From: Squalus acanthias
Taxonomy: Eukaryota
Assembly (NCBI GenBank): GCA_030390025.1
Contig: CM059431.1
Span: 146,446,001 to 146,510,000 of the forward strand
DNA: 64,000 nt
Direction of reading: 5' to 3'
In this document: one piece after another, positions 1 through 64,000 of the stretch
How the letters are laid out: the number at the start of each line of letters is the position of its first letter
Numbering within the stretch: position 1 is the stretch's first letter
Translations under genes and position numbers: made by a program
The notes under the pieces: model-generated
What the model saw: the letters and a program-made list of their open reading frames with translations, nothing else
What the model was told of the DNA's origin: nothing
The model's database searches: none

Positions 1-545
1 TAATTATATGCCTCTATTTTGAAACACAAGTAACCCTGATGCTTTTTCAACCACCTTATCAACGTGCCCTGCCACCATTAATTATTTGTGTATGTGAAGA
101 TCAAGGTCTCTCTTCTCATCTACACTTTTCAAAATCGTGCCATTTATAGCACACTGCCTTTCCGTATTAGTCCTCCCAGAGTGCATCACTTCACACTTCT
201 CAGCATTGAAATCTATCTGCCATGATTCTGCCCAATTCACCATCCTGTCTACGTCATCCTCAAATCTATAACTATCCTCATCACTATCTACTACGTTGCG
301 AAGTTTTGTAACATCTGCAAACTGTAGAATGCTGCTCCCTACACCCGAGTCTAGGACTTTTATAAAAATTGAAAAGGGTAATGGATCCAAAACTGACCCT
401 TGGGAACACCACTGCAAAACACCTCCACGTCTAAAAAACATCCATCACCACGTTTTGCTTCCTGTCACTGAGCCAATTCCGGATCCATATAATCACTTTT
501 CCCTTAATTTCGCGGGCTTCCGTCTTCTTAACAAGCCTCCTGTGT
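1..545 (-). mobile_element. CR1 LINE reverse transcriptase fragment, decayed
   Basis: ORF 82..441 has QGSVLDP and FADVTKL (QGSVLGP / FADDTKL) and WQIDFNAEKCEVMH. Confidence 0.85.
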
Positions 546-664
546 GGGTGTGATGTTTATCTATAAAGTTAGTGTTTCTGTGATGTGTGCGATGTGAGCC
601 AGTTTAAAGTTTATTTCTTATGATATGATAATCCTGCATAAATATATATATATATATATGTACG

Positions 665-1265
665 CAAGTAGCGAATGTATGCTGAACATTCATAATGCGC
701 TGCTCAGACCACAACTGGAGTATTGTGTCCAGTTCTGCTCACCACGCTTTAGAAATTAAGCGAAGGCCCTTGAGAGGGTGCAAGGAGATTTACCAGAATG
801 GTTCCGGGGCTAGGGAATCTTAGCTACAAGGACAGGTTGGAGAAGCTGGATTTGTTTTCATTAGAGCAAAGGAGGTTGAGGGATGATTTGATAGAGATGT
901 ACAAGATTATGACGGGTTTGGATAGGTTAGATGGGGAAAGGCTGTTCCCACTAGTTGATGGTACAAGGACTAGGGGACACAGATTCAAGGTTTTGGACAA
1001 GACATACAGGGGAGATGTGAGGAAAATCTTTTTTTACGCTGCGAGTAGTGATGACATGGAATTAGCTGTCAACGGAAGTGGTGGAAGCGGAGACACTCAA
1101 TGTTTTCAAAGGGAGGCTGGATAGGCACTTGAGGGAAATAAACTTGCAGGGCTACGGGGATAGAGCGGGGAAATGGGACTAACTGGATTGCTCTACAGAG
1201 AGCCGGCGCAGACTCAATGTGCCGAATGGCCTCCCTCTGTGTCTTTATGACTCTATGACTCTATG
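665..1265 (+). mobile_element. CR1 LINE 3' end
   Basis: RPQLEYCVQF and LFSLEQRRLRDDLIE ORF2 C-terminus, 3' UTR, tail of 8-bp repeats (tatgactc)n at about 1246-1265. Confidence 0.9.
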
Positions 1266-2725
1266 TGTAGGGGTACCAATAGTACAGGAGGAGCCCGGTC
1301 ACCTCTCCAGTAAGTGTAGGGGTACCACTAGTACAGGAGGAGCCCGGTCACCTCCAGTGTAAGTGTAGGGAACCACTAGTACAGCAGGAGCACGGCTACC
1401 TCCAGTGTAAGTGTAGGGGACAGGACAGGAGAAGCACGGTCACCTCTAGTTTAAGTGTAGTTGTCCCACTAGTACATGAGGAGCCCGGTCACCTCCAGTG
1501 TATGTGTAGGGATACCTCTGGAACAGGAGGGGCAAGGTTACCTCAAGTGTAGGTGTAGGGGAACTACTATTACCGGAGGAGCACGCTCACCTCTAGTGTA
1601 AGTGTAGGGACACCACCAATACAGGAGGAGCCCGGTCACCTCTAGTTAAAGTGTAGTTGTCCCACTAGTACATGAGGAGCCCGGTCACCTCCAGTGTATG
1701 TGTAGGGATACCTCTGGAACAGGAGGGGCACGGTTACCTCTAGTGTAGGTATGGGGAACTACTATTACCGGAGGAGCACGCTCACCTCTAGTGTAAGTGT
1801 AGGGACACCACCAATACAGGAGGAGCCCGGTCACCTCTAGTTAAATTGTAGGGGCACCAATAGTACAGGAGGAGCGCATCACCTCTAGTGTAAGTGTAGG
1901 GGTCCCACTAGTACTGGAGGAGAGGGTCACCTCTAGTTTAATTGTAGGGCTCCCAAGAGTAGAGGAGGAGCACGGTCACCTCTAGTTTAAGTGTAGGGAC
2001 CACTAGTACAGGAGGAGCCCGGTCACCGCTAGTGTAAGTGTTTTGGTACCACTAGCACAGGGCGAGTCCGGTTACCTCTAGCGTAAGTCTAGGGGTACCA
2101 CCAGTACAGGAGGAGCCCGATCAAATCTAGTGCAATGTAGGGGTACCACTAGTGTAGGAGGTGCCCAGTTACCTCTAGTTTAAGTGTAGCAGTACACTAG
2201 TGTAGGAGGAGCCCGGTCACTTCTAGTGTAGGAGGAGCACGGTCACCACTATTGTAAGTGTAGGGGTACCACTGGTACAGGAGGAACACGGTCAACTCTA
2301 GTGTAAGTGTAGGGTTCCCACTCGTACCAAAGGAGCACGGTCACCTCTAGTGTAAGTGTAGGGGTCCCATAAGTACAGGAGGAGCCCGGTCACATCTACT
2401 GCCAGTAGAGGAATACAACAAGTACTGGAGCAGCACAGTCAATAGCAGTGTTAGTGTAATGCTACCACTATAGCTATAGGAGCGCGTTCATATGTAGGCA
2501 TTCTACTAGTACCCGAGGAACACGGACACATCCAGTGAAAGTGTAGGATACTACTAGTATGGGAGGAGCACTGTACCCTCTGCTCATCCGCAGTATTGCA
2601 GGATTTGTTTCACTGCCTATTCTGGAGGAGTTGGTGCACTTGGAGTGAATGATGGGCAGGGTCATGACGATTAGTGCAAGGAGAGCTGCCTTTAGCAGGC
2701 CTGTAGGACTAGTTTTATGCACCAG
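1264..2725. repeat. 49-bp satellite array, degenerating to the right, with one 196-bp (4-mer) higher-order duplication
   Basis: Unit gtgtaagtgtaggggtaccacta-gtacaggaggagcccggtcacctcta; the variant block near 1454 recurs near 1650. Confidence 0.9.
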
Positions 2726-3000
2726 TACTGGGAGATTTCACTTTACACTTGTAAACAGTTTTTTAATTGTGTATTTTTTTAACTGTTCAATGATAATTTC
2801 ACATATTCCTCTTAATCTGACGTATCAGACAAGCGAAACAATTTACCTGAGTCTATTTGTTAAATGACTGTAACTAATGCTAATTATGAGCTAACCTGAT
2901 TGACTCGCTGGAGGATTGAAGTGTGGATAAATATAGGTTCCCTTACATGTTCCAGTCAGAGTCTTTCATCTGCGACAGAATTCATCCATTCTCACAGGAA

Positions 3001-4425
3001 ATGGGGCGACCAACTATTCTTCTGACAAAAGAGATTTACTACGCGATTCTCGCAACTGTCGGGGTCCCCGGTGTGCCATTGTAACCTGATTGTTGTTAAT
3101 CGGTGTTAACTGTCTCCCTGTTCATACAGCATGTTGGATAATGTAACGTGTATTGTCGGTGGCAGCGTTACAGTCGGTAGTGACTGGAACCAACTATTGA
3201 ACCGCGTGTCCACACTTTCTAGGTTCCCTTATTCCGCTAACTTTAATGATGTCACAATGTTCTATGAAGGTCCAACACATGGATTTTAGCGGATTTCCGG
3301 ACCGTCTTGTCCCCTCGTGCAGAGTGAGCGCTGCAGCAGCCCATTAAAATGTATGGGTGGGTTTCCCAGGTAATGGCTCCAATACTAATCCTGTTCTCAC
3401 ACTGCTCCGTGTGGATAATCAAACTGAATGGAGTAAAATGCTCTCCACAGGGATCTCCGTATATATTTCAATCAGACACTGGGACATTATTTCTCTCCTC
3501 TCTCTTTCTTACAGCGAACTTGGTGACAATTGTGATTCTTTACCGAGTAAACTGCGGCCTTTCCAAATGTATCTCTGTCTACATGGTGGCCATGGCAACA
3601 GCAGATCTACTGGTCCTGATCTTCAATGTAATGGTGTATTATATTTTCAGTTATCACTTTCCCTTTTCATTCCTGTCCCACACTCCCGTGTGTAGGTTCA
3701 ATATATACATGACTGGTGTCACCCTCGATTTGTCTGTTTGGTTCACTGTCGCCTTCACATTTGACCGATTTATTGTTATCTGCTGCCAGAAGTTTAAAAC
3801 ACAATATTGCACCGAGAGAACCGCGGTCGCGGTTGTAACAATGTTCTCGGTCCTGATCTTATTAAAGGACATCCCCATTTTGTTTGCATTTGAACCTCAG
3901 CAAATAATTAACAAGGTGCAGTGGGGCTGCCGATCAAGTGCGGCTTTTTTCTCCTCACCTCTTTGGGCAGCGCAGCTCTGGTTTCACAGCGCCTCGGTCG
4001 TTTGGCTTCCTTTTACTTTAATTGCCTTGTTTAATTCTTTGACAGTCAGACGTATTTTAGTGGCCAGCAGAGCCCGGACGGGACTCCGGGCTCACAGGAT
4101 TGAGAAACAGAGTGATCAAGAGATGGAGAACCGAAGGAAGTCCATCATTTTACTCTTCGCTATATCGGGCAGTTTTATATTGTTGTGGCTGACAACTGCC
4201 GTGACTTTGGTAACTACCAGACTGACAAACACCACTAACTACCGAGGCGACCGCACAGACCCTGGATATATCGCCACTGAAACCGCAGCTCTGCTCAGGT
4301 ATTTGACTTCCTGTCTAAACCCGTGTATTTATGCAGCGACCTAGAGTAAATTCAGAGAAGAGCTGAAGAAGGTGCTGAAATCTCCTTGGGCACTCATTCA
4401 GAGATTAGTTAGAAAACGATATTAA
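3001..4425 (+). pseudogene. GPR139/GPR142-like class A GPCR; exon 1 3001-3070, intron 3071-3514, exon 2 3515-4425; premature TAG at 4342-4344
   Basis: Exon 1 MGRPTILLTKEIYYAILATVGVP joins in phase 1 (G|GT ... pyrimidine tract ACAG|CG) to ANLVTIVIL; YMVAMATADLL, TFDRF, LPF..FN, NPCIY motifs; frame continues past the TAG as SKFREELKKVLKSPW to TAA at 4423-4425. The ORF-track start at 3349 is intronic. Confidence 0.85.
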
Positions 4426-5429
4426 AAAGAATCGTCAAAAGAAAGCTTCTTCGTAACTGAAGCTCAATTTCAACTAAGTTTCCACCGTAGAATGTCCTTC
4501 TTTCCGGTAATGTGAAAAATGAATGAGTTCTTGTGTGAAAATTTCATCCATTTTTTAGCATAAATTTGATTTCTGCATTGCTTTTGTTTTTAACGCTTAT
4601 TTCACTGAGCAAACATAACCTATTCCTGCAAATTCAGCAAATTTCAAGTTCAGGGATCAAAGATAACAATGATGGGATTCAGCAGTGGTACATGTGGGCA
4701 ACAGAGGAATCCGCCTTACACTGCAAGTACTGGGATCGGGCGCGCCACTTTACAATCATCAATAAAGTTTCATTCTGTGCCGAAACAATCAAAGGTCTTG
4801 CGATCGCCGATATTGGTAACTTTCCTGGAAGTTTGGTGTGAATATTGCAGGCGTGGATCTCTCTATCGGACTCCATTCCTCATTGACAAACGGACTCGGA
4901 TCTTGTCCCGTGATCAGTGTTCGAATGGAGGAAATAGTTGGAACTCAGCTCATCGATGTGACCTTTCACCTCTTCTGTCCCAGATACTGATTTAAAATCT
5001 CTATTGTGCAATGACTGGTGTCTCTCACTCAGCACAAAGATGGAGTCTGCTCTTGGTTTGAGCTGCGGATAAAAGTATCATGAGTAATATTATTGATATT
5101 CCGTCTCAATCAGCCTCCCAAACAAAATGGTAAAGGAATGTAAAATGAATGATTTTTCATAAAATTAATATTTATTACATTAGTTGCAACTTACCTGTAA
5201 AAATAAAGCTCCTAGAAATTCAGAAGAAATAAAACTGATATTAAGTATGCTGTGTTTGTCTGAACATTTGCAGACGGTCAGAAAGAATCTTTGGTCATTA
5301 TCGTCTTATTATGCGGTTACAATTTGTCCCAAATAATAATTGAAAACTACCAGCAACTTTGAATCAGTTACAAATTGTTCATCGGTGATCTCGCCTGATT
5401 GAGCGAGGAACGACAAGGAATGGGAGCAG

Positions 5430-6150
5430 AGTCTCAATGGGAAGGAGCTGAAGGGTGTGTTTGGACAGCAAGCGATAGGGATCCAAATACTCAATTCAGA
5501 GGAAGTGCGTTTGCAGGTGGATAAGTCCATGATAAAGCCAAAAGAAATGTGTGTTTTGTAGACATAGACATAGATCATTAGAATAAACAAGTGATGATGA
5601 ATCTTTACAACATGCTGGTGAGGCTACCGTTATAACATCAGGTACAGCTTCTGTCCTTCATTGTGGAAAGGCCATTAAATCCACTGAGAGCGGGCAGTGT
5701 AGATACACCAGGATGGTGCCATGGATCAGAACTATACTGATGATGAGGGAGAAGATATTGGGACTATTTGCACTGGAGCAGCGAAAGATAAGAGGAAATT
5801 TAATAGAAGTTTTTATAATAATGAAGTGCTTTGGCAGAGTGAAGTGTGAGGGATCATTCTATCGAGTTGCTAAGCAAGCAATAAAGGGTGATCGAACTAA
5901 AATGGTCACAAAGGGAATAAGCAGAGAGGTGAGCAGAAACTTCTTCATGCAAAAGGTTGCTGGAGCATGGAATGTTTTGCGTCATGGAATAGTTAAGGGA
6001 AAGTTAGATTAATATTGGAGCAGTGGAATTAAATGTCTGTGGAGAGAGGAGGACAGTGTGGATAGTTTTCGTTTGCTTTATCAAATAACCCAGTACAGAT
6101 AGAATGGGTCACATGACCTATTCCCACCCAGTAAATGTCTATGGTTTTAT
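5430..6150 (+). mobile_element. Old CR1 LINE 3' fragment
   Basis: LGLFALEQRKIRGNLIEVF and RNFFMQKVAGAWN in ORF 5713..6012. Confidence 0.75.
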
Positions 6151-6234
6151 AATGTTACCTATGTTGGTATCATTTTCATTTTTTGTTTCTAAGATACCCT
6201 CATCCCCGTTGTGATTCTATTAAACAAAACATTA

Positions 6235-6900
6235 AAAATAAACTGGCACCAAGGAAGATCCCAGAGGTTCAATAGACACCTGTCCCTTACAGGTTCCCAT
6301 TTGTCGATAACCTACTTTCATTTTGTAATGAGCTGTCTGTGCAGAGCCAGATCTCCCACCCATCCCATAATTCCTCACCATTTGTAGATGTGGAACCTTG
6401 TCCGCTGATTCGCTAAAATCAGACTGGGTCATTCTAACTGCATTTCCCCTGCCCTACAGGCCAGTGATGTGTTTCAGAAACTCCAGCAGGTTAGTTAAAG
6501 ATGACACATCGTCCCTCAAACCAATATAATTCCCTTTTACATTGCTGCTCTCCCAGGTGCTCACCCACTGGATCTCTCCTGGCCTTATTTTAAACACTGG
6601 GATTATTTCAGACACTGTAGAATCCTCAGGAATCTTCTCTAATTGAAGAAATTTGCAACACTGTCAGTGAACCATCACACCTGTCAGTCCCCATTCCTTT
6701 ATCTCACGGTGTCTGGGTCCCTGGATTCCAGCAGCCCATTTAATGTGATTGAACTTTGTTGAAAGCCACTGTTGCAAGCACTGCTTCAATGATTCCGTTG
6801 TATTCTACTCCGAATATTTACCAAACGGCCTTTGCTAGTTCGTACTATATACCTGCTAGATTCGTTGGACAATTAAAAAGCTTTTTCTGAATCCGTAATG
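6235..6900 (-). mobile_element. Old CR1-type LINE RT fragment
   Basis: DFSESADKVPH resembles DFxKAFDKVPH; highly degenerate. Confidence 0.55.
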
Positions 6901-7147
6901 CTGCTCCCGATTAATGACTTGGACCCACGGTGCCTCCTATTATCTTTTAAATGGATGAATATATTTTAATTCCACACCCACTCGCTCTTCCTCAACTACT
7001 TTCCGCTTGTCTACTCCAGCGCTGGGATCTCCCAGACCTGCCCCACGGCCGGAGTCTCACACGCACAGCGGGCGAATTATCAGAAAATTATTGAAGCGCT
7101 TCCTCAGCTTTCATTTCATTAACATTAATGAGCGGACAACGCAAGCT

Positions 7148-7900
7148 GCATAGAATCATAGAATCAGAAAGCACATAACAAGGTCATGCGGCTTATCGTG
7201 CCTCACCGGCTCTTGAACTAGTTATCCAATTAGTCCAACTCCCCTGCTCTTTCCCCACAGCCGACCAACCCTTTCCTTTTCAGGTATATATCCAGTTCCC
7301 TTTGGAAAGTAAACATTTTTATAAAAATATCAGCAGTGGCTCTGTGATAGCACACTCGCCCCTGAATCAGATGGTAGTGGGTTAAAGTCCCGCTCCAGAG
7401 ACTTGAACACAAAATTATGCTGACACTTCAATGCAGTCCTGAGTGTGTGCTGCACTGTCGGAGGTGCCGTCTTTCGGATGTGACATTAAACCGAGATCCC
7501 GTCTGCCTTCTCAGCAAGACATAAAAGATCCCACAGCACTATTTCGGAGAAGAGCAGGGGAGGTGTCCACAGTGTCCTGGAAAATATTCATTCCTCAACC
7601 AACAACACTGAAACAGATTAAGTGCTCTTTATCTCATTGATATTTCTGAGACGTTGCTGGGCACAATTAGCTGCCTCGCTTCCAACATTACAAGCGTGTC
7701 CACACCTCAAACATACTTAATTCGCTGTAAAGCGCTTTGTGACGTCCTGAGGTGGTGAAAGGTGCTGTATACAGGCAAGTCTGCCTTTTGTTATTATTGA
7801 ATCAGCTTCCATGACCCCTTCAGACAATGCATTCCAGATCATAACAGTTCGATATTTAATTTAAAAAATCTCATCACCTCCTCTCTGGACCATTTGCTAA
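7148..7900 (-). mobile_element. CR1 3' end interrupted by a SINE
   Basis: (catagaat)n tail at about 7150; the UTR/ORF2 end resumes at about 7790 after the SINE. Confidence 0.65.
7331..7790 (+). mobile_element. tRNA-headed DeuSINE (SacSINE1-like)
   Basis: A/B-box-like head (gtggctctgtgatagc ... gggttaaagtccc), Deu-domain-like core ggaggtgccgtctttcggatg...taaaagatccca, L2-type tail aaagcgctttgtgacgtcctgaggtggtgaaaggtgct; family recognised from memory. Confidence 0.75.
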
Positions 7901-7904
7901 TTAC

Positions 7905-8860
7905 TTACTATTGATTATCAAGACGTGAATAAGTACACAACCTCGGCAGCCCTCACCTGATACCCTCATGTGTACCTCGGCGAGCTGTATGTTCAGTTTT
8001 TGAAATATCGAATGATTTTTGGTCAGTGCCCCTAATCCCTGAATGCCAATAGACATTTGCATTTACATTCCGTGAACAACACTTATACTTCGAACTGTTG
8101 ACCTCAGGGTTTCCACAACTCACCTGGTCTATTCCATCAGTTACTGAGCAAGGTGTTACAAAGGTTATGCCGACCGGAGGCCCTGGTCGACTTGATAGAG
8201 GATATATTGCTCCATACGGAAACTACTGAAGGGCATTGCACCTTGCTCAGAGAATGCTTGGTTCTATTATGGGATAGCGGGATAAAAGTAAACCCAAAGA
8301 ATGCTGGGTTAGTACAGCCCACAGAGCAGTATCTAGGAGTGATTGTAGAATGTGGCGTACATAAGTTCAGTGAAGATAAAATTAAGGCCATATGTCAAAT
8401 CCGATTCCCAGTTAAAATCGCCCCCTGGGCCAATGTTAATGGTGAGGCAGAGCAGCTAGCCCAGGAGTTTGAGAGTGCCCCAAAACTGTGAGGTCCACCA
8501 CGTAAGACTTTCAGGGCTAGGTAAATAAAGTTTGAAGTGAAACATTTCCCTTTAGTCCTTGCAAGGGTGCAGGGTGAGGTCCCTTTGGTTAAAAAAGTTC
8601 AGGCAGTCATATAAGATGAGCGTTCGTGGCCCAAAGATGACTTGAACAGAAATGACAATTTTACAGCACAGGATAACTTGTAATTTAATCAGGGAAAATG
8701 GGTAGTCCCGCAGTCACCCCGTAATGAGCTCATCCATTGGGCCCACAACTCTATTGGGCACCACAGGGTGACAGCTAGTTCAAAGGCTACTGCAGCCGAT
8801 GTGGTGGCCTTGTATGGATCAAACGCTGAATGCCATTATTAATGACTGTTTTGTGAGTAG
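7905..8860 (+). mobile_element. Decayed retrovirus-like / LTR retroelement pol fragment (RT plus integrase zinc-binding region)
   Basis: Across frameshifts: TIDYQDVNKYT, EISNDFWSVPL, FAFTF, PQGFHNSPGLFH, LIEDILL (YxDD position), GIKVNPK, QYLG; then WVVP..RNELIHWAHNSIGH and WWPCM...DCF. Confidence 0.8.
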
Positions 8861-9320
8861 AAGCGTTTCCTAATTGCACTCCTGAAAAGCCTGGCTCTAA
8901 TTTTCAGATTATGCTCCCCAGTTCTAGAATCCCCAGCCTGCGGAAATAGCTTCTCTCTATCTACCTTATCTGTTCCTATTCATATCTTGAAAACGTCAAT
9001 CAAATCACTCCTCAACCTTCTAAATTCTAGGCAATACAATGCTAATTTGTGTAATATTTCATCATAATTGAAACCTTTGTATCTGGGTATCATTTTGGTA
9101 AAGCTTCGTTGCACTCCCTGTAAGGCCAACATATCCTTCTTAAGGTTTGGTGCCCAGAACTGCTCACAGTACTCCAGGTGAGGTCTCAACAGCGCTTCGT
9201 ATAGCTGCAGCATAACTTCTACCCCTCGTATTCTTGACCTCTAGATATAAATGCCAGTATGCTATTGGCCTTTTTGTTTATTTTCTTTGCATGTGCATGA
9301 TATTTGAATGATCTATCTGA
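8860..9320 (-). mobile_element. CR1 ORF2 C-terminal fragment
   Basis: LYEALLRPHLEYCEQFWAP...LEFRRLRSDLI in ORF 8980..9213. Confidence 0.85.
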
Positions 9321-9378
9321 GAGTGTAATGATGCAGGGCAACCAGTGAAGGTCCTTTAGTGACGCTGGTTCTACAGGA

Positions 9379-9451
9379 GCCCGGATAGCTCAATTGGTAG
9401 AATATCAGACCTTTAATCTGACAGTCCAGGGTACAAGTCCTCATCCCTCAC
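9379..9451 (+). pseudogene. tRNA-Lys(TTT) pseudogene
   Basis: GCCCGGATAGCTCAATTGGTAGA...TCAGA CC TTT AA TCTGA...CCAGGGTACAAGTCC; T-loop mutated and 3' acceptor strand lost. Confidence 0.8.
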
Positions 9452-9494
9452 ATTCATGCAGTAACGTAAAACTCTGATTATTTAATGATGGCAA

Positions 9495-10145
9495 CAGGAG
9501 TACACCATTTAGGCCTTCGATTCTGTTCTGCCATTCAATGAGATCTGTGACAAAACTCCCTTTGCACCAGATTCCTTAATACCTGTGGTTAATATCAATC
9601 AATCAAAGTTTAACAATTGACCCAACATTAGCTGCTGTTTGTGGAAGTGAGATTCAAATTTCTACTACCCATTCCATGGAGAAGTCTTTCCTAATTTCAC
9701 TCCTGCAAAGGCTTGGACCTAATCTTTAGGCTGTGTCCCCTAGTCCTAGACTCACCAATTATCGGAAATAGCTTTTCTCTATCTACCCTATCAGTTCCCC
9801 TTAATATCGTGAATACTTCAATCATATCACCCCTTAAGCTTCTAAATTCCAGTGATTACAACCCTAGTTTTTTGCAATCTCCCTTTGTAATTGAACCCTT
9901 AGACTCTATGTAATATTCTGGTAAATCTACGCTTCACTCTTTAATCCTAATACTACCTTCCGAAGGTGTAATGCCCATAAGTGAACACAATATTCCAGGT
10001 GTGGTCTATCCAGGGCTTTGTATAGCTGTAGCTTAATTTCTCCCCCTTATACTGTAATCCTATAGATATAAATACCACCATTCAATTAGCCTTTTTGATT
10101 ATTTTATCTACCTGTCCATGACAATTTAATGATAAATGTGCAAGG
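9495..10145 (-). mobile_element. CR1 3' fragment
   Basis: Reverse complement matches the CR1 ORF2 end and 3' UTR seen elsewhere in the window. Confidence 0.75.
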
Positions 10146-10156
10146 CTATTTACGTG

Positions 10157-10221
10157 GGCGTGGTGGACAAACGGTAAGTCTTGTAAACCGAAGAGAGCGG
10201 GTTCGATCCCCGTCCGTGACT
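10157..10221 (+). pseudogene. tRNA-Thr(CGT)-family pseudogene with a 7-nt deletion; anticodon now TGT
   Basis: GGCGTGGTGGACAAACGGTAAG[GCGTCGG missing]TCTTGTAAACCGAAGAGAGCGGGTTCGATCCCCGTCCGTGACT versus vertebrate tRNA-Thr(CGT). Confidence 0.8.
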
Positions 10222-10284
10222 CGGCTAGTTTTGCATATTTCAGGCGATGTTTTCCGAATGAAACGTCCATTGTCTAGTCGCTTG

Positions 10285-11125
10285 ATGTCTACAGGACATA
10301 GAAAGGCTAGCAGACAAGTGGCAGATGGAATTTAATACAGAGATGTGTGAGATGATGCGTTTTTGCAGATGGAACCGGGAGAGGCAATAAACACTTAATA
10401 GCACATTTTTAAAGATTGTGCAGGGAAAGAGGGACCTGGGAGTTAATGTGCATAGGTCCCTGAAGGTTGCAGGACAAATTGAGAGAGTGGTAAACAAAGC
10501 ATATGGGATCTTGTGCTTCATAAATAGAGGTATTGATACAAATGTAGAGAAGTTATGCTGAACGTTCATAAAGCGCTTGTGAGGCCACAACCGGAGTATT
10601 GCGTCCAGTTCTGCGCACCACACTTTAGAAAGGATGTGAAGGCCCCTGAGAGGGTGCAGAGGAGGTTTACCAGAATGGTTCCGGGGATGGGGATTCTTAG
10701 CTACAAGGACAGGTTGTAGAAGCTGGATTTGTTTTCATTAGAGCAAAGGAGGTTGAGGGGTGATTTGATAGAGGTGTATAAGATTATGACGGGTATGGAT
10801 AGGATAGACGGGGAAATGCTGTTCCCACTAGTTGATGGCTCAAGGACTAGGGAACAGTGATTTCTGGATTTGGGCAAGCGATACAGGGGGGATATGAAGG
10901 GAAAGAAATGTATGCAGTGAGTGGTGAAGACCTGGACTTCGCTGCCGACGGAAGTGGTGGAAGCGGAGACACTCAATGTTTTCAATGGGAGACTGGATAG
11001 GCACTTGAGGGAAATAAACTTGCAGGGCTACGGGGATAGAGCCGGGAAATGGGACTGACTGGATCGCTCTACAAAGAGCCAGCACGGACTCGATGGGTCG
11101 AATAGCCTCCTTCTGAGCTGTTTTG
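10285..11125 (+). mobile_element. CR1 3' fragment, same subfamily as 665-1265
   Basis: Near-identical stretches to 700-1240, e.g. tcttagctacaaggacaggttg and gaaataaacttgcagggctacggggatagagc. Confidence 0.9.
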
Positions 11126-11129
11126 GCTC

Positions 11130-11750
11130 TGGCATAGCATAATTTATCCCCCTTTTATTGTACTCCTATGGATATAAAGACCAGCATTCAATTAGCCTTT
11201 TTGATAATTTCTGCACTTGTTCATGACAATTTAATGATAAATGTACATGGACCCTTAAGTATCTTTGGACATCCACTGGTTCCAGGTTTACTTCGTTTAG
11301 AATGTATTCTGATCTCTCTTTATCTACGTTTCACTCTTTAAGGCTAATACTTCCTTCCTAATGTGTGGTGCCCGGAACTGAATACAGTCTAATCAGCGCT
11401 TTGTATAGCTGTAGCATAACTTTCCCCCTGATACTGTAGTTCTCTAGATATAAATATCAGCATTGCATTAACCTTTTTTTTCTTATTTTCTGTACCTGTC
11501 CATGATATTTAATGATATATGTACATGGAAACTTAAGTCTCTTTGGACCTCCACTGTTTCTAGCCTCTCACTATTTATCACTCTGAACTATCTTATTTGG
11601 GTCCAAAGTCGATAATCTCATACTTGCCTAGATTAAAAATCATTTGCCAAAGTTTTGTCCAGCCAGTTAATCTATTAATATCTCTAGATAATTTCATGCT
11701 TCCTTCTACATCTACATATACATCTATATCGGCAAACTTGGATATCTGGT
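11130..11750 (-). mobile_element. CR1 fragments (two overlapping pieces)
   Basis: Repeats of the agatataaa..ccagcatt / tttaatgata segments also seen at 9240-9310 and 10060-10140. Confidence 0.65.
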
Positions 11751-11754
11751 TTGG

Positions 11755-12510
11755 ATATGCGGCTTGTTAAGAAGATGGGAACCCATGGCATGAAGTGGAA
11801 AGTGGCGGATGGCTACAAAATATGCTCAGTGATAGGAAGCCAATGGTGGTCGTGGACGGATGTTTTTTCAGACTGGGAGGTAGTTTGCCGTGCTGTTCAC
11901 CAAGAGTCATTTTGGGTCCATTACACTTTTCATTTTTTATAAACAACATAGGCAGCAGCAGCATTACACACTTAGCAGATGATACGAATCTTGGAAAAGA
12001 AGTTGATAGTGATGAGGGTACTTACAGGCTTCAGGCTGACAGAGCAAGAATGGTGAAATGGGAAGAAGAGCAGATGGAGCTCAATGCGGTGAAGTGTGAA
12101 GTGATGCACTTTAGGAGGATAAAATGGAAAGACAGTGTACTGTAAATGGTACAATATTGAAAAGTTTAAATGTGCAGAGGAACCTTGGTGTCTATACACA
12201 CAAATCCTTAAATGTGGCAGGACAAGTTGAAAAGTTGGTTAAAATTACATGATTTAATTGGGTTTATAAATAATGGAATATAATATAAAAACAAAGCGAT
12301 CATGCGATAATTTTATAAATCACTGGTATATCCTCAGCTGTAGTATTGTTGACAATTCTGAGCACCACACTTCAGGAAAGATGTAAAGGACTTATAAGGT
12401 GAACAGAGGAAGTTTACCAGGATGTTACCAGGGATGAGGAACTTCAGTTATGAGGAGAGGTTGGAAAAGTTAGGACTTTTCTCCTTGGAACAGAGAATGT
12501 TAAGAGGAGC
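11755..12510 (+). mobile_element. CR1 RT/C-terminal fragment, continuing briefly after 13500
   Basis: LADDTNLG, KCEVMHF and LGLFSLEQRMLRG. Confidence 0.8.
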
Positions 12511-13499
12511 AAAGGCTATGGGCACCGACAATATCCCGGCTGTTGTGCTGATGACTTGTGCTGCAGAACTAGCCGCGCTTCCAGCCAAGCTGTTCCAGTA
12601 CAGCTACAACACTGGCATTTATCCGACAATGTGGAAAATCGCCCAGGTATGTCCTGTCCACAAAAAGCAAGACAAATGAAGCAGTCCATAGCCGCATGCA
12701 ACAAGACCTGGACGATATTCAGGGTTGGTCTAATGAATGGCAGGTAACATTTGCGCCACACAAGTGCCGGGCAATGACTATCTCCAACAAGCGAGAGTCT
12801 AACCACCGCCCCTTGACATTCAATGGCATTACCATCGCCGAATCCCCCATCAACATCCTGGGGTCACCATTGACCAGAAACATAAATGAACCACCACATA
12901 AATACTGTGGCAACAAGAGCAAGCCAGGTACTAGGTATTCTGCGGCAAGTGTCTCAGCTCCTGACTTCCCAAAGCCTTTCCGGCATCTACAAGGCACAAG
13001 TAAGGAGCATGATGGAATACTCGCCACTTGCCTGTATGAGTGCAGCTCCAACAACACTTAAGAGGCTCGACACCATCCAGGACAAAGCAGCCGGCTTGAT
13101 TGGCATCCCATCCAACACCTTAAATATTCATTCCCTCCACCACCATCGTATCATCTACATGATGCACTGCAAAAACTCCGCAAGGCTTCTTCTACAGCAA
13201 CTCACAAAACTGCGACCTCTACGACCTAGAAGGACAAGGGCAGCAAGCGCCTGGGAACCACACCACCTCCAAGTTCCCCTCCAAGTCACACACCATCCTG
13301 ACTTGGAAGTTTATCGCCGTTCCTTCATCGTCGCTGGGTAACAATCCTGGAACTACCTACCTAACAGCGCCTTCACCACACATTGATCGCAGTGGTTCAA
13401 GAATGCGGCTCACCACCACCTTCTCAAGGGCAATTAGGGTTGGGCAATAAATGCTGGATTTGCCAGCGACGCCCAGATCCCGTGAACGAATAAAAAAAA
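12510..13499 (+). mobile_element. Second LINE family (CR1/L2 group, A-rich tail), internally deleted, inserted in a CR1
   Basis: KAMGTDNIP...WKIAQVCPVHKK joined directly to QQDLDDIQGW, then YKAQVRSMMEY; ends gaataaaaaaaa. Confidence 0.8.
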
Positions 13500-14659
13500 T
13501 AATTAGAGTTTTACATGATGATGTGAGGTTTGATAGAGAAAAACGATTCTCTCTGGCGAGTGGGTAAAGAACTAACGATATTGGCGAGCTTTACATATCA
13601 GTGAATCCGCAGGCAATTTGTTGCATCAAAGACTGAGTTTTAAGCCGGAAGCTTAACTTCTAACGATAGCTTCTGCGACTCTCACCTCGGCAAAATCATC
13701 GACTGAAGAGATTCTCAGTAAACTTCCTCATATTTGCAATCAATTACAACGGAAGCTTCCCGATGCCGGTCTTCAATCCTGGGTTTTGATCCCACCAGAT
13801 CTCCTTTCTGAACATAGCGACCTTTCTCCAGTCCCAGTTAGTGCAGTGATTATTCGAATTCTCTCTCTCCACCTTCCTGCGATACTGTTCAATCATAGAA
13901 ACTTTGAATATGAACATTATTCACCTTAATAAGAGATTATGTTACAGGCAAACAATGGGACTATCTTTGTGAGTGTAAACATATTTAAATTGAAAATATT
14001 TAAAAATTGTTTCAGTTACTTACTTTAATAATAAATAGCTCTTTTGATTGACCCTATCACAATATCTGCTGCCAAATCCAGCTCCGCCAACAGTAACACA
14101 ACACTGTTGGGGCGTAACCAGGGAAGGAAAGCTGTCTCCAGGTGACATCACAAAGGATACAGGAGACAATCACACATCAGCCAGTAACGATGTCGCAAAG
14201 CAGCCGGTGCCCCTCCCCCTCGATGTGTTCCAGGGCCACATGACCATGCTCTGCTCCTGGTGCGCAGTCTCACTGGGCATGAACACATGTTCTGCTGTCA
14301 CTCCTGTCTCCGACCCCGCCCCCATTTACTATGACTCGAGGTAGGGAGCACAGCCTCCAGAATTACCCCTTACGCATTCTCCCTCCCATCATCCAAATGC
14401 GAAGTCCCACTCTTTTATGGACCCCATGTCCAACACTTGTTTATAAATTTTAACGTCCCCCTTCTCTATATCAGGCTGCGTGTCTCCCTCCTGCTTTGGC
14501 AGTGAGAGGCAGTTTGAGGTAATATTGCTGAGATGAGGCAGTGATATTACAACCACCTCTGTCTTCTTAAAGTAGTCTACTCGCTTTAACAATAAGGAGC
14601 ATCAAAGAAAACATTTGGGGGATCATCAGCAGTATCAAGTGGTTTAAACATCGTGTTAG

Positions 14660-15250
14660 GAACAGCAAGGGTTAGATATAGGGTAAAGTTCCCTTAACAC
14701 TGTACCATCAGACACTCGCTGGGCAGGTATTTCATGGGTTAGACACAGAGTAAAGCTCCATCTACACCGTGCAATCAAACCATCCGTGGGCAGCTACAGC
14801 ACGGGTTTACTCCAGAGTAAAGCTCCATCTACAGTCTTCCCTCAAATACTCCCACTGCAGGTAAAGTACGGGTCAGATTCAAAGTAAAGCTCCCTCTACA
14901 CTGTCCCATCATATACTCCCATGGCAGGTAGAGGACGGGTTAGATACAGAGTAAAGCTCCCACTACACTGTCCCATCAAATACTTCCAAGAGAGGTACAG
15001 CAATTGTTAGATACAGAGAAAAGCTCCCGCTACACACTTCCATCAAATACCCCCAGGGCAGGTACAGCACGGGTTAGATACAGTATTAAGCTTCCTTTCG
15101 ACTGTCCCGTCAAATATTCCCAGGGCAGGTACGACAGGGGTTAAATACAGTGTAAATCTCGCTGTATTTTGATTCATCAAGCACATTCAACTCAGTTACA
15201 GCATGTGCTCAATGCAGCGTAAAGCTCCTCAGATACTATCCAATGAAGCA
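14660..15250. repeat. 67-bp tandem repeat array
   Basis: Unit acactgtcccatcaaacactcccagggcaggtacagcacgggttagatacagagtaaagctccctct; gtaaagctcc recurs about every 67 bp. Confidence 0.85.
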
Positions 15251-16471
15251 AATCAACTCAGGTAGAGCACGGCACGTTTGCAGGATAAAATTCCGTGTAC
15301 ATGTAACTTTCAAGCTCTCCCAGGTGAGGTATGGGCAAGATTCACACACGAGTGAATCCCCAGTCAAATTGAGGCATCAAAGGCCGAGCCGTACAGCAAA
15401 TGTTGAACAGCAGCCGATACCGGGTTCGATTCTCACCTCGGCAAAATCCTTGACTGATTGGATTCTCAGGAAAGTTCCCATTCATGAAATCATTGCAAAA
15501 GCTTTCTGTTTTATCCCGTCTTTGATTCTGTGGGGCATGGTACCACCAGATATGTTGTGTGAAACAAATGACATTTCACCGATCCCAGTTAGTGTGGTGA
15601 TGATTCACCTCCTCTCTCTCTCCACAGTCCTGAGGTACTGCTGACTCCGAGGAACCACCAATATATAAAAATGATTCATGTTAATTCCATAAACTGTGAT
15701 CGGAATACAATGGGACTAACTTTGCGACGATTAATATATTTACAATTAATTACATTTGGTTGAATAACTTACTTTAATATTAAAATGTTCTTTTCTGTCC
15801 TTGCCCATAGTTATAGAGACTATACTAAATTACAATATCTACTGCCAACTCCAGCTCCGCCCACAATAACTCATCACTGATGGGGCATAACCAGGGGTGG
15901 AAACCTGTCTCCAGGTGATATCATAAAGGAGCCAGGAGCCAATCATACAGCAGCCAGTAACAATGTCACAAAGCAGCCGGAGCTCCGCCCAGTCGAGGTG
16001 TCGCAGGGGTCACATGACCATGCTCTGCACCTGGTGTGCAGTCTCACTGGGGATGAACACATGTTGTTCATTCAGTCCCGTCTCCGACCCGTTCCATCTA
16101 CTGAAATCCCATGCAAGGAGCACAACCACGCAAAATTGCCCCTTACTCATTCTCCGTCCCATCCTCCAAATATGAGGTCCCACTATTCAATGGCTCAAAC
16201 GTCCACCTTTTGATTTATACACCCCAAACACTCCCTCACATGATATCAAGTAGTGCGTCTCCCTCCTTTCTCGACAGTGGAATGCAGTTTGAGGTAATGG
16301 TGCGTTGATGAAGGTATAACAAACCCCTCATCTGTGTTCTAAAACTAGTCTATTCCCTGAAACAGGAAGGGGCGTCTAAGGCACATTGCAGGGATCATCA
16401 GGGCTATAAATGGGTGGGGCCATATGAAGAATAATTGGAGGTGAAATCATTGGCAATAATAGTTAATTCTC

Positions 16472-16880
16472 TGTCTACACTGTCCCATCAAACACTCACA
16501 GTTCAGGTACGGCATGACAGACATGCAGATTGAATCAACCGCTACACCGTCCCATCAAACACTCACAGTTCAGGTACAGCCTGGCTTACATACAGGGTAA
16601 AACATATTTAAAGTTCCAATAAAACACTCCCACTTCAAGTCAAGCAGGAGATGGATACTGAGTAATGTTCCCTCTAAATTGTCCAATCAAACACTCCCAG
16701 GTTCGGTACAGTATGGGTAAATACAGAGCAAAGTTCCCTCAACACTGTCCCATCTGAAACTCCCAGGGTAGGTAGACAGGGGTTAGATACAGTGTAAATC
16801 TCACTGTATTATCGTTCATCAAGCACAGTGATCTCAGATACAGCATGTGACCAATGCAGAGTGCAGCTCCTCTGAAACTA
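16472..16880. repeat. 67-bp tandem repeat array, second copy
   Basis: Same unit as 14660-15250. Confidence 0.8.
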
Positions 16881-17339
16881 CCCAATGAAGCTCACCATCT
16901 CACGTAAGGCGTGGTATGAATACAGGACAGAAATCCCTGTACATGTAAGTGTCACGCACTCCCAGTGAGGTATGGGCGAGCTTTACATCCCAGTGAATCT
17001 CCAGTCAAATTGCCGTATCAAATGCCGAGCCTTTTGCCAGAAATTAAACGGCTTCCAACAGAGTGTTAGACTCTCACCTTGAAAAAATCCTGCACTGATG
17101 GAATTCTCAGTGGAGCTCCTCGCCTTTCCAATCATTCATGATGCTTCCTGATTAATCCCGTCTTGTTCAATGAGAGTGTTGGTCCCATCAGATATGCTCG
17201 TTGAGTCGCAGTTAGTGTGATGCTGATTCGAAATTGCTCTCTTACCTTCCTGAGATAATGCTCACCCCGAGAATCATTTAATATCAAAATGATTCATTAA
17301 TTCTGGAATCTGTTACTCAACAACAATGGGACTAAAAAG

Positions 17340-19885
17340 AGATTGTAACGGGACAAAAGATGGCTCTAGATGAAGTGTAAATGTCAGAATGATCGACAGC
17401 TGCCATGTGGGAGAGAGAAAAAAAATAAATGGGAAAAAAATGGATAGGGGCAGAGGTTATGTTCTGAAATTGTTGAACTCTATGTTGAGTCCGAAGACTG
17501 TAAAGTGCCTAATCGAATGATGAGGTGCTGCTACTCGAGCTTACGTTGAGCTTCATTGGAACAGTGTAAGAGGCCGAGGACGGAGAGGTCAGAGTGGGAG
17601 TGGAGCGAAGAATTAAAGTGACAGGCGACCGGAAGCTCAGGGTCAACCTTACGGACTGAACGGAGGTGTTCTGCAAAGCGGTCACCCAAGCTGCGTTTGG
17701 TCTCCCCAATGTAGAGGAGACCGCATCGTGAGCAGCGATTACAGTATACTAAAGTGCAAGAAATAAAAGTAAATCGCTGTTTCACCTGGAATGAGTGTTT
17801 GGGGCCCTGGACAGTGGGAAGGGTGGAGTTAAAAGGCCATGTGTTGCATCTCCTGTGCTTGCATGGGAAGGTGCCGGACGAAGGGAAATGGGTATTGGGG
17901 GTGATAGAGGAGTGGACTAGGGTGTCGTGGAGGGAGCGGTCCCTTGGTACTGCTGAAAGGGGAGGTGAGGTGCAGATGTTTTTGCGGGGGGATCACGCTG
18001 GAGGTGGCGGTAATGGTGGAGGATGAGCCGTTGAATGTGGAAGCCGGTGGGGTGAAAGATGAGGAAAAGGGGAACCCTATCGTGGTTCTGGAAGGTAGGG
18101 GAAGTGGTGAGAGCAGAAGTGCGGTAAATAGAACGGAATCGGTCAAGGGCCATGTCAACCACAGTAGAGGGGAATCCTCGGTTAAGGAAAAAGGAAGACA
18201 TATCGGAAGCACTAGTATGGAAGGTGTCATCGTCAGAGCAGATGCAACGGAGATGTAGAAACTGAGAGAATGGAATAGAGTCCTTACAGGAATCGAGGTG
18301 GGAGGAAGTGTAGTCCAGGTAGCTGTGGGAGTCAGTGGGCTTGTAGTGAATGTTTGTCAATAGCTTATCCCCAGAGATGGAGTCAGAGAAGTAGAGGAAG
18401 GGAAGGGAAGAGACGGAGATGGAGATGTGAAGGTGAGGGAAGGGTGGAAATTTTTAGCAAAGTGAATGACATTTTCTAGTTCAGAGCGAGAGCAGGAAAC
18501 AGCACCGATACAGTCATCAATGTACCAGAAAAAGATTTAAGGGAGGGGACCTGAGTAGGACTGGAACAAAGAATGTTCCACCTATCCCACGAAAAGGCAG
18601 GCATAGCTGGGACCCATGCGGGTTCCCATAGCGACACCTTAGATTTGGAGGAAGTGTGTGGAGTCAAAGGAGAAGTTGTTCAATGAGAGAACAAGTTCAG
18701 CCAGGCGGAGGAGTGTGGTGGTGGATGGGGGCTTGTTGGGCCTCTGTTCAAGGAAGAAGCGGAGCGCCCTCAGGCTCTCCTGGTGGGCGATGGAGGTGTA
18801 GAGGGATGGGACGTCCATAGTGAAAAGGAGACGGTTGGGGCCAGGAAACTGGAAACTGTTAAAGTGGCAGAGAGCGTCGGACGAGTCACGGATGTAGGTG
18901 TGAAGAGACTGGACAAGGGGAGAAAAAATAGAGTAGTGATAGGAAGGGATATGTTCCGTGGGACAATAACAGGCTGAAACGATGGGTCTACCATGGCAGT
19001 CCTGTTTGTGGATCTTGGGAAGGAGGTAGAAGTGGGCTGTGCGTGGTTGGGAAACTATGAAGTTGGCGGCCGTGGAGGGAAGTTCTCCAGAGGAGATGAA
19101 GTCAGTGACAGTCTTGGAATCGGTGGCTTGATGTTCGGGAGTGGGGTCATGCTCCAGGCGAAGCTAGGAGGATCTGTCGGAGAGTTGGCGTTCAGCCTCC
19201 ACTCGGTAGATGTCGGTTCGCCAAACAACAACAGCACCACCCTTGTCAGCAGTTTTAATGACAATGTTGGGGATGGATCTGAGAGAATGGAGTGCTTCAA
19301 GTTCAGAGGGAGGTAGGTTGGAGTAGGTAAGGGGAACAGAGAAATGGAGACGCGGAAGTTTGCAATGAAAAGATCTAGATAGGTTAAGAGGGAGGGGTCC
19401 ATGTAGAACGAGAATTCTGAAAACGGGAGAAAGGGTCAGCTGTGCCGAGGGAAGACTCCTGGCCAAAGAAGTGGGCACGGAGACGAAGGCGGCGGAAACA
19501 AAGCTCAACGTGGTGCCGAGCTCGAAATTCATTGAGGTGGGCGCGTAAGGGGATGAAGCTCAGGCCTTTGCTGAGGACTGATCGTTCGGGTTCAGAGAGT
19601 GGAAGGTCAGAGGGTGTAGCGAAAAGATGACATAGGGTGAGATTGGAAGAAGGGATGGGGTCAGAGGAACGTCAAGGGGAAGAAGGTTCTGGAGGGGTGT
19701 TGATGTCCAAGTGTTGTTGAAGTTTGCTATGCTTGACACATGAAAGGAAGAAAAAAAGGTTTTTGTTAAAGCGCCGGATGAGGCGAAGAATGAAATGGAT
19801 CTCCGGACCAGGACAACTTTGAGATAGAGTGAGGCGGTGCTGCTGAAGAGTTTTGTTAAAGCGCCGGATGAGGAGAAGGATGTGG
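17340..19885 (-). mobile_element. Penelope-like retroelement (RT plus GIY-YIG endonuclease), frameshifted
   Basis: VIKTADKGGAVVV, GVAMGTRMGPSYA, WYIDDCIG, YKPTDSHSYLDY, and LVYCNRCSRCGLLYIGETKRSLGDRFAEH. Confidence 0.92.
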
Positions 19886-19887
19886 TT

Positions 19888-20400
19888 CAATGTGTTCAGT
19901 TCTGGTCACCGCACCTTTGGACGGGTTTATTAGCCTTGGAGGGAGTGCAGCCTAGATTTACCGGAATGATACATAGACTCCAAGGGTTAAATTACGAGGA
20001 GAGATTACTCAAATTAGGGTTGTATTACCTGGAATTTAAAAGCTTAAGGGGTGATTTGATTGAAGTATTCAAGATATTAAAGCGAACTGATAGAGCAGAT
20101 AGAGAGAAACTGTTTCCGATGTTCTAGGACGAGGGGGCAGAGTCTAAAAAATAGAGCCAGACCTTTCAGGAGTGAAGTTCGGAAACACTTCTACATGCAA
20201 TGGGTGGTAGACATTTGTAACTCACTTCCGCAATCTGCAGTTGATGCTGAGTCAATTGTTAATTTTAAACATGATCGTTTTTTGTTAACCTCCGGGATAT
20301 CGGGAAAAGGGATATAAATGGAGTTGGGTCACAGATCACACATGATCTAATTAAATGGCGGAACAGGCTCAAGGGTGTAAATGGCTCACTCCTGTTCCTA
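19888..20400 (+). mobile_element. CR1 3' end
   Basis: CVQFWSPH and LRGDLIEVFKI followed by CR1 3' UTR. Confidence 0.85.
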
Positions 20401-20470
20401 TAATGAGTGTGAAATGATCGTGTTTCAAGGTGCTGCACGCAAGTGGAGATGAGAATCGTGATTTAAAAAA

Positions 20471-20535
20471 AGCCCGAATAGGGACTTGAACCCTGGACCC
20501 TCAGAATAAAAGTCTGCCGACTGAGCTATCCGGGC
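20471..20535 (-). pseudogene. tRNA-Lys(TTT) pseudogene with an 8-nt D-arm deletion
   Basis: GCCCGGATAGCTCAGTCGG[8 nt missing]CAGACTTTTATTCTGAGGGTCCAGGGTTCAAGTCCCTATTCGGGC, followed by a T7 run. Confidence 0.85.
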
Positions 20536-20905
20536 TCTGCTACCGACACGCAAAACAACGACTTTCATTGGCTCACGTACTGCATTACACACTCAACCAA
20601 TTGCATTTGACTCCAGTAATCCCGCCTCTACAGCGCATTTCTCTCACAAACGTAGACTGACTGACTGCTTCACATCAGGAACAGTCTCCCTCCCACAAAG
20701 GACACGCTCTTTAACAGCGGCCTCAGATGGGAAAACGGAGGTGTCAGTTTGTTACAGTAAATACATGAGGGCATCTGGCGCTTCTCTCCCTGACACTAGG
20801 GAACTAGTGAGACAGACTTTACAGCAAGGTTCTGTTTATTGTGAAAAAGCAAAGAAAATATTGTGACGGAATTATCCAGACTCCAATCAACGCTAAAAAG
20901 AACTT

Positions 20906-20978
20906 TGACCCCGACGTGATTTGAACACGCAGCCTTCCTGATTTAGAGTCAGACGCGCTACCGTTGCGCCACGAGGTC
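20906..20978 (-). tRNA. tRNA-Trp-derived gene with CTA (amber) anticodon; candidate suppressor or young pseudogene
   Basis: GACCTCG TG GCGC AACGGTA GCGC G TCTGA CT-CTA-AA TCAGG AAGGCT GCGTG TTCAAAT CACGT CGGGGTC A; all four stems pair; T5 terminator 7 nt downstream. Confidence 0.85.
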
Positions 20979-21351
20979 ATAACAACCCGCCGAAATAAAG
21001 CAGTAAACTGCTCAGAATACACAACAGGTGGTGCAGTTTCCGAAAAACAATTAAACTTTCGGCGTGTAGACAGTAGTTAGAACTACAAACAAGGCCATGT
21101 GAAAATATAAACAGTGGGTGTGTATACAAAATCATAGAAACTCACAGCACAGAAGGAGGACATTCGGCCCGTCGTGCCTTTGCTGGCTTAGAAAGAGCAG
21201 CCGTGCTGTATTTCCATATTAGTCCAACCAAAGTGCATCACTTCACTCTTCTCCGCATTGACCTCCATCTGCCATGCTTCTGTCCATTTCACCATCCTGT
21301 CTGTTTCATCCTGAAGTCGACAACTATCCTCATCATTATCTATCATCTATT

Positions 21352-23925
21352 GAGAGGCCGGAGTCGGGAGTAGCAGACAGTGGCGGTTCAGTGAGTACTT
21401 AAACTCACTTTCGCGGGCTTTTTTTCAAAGGCCAGAGTCGGGAGGAGCAAAGAGTGGCGGTTCAGTGAGTACTTAAACTCACTTTCGCAGGCTTTTTTTC
21501 AAAGGCTTACCAATCTCACAGACGGGCGGCGGCGTTCCAGATCCACGTCACGATTCAAAAAGTGACGCGGGCAAGAGGAAGCAGCTGATTGGGTGAGGAG
21601 GGCCAGGTGAGTATTTATACTACTCTATAGTTTGACAGTTAAGGTTAATAGTTTATAAAGTTTAGAAGATCTTAATTTTGTGGTTATAGTTTCTCAGGTT
21701 TCTGTTGTGTAGCGGGGAGTACTAGTAAGCAAGGGCCATTGAGTATCACATTTAATTGTAGTGTAATTGGTGGTATTGATTTGATTTAATTTAATTTAAA
21801 TTAATTAAAGGCTTAGTCATGGCAGCACAGCTCGGCCCCGTGGTCTGCTCCTCCTGCGCTATGTGGGAAATCAGGGACACTTCCTGTGACCCTGACGACC
21901 ATGTGTGCGGGAAGTGTATCCAGCTGCAGCTACTGGCAGACCACATTGTGGCGCTGGAGCTGCGAATGGATGCATACTGCAGAAATCGCGATGCTGAGGA
22001 CGTCGTAGATAGCACGTTTAATGAGTTGGTAACTCCGCAGATAAAGGCTGCACAGGCAGGAAGGGAATGGGTGACCGCCAGGCAGAGTAGTAGGCGCAGG
22101 CAGGTAGTGCAGTGGTCCCCTGTGGCCATCCCCCTCTCAAACAGATATACCACTTTGAATATTGTTGAGGTGGATGGCTTATCGGGGGAAGGCAGCAGCA
22201 ACCAACTTCCTGGCACCATGGGTGGGTCTGTTGCACAGGAAGGGAGGAAAAAGAGGGGGAGAGCTATAGTGATAGGGTGTTCTATTGTAAGGGGAATAGA
22301 TAGGCGGTTCTGCGGCCGCAAACAAGACTCCAGGATGGTATGTTGCCTCCCTGGTGCAAGGGTCAAGGATGTCTCGGAGCGGCTGCAGGGCATTCTGTAG
22401 GGGAGGGTGAACAGCCAGTTGTCGTGGTGCATATAGGTACCAACGATATAGGTAAAAAACGGGATGAGGTCCAAAAAGCTGGATATAGGGAGTTAGGAGG
22501 TAAATTAAAAAATAGTACCTCAAAGGTAGTAATCTCAGGATTGCTACTAGTGCCACGTACTAGTCAGAGTAGAAATAGAAGAATATTTCAGATGAATACG
22601 TGGCTAGAAGAATGGTGCAAGGGGGAGGGATTCAAATTTCTGGGCCATTGGAACCCGTTCTGGGGAGTTGGGACCAGTATAAACTGGACGGTTTGCACCT
22701 GGGCAGGACCGGGGCCGATGTCCCAGTGGAAGTGTTTGCTAGTGCTGTTGGGGAGGGTTTAAACTAAAATGGTAGGGGGTTGGGAACCTGTGCAGGGAGA
22801 CAGAGGAATGGGAAGCAAGGACAGAAGCAAAAGACAGGAAGGAGAAAAGCAAATGTGGAAGGCAGAGAAATCAAGGGTTTAAATCAAACATGGCCACAGT
22901 AAACAATAATTTTAAATGGTGTAAGCGTGTTAAAAAAGCAAGCCTGAAGGCTCTGTGTCTTAATGCGAGGAGCATTCGTAGTATAGTGGTAGAATTAGCT
23001 GTGCAAATAGATGTAAACAGATATGATATAATTAGGATTACAGAGACATGGCTCCAGGGTGACCAAGGCTGGGAATTCAACATCCAGGTGTATTCAATAT
23101 TCAGGAAGGCCAGGCAAAAAGGAAAAGGAGGTGGGGTAGCATTGCTGGTTAAATAGGAGATTAACAAAATAATAAGGAAGGATATTAGCTCTGATGATGT
23201 GGAATCTGTATGTGTAGAGCTGAGAAATACCAAGGGGCAGAAAACGTTAGTGGGAGTTGTATACAGACCCCCAAACAGTAATGCTGAGGTTGGGGATGGC
23301 ATTAAACGGGAAATTAGAGACACATGCAACAAGGGCACAGGAAAATCATGGGTGACTTTCAAACAGATATAGATTGGGCTAATCAAATTAGTAACAATAC
23401 TGTGGAGGAGGAATTCATAGAGTGTATACGGGATGGTTTCCTGGACCAATATGTGGAGGAACCAACTAGAGATCAGGCCATCTTAGACTGGGTATTATGT
23501 AATGAGAAAGGATTAATTAGCAATCTTTTGTGCGAAGCCCCTTGGGATGAGCGATCATAATATGATAGCATTCTTCATTAAGATGGAGAGCGAAGTAGTT
23601 GACTCAGAGACAAGGGTCCTGAATTTAACTAAAGGAAACTACGATGGTATGAGGCGCGGGTTGGCTAGGATGGATTGGGGACCGTTACTTAAAGGGTTGA
23701 CGGTGGATAGGCAATGGCAAACATTTAAAGACCGCACGGATGAACTACAGAATTTCTTCATCCCTGTTTGGCATAAAAATAAAGCAAAAATGGTGACTCA
23801 ACCGTGGCTAACAAGGGAAATTAGGGATAGGATAAGATCCAAGGAGAGGACATATAAATTGGCCAGAAAAAGCAGCAAACCTGAGGATTGGGAGCAGATT
23901 AGGATTCAGCAAAGGAGGACAAAGG
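21352..23925 (+). mobile_element. CR1 LINE 5' half: 5' UTR, ORF1 (zinc finger plus SGNH esterase, 21819 to about 22767) and ORF2 APE endonuclease, disrupted
   Basis: CSSC...CGKC, VIGCSIVR, HIGTND, DGLHL; LCLNARSIR, ITETWL, YRPPN, SDHN. Confidence 0.9.
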
Positions 23926-24528
23926 CGCAGTTAATTCGTGCGAGCTGTGGGATCACGTGATTCAGTTAGAGCCAATGGCAGCACACCATCTTTCATTCAT
24001 AGTTTTCACTGCAAGGGCTGTGAAAGCTATGAATCTATACCCCCCCAAAAGAACAGCTAAACCTCAATTAAATTAAAAAAAAAACGCCATGACATTAATA
24101 AAATAAGTATAGTTAAATAAATTAATCACTTTAAACAAAAAATTAAATTTTTGAAAAAATTTAAAATCTTTTTAAAAGTTATAAAAATAAACTTACCTTT
24201 CTTTAAAGTCTCTAAAAAAGATATACCTGTTGAAAAAAATTCAAAATAATACTTAATTAACTACTTACCTTGTTAAAAGAGGGTCTTACGCCTCCTTTCT
24301 TTATGTGCAAAGTCTTCCATGCTTCCCTGCGCGTTCAAAGCACGAAGTGCACTGCGTGTGCGCAGCCTGTAGCGCGCACGCGGTTCACCTAGGAACCGCC
24401 CCCTTTTGAAATCACCAAGTGCCGGTTTTCAGTGCATGCGCAGTGCATGCAGAAAACCGGCAATTGGAGACAGAATACGCGAGAGTACACAGTGCGTACT
24501 CTCGCGTAGTGAGACTAATTTTTGGGCC
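23926..24528 (-). mobile_element. Possible one end of a non-autonomous DNA transposon
   Basis: CpG-rich block with imperfect palindromes ending in a TIR-like GGCCCAAAAATTAG (reverse complement), similar in style to the 49694 element end; no partner TIR seen. Confidence 0.3.
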
Positions 24529-24726
24529 AATGTTCCCGCCCGGGCCCGGGACATTCCGCGTGTGAGACGAAGGTGATAACCGCTCCAGTCCGGAAACCAG
24601 CGCTTCACCGCACACACACTGTTCAGCGAGATGCTCAATTCCTATTTCTGCAAATTCATCACCAGTGAACCGACAATCCCAGGGTGCTGGTTTTCAGATT
24701 TACATCAGTAACCTTTTAAATAAAGT

Positions 24727-24816
24727 CATGTCACCGTGAACCAGCTCTCCTGCAACCGGTGCGGTCTCCCTTCCAGCCTTTCCGTGCCTTGTTTGTTCCG
24801 AAGTTTTCTGATTGTC
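24727..24816 (+). repeat. Left arm of a 90-bp inverted repeat
   Basis: Reverse complement of 27227-27316 with about 5 mismatches. Confidence 0.9.
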
Positions 24817-24875
24817 ATCGAGCTGAAACGTTAACTCTGTTTCTCTCTCCACAGATGCTGCCTGACCTGCTGGAT
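24817..24875 (+). mobile_element. Short Penelope-type terminal fragment
   Basis: ctgaaacgttaactctgtttctctctccacagatgctgcctgacctgctg, recognised from memory only. Confidence 0.45.
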
Positions 24876-25619
24876 ATGTTGATGGAGTTAGATGAAGGAG
24901 GTTGGGTGGAGGCTCATGAGGAGACTAAAAACACGGGCATGGACCTGTTGGGCTGAATGGCCTGTTCCCCTGCTGTAAATACTGTGTAATACAGCACAAA
25001 TATTCCCTCGTGCAGACTTCATCTACTTGAGCTACTTTTAAAGTGATTCCGGGCTTCAACTGTCCAAATGTTTACCGCCGGTTCGCTGCTGGCGTAGACC
25101 AATTTCACTCAACGATCTTCTGACGCGGAGATGAGAGTGCTGGAACTGAGTCAAAGATAGTCTGAACCGGGCATCTGTTGCTGTATTGTTGTGTGGGTTG
25201 TTTGGTATTATCCTACTTTTTTCATTCCAAGTTATGAAAGTTCTGATCCTCGGTTGTTGAATAAAATGATCACAAATCTTCAATGACCGACACTCAACAT
25301 TTTCTCAGTTTCCAAACCATCATTCTCCAAATAGTGTTCTAAATGCCATGAAAATATTCAATCCACTTTTATATTAATGGTAATTATAATCCAAGTTCAT
25401 CTCTCTTGATTGATCAAATCACATTCCAGGTGGAGTGGGTCTTTATCAATGCTTTGGTTGAAGGCTTGTGCGTGAGGAAGATTATTTAAGCTTTTGTGGC
25501 ACTGACACTTAACTTTTAAATTTCAGTAATATTGGGCACATACAGCTGGCGTAAGTGTTCTGTTGGGCCGCGGGGGCCGAGTGACTCAGGGATGGATTAT
25601 TAATCAATTGTGTGAAGTT

Positions 25620-26080
25620 CATGTGGATTTGAATTTCGCCCTAACTCGCATCAAGTCCCGTTCAACCATCGCGACTGTGCTCGCTGACCTACATTGGCTC
25701 CCGGATAAGCAATGCCAAGATATTAAAAATCTCATCCTTGATTTCAAATCCTTCCATGGCCTCGCCTCTCCCTATCGCTGTAATCTCGTCCAGTCCTTCA
25801 ACCCTCAGAGATTCTGCTCTCCTCTAATTCTGGCCTCTTGTGCATCACCGATTTTAATCACTCCAACATTGGTGGCTGTGCCTTGATTTTGAGAAAGCCC
25901 TATACTCCAGAATTCCCTCCCTAATCCTCTCCACCTCTCTCTCTCTGCTCTCTTTCCTTCTTGAAGACGCTCCTTAAAACAAGCTTTAGGTCATCTGCCC
26001 TAATATCTCCTTATGTGATGCACTTTGGGACATTTTAATCCGTTGCAGGCGCTATATCAATACTAGTTGTTGTTGTTAGA
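25620..26080 (+). mobile_element. L2 LINE 3' fragment
   Basis: VLADLHWLP...FKSFHGLASPY; tail ggcgctatat...(gtt)n. Confidence 0.8.
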
Positions 26081-26442
26081 CACATAGGAGGAGGCAATTC
26101 AGCCCCTCGAGCCTGTTCCGCCAATTAATTAGATCAGGCCTGATCTGTATCTTAACTCCACCCACCTGCCTACTTTCCATTATCATATTTGCCTTTTATT
26201 TTATTCTTGCTATATTCAAGTTTTAGACTGTGATTGTCCTCGTTTAAATTCTGCATCATTTCTCGATTATTGCCGAAACCCCATCGAGCTCTAGAATGGC
26301 TTTTCCTAGTTGCACTTCCAGTGTCCTGAAAGGTGTGAGTCTTCTAGAATGTGAGGTCACGGTTGCTGCCATTGTGACAACGATAGGAACATGGGAGAGG
26401 TGGGAATACGCAGTTAGAGGCTGCTGTCAAGGATCGGACACA

Positions 26443-26930
26443 GAATCATAGAGTCACACAGCACAGTAGGAGGCCATTGAGCCCACCTTGCCAGTGCTGG
26501 CTTTTTGAAAGTGCGATCCAATTATTCCCACTCACCTGCTCTTTCCCCATAGCCCTGCAAAGCTTTTCATTTTAACTTCCCTTTTTAAAGTTATTATTGA
26601 ATCTGCTTTCACCGCCCTCTCACGCAGTGCACGCTCTCTCACCCAGATCGTAACAACTCGCTGAGTAAAGAACAATCTCCCCACACCACCTCCCCCGCCA
26701 CGGCTTTTTTTTTACCAATGATCTGACATCAGTGTCCCCTTGTTACCGACCCTCTTGTCAGTGGAAACAGTTTCACCCTCTCTGCTCCATTACCCCGCAC
26801 CCCCCCCCCCCCCCTCCCACGATAATTTGGAACACCTCAATTAAATCTCCGCTTAACCTCTTCGCTCTAAGGAGAACAATCACAGCTTCGATAGTCTCTC
26901 CACATAACTGAATTCCCTCATCCCTGGACA
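26443..26930 (-). mobile_element. CR1 3' fragment
   Basis: RLSGDLIEVFQI on the minus strand; catagagtca-type tail at about 26447. Confidence 0.75.
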
Positions 26931-27226
26931 TGATGCAAAGCGACGAAGTTTGGAAAATATTGCCAGTTAGGAGCGGGAAAATCGAAAGGATCCAAAAAAT
27001 AAAATACATTCGCCAGTTTTGTGAATCTTTAGATCCGCTTTGGGAAAGGGAATCAGAGGAGAATGGAGGTCGAACTGCCCGATTGACCAGAGGCGGTCAA
27101 GACACCGTCCCTGCTTTAAGAGGCTGGGAATTTACTCTGATGTTATCGGTGACATTAAGTGATCTGAGCTTTTTAAAGGATTCTCGTTACTGCAGATCAG
27201 GAAATCAAACGCAACATCGGATTCGG

Positions 27227-27316
27227 GACATTCAGAGTAATTCGGAACAAACAAGGCACCGAAAGGCTGGAAGGGAGACCGCACCGGTTGCAGGAGAGCT
27301 GGTTCGCGGTGACATG
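27227..27316 (-). repeat. Right arm of a 90-bp inverted repeat
   Basis: Reverse complement of 24727-24816. Confidence 0.9.
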
Positions 27317-27491
27317 GGTGTGTCTGCACTGTGCGGGACCAGACAGTCTCTGTGTGTCTACAATCAATTTCCCATTCTTTAATTTGGAAATGTGAAACTG
27401 ATCGTGAGCATTTGCTATTCCGGTCGCAGAAATCTGAAACTTAACTCGCTGACACCCTGGTTTAGGGAATCTTGCTGCAACACGCCTTGTA

Positions 27492-27537
27492 GTCTGTGTA
27501 GCGCGTTCGGTTGGTGGTTCGAGCCCACCCAGGGACG
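27492..27537 (+). pseudogene. tRNA-Asn remnant with D-arm and anticodon-arm deletions
   Basis: TAGCGCGTTCGG fused to TTGGTGGTTCGAGCCCACCCAGGGACG, the intact tRNA-Asn 3' part. Confidence 0.8.
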
Positions 27538-28009
27538 AACATTTTAACTGTTGTTTCCCCCTTCATTATTCATTGCCGCACAGTTCCAGGTTGTCAATGT
27601 GTGCTTTGACTGCAGGAAAATATTCCGCAAACTTTGCTCTTATTCAGTAAATTCCCACCCAAATACTTTTATGCGTACTCATTTCAAATAAAATGATAAA
27701 AACATGTAAATGGATCATGTTCCTCCATCCAACCCATTAGATATATATTAAGTTATTGGGTTCAAAGAAACTGCTGGAAATTTTTTCTGTATCTACATAT
27801 ATAGAACTAGAACACGCCATCGCACCGTGTGAGGCTACATTGAATGTGTGGCTATTGAACAGCTGGTATTAGGGAAAACAATTCAGAACACGCTGGGCCA
27901 TATTAGTGATATATTACCTTCATTTAATAACTTATTTTTATTGATGTAAAGCGTTGTAAAACACTGCGGTCTGACAGCAGGCACATGCGAACATGATGCA
28001 ATATTTGTG

Positions 28010-28192
28010 TAGGCGTCATGCTCTGGAACTCCCTGCCTAAACCCCTCCACCTTTACCCCTCCCTCACCTCCTTTCAGACCTTCCTTAAAATCAAAATCTA
28101 TGAGCAGTCTTTTGGTCACCCCTCTTACTCGCTCCATCTTTGGGTTGGGTATCCATGTTTTTGATTACACCTCTCTAAAGCGCTTTGGGACA
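28010..28192 (+). mobile_element. L2 LINE 3' fragment
   Basis: ctctggaactccctgcctaaacccctccacc...aaagcgctttgggaca, homologous to 25900-26035. Confidence 0.65.
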
Positions 28193-28498
28193 TCCCCTAG
28201 AAGTGTATGTTTGTGGGTGTGAGTGGGGGTGGGAGGAATGCATTATGCAGTCTGGAATTGGTAAACCGACAGGTAAATGACCTGAAACGTATACGTGGTT
28301 TTAAACACCAGAGATAAATAGCTAGTGTCAATCAGCAGACAATGAAAGAGGAAATTTGACAATCTCATGCCCCCTTACTGCAATACATACACTTTAAAAA
28401 TACACAACACTCCCCTGGAGAGGACGGTATCGGTTAATACTGGTGAAAACTCAAATCACCATTGGACCTCGGAAACAACCTATAAACACGCGTAAATG

Positions 28499-30070
28499 TG
28501 CTGTGTTAATCCCTGGGTATTCCTGTCCAGCTGTGCTAGTCCCTGGGTATCTCTGTCCACCTGAGCTACTCCCTGGGTATCCCTGTCCAGCTGCGCCAGT
28601 CCCTGGGTATCCCTGTCCAGCTGTGCCATTCCCTGGGTATCCCTGTCCAGCTGTGCCATTCCCTGGGTATCCCTGTCCAGCTGCGCCAGTCCCTGGGTAT
28701 CCCTGTCCAGCTGCGCCAGTCCCTGGGTATCCCTGTCCAGCTGTGCCATTCCCTGGGTATCCCTGTCCAGCTGTGCCATTCCCTGGGTATCCCTGTCCAG
28801 CTGTGCCATTCCCTGGGTATCCCTGTCCAGCTGTGCCATTCCCTGGGTATCCCTGTCCAGCTGTGCCATTCCCTGGGTATCCCTGTTCAGCTGTGCTAGT
28901 CCCTGGGTATCCCTGTCCAGCTGTGCCATTCCCTGGGTATTCCTGTCCAGCTGTGCCTGTCCCTGGGTATCCCTGTCCAGCTGTGTCATTCCCTGGGTAT
29001 CCCTGTCCAGCTGTGCCATTCTCTGTGTATCCGCGTCCAGCTGTGCCAGTCCCTGTGTATCTCTGTCCAGCTATGCAAATCCCTGGGTATCCCTGTCCAG
29101 CTGTGCCATTCCCTGGATATCCCTGTCCAGCTGTGCCAGTCCCTGGGTATCCCTGTCCAGCTGTGCCATTCCCTGGGTATCCCTGTCCAGCTGTGCTTGT
29201 CACTGGGTATTCCTGTCCAGCTGAGCTGGTCCCTGGGTATCTCTGTCCAGCTCTGCTAGTCCCTGGGTATCTCTGTTCAGCTGTGCTTGTCACTGGGTAT
29301 TTCTGTCCAGCTATGCTAGTCCCTGGGTATCCCTGTCCTGCTGTGCTAGTCCCTGGGTATAACTGTCCAGCTATGCTGGTCTTTGGGTATCCCTGCCCAG
29401 CTGAGCTAGTCCCTGGTTATCTCGGTCCTGCTGTGCTGGTCCCTGGGTATCCCTGTCCATTTCTGCAAGTCCCTGAGTATCACTGTCCAGCTGTGCTTGT
29501 CTTTGGGTATCCCTGTCCAGTTGTGCTATTCGCTGGGTATCGCTGTCCAGCTGAGCTAGTCCCTGGTTATCTCTGTCCATCTGAGCTAGTCCCTGGGTAT
29601 CTCTGTCCATCTGTGCTAGTCCCTGGGTATCCCTGTCCAGCTGTGCTAGTCCCTGGGTATCTGTCCATCTGAACTAGTGCCTGGTTATCCCTGTCCAGCT
29701 GTGCTAGTGCCTGGGTATCCCTGTCCAGATGTGCTGTTGCCTGGGTATCACTGTCCAGCTGTGCTAGTCCCTGGGTATCTCTGTCCAGCTGTGCTAGTCC
29801 CTGGGTATCTCTGTCCGGCTGTGCCATTCCCTGGGTATCCCTGTCCATCTGAGCTAGTCCCTGGGTATATTTGTCCAGCTGTGCCATTCCCTGGGTATCC
29901 CTGTCCAGCTGTGCTGATGCCTGGGTATCTCTCTTCAGCTGTGCTAGTCCCTGTGTATCCCAGTCCATCTGAACTAGTCCCTCTGTATCCCTGTCCAGCT
30001 GAGTTAGTCCCTGGGTCTTTCTGTCCAGCTGTGCTTGGCCCGGGCGATCCCTGTCCAGTTGAGCTAGTCA
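28499..30070. repeat. 30-bp minisatellite, about 52 units
   Basis: Unit ccctgggtatccctgtccagctgtgc(c/t)a(g/t)t; homogeneous at left, diverged at right. Confidence 0.95.
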
Positions 30071-30342
30071 GAGCTGAAACATGTTGAATTAGTCCCTAAA
30101 TGTCCCAACGTGGAAACGTGATGTTGAGTATAATCGTTTATGACCGCGTCCAAACTAAACTCGCTGCAGTCACAGAATTAGAATGGCCATTTCCTGGAGG
30201 CGGAGAGCAGCTGGTTCCCGTCCAAATGGAACGTAAGGTGAGTGATCCGATTCAGAAGATTCAGGAAAGAACATTCGGGAGTTCCTCCGCGGGTTTAATG
30301 ACCTTTTAATCGATATTTTTCCCGTGTGATTTGTGTCGTTTT

Positions 30343-33300
30343 AGAGTCATAGAGTTACACAGCACAGAAAGAGGCCCTTCGTTCCATCGTGTCCGCGCCG
30401 GCCATCAAGCCCTGTCTATTCTAATCCCATTTTACATAAGAACATAAGAAATAGGAGCAGGAGTAGGCCAATTGGCCCCTCGAGCCTGCTCCGCCATTCA
30501 ATAAGATCATGGCTGATCTGATCCTAACCGCCAATCTACTATCACAGAACCATCTCCTGAACGTAGCAGAATTGGACACACGAAATAGGAGCAGGATCAG
30601 GCTACACGGCCCCTGGGCCCGCTGCGCTACCCACAGGGCAATGACCAATCCGAACATAGACTCATGTCCGAATTCCTGCCCGCTCCCCGTAACCCTTAAT
30701 TCCCTTTACTTCTAGGAAACTGTCTATTTCTGTTTTAAATTTATGTAATGATGTAGCTTCTACAGCTTTTTGGGGCAGCATATTCCATGGACCTACCACG
30801 CTCTGAGTGAGGTAGTTACTTCTCATCTCAGTTTTGAAAGAGCAGCCCCTTATTCTAAGACTATGCCCCCTAGTTCTAGTTTCACCCATCATCGTGAACA
30901 TCCTCCCCGCATCCACCCGATCCAACCCCTTCACAATCTTAAATGTTTCAATAAGATCGCCTCTCATTCTTCTGAACTCCAATGAGTAGAGTCCCAATCT
31001 ACCCAACCTCTCCTCATCTGTCCATCCCCTCATCCCCGGGATTAACCGAGTGAACCTTCTTTGTACTGCCTCGAGAGCAAGTATGTCTTTTCTTAAGTAT
31101 GGACACCAAAACTGTATGCCGTATTCCAGGTGCGGTCTCACCAATACCTTGTACAACTGAAGCAATAGCTCCCTATTTTTATATTCTATCCCCCTAGCAA
31201 TGAAAGCCAACATTCCATTGGCCTTCTTAATCACTTGCTGCACCTGCATACTAACCTTTTGAGTTTCGTGCACCAGGACCCCCAGATCCCTTTATACTTC
31301 AGTACTTTCCAATTTCTTGCCATTAAGATAATAACTTGCTCTACTATTTTTCCTGCCAAAGAGCATAACCTCACACTTTCCAGTATTGTAATCCATCTGC
31401 CAAATCTCTGCCCACTTACTTACCTGTCTATGTCCCCTTGCAGATTTTTTATGTCCTCCTCACTCACTACTTTCCCTCCCATCTTAGTATCATCTGCAAA
31501 CTTTGATACGTTACACTCGGTCCTCTCCTCCAAATCGTTAATATAGATTGTAAAGAGTTGGGGACCCAGCACTGACCCCTGCGGAACACCACTCGTTACT
31601 GATTGCCAGTCTGAGAATGAACCATTTATTCCAACTCTCTGCCTTCTGTTAGATAGCCAATCCTCTATCCATGCCAGAATATTACCCCCAATCCCGTGAT
31701 TTTTTCTCTTAAGCAATAATCTTTTGTGTGGCACCTTGTCAAATGCCTTTTGGAAGTCTAAATATACCACATCCACTGGTTCCCCTTTATCCACCCTGTA
31801 TGTTACTTCCTCAAAGAACTCCAGCAAATTTGTCAAACATGACTTCCCCTTCATAAAACCATGCTGACTTTGTCCTATTAAATTATGATTATCCAAATAT
31901 CCCGTTACTGTCTCCTTAATAATGGACACCAAAATTTTACCTACCACAGATGTTAGGCTAACCGGTCTATAGTTTCCAGCCTTCTGTCTACTGCCCTTTT
32001 TAAATAAGGGTGTTACATTAGCAGTTTTCCAGTCTGCCGGGATCTTTGCTGAGTCCAGGGAGTTTTGGAAAATTATTACCAATGCATTCACAATCCCTAC
32101 CGCCACTTCCCTCAAGACCCTAGGATGTAAGCCATCAGGTCCAGGTGATTTATCTGCCTTGAGTCCCATTATTTTACCGAGTACCACTTCCTTAGTGATT
32201 TTGATCGTGTTTAGCTCCTCCCCCCCATAGCCCCCTGTTTGTCCAGTGTTGGGATATTCGTAGTGTTCTCTACCGTAAAGACTGAAACAAAATATTCATT
32301 CAGTGTATTTTCCATCTCCATATTTCCCACCATTAATTTCCCGGTCTCATCCTCTAAGGGACCAACATTTACTTTAGCCACCCTTTTTCTTTTTATATAA
32401 GTATATAAACTCTTACTACCTGTTTTTATATTTTTTGCTAATTTACTTTCATAATCTATCTTCCCTTTCTTAATCAATCTTTTTGTTATTTTTTGCTGTC
32501 TTTTAAAGTTTTCCCAATCCTCTATCCTCCCACTAGATTTGGCTACCTTATAAACCCTTGTTTTTAGTCGAATACTATCCTTAGTTTCTTTACTTAGCCA
32601 CGGATGACCGTCTTTTCTTTTACACCCTTTTCTTCTCAGTGGAATATATATTTTTTGGAAGTTGTAAAATAACTCCTTAAATGTACACCACTGATCATGT
32701 ATCGTCTTACCCTTTAATCTATTTTCCCAATCCACTCTACTCAATTCCGCTCGCATACCTTCATAGTCTCCTTTATTCAAGCTTAGCACGCTTGTTTGAG
32801 ATCCAACCTTCTCACCCTCTAATTGAATATGGAATTCAACCATGTTATGGTCACTAATTCCAAGGGGATCCTTTACTAGGACATTTTTAATTAATCCTGT
32901 CTCATTACACAGGACCAGATCTAAGGTTGCTTGCCCCCTGGTCGGGTCAGTTACATACTGCTCAAGAAACCCATCCCTAATACACTCAATGAACTCATCC
33001 TCAAGGCAGCCCTGCCCAATTTGATTTGTCCAATTAATATGATAGTTAAAATCCACCATAATTATAGATGTTCCCTTATTACAAGCCTCAACTATTTCCT
33101 GATTGATACTCCGTCCAACAGAGTTGCAACTGTTCAGAGGCGTATAGACTACGCCCACTAGTGTTTTTCCCCCCTTATTATTCCTTATCTCCACCCAAAC
33201 TGTTTAATTATTCTGATCTTTTGACCCAATATCATTTCTCTGTATTACAGTGATTCCTTCCTTTATTAACATAGCCATCCCACCTCCCCTTCCTTCCTGT

Positions 33301-35198
33301 CTGTTCTTCCTGATCGTTAAATAACCTGGTATGTTTAATTCCCAGGCATTGTCACCCTGCAGCCATGTTTCTGTAATGGCCACATGATCATACCCATATG
33401 TAGTTATTTGTGCAATTAACTCGTCTGTTTTGTTACGAATGCTACGTGCATTCAGATAGAGAACTTTCAAGTATGTTTTGTGACACTTAGTTCTTGCTTT
33501 TACCCTTTTTATTACTTTACCTTTTACTCCATGCATTCTGCCCCTTCCTGCACTTGGTACATAGCCTTGTAAGCTATGGCGTTTCAAGTGCTCATCTAAA
33601 TGCTTCTTGAATTTTGTGAGGGTTCCTGCCTCTACCACCCTTTCAGGCAGTGAGTTCCAGATTCCAGCCACCCTCTGGGTGAAAAAGTTTTTCCTCAAAT
33701 CCCCTCTAAACCTCGCCCCTTACCTTGAAACTATGCCCCCTGGTTATTAACCCGTCTACTAAGGGGAAAAGTTCCTTTCTATCTACCCTATCCATGCCCC
33801 TCATAATTTTGTGCACCTCAACCAGGTCCTCCCTCAGACTTCTCTGCTCTAAGGAAAACAACCCCAGCCTGTCCAGTCTCTCTTCATAGCTGAAGCGCTG
33901 CAGCCCAGGGAACATCCTGGTGAATCTCCTCTGCACACTCTCCAATGCAATCACATCCTTCCTATAGTGTGGCGACCAGAACTGCACACAGTATTCCAGC
34001 TGTGGCCTAACTAACGTTTTGTACAGCTCCAGCATAACCTCCCTGCTCTTTGATTCTATGCCTCGGCTAATGAAGGCAAGTATCCCATATGCCTTTTTAG
34101 CCACCTTATCTACATGTCCTGCTGCCTTCAGGGATCTATGTACATGCACACCAAGGTCCCTCTGATCCTCTGTCTTTCCTAGGGTCCTACCATTCATTGT
34201 GTATTCCCTTGCTTTTTTAGTCCTCCCAAAATGCATCAACTCACACTTTTCAGGTTTAAATTCAATTTGCCACTGCTCTGGCCATCTAAATAACCCGTCT
34301 ATATCGTCCTGTAGCCTGAGGCTTCCCTCCTCGCTATTTACCACTCCACCAATTTTCGTGTCATCTGCGAACTTACTGATCATACCTCCTACATTCATAT
34401 CTAAATCTTTAATGTAAACTACAAACAGCAAAGGACCCAGTTCCGATCCCTGCGATACACCACTGGACACAGGCTTCCAGTCACAAAAACAACCTTCGAC
34501 CATCACCCTCTGCCTCCTGCCACTAAGCCAATTTTGGATCCAATGTGCCAAGTTGCCTTGGATCCCATGTGCTCTTACCTTCTTGACCAGTCTCCCATGC
34601 GGGGCTTTTTTCAAAAGCCTTACTGATGTCCATGTAGACCACATCAACTGCACTACCCTCATCCACACACCTAGTCACCCCTTCAAAAAATTCAATCAAA
34701 TTGGTCAGACATGATTTCCCCCTGACAAAGCCATGCTGACTATCCTTGATTAATCCTTGCCTCTCCAAATGGAGAGTAATTCTGTCCCTCAGAACTTTTT
34801 CCAATAATTTCCCTACCACTGATGTTAGGCTCACTGGCGTATAATTCCCTGGTTTATCCCTACTACTTCTTGAATAATGCTACTATGTCAGCTGTTCTCC
34901 AGTCCTCTGGCACCTCCCCTGTGGCCAGAGAGATTCTTAAAATTTGTGTCAGAGCCCCTGCAATCTCCCCCCTTGCCTCACACTGCAGCCTGGGATACAT
35001 CTCGTCTGGGCCTGGGGATTTATCCACTTTTAAGCCCGCTAAAACCGCTAGTATCTCCTCCCTCTCAATACTAATTTGTTCAAGTATATCACAATCCCCC
35101 CGCCTGATTTCTATGCCTACATCGTCCTTCTCCATAGTGAACACAGATGCAAAATATTCATTTAAAACCCCGTCTACATCTTCTGGCTCTACACACAG
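30343..35198 (-). mobile_element. 5'-truncated CR1 (family A) whose 3' UTR is split by a nested CR1; own sequence 30343-30432 and 33550-35198
   Basis: RT motifs in ORFs 34863..35204, 34523..34834 and 33706..34668 (FADDTKIG); UTR ctaatcccatttt continues as cctgcacttgg after the insert. Confidence 0.85.
30433..33550 (-). mobile_element. CR1 family B, nearly complete ORF2 (APE plus RT), frameshifted, nested in family A
   Basis: ORFs 33204..33698 (part), 32211..33194, 31420..32187, 30662..31273; (acataaga)n tail at 30433. Confidence 0.92.
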
Positions 35199-35451
35199 AA
35201 TCAACTTTGGACGGTGAAATGTGTGTTAAAAACAGTCAGCATTTCACCCTCTTCCTCAACACTGTCTCTGACCTGAGGTCAAAAGCTAGAAGTTTACGTA
35301 GTGCAGCGGATATCACCTTCGCCTCACATGGGAAAGGTCCCTGGTCACTGGGAAACATTTCCTTCAGTGTGCAACAGAAACCTGTGGTTTATTCACAGTG
35401 ATTGAAGCAATTATCATTCGTCTGACGGATTAACTGTTTTGTAAAAATTAA

Positions 35452-35523
35452 TTCACTCTTGGGGAGTCAAATTGAGGTCGCCGCGATGAGCGCGCCACAT
35501 CCTAAACACTGGACCACCAGGGG
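35452..35523 (-). pseudogene. tRNA-Glu(CTC) pseudogene
   Basis: CCCCTGGTGGTCCAGTGTTTAGGATGTGGCGCGCTCATCGCGGCG aligns to tRNA-Glu(CTC); T arm and 3' acceptor degraded. Confidence 0.75.
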
Positions 35524-35527
35524 GCGC
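35514..35527 (+). promoter_or_regulatory. Consensus CTCF core motif
   Basis: CCACCAGGGGGCGC matches CCASYAGRKGGCRS exactly. Confidence 0.55.
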
Positions 35528-36315
35528 TGGCTTCAAATATTGCAACCGTTGTAAATATAATTGGGCTTTTCCCTGTTAAATATAGACATGTTTCTGCTTT
35601 CTTGTGTTGGATGTCCTGTAAATGGATTCCACGGTTCTGCTACTGACAAATCTGTTTACATGGATCTGTAATATTGATTCATTTATTCAGGTTAATCTGA
35701 CTTTAGTCAAACAGAATTTTCCGGTTATTTATTTCTATCTTACTTTTCAATTACACGTAAACACATATATACAGAACACAGATACACACAAATACATTGA
35801 TAAAGAACACACAGATACACAGACATTTAATCATCACTAGCGCACTGATACACCCAAAATCCATTTAGAGGATTACAGTCTCAATCACAGATCTTTATAG
35901 ATTTATATCCTGATGTATATTGTACCAGAAAAAACTGACACACATACAAGCATCTCTCTCATCACACAAACACACACTTTATATATAAACATGACACTCA
36001 AAAACAGACACTCACAATTTATATTGTCACACGGCCATGTTTGCTCTTCCAGGAAAATTCTACACACCTAAACTTTCCTTGTTTTACACAAGCTGTCCGT
36101 CCTGTTGTGTATTTTGGTGCAGTTTCCTGCTTCCAGAGTGGGGATTCTGAGGGATGATTCTGGGGCTCGGTGAGTGTAATTGGATTTGCTGCAGTCCGCT
36201 GGCAACATGCGATGAAAGCGGGCGTGAAATTTCCGCTTGCAGCTGAACGCTGCACGGTAAATGTGCTTTAGCTTACTCCAATGTGTTTGTCTGTTGTTCA
36301 CATGTCACTGGAAAT

Positions 36316-36770
36316 TCATAGAATCATAGAATAGTTCAGCACAGAAGGAGACCATTCGGCCGATCGAGTCTGTGCCACCTCTGTCACAGAGTAATCCAAT
36401 TAGTACCACTCCCTGCTCTTTCCCCATATCCTTGCAATTCTTTCTCCTTCAATTTTTATCCAATTCCCTTTTGAAGGCTGCTATTGAATCTGTATCCACC
36501 ACCCTATCAGGCAGTGCATTCCAAATCCTCACCATTCGTTGAGTAAACTGTTTTTCCTCATGTCGCCTCTGGTTCTTGTGCCAATTACCTTAATCTGTGC
36601 CCTCTGTTAATCGACCCTTCAACTATTGGAAACAGTTCCTCTTTATTCACTCTATCGAAACACTTCATGATTTTACACCCTCTATCAAATCTCCTCTTAG
36701 CCTCCTCTGCTCTAAGGAGAACTATCCCAGCTTCCCTAGTCTATCCCTGTCACTGTAATCCCTCATCCAT
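36316..36770 (-). mobile_element. CR1 3' fragment
   Basis: (tcatagaa)n tail, UTR and ORF2 end. Confidence 0.8.
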
Positions 36771-37882
36771 GAAATAATTTTATTTCCTTTCGATTGAAGA
36801 CAGGAAAAGCCAGGACATGCCACGAGATAGGAATCCTATTTCAGTCATGGAAAGACATCTAAAATCACGTAGTGTAAATTAAAAATCATGGTTACAATGT
36901 CTTTCGGTGTAAAAGGAGCGGATTGAAAATAACAATAAACTGCCAGGCAGCGCCCGCGGTGACACAAATTCGAACTCCTGATGAAATTGGTGCTGTGAAG
37001 TAGGCACTAAGCTAAAGCTTACCCCGATCAAAGGCAAATAAAATACTAAATATAAAGGATGAGCTTACAATATCAGGTGCTTAAATTACTTCTATAAATT
37101 TGAAAATGAGGACCATGTGTTTTGTGTTCACGAGTGACTTCATTTCCCCTGTTTGACCGGCAGGTTTGCAATTCACTTTGCATTCTATACTGAAGAGAAT
37201 CTCATTTCAAGATGAGGGCAGAACCTACCACGTTAAAAGCCACCGACTTGTATAATGGAAAATAGAGTTTGTTCCAACACCTGTGCTACCTGAGCCTTTC
37301 AATGCTTTCAACGGGTAATGATTGATGATGCTTGTAATTCACATCCTGTGAAGAATGGGAGAGGAGAATGGAACATGGTGCATGAACATCAGAGAATGTG
37401 CTGAATGGGAGCAGAGAAATACTCCCACCTCACTGAAATATGTCGACCAGTATTCTAAATAAGGCGCGTGTCTACAATGAACGAGTGAATACATTCGTTG
37501 CCCAGTTTTAATCTAAATGGCACTGAGGTTCCAACAGAAAGGTTTCCTGGAAAAGATCTGCTGCAGTTTTAGGATTGGTGAACTTGTTTGATAACTTTAA
37601 AACAGTGGCGATTGTTGAGTTCGACTAGTGGAGCTTAGAAATGTTTTATAATTATCAGGAGAGATGATTGCGGCTCGGTGAATCAGCTTTCACTTTCTGA
37701 AATGTATTTTTTCTTCGTTCACAGGTCAGTGCAAATTATTTTTTGCCTTCCGACTAAAGACGCGAAAAGCCGAGACATTTATTGTTTTCAACACGGCGGC
37801 TGAATTGGCCGGTATGCCACGTGACAAGAGTCGTTTCTGAATCATTTCAAGTTGGCTTCCAAAAATCACCGAGTGCTAATAT

Positions 37883-38020
37883 ATTTTTTATACATTCCTG
37901 GGATGTGGGCGTCGCTGGCAAGGTCAGCATTTGTTGCCAATCCCGAACTGCCCTTGAGAAGGTGGTAGTGAGCCGCCTTCTTGAACCGCTGCATCGGTGT
38001 GGTGAAGATTCTCCCACAGT
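37883..38020 (-). mobile_element. 3' end of the second LINE family
   Basis: Reverse complement of 13370-13499. Confidence 0.75.
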
Positions 38021-38066
38021 AATCATGGTTACAGTTTGGTCAGTGTAAAAGGAGTAGATTGAAAAA

Positions 38067-38102
38067 ATCAGAAGGCTGCGTGCGCAAATCGTGTCTGGGT
38101 CA
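38067..38102 (+). pseudogene. tRNA-Trp 3' half remnant with duplicated flank
   Basis: ATCAGAAGGCTGCGTGCGCAAATCGTGTCTGGGTCA; downstream flank homologous to that of the 20906 gene. Confidence 0.65.
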
Positions 38103-38408
38103 GAACTGTTTTCAGCGTTGACAGAAGTCTGGATAATTCCGCAAGAATACTTTCGTTGCTTTTTCACAATAGGTTTGTGTCTGTTACACTAAATAAACGA
38201 GGGCATCAGGCGCTTCTCTGCATGACACTGGGGAACTAGTGAGACAGATTTTACAGCAAGGTCCTAGTTAGTTTGAGGAAAACCAAATCAAATATTACAG
38301 AGCGTGGTCGCAGATGAAGGTCTCACCACATCTTTGTGAAAAAATAAGAACAAGATAAAAGTGCCGCCAGCTGCAAGAGGGATGGTGTGAGGCATTATCG
38401 CTCCCCGC

Positions 38409-40667
38409 CCCGTGCTCCATCCTTTTTCCTTACACCGTTATCACAGGACAGGGTCCCGTGCTCCATCCATTCTCCTTACACCCTTATCACAGGACAGGGT
38501 CCCGTGCTCCATTCTTACACCGTTATCACAAGACAGGGTCCCGTGCTCCATCCTTTCTCCCAGCACCGTTATCACAGGACAGGGTCCCGTGCTCCATCCT
38601 TACACCGTTATCACAGGACAGGGTCCCGTGCTCCGTCCTTTCTCCTCACACCGTTATCACAGGACAGGGTCCCGTGCTCCATTCTTACACCGTTATCACA
38701 GGACAGGGTCCCGTGCTCTATCCTTTCTCCTCACACCGTTATCACAGGACAGGGTCCCGTGCTCCGTCCTTTCTCCTCACACCGTTATCACAGGACAGGG
38801 TCCCGTGCTCCATTCTTACACCGTTATCACAGGACAGGGTCCCGTGCTCTATCCTTTCTCCTCACACCGTTATCACAGGACAGGGTCCCGTGCTCCATCC
38901 TTACACCGTTATCACAGGACAGGGTCCCGTGCTCCGCCCTTTCTCCTTACACCGTTATCACATGGGGACCTGCTCGATGGCAGAGGAGCGGGCTGGATGG
39001 CGCCGGAGGAGTTGGCGAGGCGCATGTCATGGATCAACGTCCGGATCGCAGTGAAAGCCATTGAGTCGCTAAAAGTGGCACTGGGCCCCGTCTCCACTAG
39101 GTGTGTCGAGGAGGCTCAAGCACGTGGGGCGATCCCGTCCGAACTGACCCCCGTTCGGACGGAATTCCTTATCGGTGCCCGGCCCCGAATCCTTCCTCGG
39201 GAGCCGCCGCCTCACCACTTGAGCCTTCTCGGAGAAATGCCCTCCGTGCCCTTTCAATCCGCACGGAGGTGTTTTCTGTACGGGCTGCTCCTGCACACTC
39301 TCCACTTTGCCATCTTCGTCTGCCGTCTGGACACGCCTTGGCATACCATCTTGCCGTCCGGTGGAGGCGAAGGTCCCCAATGGAGGGCTCTCTACGCGGG
39401 TGTCTTCCCTTGTTCTATTGGGGACTTGGCCTGGAGGGTGCTGCACGGAGCAGTCCCGTGCAATAGGGTTTTAAATAGGTTCACGGACTCCCGGGCTGCT
39501 TGCCATTTCTGCGGCCTGGAGGAGTCCGTTTTTCACATATATATGGAGTGTGAGAGGTTACAGCCCCTCTTTCATTATTTGAGGGGGCTGCTCCTCAATT
39601 TCTGGTTGCACTTCAGCCCCAAGCTCCTGATCTACGGTCACCCGGTACGGAGGGGAGCGGGCAGGTCGGAGGACCTCCTCGTAGGACTGCTCCTGGGCCT
39701 GGCCATGAAGGCCATTAATTGGTCCAGGCAGCGGGTGGTCGAGGGGGTCGTTCGGCCCGATTGCCTGCCTCTCTTTCGCGGCCATGTTCGCGCCCGGGTG
39801 GCCCTGGAGATGGAGCACGCGGTGTCCGCCGGCACGCTTGAGTTTTTCCGCGACCGGTGGGCGCCGCGGGGACTGGAGTGCATCGTCACCCCGGGCTACC
39901 AAATTTTAATTTGATTTATTAAGTTTCATTTAAAGTTTTAATTGATTTACAGTGATTTGGTTCTGTCCAACCAAAAAGAGTTACACCGTTATCACAGGAC
40001 AGGGTCCCGTGCTCCATCATTTCTCCTTACACCGTTATCACAGGACAGGGTCCCGTGCTCCATTCTTACACCGTTATCACAGGACAGGGTCCCGTGCTCC
40101 ATCCTTAAACCGTTATCACAGGACAGGGTCCCGTGCTCCGTCCTTTCTCCTCACACCATTATCACAGGACAGGGTCCCGTGCTCCATCCTTTCTCCCAGC
40201 ACCGTTATCACAGGACACTGTCCCGTGCTCCATCCATTCTCCTTACACCGTTATCACAGGACAGGGTCCCGTGCTCCATCCTTTCCCCTTACACCGTTAT
40301 CACAGGCCAGGGTCCCGTGCTCCATCCTTTCCCCTTACACCGTTATCACAGGCCAGGGTCCCGTGCTCCATCCTTTCTCCTTACACCGTTATCACAGGAC
40401 AGGGTCCCGTGCTTCGTCCTTTCTCCTTACACCGTTATCACAGGACAGGGTCCCGTACTCCATCCTTACACCGTTATCACAGGACAGGGTCCCGTGCTTC
40501 GTCCTTTCTCCTTACTCCGTTATCACAGGACAGAGTCCCGTGCTCCATCCTTTCTCCTTACACCGTTATCACAGGACAGGGTCCCGTGCTTCGTCCTTTT
40601 ATCCGAGCACCGTTATCACAGGACAGGGTCCCGTGCTCCGTCCTCTCTCCTTACACCGTCATCACAG
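38409..40667. repeat. Minisatellite of mixed 46- and 39-bp units, interrupted by a Tx1 element
   Basis: ccgtgctccat(cctttct)ccttacaccgttatcacaggacagggtc. Confidence 0.95.
38963..39980 (+). mobile_element. 5'-truncated Tx1/L1-clade non-LTR retrotransposon, ORF2 C-terminus open to 39914
   Basis: DLAWRVLHGAV and CHFCGLEESVFHIYMEC zinc knuckle; ends ccaaaaagag; 16-bp duplication ttacaccgttatcaca at 38947-38962 and 39981-39996. Confidence 0.85.
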
Positions 40668-43600
40668 GATTGCTACCAGTGCCACGTGCTAGTCATAGTA
40701 GAAATAGGAGGATATTTCAAATGAATACGTGGCTAGAGGAATGGTGCAAGGGGGAGGGATTCAAATTCCTGGGACATTGGAACCGGTTCTGGGGGAGGTG
40801 GGACCAGTACAAACCGGACGGTCTGCACCTGGTCAGGCCCGGGATCGCTGTCCTAGGGGGAGTGTTTGCTAGTGCTGTTGGGGAGAGTTTAAACTAAAGT
40901 GGCAGGGCTTTGGGAATCTGAGCAGGGAGACAGAGGAAAGCGTGTCAGGAAGGGATAGAGGTATGGAGTAAAAGGTAAAGTGTTAAAAAAGGAAAAAGCA
41001 GGAACTAAGTGTCACAACACATATTTGAAAGTTCTTTATCTGAATGCACGTAGCATTCGTAACAAAATGGACGAGTTGCCGGCACAAATAACTACGTATG
41101 GGTATGATCTTGTGGCCATTATAGAAACATGGCTGCAGAGTGACAACGACTGGGAATTAAATATGCCAGGGTATTTAACAATCAGGAAGGACATGCAGGA
41201 AGGAAGGGGAGGTGTGGTGGCTATGTTAATAAAGGAAGGAATCAGTGTAATACAGAGAAATGATATTGGGTCAAAAGATCAGGATAATGAAACAGTTTGG
41301 GTCGAGATAAGGAATAATAAGGGGAAAAAAACACTAGTGGGAGTAGTATATAGGCCTCCTAATAGTTGCAACTCTGCTGGAAGCAGTATTAATCAGGAAA
41401 TAGTTGGGGCATGTAATAAGGGTACAGCTATAATTATGGGGGATTTTAACTATCATATTAACTGGACAAATCAAATTGGGCAGGGCAGCCTTGAGGAAGA
41501 GTTTATTGAGTGTATTAGGGATGGATTTCTTGAGCAGTATGTAACTGATCCTACAAGGGGGCAAGCAACCTTGGACATGGTCCTGTGTAATGAGTCAGGA
41601 TTAATTAATAATGTCCAAGTTAAGGATCCCCTTGGAATGAGTGACCATAACATGGTTGAATTCCATATCCAATTCGAGGGTGAGAAGGTTGGTTCTCAAA
41701 CAAGCGTACTGAGCTTGAATAAAGGAGACTTAGATGGTATGAGAGCGGAATTGATTAAAGTGGACTGGGAAACTAGATTAAAGGGTAAGACGGTACATGA
41801 GCAGTGGTGTTCATTTAAAGAGTTATTTTACAACTTTCAAAAAAAAAATATTCCACTGAGGAAAAAAGGGTGTAAAATAAATGACAGCCATCTGTGGCTA
41901 AGTAAAGAAATTAAGGATAGTATCCGACTAAAAACAAGGACATATAAGGTAGCCAAACTTAGAGGGAGGATAGAAGATTGGGAAGTCTTCAAAAGACAGC
42001 AAAAAGTAACTAACGGATTGATTAAGAAAGGGAAGATAGATTATGAAAATAAATTAGCAAAAAATATAAAAACAGATAGCAAGAGTTTCTATAGTTATAT
42101 AAAAAGAAAAAGGGTGGCTGAGGCAAACGTAGGTCCCTTTGAGGATGAGACCGGGAAATTATTGGTGGGAAACATGGAGATGGCAAAAATGCTGAACAAA
42201 TATTTTGTTTCAGTCTTTACGGTAGAGGACACTAAGAATATCCCAACACTGGACAAACAGGGGGCTCTAGACGGGGAGGAGCTAAATACGAATAACATCA
42301 CTAAGGAATTGATACTCAGTAAAATAATGAGACTCAAGGCGGATAAATCCCCTGGACCTGATGGCTTACATCCTAGGGTCTTGAGGGAAGTGGTAGTAGG
42401 GATTGTGGATGCTTTGGTAATAATTTTCCAAAATTCCCTGGACTCAACAAAGGTCCCGGCAGATTGGAAAACTGCTAATGCAGCACCCTTATTTAAAAAG
42501 GGTAGCAGGCAGAAGGCTGGAAATTATAGACCAGTTAGCCTAACATCTGTGGTGGGTAAAATTTTGGAGTCTATTATTAAGGAGACAGTAACGGAACATT
42601 TAGACAAACATAATTCAATAGGACAAAGTCAGCATGGCTTTATGAAGGGGAAGTCATGTCTGACAAATTTGCTTCCGTTCTTTGAGGACATAACATACAG
42701 GGTGGATAAAGGGGAACCAGTGGACGTAGTGTATTTAGACTTCCAGAAGGTATTCGACAAGGTGCCACATAAAAGATTATTGCTCAAGATAAAAAATCAC
42801 TGGATTGGGGGTAATATTCTGGAATGGGTGGAGGATTGGTTATCTAACAGATAGCAGAGAGTTTGGATAAATGGTTCATTCTCGGACTGGCAACCAGTAG
42901 CCAGTGGTGTTCCGCAGTGGTCGGTGCTGGGTCTCCAACTCTTTACAATCTATATTAACGATTTGGAGGAGGGGACCGAGTGTAAAATATAAAAGTTTGC
43001 AGATGATACAAAGATGGGACGGAAAGTAGAAAGTGAGGAGGACATAAAAAACCTACAAGGTGATATAGACAGGCAGGGTGAGTGGGCGGAGATTTGGCAG
43101 ATGCAATACAATATTGGAAAATGTGAGGTTATGCACTTTGGCAGGAAAAATCAGAGAGCAAGTTATTATCTTAATGGCGAGAAACTGGAAAGTACTGCAG
43201 TACAAAGGGATCTAGGGGTCCTAGTGCAAGAAAATCAAAAAGTTAGTATGCAGGTGCAGCAGGTGATCAAGAAGGCCAACGGAATGTTGGTTTTTATTGC
43301 TCGGGGATAGATTATAAAAACAGGGAGGTATAGCTGCCGTTATATAAGGTATTGGTGAGACCGCACCTACAATACTGCGTACAGTTTTGGTGTCCATACT
43401 TAAGAAAAGACATACTTTTTCCCGAGGCAGTACAAAGAAGGTTCACTCGGTTAATCCCGGGGATGAATTGGGGACATATGAGGAGAGGTTGAGTAGATTG
43501 GGACTCTACTTATTGGAGTTCAGAAGAATGAGAGGCGATCTTATTGAAACATATACGATTGTGAAGGGGCTTGATCGGGTGGATGCGGTAAGGATGTTCC

Positions 43601-44027
43601 CAAGGATTGGTGAAACTAGAACTGGGGGCCATAATCTTAGAATAAGGGGCTGCTCATTCAAAACTGAGATGAGAAGGAACTACTTCACTCAGAGGGTGGT
43701 AGGTCCATGGAATATGCTGCCCCAGGAAGCTGTGGAAGCTACATCATTAAATAAATTTAAAACAGAAATAGACAGTTTCCAAGAAGTAAAGGGAATTAGG
43801 GGTTACGGGGAGCGGGCAGGAAATTGGACATGAGGCTGAGTTCGGATCGGTCAAGGCCCTGTGGGTGGCGGAGCGGGCCCAGGGGCTGAGTGGCCGGGAC
43901 CTGCTCCTACTTCTTGTGTTGTTTAGATTTGAGGTTAGGATCAGATCAGCCATGATCGTATTGAATGGCGGAGCAGGCTCGAGGGGCCGATTGGCCTACT
44001 CCTGCTCCTATTTCTTATGTTCTTATG
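40666..44027 (+). mobile_element. CR1 family B: end of ORF1, full-length ORF2 region (624 aa open, then stops), 3' UTR
   Basis: DGLHL; YLNARSIRNK, YRPPN, SDHN, DFQKVFDKVPH, FADDTK; tail ttcttatgttcttatg. Confidence 0.93.
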
Positions 44028-44111
44028 ACAGGGTCACATCGCTCCGGTTCTGGGGCTGGTGGGGGCGCATCCCTGCCCGCGCTGTGTGTCTTTGTGATTC
44101 TCCGATCTGTC

Positions 44112-44583
44112 AGTAAATCCTTTCATGAGGATCTATTGGAGGGTAAGTCTGGGACCAGCAGCCGCCGTAATTCCAGCTGGAATCGTCTATATTAAAGCTG
44201 CTGCAGTTAAAAAGCCGTGAGTTAGATCTTGGGATGGAGCTGCTGGTCGGTAGTGAGACGAGCGACCTCCTGTCGCAGCTCTGGCCTCTGGGCGCCCCCT
44301 TGATGCTCTTCTCTGAATGTCCTGGGGTTCGAAACGTTACATTTCAAATACAGTTTCCACAGCAGGCCGGGAACCTGAACACTCCACCTGGAGTAATGGA
44401 ATAGGACTCTGGGTCTGTGTTGTCGGTTTGGGGAACTGGGACCGTGATTCAGAGGGACGGTCAGGTCCAGTCATATTGGGCTACTAGAAATAAAATTCTT
44501 GGACTGCTGCAAGATCAAAAATGTGAAATCACTTTCCACAAATATTCTCATTAATCAAGAATGAAAGTCGGAAGTTCAAAGAC
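44112..44583 (+). pseudogene. Decayed 18S rRNA fragment (helix 18 region through V4)
   Basis: gaggatctattggagggtaagtctgggaccagcagccgccgtaattccagct and cattaatcaagaatgaaagtcggaagttcaaagac match conserved 18S motifs with many substitutions. Confidence 0.88.
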
Positions 44584-45290
44584 AACAACTTGCATTTATA
44601 TAGCGCCTTTAACACTATAAAACATCCACTGGAGCTTCACAGAAACCTGATCCGATGAATATCGAGCCCGATCCAAAGAGCACTGCTTGTGGGAGGTGAG
44701 GGCCGTGGGAGCGGAGGGAAAGAGTTTAAAGAATTTCAGTTCGCAGTGGAGACAATAAGCTCGGGGGTAACTTCGCTCTCCAGGGTGATCCTGGAATAAT
44801 GAACAGTTTTGTCTGAGGAGAGCAGGGCTCGATAGTGCTTATTGTGGTTCAGGCAGACCTGCCGATGGTTGGCTGAACCAGGTGTGTGCCGGATATGATC
44901 CCGTCTCTTTGCCTTGAAATTTACTAAGTGAAGATGGGGCCATAGCAGAAGGACCGGCTTCGGTAGGAGACAGTAAGGACGTAAATGGTGAACAGGTCAT
45001 TAATGGGGCAGGGGAACATCGACAACAACAGAAGGATCGTGGCCACGGCGGACCGTTGGCAGATTGAAAGTGCAATTGTAAATTATATGGGGATAGTTGG
45101 TTGAAGCCGCAGAGACAAACATAAGCGACTGAGGAAAATGGGTTGTGAAGGATGCTTGGAAGTGATCGGGAATGATCAGTCTTTTGTACAGCCAGTAAGA
45201 TTAGACCGGCCAGTGAGATGGCAAAGTCGAGAGGGAGGTCGTGAATATAGCTGGGAGACTTTATATGAGAAGCATTGAGGGAATTCTGGA
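44584..45290 (-). mobile_element. L2 LINE fragment(s)
   Basis: Starts with aacaacttgcatttatatagcgccttta, the reverse complement of the L2 tail; the inner extent is uncertain. Confidence 0.55.
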
Positions 45291-45294
45291 GGGC

Positions 45295-48200
45295 AGGGTA
45301 ATAGGATCACCACAAGTAACATTCGATTAGTGTCACCAAAAATAATATTAGAATAGAGTCAGCATGAACAATGTTAGTGTAAGGTCAACACCAGTTATCT
45401 TAGAGTAGGGTCACCACCAGTAATATTGGAGCCGGGTCACCACAAGTAATGTTAGAATAGAGTCAGCATGAACAATGTTAGTGTGAGGTCAACACCAGTA
45501 ATATTGGAGTAGGGTCACCTCCAGTAATATAAGAGTCGGGTCACCACAAGTAATGTTAGAATAGAGTCACAATGAACAATGTTAGTGTAAGGTCAACACC
45601 CGTAATCATAGATTAGGGTCACCACCAGTAATGTTAGAGTAGAGTCACCACCAGTAATGTTAGAGTAGGGTCACCACCAGTAATGTTAGAGTAGGGTAAC
45701 CAAAAGTAATGTTAGAGTAGAGTCACCATCAGTAATGTTAGAGAAGGGACACCACCAGTAATGTTAGAGTAGGGTCACCACCAGTAATGTTAGAGTAGGG
45801 TCACCACCAGTAATTTTAAATTAGGGGCACCACCAGTAATGTTAGAGTAGGTTCACCACCTGTAATTTTAGAGTAGATTCACCATCAGTTATGTTAGAGT
45901 AGGGTCACCACCAGTAATGTTAGAGTAGGGTCACATCCAGTAATATAAGAGTAGAGTCAACATCAGTAATGTTAGAGTAGGGACACCATCAGTAATGTTA
46001 GAGTAGGGTCACCACCAGTAATGTTAGAGTAGGGTCACCACCAGTAATGTTAGAGTATGGTCACCACCAGTAATTTTATATTAAGGTCACCACCAGTAAT
46101 GTTAGAGTAGGGTCACCACCAGTAATGTTCGAGTAGGTTCACCATCAGTAATGTTAGAGTAGGGTCACCACAAGTAATGTTCGAGTAGGTTCACCATCAG
46201 TAATGTTAGAGTAGGGTCACCACCATTAAAGTTAGAGTAGGGTCACCACCAGTAATGATAGAGTAGGGTCACTACCAGTAGTGTCAGAGTAGATTCACCA
46301 CCAGTAATGTTGGAGAAGGGTCACGAACAGTAATGTTAGAGTAGAGTCATCCACAATTAATGTTAGAGTAGAATCACCACCAGTAATGTTATAGTAGAGC
46401 CACCACCAGTAATGTTGGAGTAGGGTCTCCACCAGTAATGCTAGAGTAGGGTCACCACCAGTAATGTTAGATTAGGGTCACCACCAGTAATGTTAAAGTA
46501 AGGTCACCACCAGTAATGTTAGAGTAGGTACACCACCAGTAATGTTAGAGTAGAATCACCACCAGTAATGTTATAGTAGAGTCACCACCAGTAATGTTAA
46601 AGTAGGGTCACCACCAGTCACGTTAGAGTAGGGTCACCACCAGTAATGTTGCAGTAGCTTCACCACAAGTAATGTTAGAGTAACTTCACCACCAGTAATG
46701 TTACAGTAGGGTCACCACCAGTAATGTTAGAGCGGGTTCACCACCAGTAACGTTAGTGTAGGGTCACCACCAGTAATGTTGGAGCAAAGTCACCGCAAGT
46801 AATGTTAGAGTTGGGTCACCACCAGTAAGGTGAGAGTAGGGTCACCATCAGTAATGTTAGAGTAGGGTCACCACCAGTAATGTTAGAGTAGGGTCACCAC
46901 CAGTAATTTTATATTAGGGTCACCACCAGTAATGTTAGAATAGAGTCACCATGAACAATGTTAGTTTAAGGTCAACACCAGTAATCATAGATTAGGGTCA
47001 CCACCAGTAATGTTAGAGTAGGGTCACCACCAGTAATGTTAGAGTAGGGTCACCACCAGTAATTTTATATTAGGGTCACCACCAGTAATGTTAGAATAGA
47101 GTCACCATGAACAATGTTAGTGTAAGGTCAACACCAGTAATCATAGATTAGGGTCACCACCAGTAATGTAGAGTAACTTCACCACCAGTAATGTTACAGT
47201 AGGGTCACCACCAGTAATGTTAGAGCGGGTTCACCACCAGTAAAGTTAGTGTAGGGTCACCACCAGTAATGTTGGAGCAAGGTCACCGCAAGTAATGTTA
47301 GAGTGGGGTCACCACCAGTAAGGTGAGAGTAGGGTCACCATCAGTAATGTTAGAGTAGGGTCACCACCAGTAATGTTAGAGTAGGGTCACCACCAGTAAT
47401 TTTATATTAGGGTCACCACAAGTAATGTTAGAATAGAGTCATCATGAACAATGTTAGTGTAAGGTCAACACCAGTAATCATAGATTAGCGTCACCACCAG
47501 TAATGTTAGAGTAGAGTCACCACCAGTAATGTTAGAGTAGGGTCACCACCAGTATTGTTACAGTAGGGTAATCACCAGTAATGTTAGAGTAGAGTCACCA
47601 TCAGTAATGTTAGAGTAGGGACACCACCAGTAATGTTAGAGTAGGGTCACCACCAGTAATGTTAGAGTAGGGTCACCACCAGTAATTTTAAATTAGGGGC
47701 ACCACCAGTAATGTTAGAGTAGGGTCACCACCAGTAATGTTAGAGTTGGGTCACCACCAGTAATTTTATATTAGGGTCACCACCAGTAATGTTACAGAAG
47801 GGTCACCACGAGTAACGTTAGAGTAGGGTCACCATCAGTATTGTTAGAGTAGGGTCAACACCAGTAATGTTAGAGTAGGGTCACCACCAGTAATGTTAGA
47901 TTATGGTCACCACCAGTAATGTTAGAGTAGGGACACCACCAGTAATGTTAGAGTAGATTCACCACCAGTAATGTTAGAGTAGAGTCACCACCAGTAATGT
48001 TAAAGTAGGGTCACCACCAGTAATGTTAGAGTAGGGACACCACCAGTAATGTTAGAGTAGATTCACCACCAGTATTGTCAGAGTAGAGTCACCACCATTA
48101 ATGTTAAAATAGGGTCACCACCAGTCACGTTAGAATAGGGTCACCACCAGTAATGTTGCAGTAGCTTCACCACAGGTAATGTTAGAGTAACTTCACCACC

Positions 48201-51200
48201 AGTAATGTTACAGTAGGGTCACCACCAGTAATGTTAGAACGGGTTCACCACCAGTAACGTTAGTGTAGGGTCACCACCAGTAATGTTGGAGCAAGGTCAC
48301 CACAAGTAATGTTAGAGTGGGGTCACCACCAGTAAGGTGAGAGTAGGGTCACCACCAGTAATGTTAGAGTAGGGTCACCACCAGTAATGTTAGAGTAGGG
48401 TCACCACCAGTAATGTTAGAGTAGGGTCACCACCAGTAATTTTATATTAAGGTCACCACCAGTAATGTTAGAGTAGGGACACCACCAGTAATGTTAGAGT
48501 AGGGTCACCACCAGTAATTTTATATTAAGGTCACCACCAGTAATGTTAGAGTAGGGTCACCACCAGTAATGTTCGAGTAGGTTCACCATCAGTAATGTTA
48601 GAGTAGGGTCACCACCAGTAATGTTCGAGTAGGTTCACCATCAGTAATGTTAGAGTAGGGTCACCACCATTAAAGTTAGAGTAGGGTCACCACCAGTAAT
48701 GATAGAGTACGGTCACTACCAGTAGTGTCAGAGTAGATTCACCACCAGTAATGTTGGAGAAGGGTCACGAACAGTAATGTTAGAGTAGAGTCATCCACAA
48801 TTAATGTTAGAGTAGAATCACCACTAGTAATGTTATAGTAGAGCCACCACCAGTAATGTTGGAGTAGGGTCTCCACCAGTAATGCTAGAGTCGGGTCACC
48901 ACCAGTAATGTTAGATTAGGGTCACCACCAGTAATGTTAAAGTAAGGTCACCACCAGTAATGTTAGAGTAGGTACACCACCAGTAATGTTAGAGTAGATT
49001 CACCACCAGTAATGTTAGAGTAGAGTCACCACCAGTAATGTTAAAGTAGGGTCACCACCAGTCACGTTAGAGTAGGGTCACCACCAGTAATGTTGCAGTA
49101 GCTTCACCACAAGTAATGTTAGAGTAACTTCACCACCAGTAATGTTACAGTAGGGTCGCCACCAGTAATGTTAGAGCGGGTTCACCACCAGTAACGTTAG
49201 TGTAGGGTCACCACCAGTAATGTTGGAGCAAGGTCACCACCAGTAATGTTAGAGTGGGGTCACCACCAGTAATGTTAGAGTAGGGTCACCACCAGTAATG
49301 TTAGAGTAGGGTCACCACCAGTAATGTTAGAGTAGGGTCACCACCAGTAATTTTATATTAGGGTCACCACCAGTAATGTTAGAGTAGGGTCACCACCAGT
49401 AACGTTAGAGTAGGGACACCATCAGTATTGTTAGAGTAGGGTCACCACCAGTAATGTTAGATTAGGGTCACCACCAGTAATGTTAAAGTAAGGTCACCAC
49501 CAGTAATGTTAGAGTAGGGACACCACCAGTAATGTTAGAGTAGATTCACCACCAGTAATGTTAGAGTAGAGTCACCACCAGTAATGTTAAAGTAGGGTCA
49601 CCACCAGTCACGTTAGAGTAGGGTCACCACCAGTAATGTTGCAGTAGCTTCACCACAAGTAATGTTAGAGTAGGGACACCACCAGTAATGTTAGGGGTAG
49701 AAATTAGGTCGCGCCCCATTTGGGGCGCAAATATCGTCTGGACGCAAATATTAGCGCCTGGCGCTAATTATCGGCACTGACTGGAAACTTCACTTTTACC
49801 GCCCCGGGAGGTGAGTGGAGCGCTAAAGCAGGCGCTGCACACCTGTCTTAAGGCGCAAAGGCCAAGGAGTGAGGCGCTAACTCAGAGCGCTGGCGAAGCT
49901 CATGTAATGTCAGTCAGCAATGGAACACACACACAATGGCACGGGCCAGTTCTTAAAGGGGATGGTTAATCTTGCTTTCCATCCACATCCTGTTCATTGC
50001 AGCCTTGAATCTCGGCCTGGAGAGACTTGCACATCAAATGTGCTGGAAAGAACAATGGAGAGTACCAGGCAAAGAGCTCAGAGTGCAGCTCGCACAGTCT
50101 CTGCTAAATCGATACAAGGAAGGGCAAATCAAAATGAACCTGCAAAGTGCTGCTCAGTACCCAAAACTCCTTCACACAACGTTGAATCTCTCCAGAAGTC
50201 TCTCCCTCTCTCTCTCAGAATGCGTAGTTCAAAAATGCCACCAACAATAAAAGGCAGGAAGAGGCCCCCTTTAAATAGCGCCCCCCCCCCCAGCCCCACA
50301 GCGATTGATAGCGTTCCAGTCTTCTGGTCGTTGCTAGCATTAGGCGGTAAGGCAGGGGGCGCTACTCAATTTCCGCTCCGGGGTGCCACAAGGGCGTTGC
50401 ACCATGGAATGACGTCACAATCTGCGCGCGCAGGTGGTCGCAGCGGTAAAGTTTAGCGCCGCCGCACAATGTCTAGTTAAGTTCCCGAGCGGCGCAAACA
50501 TCGCTGCGCCCGGGCGTTAGCGGCTTTGCGCCCCATTAGCGCCCTCTTAAGGTGCTAACGGGAGGCGCAATCAACTGCATTTTTACCCCTCAGAGTAACT
50601 TCACCACCAGTAATGTTACAGTAGGGTCACCACCAGTAATGTTAGAACGGGTTCACCACCAGTAACGTTAGTGTAGGGTCACCACCAGTAATGTTGGAGC
50701 AAGGTCACCACAAGTAATGGTAGAGTGGGGTCACCACCAGTATGGTGAGAGTAGGGTCACCACCAGTAATGTTAGAGTAGGGTCACCACCAGTAATGTTA
50801 GAGTAGGGTCACCACCAGTAATGTTAGAGTAGGGTCACCACCAGTAAGGTGAGAGTAGGGTCACCACCAGTAATGTTAGAGTAGGGTCACCACCAGTAAT
50901 GTTAGAGTTGGGTCACCACCAGTAATGTTAGAGTAGGGTCACCACCAGTAATGTTAGAGTAGGGTCACCACCAGTAATTTTATATTAAGGTCACCACCAG
51001 TAATGTTAGAGTAGGGTCACCACCAGTAATGTTCGAGTAGGTTCACCATCAGTAATGTTAGAGTAGGGTCACCACAAGTAATGTTCGAGTAGGTTCACCA
51101 TCATTAATGTTAGAGTAGGGTCACCACCATTAAAGTTAGAGTAGGGTCACCACCAGTAATGATAGAGTAGGGTCACTACCAGTAGTGTCAGAGTAGATTC

Positions 51201-54200
51201 ACCACCAGTAATGTTGGAGAAGGGTCACGAACAGTAATGTTAGAGTAGAGTCATCCGCAATTAATGTTAGAGTAGAATCACCACCAGTAATGTTATAGTA
51301 GAGTCACCACCAGTAATGTTGGAGTAGGGTCTCCAGCAGTAATGCTAGAGTCGGGTCACCACCAGTAATGTTAGATTAGGGTCACCACCAGTAATGTTAG
51401 AGTAGGGTCACCACCAGTAATGTTAAAGTAGGGTCACCACCAGTCACGTTAGAGTAGGGTCACCACCAGTAATGTTGCAGTAGCTTCACCACAAGTAATG
51501 TTAGAGTATCTTCACCACCAGTAATGTTACAGTAGGGTCACCACCAGTAATGTTAGAACGGGTTCACCACCAGTAACGTTAGTGTAGTGTCACCACCAGT
51601 AATGTTGGAGCAAGGTCACCACAATAATGTTAGAGTGGGGTCACCACCAGTAAGGTGAGAGTAGGGTCACCACCAGTAATGTTAGAGTAGGGTCACCACC
51701 CGTAATGTTAGAGTAGGGTCGCCACCAGTAACGTTAGAGTAGGGTCACCACCAGTAATGATAGAGTAGGGACAGCAACAGTAATGTTAGAGTAGGGTCAC
51801 CACCAGTAATTTTAGAGCATATTCACCACCAGTTATGTTAGAGTAGAGACACGACCTGTAATGCTAGAGTAGGGTCACCACGAGTAAAGTTAGAGTAGGG
51901 ACACCACCAGTAATGTTAGAGTAGGGTCACCACCAGTAATGGGAGAGTACGTTCACCACAATATATGTTAGTTTAGATTCACCAGAAATGTTAGAAAAGA
52001 GTCACCACCAGTAATGTTAGAATTGGGTCACAACAAGTAATGTTGGAGTTGAGTCACCACCAGTAATGTTAGAGGAGGGTCACCACCAGTAATGTTAAAG
52101 TAGGGTCACCACCAGTAACGTTAGAGTAGGGTCACCACCAGTAATATTGCAGTAGCTTCACCACAAGTAATATTAGTGTAACTTCACCACCAGTAATGTT
52201 ACAGTAGGGTCACCACCAGTAATGATAGAGCGGGTTCACCACCAGTAACGTTAGTGTAGGGTCACCACCAGTAATGTTGGAGCAAGGACACCACAAGTAA
52301 TGTTAGAGTGGGTTCACCACCAGTAATGTTACAGTAGGTTCACCACCAGTAATGCTGGAGCAGGGTCACCACCAGTAAAGTTGGAGCAGGGTCACCACCA
52401 TTAATGTTGGAGCTGTGTCAACACCAGTAATATTAGAGTAGGTTCACCACCAGTAATGCTACAGTAGGGTCACCACCAGTAATGCTACATTAGAGCCACC
52501 ATCAGTAATGTTACATTAGGGTCACGACAATAACTGTTACAGTTGGGTCAACAGCATTAATGTTAGTATAGCGGACAGTAATGCTAGGTTAGAGTCACCA
52601 CCAAAAATGTTATATTTGGGTTACCACCAATAATGCTGGTGTAGTGCCACCACCAGTAATGTTAGAGTAGGGTCGCCACAAATAATGTTATATTTCGGTC
52701 ACCACCAGTAATGTTAGAGTAGGGTCACCACCAGTCATGTTAGAATAGGTTCACCACCAATCGTGATAGAATAGGGTCATGACCAGAAATGTTAGATAAG
52801 GTTAGCACAAGTAATGTTAGATATGGTCAGCACCAGTAATGTTAGATAGGGCTAGCACCAGTTATGTTGGAGCAGGTTCACCAGCAGTAATGTTAGAGTA
52901 GACTCACCACCAATAATGTTATATTTGGGTCATCACCAGTAATGTTACAGCAGGGTCACCAGCAGTCATGTTAGAATAGTGTCACCACCAGTAATGTTAC
53001 AGTAGGTTCACCACAAGTAATGTTACAGTAGGGTCACCACCAGTAATGCTACATTAAGGCCACCAACAGTCATGCTACTTTAAGGTCACCACCAGTAATG
53101 TTGCAGTCGGGTCACCAGCAGTAATGCTACTTTAAGGTCATCACCACTAATGCTACATTAAGGTCACCATCAGTAATGTTACTTTAAGGTCACCACCAGT
53201 AATGCTACATTAAGGTCACCACCAGTAATGCTACTTTAAGGTCACCACCAGTAATGCTACATTAAGGCCACCAACAGTCATGCTACTTTAAGGTCACCAC
53301 CAGTAATGTTGCAGTCGGGTCACCAGCAGTAATGCTACTTTAAGGTCATCACCACTAATGCTACATTAAGGTCACCATCAGTAATGTTACTTTAAGGCCA
53401 CCACCAGTCATGCTACTTTAAGGTCACCACCAGTAATGTTGCAGTCGGGTCACCAGCAGTAATGCTACTTTAAGGTCACCACCAGTAATGCTACATTAAG
53501 GTCACCATCAGTAATGTTACTTTAAGGTCACCACCAGTAATGCTACAGTCGGGTCACTACCAGTAATGTTACATTAGGGTCACGACAATTACTGTTACAG
53601 TTGGATCAACAGCATTAATGTTAGTGTAGCGGACAGTAATTCTAGGTTTGAGTCACCACCAGTAAATTCAGAGTAGACTCATCACCAATAATGTTATATT
53701 TGGGTCTCCACCAATAATGCTAGTGCAGAGTCACCACCAGTAATGTTAGAGTAGAGTCACCACCAGTAATGTTAGAGTAGGGTCACCACCAATAATGCTA
53801 GTGTAGAGATCACCACCAGTAATGTTAGAGTAGGGTCACCACCAGTAATGTTAGAGTAGGGTCTCCACCAGTAATGTTAGAGTAGGGTCACCACCAGTAA
53901 TGTTAGAGTAGGGTCACCACCAGTAATGTTAAAGTAGGGTCACCACCAGTAATGTTAGAGTAGGGACACCACCAGTAATGTTAGAGTAGGGACACCACCA
54001 GTAATGTTAGAGTAGGGACACCACCAGTAATGCTACAGTAGGGCCACCATCAGTAATGCTACCTTAGAGCCACCATCAGTAATGTTACATTAGGGTCACG
54101 ACAATTACTGTTACAGTTGGGTCAACAGCATTAATGTTAGTGTAGCGGCCAGTAATGCTAGGTTAGTGTCACCAGCAATAATGTTATATTTGGGTTACCA

Positions 54201-54997
54201 CCAATAATGCTGGTGTAGTGTCACCACCAGTAATGTTAGAGTAGGGTCACCACAAATAATGTTATATTTGGGTCACCACCAGTAATGTTAGAGTAGGGTC
54301 ACCACCAATCATGATAGAATAGGGTCACCACCAATCATGATAGAATAGCGTCACCACCAGAAATGTTATATAAGTTTAGCACAAGTAATGTTAGATATGG
54401 TCAGCACCAGTAATGTTAGACAGGGCCAGCACCAGTTATGTTGGAGCAGGTTCACCAGCAGTAATGTTAGAGTAGACTCGCCACCAATAATGTTATATTT
54501 GGGTCATCACCAGTAATGTTACAGCAGGGTCACCAGCAATCATGTTAGAATAGGGTCACCACCAGTAATGTTACAGTAGGGTCACCACCAGTAATGCTAC
54601 TTTAAGGTCACCACCAGTAATGCTACTTTAAGGTCACCACCAGTAATGCTACTTTAAGGTCACCACCAGTAATGCTACTTTAAGGTCACCACCAGTAATG
54701 TTACTGTCGGGTCACCAGCAGTAATGCTACATTAAGATCACCATCAGTAATGTTACTTTAAGGTCACCATCAGTAATGTTACTTTAAGGTCAGCACCAGT
54801 AATGCTACACTAGGGCCACCACCAGTAATGCTACATTAAGGTCACCACCAGTAATGCTACAGTCGGGTCACCACCTGTAATGCTACTTTAAGGTCACCAC
54901 CAGTAATGCTACATTTGAGCCACCATCAGTAATGCTACATTAGTGTCACGACAATTACTGTTACAGTTGGGTCAACAGCATTAATGTTAGTGTAGCG
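45295..54997. repeat. 26-bp satellite array of about 9.7 kb with higher-order structure
   Basis: Unit ccagtaatgttagagtagggtcacca; variant blocks recur at 46278, 48722 and 51182. Confidence 0.97.
49694..50589. mobile_element. PIF/Harbinger-like non-autonomous element (MITE), 896 bp
   Basis: Termini GGGGTAGAAAT / ATTTTTACCCC; flanked by TTA and TCA where the satellite has a single TTA. Confidence 0.8.
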
Positions 54998-55139
54998 TTC
55001 TTGCCTGTTTCAATCTATTGTTGCTTTAAGTCGAGAGTTTTCTATTATAAAAAAATCATTCACATGAACAAGTCTCTCTCAGTAAATTCACTGTTAAATG
55101 GACAGTGAGGGTAACTGGTGGGTGTGCTGCAGGCGGCGA

Positions 55140-55520
55140 GCATTCATTGAACTGTTTAAAATGGTAAAAGGATTCGATAGAGTAGATACAGAGAGAGATT
55201 TCATCTGCTGGGGGAATCCAGAACAGGGGGTGGGGGGAGGGCGGGGGGCGGGGGTCAATCCTAAAATTAGAGGTAGGCTGTTCAGGCGTGAAATCAGGAA
55301 GCACTTTTTCATACAAAGGTTCGAGGAAATATGGAATTTCCTCCCAAAGATTGTGGATTCTCTTTCAATTGAAATTCTCATGACTCAGATGGACAGATTT
55401 TTATCAGTTAAGGGCCTCAAGCGAAATGAATGAAAGGCAGGTAGATGGAGTTAAGATACGGATCAGCCACAATGTAATTAAATGGAGGGACGGGCTCGAG
55501 GGGCTGAATGACCTCCAGTT
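55140..55520 (+). mobile_element. CR1 3' fragment
   Basis: IELFKMVKGFDRVD and RKHFFIQR...WNFLP, then UTR. Confidence 0.8.
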
Positions 55521-56111
55521 CTCTGACATTTAATTATCGGCTGGATGATGAATTCCAGCATTTGGTGAATGTGAACTTTAACCGGTGTTTCGGGGCAATT
55601 ACTTCAGCACCTGGGAGGTTGGAACTTCCCCTTTAAGCGGATGTGATTGGCTGTTTTTATTTAAGGCTCAGCTCCACCTGTTGTGGACTTCACAGAATTG
55701 CAGTGGAGTGAAGATCAGATAATCGGTGTGGGAGAATCGAGGACAAACTTTGTGAAATATAGTTCAGTAAAATCATTTCCATTGTCCCGCCCTGTATCCA
55801 GTCAGAGTTAAACAGTGAGGCCCTGAAACTTACCCATGGATTTATTTCGGGGTCGGTCAAGATTCCTGTACAAGTGTTTCTCTATCTATAGATTTTAATT
55901 ACGAAGGTTCTAAAACTGCTGATTTTATGACCTGTTCTGATGTGTCCAGGATTCTGGATTGCAATCCAGAGCCACCTAATAATAATCTTGTTATGTCGAT
56001 AATCAGAGTGACATGTGAAAACAACGCTCTCTCTGGCGCCGTTTCAGACTCTCCGCATCTGCGGGGCGAGTCCCAGCAGTTCTCCCGCACCCACCTGGCG
56101 AGACAAGAGAA

Positions 56112-57095
56112 CAATTTTTTTTTATTCCTTCGTGGGATGTCGGCGTCCCTAGCAAGGCTGATTGCTAATTGCCCATAAGTGGCTTGAAAGGCCATATCAG
56201 AGGGATGTTAAGAGTCAACCACATTGATGTGGATCTCTTTTTTATTCGATTATGGGATGTGGGCGTCCCTGGCAAGACCAGAATTTATTGCCCATCCCCA
56301 ATTGTCCTTGAGAAGGTGGTGGTGAGCCGCCTTCTGGAACCGCTGCAGTCTGTGTGGTGAAGGTACTCCCACACTGCTGTTAGGGAGGGTGTTCCAGGAT
56401 TTTGACCCAGCGACGATGAAGGTTCGGCGCTATACTTCTAAGTCAGGATGGTGGGTGACTAGGAGGGGAACTTGGAGGTGATGGAGTTCCCATGCGCCTG
56501 CTGACCTTGTTTTCCAGGTGGAAGAGGTCGCGGGTTTGGGAGGTGCTGCCGAAGAAGCCTTGGCGAGTTGATGCAGTGTATCTTGTAGATGGTACACACG
56601 GCTGCCACGGTACAGCGGTGGTGGAGGGAGTGAATGTTTAAGGTGGTGGATGGGGTGCCAAACAAGCGGGCTGCTATGTCCTGGATGGTGTCGAGATTCT
56701 TCAGTGTTGATGGAGCTGCACTCATCCAGGCAAGTGGAGAGTATTCCATCACACTCCTGGCTTGTGCCTTGTTGGTAGTGGAAAGTCTTTGGGGAGTCAG
56801 GAGGTGAGACACTCGCCGCAGAATACCCAGCCTCTGACTTGCTCTTGTTGCCACAGTATTTATGTGGCTGGTCCTGTTAAGTTTCTGGTCAATGGTGACC
56901 CCCCCAGGATGTTGATGGTGGGGGATTTGGCGATGGTAATACCATTGAATGTCAAGGGTAGGTGGTTAGTCTCTCGCTTGTTGGAGATAGTCATTGCCTA
57001 ACACTTTTGTGGCGTGAATGTTACCTGCCAATTATCAGCCGAAGTCTGAACGTAGTCCAGGTCTTGTTGCATATGGACTGCTTCATTATGTGAGG
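56112..57095 (-). mobile_element. Second LINE family, 3' fragment with an additional terminal piece
   Basis: ORF 56459..56854 is homologous to 12886..13341; A-rich ends at about 56115 and 56240. Confidence 0.85.
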
Positions 57096-57409
57096 AAACT
57101 TTCAATGATCCAGGGCTTCACTGTTTAATTCGGATTGGACACAGTTGGGAACTGTCCATGGTTTCTGTTCTAAACGATATTTTTACAATATTGACCTCGA
57201 TTTTCTGGCACCGATTATCTGACCTTTACTCCAATGGAGTTCTTTGAAGTTCACAACAGATGGACCTCAGCCTGAAAAAAACTGCCAATCACATCCGTCT
57301 AAAAGGGACTTTCAAACCCAAGGGTGCTGAAGTCATTGTTCGGAAACTCCGATAAAGCTTCACATATAACAAATGCTGGAATTTATCACCCAGCTGATCA
57401 TTCAATGGA

Positions 57410-57780
57410 GGGACAGGAGTTGAGGCCATTCAGGCCGTCGAGTCTGTTCCGCCATTTCAATCAGAGCATGGCTGATCTGTACCACACCTGTACATACCCG
57501 CCTTTGATCAGTATCTCTTGATACCCTTACCTATTTAAAATGTCGCTATCACTCTTGAAAGCTTCCTTTCATCCAGAATCCACATCCTTTCTGAGGAGAG
57601 AATTCCACAGTTCCACCTCGCTTTGTGTGACAGGTGCATCCAGATTTCACTTTTTAACGGCCTATTTCTGATACTGAAATTCTTCCCCCTTGTTCTCGAT
57701 TCTGCCACCAGAGGAAATAGATTCCCTGTAACTGCTACATCGAATCATTTTATAATTCTAAACATATCAATTAATTTCCT
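57410..57780 (-). mobile_element. CR1 3' fragment
   Basis: UTR aggccattcagg...gttccgccatt and ORF2 end. Confidence 0.7.
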
Positions 57781-58604
57781 ACGGCTGCTTCGAACCTGCA
57801 ATTTACACGAACTGTCAATTTAATAGTTAATTTAATGAGATGGGATTGTTCATTTTAATATTATTTTATTGGAATGGAAAACACTCCACTTAAAAAAAGA
57901 AAGTTTGAAACAAGCAAGAAAGAGAAGGTCTGTGGCGGGAGAGTTCACTTGAACATGAATATTGGGGGATGTTTGGGACCTGCAACAGGCTGTGTTTCGG
58001 GCCCGATTGAATCTTTAATCGTGATCCAAAAAAGCAGAGGAGAAATGAGAGAATAAAAGGGAAAGATCGCAATCTGCCCCTCGGATTATTACCACAATCT
58101 GTCCTCAAATGCTTTTTCTCGGACATTTCCATCCCGGGAAGTGGATATTTATTCCTGTCTGATAACCACCCTGAAAATGAGGAAAAGTTAACCTCCATAA
58201 AAATTACAGCATATGGATGATCTTTAAAGTATCTAACAATGTAACGAGTGTGTCTGCTGCAGATTCACAATGATACATGTAACTGTGGAAAGTCAGTACT
58301 CATTCCCCCAGTAGCCGAGGCGATTGATGCTCAGGGATAGTTTAATTCGGCGGTTAAATGGTTGATGTCCTCACGGACAGAAACAGCCTCCTCTCAGCTC
58401 ACTGACAAGACACTGACTCTTGGACCCTGGCCTAAAAAGGGCAAACATCAGTCAATCGATTAGCCGTTTCGCGGTGTCCCAGGTGAAAATATAACAATTT
58501 CTTTCTAAACATGTGCCTGTTTTACTGAACCCCCCTTGAACAAGAAGGGACCTAGAAAAATATATCACTAACTTTGTTCACAGTTGAAGTGGCAGCGAAT
58601 TGTC

Positions 58605-61270
58605 AACCTTGTTCCATTTGATTTGGTTATACTGGCCGCTCCCAGTTCTGAAGCAAATGAGGAATGTTCGAGTTGAAATCCATCCTGCGGGCTGGCAGCA
58701 GCTTTCAAACAGCGGGAAGAGCTCTGAGTCTCACAGAACAAGGATCAGATCAAATTCACAATATTTGACTTGCTAAAATCAAACAAGGAAATTCTACCTG
58801 TTTCGTTGTAGTGAAATAATAAGGATATAACTTGCAAAATCTACACGGAAATAGAGAGACAGAAAAAGCTTGCGGGATCAAGGTAAGCTTAAAGTAGCTG
58901 CTAAGCTTCATTTCTGTGTTTTATTTAATTTCTTCCTTAATTCTTCCTCTGTAAAACCTATTTCCCGCGGTCTGATATATTCCCCAGCGGCGGGGATGCG
59001 GTCCTTTTGCGAGTGAAGGTTCAGACAGTGACTGAGGGCAGTCCATTTTACACCGGGGATTTCAGGGCTAAACCCATCCTTGAACTCCAACAGTCTCCCC
59101 ACAGCCACATTTTAAAGCAGTTGCGGGACAGAAAGCAGGAACTCGAACTCTGGGGCTTTACCTGAGCCTGGTCCAGAGGTGTCTCCTCCCTGTTTTAGAA
59201 TTCACACTTCAGACAGCCAGAGTTGGGAAAATGTGTCCTTCTAACTCCATGTGAATTTTTAATTTGTTTGCTGCATTTTCTAAACCGTTTGGTGCCCAGT
59301 ATAGTTTTATTTAACTGAAAAAGGCGGAACCAGCAGGTCAGACCGAACACACAGTTTAGCTCAGTAAAAGGTTAACACGTTCGCACTGGCCGATTATTGC
59401 TCTGTGCCGAGCACTTGGAAAATCAGCCTCTGGTTGCCTGAGGCCGGACTGAATGCTTACCAGTAACAGCATCGCAGGAAAATCGGAGATAAAACGTGTC
59501 CCCGATTAATTATAATAATGAAATGCCGTATAACCGAGAAATGTCAGCTTAACTCAATCAGGAACGAATGTGAATTATGGGGAGAGTGGAGCAGGAACTT
59601 CTGTATTTGCTGGAAAAAAAGTTTATGTGAATCAGGCGATTTTTATCAAACTGTCTGAACAGAAAATCAGAGACCCGCTCCCTTTAGAGAGAAACTGACT
59701 TCAGGAATATTTTAGACTGAAGCCGGTTTCAGGGCTGAAAGCAACTTTCTCACAGGCAGGAGGAACCCAATCACTGATCTTTATATAGAAAGCAACTATT
59801 CAGATTAACAACAGGTAGGAGGATCCCATCACTAATATTTATATGCAAATTAACTGCTCAAATCACCAACAGGTAGGAAGGCCCCGGGACTTTTAGCAAA
59901 TGCACCTGTTTTACTGCACTTCCCCGGAAGAAGAGATGAAGGAAAATTTATAATTAACTTTAACGGTTAAAGTGACAGCGAATTCTGGTAAACGGTTGCA
60001 CTTGATTTGACCAGAAAGGCAGCTCCCTGTTCTGACGCCAATGAGGAATGTTTGAGTTGAAATCCACCCTGAGGTCAGGGAGCAGCTTTCACACAGAGGG
60101 CGGAGCTCTGAGTCTCACAGAACAAGGATCAGATCAAATTTAAATATTCGTGACTTGCTAAAATAAAACAAGCAACTTCTACCTGATTGGTTGTAGTGAA
60201 ATAACAAGGATATAACTGGAAAACCTACACGGAAATAAAAAGACAGAAAATCCTTGCGGGATCAGGTAAGATTAATGTAGCTTCTGAGCTTCATTTCTGT
60301 GTTTTATTCTTTAAATTCTCCCTTTATTCTTCCTCTCTAAAACCTATTTCCCGCGGTCTGATATATTCCCCAGCGGTGGGGATGCGGCTATTCTGTGATT
60401 GTTGGCTCAGACTGTGACTGAGGACAGTCCATTTAACACCGGGGATTTCGGGGCTAAACCCACTCATGGTCTCCACCAGTCTCCCCACAGACACATTTTA
60501 AAGCGGTTGCGGAAATGAAAGCAGGAACATGAACTCTGGTAATTTCCCCTTCCTGGTCCAGCGGTGCCTCCTTCCCGTGTTAGAATTCACAGTTCAGACA
60601 GACAGAGTAAGGAATCTGTATCCTTCTAACTCGGTGTGATTTGTTTTATTATATCACTCACTGAACTGTTTGGTGCCCAGTACATTTTAATTTAACTGAT
60701 CAAAGGTGGAACCACCAGTTGAGACCGAACACAAAGTGGAGTTCATTAAAGGGTTAACACATTCGCACTGGGCGATTATCACTCTCTGCCGAGCAGCTGA
60801 TAAATCAGCCTCTGGTGACCTGAGGTCGGACAAATGGCGATCCAGTCACAGGATAGGACAAACTTCGGAGATAAGCTTGGCCCCACTGAATAATAATAAT
60901 GAATTGCTATATAACCGAGAAATGTCAGTTTCAGCCAGTTAGAAAAGCTGGTGAATTAGGTGGGAGAATGGAGCAGGGACTTTTGTTTTTGATGGGAAAA
61001 GGTTCATGTTAATGAGGCGGATATTGTCAATCCGGCTGAATTCACAATCGGAGAAGCTGCTCCATTTAGAGAGAAACACACTTCAGGAATGTTTTAGACG
61101 GAAAGCGTTGTCAGGCCTGAAAGTACCTTTCTCACAGATCGGAGGAAACGAATTGCTATTCTTTATATAATAACCAACTACTGAAATCACCAACAGCTGG
61201 GAGGGACTCGGAGCCTTTTGCAAATCTCTCTATTTTACTGAACTTCTCTGGAACCAGAGATGAAGGAAAG
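58605..61270. repeat. Tandem duplication of a 1.3-1.4 kb unexplained module
   Basis: gagctctgagtctcacagaacaaggatcagatcaaatt at about 58720 and 60104; aacctatttcccgcggtctgatatattccccagcgg at about 58955 and 60340; both copies end agagatgaaggaaa. Confidence 0.9.
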
Positions 61271-61294
61271 GCCGCAGTCATCACAGTGATGTGT

Positions 61295-64000
61295 CAGTGT
61301 GGTGTCTGTGTAGGGCTGGGTCAGTGAGCTGAAGGTGTAGGGCGGGGTCAGTGAGCTGATGGTGTAGGGCTGGGTCAGTGAGCTGATGGTGTAGGGCTGG
61401 GTCAGCGAGGTGATTGTGTAGGTTTGGGTCAGTGGTGTGTCTGTCTAGGGCTGGGTCAGTGGAGTGTCGGTGTGGGGCTGGGTCAGTGGGGTGTCTGTGT
61501 AGGGCTGGGTCAGTGGGGTTTCGGTGTGGGGCTGGGTCAGTGGAGTGTCGGTATGGGTCTGGGTCAGTGGGGTGTCGGTGTGGGGCTGGGTCAGTGGGGT
61601 TTCGGTGTAGGGCTGGGTCAGTGGAGTGTCGGTATGGGTCTGGGTCAGTGGGGTGTCGGTGTGGGGCTGGGTCAGTGGGGTTTCGGTGTGGGGCTGGGTC
61701 AGTGGGGTGTCGGTGTGAGGCTGGGTCAGTGTGGAATCAGTGTAGGGCTGGGTCAGTGGGGTGTTGGTAAGGGCTGGTTCAGTCTGATGTCGGTGTTAAG
61801 CTGTGCCAGTAGGATCTCGGTATAGGGCTGGGTCAGTGGATTCTGGGGTTGGGTCAGTGGATTCTGGGGCTGGGTCAGTGGAGTATTGTTGTAGGGCGAG
61901 TTCAGTGGATTGTGGGGGTTCGTCAGTGGGTGGTCGGAGTAGGGCGGGGCCAGTGTGCTTTCCGTGTCGGTCTGGGTCAGTGGATTGTGGGTTTGGGTCA
62001 GCGGATTGTGGGGCTGGGTCAGTGAGGTATTGTTGTAGGGCGGGGTCAGTGAGTTATCGGACTAAGGCGGGGTCAGTGGGTTGTCGGTGTAGGGCTGGGT
62101 CAGTGGATTGCAGGGTTCCTCAGTGGGTCGTCGGAGTAGAGCTGGGCCAGTGTGGTTTTGGTATGGGGCTGGGTCATTTTGGTGTCGGTTTTGGGTGGTG
62201 TCAGTAGGGTGTCGGTGTACGGCTGGATCAGTGTTGTGTCGTTGTAGGGCGGGGATTGTGCTTGTCGGTGTAGGGCGGGGTCATTTTGGAGTCCCTGTAG
62301 AGCTGTGTCGATGGGGTGTCGGTCAGTGCTTGGTCAGTGAGGTATCAGTGTAGTGCGAGGACAGTAGGTTGTCAGTTTAGGACTGGGTTAGTGGGGTGAT
62401 AGTGTTGGGCTGGGTCATTGGTGTGTCGGTCAGGTCTGGTTCAGTGGGGTGTCGGTGTATGGCTGATCAGTGGGGTGTCGGTGTCGAGGCTGGGTCAGTG
62501 CGGTGTCGGTAAGGGTTGGGTCAGTGGGGTGTCGGTAAGTGCTGGGTCAGTGGGGTGTCTGTAAGGGCTGGGTCAGTGAGGTGTCGGTTAGGGCTGGGTC
62601 AGTGGAGTGTCGGTCAGCGTTGGGTCAGTGGGGTGTCGGTCAGGGTGGGTCAGTGAGATTTCGGTGTATGACTGGGTCAGTGGGGTGTCAGTCAGGGTGG
62701 GTCAGTGGGATTTCGGTGTATGACTGGGTCAGTGGGGTGTCAGTCAGGGTGGGTTTGTGAGATTTCGGTGTATGACTGGGTCAGTGCGGTGTCGGTCAGG
62801 GTGGGTCAGTGGGATTTCAGTGTAGGGCTGGGTCAGTGGGGTGTCGGTGTGGGGCTAGGTCATTGGGATTTTGGAGAATGGCTGGGTCAGTGGGTTGTCG
62901 GTCAGGATTGGATCAGTGGGATTTCGGTGTAGGGCTGCTCAGTGGGATGTCAGTTTAGGACTTGCTGATTGCGGTTTCTGTGTAGTGTCTGTATAGGAAT
63001 GGTTCATTGCGGTTTCAAGGTATTCTGGGTCACGAATCGATATGTTTGGAATCGGCCAGTGGAGTGTCTTTGCAGGTCTGTGTCAGTGGGTGTCGGTGTA
63101 CGGCTGCTTCAGTGGGATATCGTTATCGGGTGTGAGTCAATGGAGTTTCGGTGCTGAACAGGGTATGAGCTACGCCGGTATAGGTATGGGTCAGTTGGGT
63201 GTCGGTGTCGGGTCTCAGCAGTTAGGTCTTGGTATATTACTGGGCTAGTGTAGGTACAGTGCAGGGTTCGGTGAGTGGGTTTCGCTATATTGCTGGTATA
63301 GTGGTGTGTCAGTGTAGGTTTGGTTCAGTGGAGTATCTATATAAATCTGGTTCACTGAGTTTTCGGTGTGGGGCGTGTCATTTGGGTGACCGATGTCGGG
63401 TTGGATCAATGGAGTTTCGTGTAGGTCTGGGTTAGTGAGATGTCTGTTTAAGGCTGGCTCAGTGTGGTGTCGGTGTATTAAGGGGTCACAGCTCTCTCGG
63501 TGCAGGGTTTGGTCAGTTGGATATCGTGCAAGAGCTTATCAGTGGAGTGCCGATTTATGACGGTGTCACTGGAGTTCCAGTGTTGGGCTGGGTCAGTGGT
63601 GTCTGTCTGGGGCTGGAACAGCGGGGTGTCAGTTTGAGTTTAGGGCTGGTTCAGTGGGGAGTCGGTGTCTGCCTGGGTTAGTGGTGTGTGGGTGTGGGGC
63701 TCGATCAGTGGGGAGTCGGTGTCTGGCTGGTCCAGTGGGGTCTCAGTTTGGGGCTGGGTCAGTGGGGTGACAGTTTGGGGCTGGGTCAGTGGGGAGTCGA
63801 TGTCTGGGTGGGTCAGTGGTGAGTCGATGTGGGGCTGGGTCAATGGAGTGTTGGTGTGGGGCTGGGTCAGTGGTGAGTCGGTGTCTGGCTGGTTCAGTGG
63901 GGTCTCAGTTTGGGGCTGGGTCAGTGGGGTGACAGTTTGGGGCTGGGTCAGTGGTGTTGGCGGCTGGGTCAGTGAGGTGTGAGGCCGTGTCAGTGTGGTG
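61295..64000. repeat. G-rich 27-bp satellite of variable divergence, running off the window end
   Basis: Unit ggggctgggtcagtggggtgtcggtgt. Confidence 0.9.

Follow-up and report, generated by a model that had tools for sequence, protein, structure and literature searches.

A tRNA-Trp Gene with an Amber Anticodon

The 64,000-nucleotide stretch of Squalus acanthias DNA analysed here, referred to as the window, carries on its minus strand a tRNA-Trp-derived gene whose anticodon is that of an amber-reading tRNA. The gene was delineated by Rfam, by ARAGORN and by comparison with 14 animal copies; its parts, with the boundaries of the A and B boxes following the established tRNA numbering, are as follows:

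20906..20978, minus strand: tRNA-Trp-derived gene of 73 nt with amber (CTA) anticodon, cloverleaf, G1:C72 and A73
20961..20971, minus strand: A box (positions 8-19), same as in reference tRNA-Trp
20944..20946, minus strand (TAG on the plus strand): CTA anticodon, derived from CCA by C35>T; its 7-nt loop has C32 and U33
20943..20943, minus strand: A37 (G37>A), resulting in A36-A37-A38
20937..20938, minus strand: doubled G closing the anticodon stem; one of the two is an insertion, which one being ambiguous
20918..20926, minus strand: B box (positions 53-61), same as in reference tRNA-Trp
20895..20899, minus strand: T5 terminator for RNA polymerase III, preceded by a 6-nt trailer

The gene scores 62.3 bits with Rfam model RF00005 (gathering threshold 29, E 4.1e-11) with zero non-standard pairs flagged, and at default settings ARAGORN calls it as the sole gene in the window, under the label "tRNA-Pyl (cta)". 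An A box, a B box and a downstream run of at least four T give it the make-up of a Pol III type 2 gene; a scan for sigma-70 promoters and terminators stayed at chance level and is irrelevant to Pol III. Compared to animal cytosolic tRNA-Trp(CCA), the acceptor, D and T arms, both boxes, G1:C72 and A73 are the same; the acceptor, D and T stems are intact, as in the cloverleaf of a functional tRNA-Trp, and A73 together with G1:C72 is what functional animal cytosolic tRNA-Trp carries. The gene differs in having CTA, A37 and one extra junction base, that is, it has neither the CCA anticodon nor the G37 (m1G37) and 72-nt length of a functional tRNA-Trp; CUA in a 7-nt loop with U33 is, in terms of sequence, the hallmark of an amber suppressor. 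With the extra G, either a U.G wobble takes the place of the U27-A43 pair and the variable region has 6 nt, or a bulge forms. Within the window the CTA-bearing Trp gene is present as a single copy; the N count of the window is zero.

Comparison with Animal tRNA-Trp(CCA)

As a reference, metagenome contigs were queried with a 32-nt 5′ piece of the gene, which yielded 15 loci (L001-L015); 14 of them are one identical 72-nt tRNA-Trp(CCA) and the remaining one is cut by the end of its contig. The same piece had no match in the genome contig set and none in the viral contig set. CCA followed by G37 is found in all 15 loci and CTA in none. Four differences separate the shark gene from this reference, namely C35T, G37A, the extra G and T47C; C47 is also present in human chr12.trna6 (PMC6379413 supplement 5) and in the window's own Trp paralogue (see below), so it is a normal isodecoder state and three changes, not four, are derived. 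The body is identical to animal tRNA-Trp at 69 of 72 positions, with all eight CpGs of the reference kept. G37 is also found in all six human Trp bodies (PMC6379413 supplement 5), and both G37A and the extra G depart from states that are fixed in 15/15 metagenome and 6/6 human Trp bodies.

The initial annotation had described a tRNA-Trp body with CTA at 20944-20946 that differs from vertebrate tRNA-Trp by only three changes, all at the anticodon arm, with stems, A and B boxes, CpGs and T5 terminator preserved. All of this was confirmed, by the RF00005 score and the 69/72 match for the body, by T47C being a normal isodecoder state for the number of changes, and by the 8/8 CpGs and the T5 at 20895-20899 for the rest; the anatomy of 20906-20978 in the assembly sequence is real. 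A search of sequencing runs with the region 20400-21130 speaks neither for nor against it: part of the region is present in 20 of 23 runs, half of its 71 words in none, and the best share is 0.25; no RNA run is among those listed as containing it.

Other tRNA Copies and a Duplicated Trp Locus

Further tRNA-like sequences and pieces of a second Trp locus were found in the window:

20471..20535, minus strand: tRNA-Lys(TTT) pseudogene, 34.8 bits (Rfam), with an 8-nt D-arm deletion and three substitutions
9377-9446, plus strand: broken second tRNA-Lys, 23.5 bits over 9383-9446
10149-10221, plus strand: broken Thr-like tRNA, 24.3 bits over 10157-10221 (Thr label from relaxed ARAGORN)
near 27468-27537, plus strand: tRNA relic, labelled Tyr by ARAGORN, which we take to be Asn-derived
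38067-38102, plus strand: 3′ half of a tRNA-Trp
38067..38171, plus strand: rearranged paralogue consisting of this 3′ half, which has five substitutions, no inserted G, and C47, and of a homologous 3′ flank
38171..38296, plus strand: homologue, in inverted orientation, of the spacer between Trp and Lys (20739-20862), 82.5% identity
36008..36132, minus strand: homologue of the Trp upstream flank (20998-21121), 73.6% identity, no adjoining tRNA

The output of ARAGORN at relaxed thresholds was mostly noise. Among the tRNAs found in the window, none besides 20906-20978 is intact, and the earlier statement that all other tRNA genes are wrecked is true of each one; the contrast it was meant to draw is weaker than it seems, because the Lys pseudogene, located 370 bases downstream on the same strand, carries four events in 73 nt versus three in 72 nt for the Trp gene. 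The lesions of the Lys gene were determined by eye against human Lys chr11.trna5 and by alignment to the second Lys copy, and the event count leaves out one difference common to that copy. The Lys gene owes its death to one event being a deletion rather than to a much larger number of events; four versus three is the expectation if both genes of the cassette were released at about the same time. Of the four dead tRNAs (20471, 10149, 27468, 9377), three apparently lost their function through short internal deletions, with their B boxes kept.

The 3′ flank of the Trp paralogue differs from that of the Trp locus by 13 mismatches in 69 positions, and its 5′ side is joined to a copy of a vault-RNA 3′ flank (38022-38066, plus strand). 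Since this copy replaces the 5′ half, the paralogue offers no anticodon to compare; since it has no inserted G, the extra G at 20906 is derived. It was considered whether A37 predates the duplication, as the junction has six A and the vault flank accounts for four, but slippage fits equally well and the argument was left unused. The Trp locus is duplicated at a distance of 15-17 kb, split into three pieces, and one inversion has its breakpoint at 38171. Also, an old inverted duplication of about 75% identity comprises a Lys tRNA and a downstream LINE-like fragment (9377-9989, plus strand; 19891-20537, minus strand).

The Setting of the Gene

Other features of the window are:

3001-3070 and 3514-4426, plus strand: shark GPR139-like 7TM receptor gene (PF00001) of two exons, 16.5 kb from the tRNA gene
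36936-37024, minus strand: vault-RNA-like gene, 32.2 bits against a gathering threshold of 34, E 0.0037
30435-33550 and 40946-44027: pair of endonuclease-reverse transcriptase LINE copies in inverted orientation, 88.8% identical, one of which retains a 631-codon open frame
44038-44677, plus strand: decayed 18S rRNA fragment, 95.6 bits, adjoining the end of a 3.1-kb LINE copy
45302-54995, 61293-63954, 28500-30069, 1265-2441, 38409-38962 and 39981-40669: long minisatellites, their periods being 26, 27, 30, 49 and 46 nt; between the 46-nt arrays, at about 39.0-39.9 kb, lies a short remnant resembling a reverse transcriptase (labelled by eye)

The best 120 matches listed for the receptor gene are all shark proteins (61-79% identity), so the window is shark-like. 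Much of the rest is satellite, LINE fragments, the 18S rRNA fragment and the vault-like RNA; no intact host gene was recognised in the window, and nothing in it points to recoding of the genetic code.

The receptor gene is open save for one in-frame TAG (4342-4344), located just after the last helix and 27 codons ahead of the gene's stop. In 119 of 120 homologues this site is Gln, with a median of 29 more residues following, which makes the TAG an ordinary CAG>TAG lesion and rules it out as a target for Trp-rescue by the amber tRNA; a Trp- or Lys-inserting tRNA would not restore the protein. Further, a tRNA acts in trans and closeness to the receptor gene therefore brings it no benefit. The family is very large in sharks (1,981 hits), and the gene is either a recent pseudogene or a receptor clipped at its C-terminus. 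In the tRNA gene, C35T and G37A hit the two strands of a single CAG/CTG triplet (20943-20945, minus strand), each as a C>T change, and the nonsense change at 4342 (plus strand) is likewise a C>T in CAG; this coincidence is possibly due to chance.

Decay versus Constraint

The distribution of the three events was compared with what chance would give. That they fall within a 9-nt span has P=0.031 under uniform placement, a post-hoc value for a selected finding; that both substitutions miss the 42 paired positions has P 0.17, and that the three events miss all 16 CpG bases has P 0.07-0.017 if CpGs mutate 5-10 times faster. The absence of any altered stem pair, promoter base or CpG suggests a locus that is unmethylated or was recently under selection. 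Within the 36 nt shared with the paralogue, the Trp gene has one event and the paralogue five (P=0.11); the divergence of the flanks (13/69) predicts 6.8 events in the gene had it been free since the duplication, and three are observed (P=0.094). These weak signals fit a gene that was functional until fairly recently, or unmethylated DNA; they do not show selection of the amber form.

In mammals, CpG context predicts the activity of tRNA genes best, and high covariance scores of tRNA genes do not always equal expression (10.1101/661942). The CpG observed/expected ratio over the gene and 350 nt on either side is 0.76, which is within the top 10% of 1,265 windows, an excess that stems largely from the gene body. 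For the flanks the ratio is 0.66 upstream and 0.64 downstream, values that 26-29% of 350-nt windows reach or surpass; upstream of clearly dead tRNA relics the ratio is higher (0.94 and 0.85). CpG context does not separate the amber gene from the dead relics.

How often would such a gene arise by chance? By calculation, about one in 40 tRNA-Trp copies with three random substitutions, 60% of them assumed to be transitions, would carry C35T. Tools for tRNA prediction return over 20,000 candidates in zebrafish (10.1101/2024.01.30.575011) and over 9,500 high-scoring tRNA-Ala-like repeats in the elephant shark (PMC8450103), and with thousands of tRNA-like loci in the genomes of fish and cartilaginous fish the chance appearance of a gene such as this one is expected. 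Sup-tRNA(TTA) was predicted in 21.65% of the eukaryote genomes surveyed (PMC9858662 section 3.2), and the authors of tRNAscan-SE 2.0 regard high scorers with a conflict of anticodon and body as "probably not functional", though not automatically as pseudogenes (PMC8450103).

The gene at 20906-20978 is thus probably a young pseudogene, a silent or poorly charged single copy that brings about no biologically meaningful UAG readthrough; this reading is favoured because its Lys neighbour is similarly lesioned, the other tRNAs are broken, and predictions of stop-anticodon tRNAs are common. That the only premature TAG nearby sits at a Gln and not at a Trp position also speaks for it. The options raised by the initial annotation, an assembly error among them, were the right ones and so was the anatomy; of these options, the young pseudogene has become the likelier and the candidate natural suppressor the less likely one. 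Its sequence, lesions, neighbours and paralogy show a tRNA-Trp(CCA) gene, changed by three local mutations, in a decaying Lys-Trp cassette that has been duplicated and rearranged and now sits amid LINE fragments and satellites. In the history we infer, the once functional Trp gene would have been under selection for part of the time and then released along with its Lys neighbour, the three mutations following after release; one of them, a simple C>T transition at position 35, produces the amber anticodon by coincidence. Some pre-tRNA may still be made, as the promoter boxes and the terminator are intact; the single copy would nevertheless be silent or poorly charged, the C35 determinant having been lost, A37 gained and the hinge between anticodon stem and variable loop lengthened.

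Could the Gene Be a Tolerated Suppressor?

Rather unlikely, though the strongest of the alternatives, is a low-level natural amber suppressor that is tolerated: it would be transcribed, receive i6A37 from TRIT1 and be charged by TrpRS or LysRS at reduced efficiency, with readthrough that is neutral or mildly harmful and unselected. The intact A and B boxes, the T5 following after 6 nt, the full set of CpGs and the CpG ratio of 0.76 agree with transcription, but the gene body contributes most of this last excess.

The anticodon change as such would be no obstacle. With C35T alone, five of six human tRNA-Trp isodecoders increased UAG readthrough 185-278-fold in a HEK293 reporter, the degenerate sixth only 2.2-fold (PMC6379413 supplement 4), and the UAG versions outperformed the UGA ones about tenfold (PMC6379413); vertebrate synthetases thus tolerate the change. 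In yeast, plants and archaea, C35 is a determinant for TrpRS (PMC9976931). The residue which a Trp amber tRNA inserts depends on the host, being Trp in yeast, Lys in Arabidopsis and Gln in E. coli (PMC9976931), so none of these results carries over directly to a shark. The anticodon loop of the shark gene has become identical to the one in an engineered human Lys amber tRNA, and a plant tRNA-Trp(CUA) is mischarged by LysRS (PMC9976931), which would be in line with charging by LysRS.

The effect of A37 may go either way. i6A37 boosts decoding 3-4-fold in Schizosaccharomyces pombe, and G37A makes human tRNA-Tyr a substrate of TRIT1, which prefers C32 (PMC7200024); C32 is present in the amber tRNA. 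The simple A36-A37-A38 rule is limited to substrates without a YYA anticodon (PMC7200024), and CUA is such an anticodon. Furthermore, a review names A37, in combination with U28-A42, as a negative element of unmodified yeast tRNA-Trp for the bovine TrpRS (PMC9976931); the U28-A42 part does not apply to the amber gene. The initial annotation had relied on A36-A37-A38 as the motif for i6A37 addition, which raises suppressor efficiency; the literature on TRIT1 and i6A bears it out on the modification, whereas its view of G37A as purely helpful is one-sided, given the YYA limit and the bovine TrpRS.

As for the extra G, the one change that might break the structure, folding predictions, a weak guide as they treat the tRNA as unmodified, lower the share of the cloverleaf about tenfold, from 0.092 to 0.009. 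The cloverleaf energy is -24.2 kcal/mol versus -25.1 kcal/mol, an insertion cost of 0.9 kcal/mol, and the 5-bp and 4-bp registers of the anticodon stem are at -24.2 and -23.9 kcal/mol, since U27 can pair with G. The minimum-energy fold of the amber gene mispairs the anticodon arm; that of the reference tRNA-Trp is likewise not an exact cloverleaf. The insertion may be harmless, because yeast SUP4oc tolerates substitutions at 44, 45 and 47 as well as register shifts at this hinge of anticodon stem and variable loop (PMC4117946). Leaving the direction of the G37A effect aside, the molecule would probably be weaker than a suppressor with C35T only.

Concerning the organism, amber suppressors are reported to be well tolerated in transgenic mice (PMC8244042), and Sup-type groups are found among the tRNA-seq references of mouse and zebrafish, where mapping cannot split them from their parent isodecoders. 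In a variant of the tolerated suppressor, C35T would have come first and created a strong suppressor, which G37A and the extra G may later have weakened as second-site changes; the clustering within 9 nt fits this sequence of events, but it also fits a single multinucleotide mutation or chance in a selected finding. The similar lesion load of the dead Lys neighbour (four versus three), the repeat- and pseudogene-rich setting in which no intact tRNA or host gene was recognised, the adverse effect of A37 on bovine TrpRS and the YYA caveat for TRIT1 argue against tolerated suppression altogether. That the gene is an expressed and aminoacylated Trp-derived amber suppressor with an i6A37-type loop and measurable UAG readthrough in the living shark is quite doubtful.

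Relation to Known Systems

The closest known counterpart is the engineered human ACE-tRNA-Trp(UAG), with which the shark gene has the body and C35>T in common (PMC6379413). In contrast, ACE-tRNA-Trp(UAG) is plasmid-borne and retains G37 and a 5-nt variable loop, whereas the shark gene is one genomic copy with two further changes; judged by this analogy, it would at most be a natural ACE-tRNA-Trp(UAG) with two added changes. The residue inserted by ACE-tRNA-Trp was determined by mass spectrometry on the UGA form (PMC6379413). CCA>CUA changes in a Trp body are also known from E. coli, yeast and Arabidopsis, but those are laboratory mutants (PMC9976931); the tRNA-Trp bodies of yeast and E. coli have A37 as well (PMC7200024 Table 1).

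With the predicted "Sup" tRNAs of eukaryotes (PMC9858662, PMC8450103, PMC10787195, 10.1101/2024.01.30.575011) the gene shares a high-scoring body, a conflicting stop anticodon and the status of a prediction, and by its sequence it belongs with those candidates that tRNAscan-SE 2.0 would flag for anticodon/body conflict; the Sup figures given in the cited sections of these sources concern Sup-TTA and Sup-TCA, not Trp-derived Sup-CTA in sharks. The literature search, which covered few subscription papers, did not bring up any Trp-derived amber tRNA from sharks; GtRNAdb tables and bioRxiv supplements may hold Sup-CTA counts for cartilaginous fishes.

ENSURE, which excludes prediction-only entries, holds 86 validated natural suppressors from 25 species (PMC12807605). 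A stop-complementary anticodon that arose by a point change is common to these, for example the Gln tRNAs of ciliates, and to the shark gene; the ENSURE suppressors are expressed and proven stop readers, and both examples considered come from recoded genomes, while the shark gene is known by sequence. With the 4-bp-stem tRNA-Trp(CCA) of Blastocrithidia nonstop it has the weakened top pair of the anticodon stem in common, but the Blastocrithidia tRNA retains CCA and reads UGA; the amber gene, having CUA, is not a 4-bp-stem UGA reader.

Remaining Alternatives

The assembly could contain a consensus error or a rare allele of the one animal sequenced, with CCA in the true gene, which we regard as improbable. 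Three differences within 9 nt, including the extension of a run from G to GG, may be a pattern of local error; yet the absence of N, a 0.9-kb receptor exon without frameshift and the 631-codon LINE frame argue for good base accuracy, and polishing with reads from the many identical Trp genes would be expected to pull the sequence toward CCA.

Highly improbable is an adaptive suppressor, in which the amber anticodon was selected and then tuned by A37 (i6A) and the loosened top pair for the purpose of extending particular UAG-ending proteins or rescuing amber alleles, for instance that of the GPR139-like gene. All changes at the decoding arm, the i6A motif A36-A37-A38 and a two-exon receptor gene 16.5 kb away that is open save for one TAG speak for this scenario, but that TAG replaces a conserved Gln in a gene family of great size, and there is only one copy of the tRNA gene in the window. 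A pyrrolysine tRNA, finally, is refuted by sequence comparison, as the ARAGORN label follows the anticodon, the body is that of tRNA-Trp at 69/72 positions and not of the Pyl type, and the surroundings are shark-like.

What the Gene Would Mean

As a pseudogene, the reading preferred here, the shark gene is ordinary, as tRNA genes with stop anticodons are routine output of genome annotation. Were it expressed, it would matter, since validated natural suppressors derived from cognate tRNAs by mutation of the anticodon are few (PMC12807605), and according to a review it is still unclear how far a whole animal tolerates readthrough at normal stops (PMC8244042). It would then be a natural vertebrate counterpart of the therapeutic anticodon-edited tRNAs, and its two extra mutations would reveal how a vertebrate tunes or disarms a suppressor. 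Even a dead allele is a ready-made test of the effects of G37A and the extra G, as C35T alone makes a strong suppressor, and related sharks could reveal the order in which the three changes occurred.
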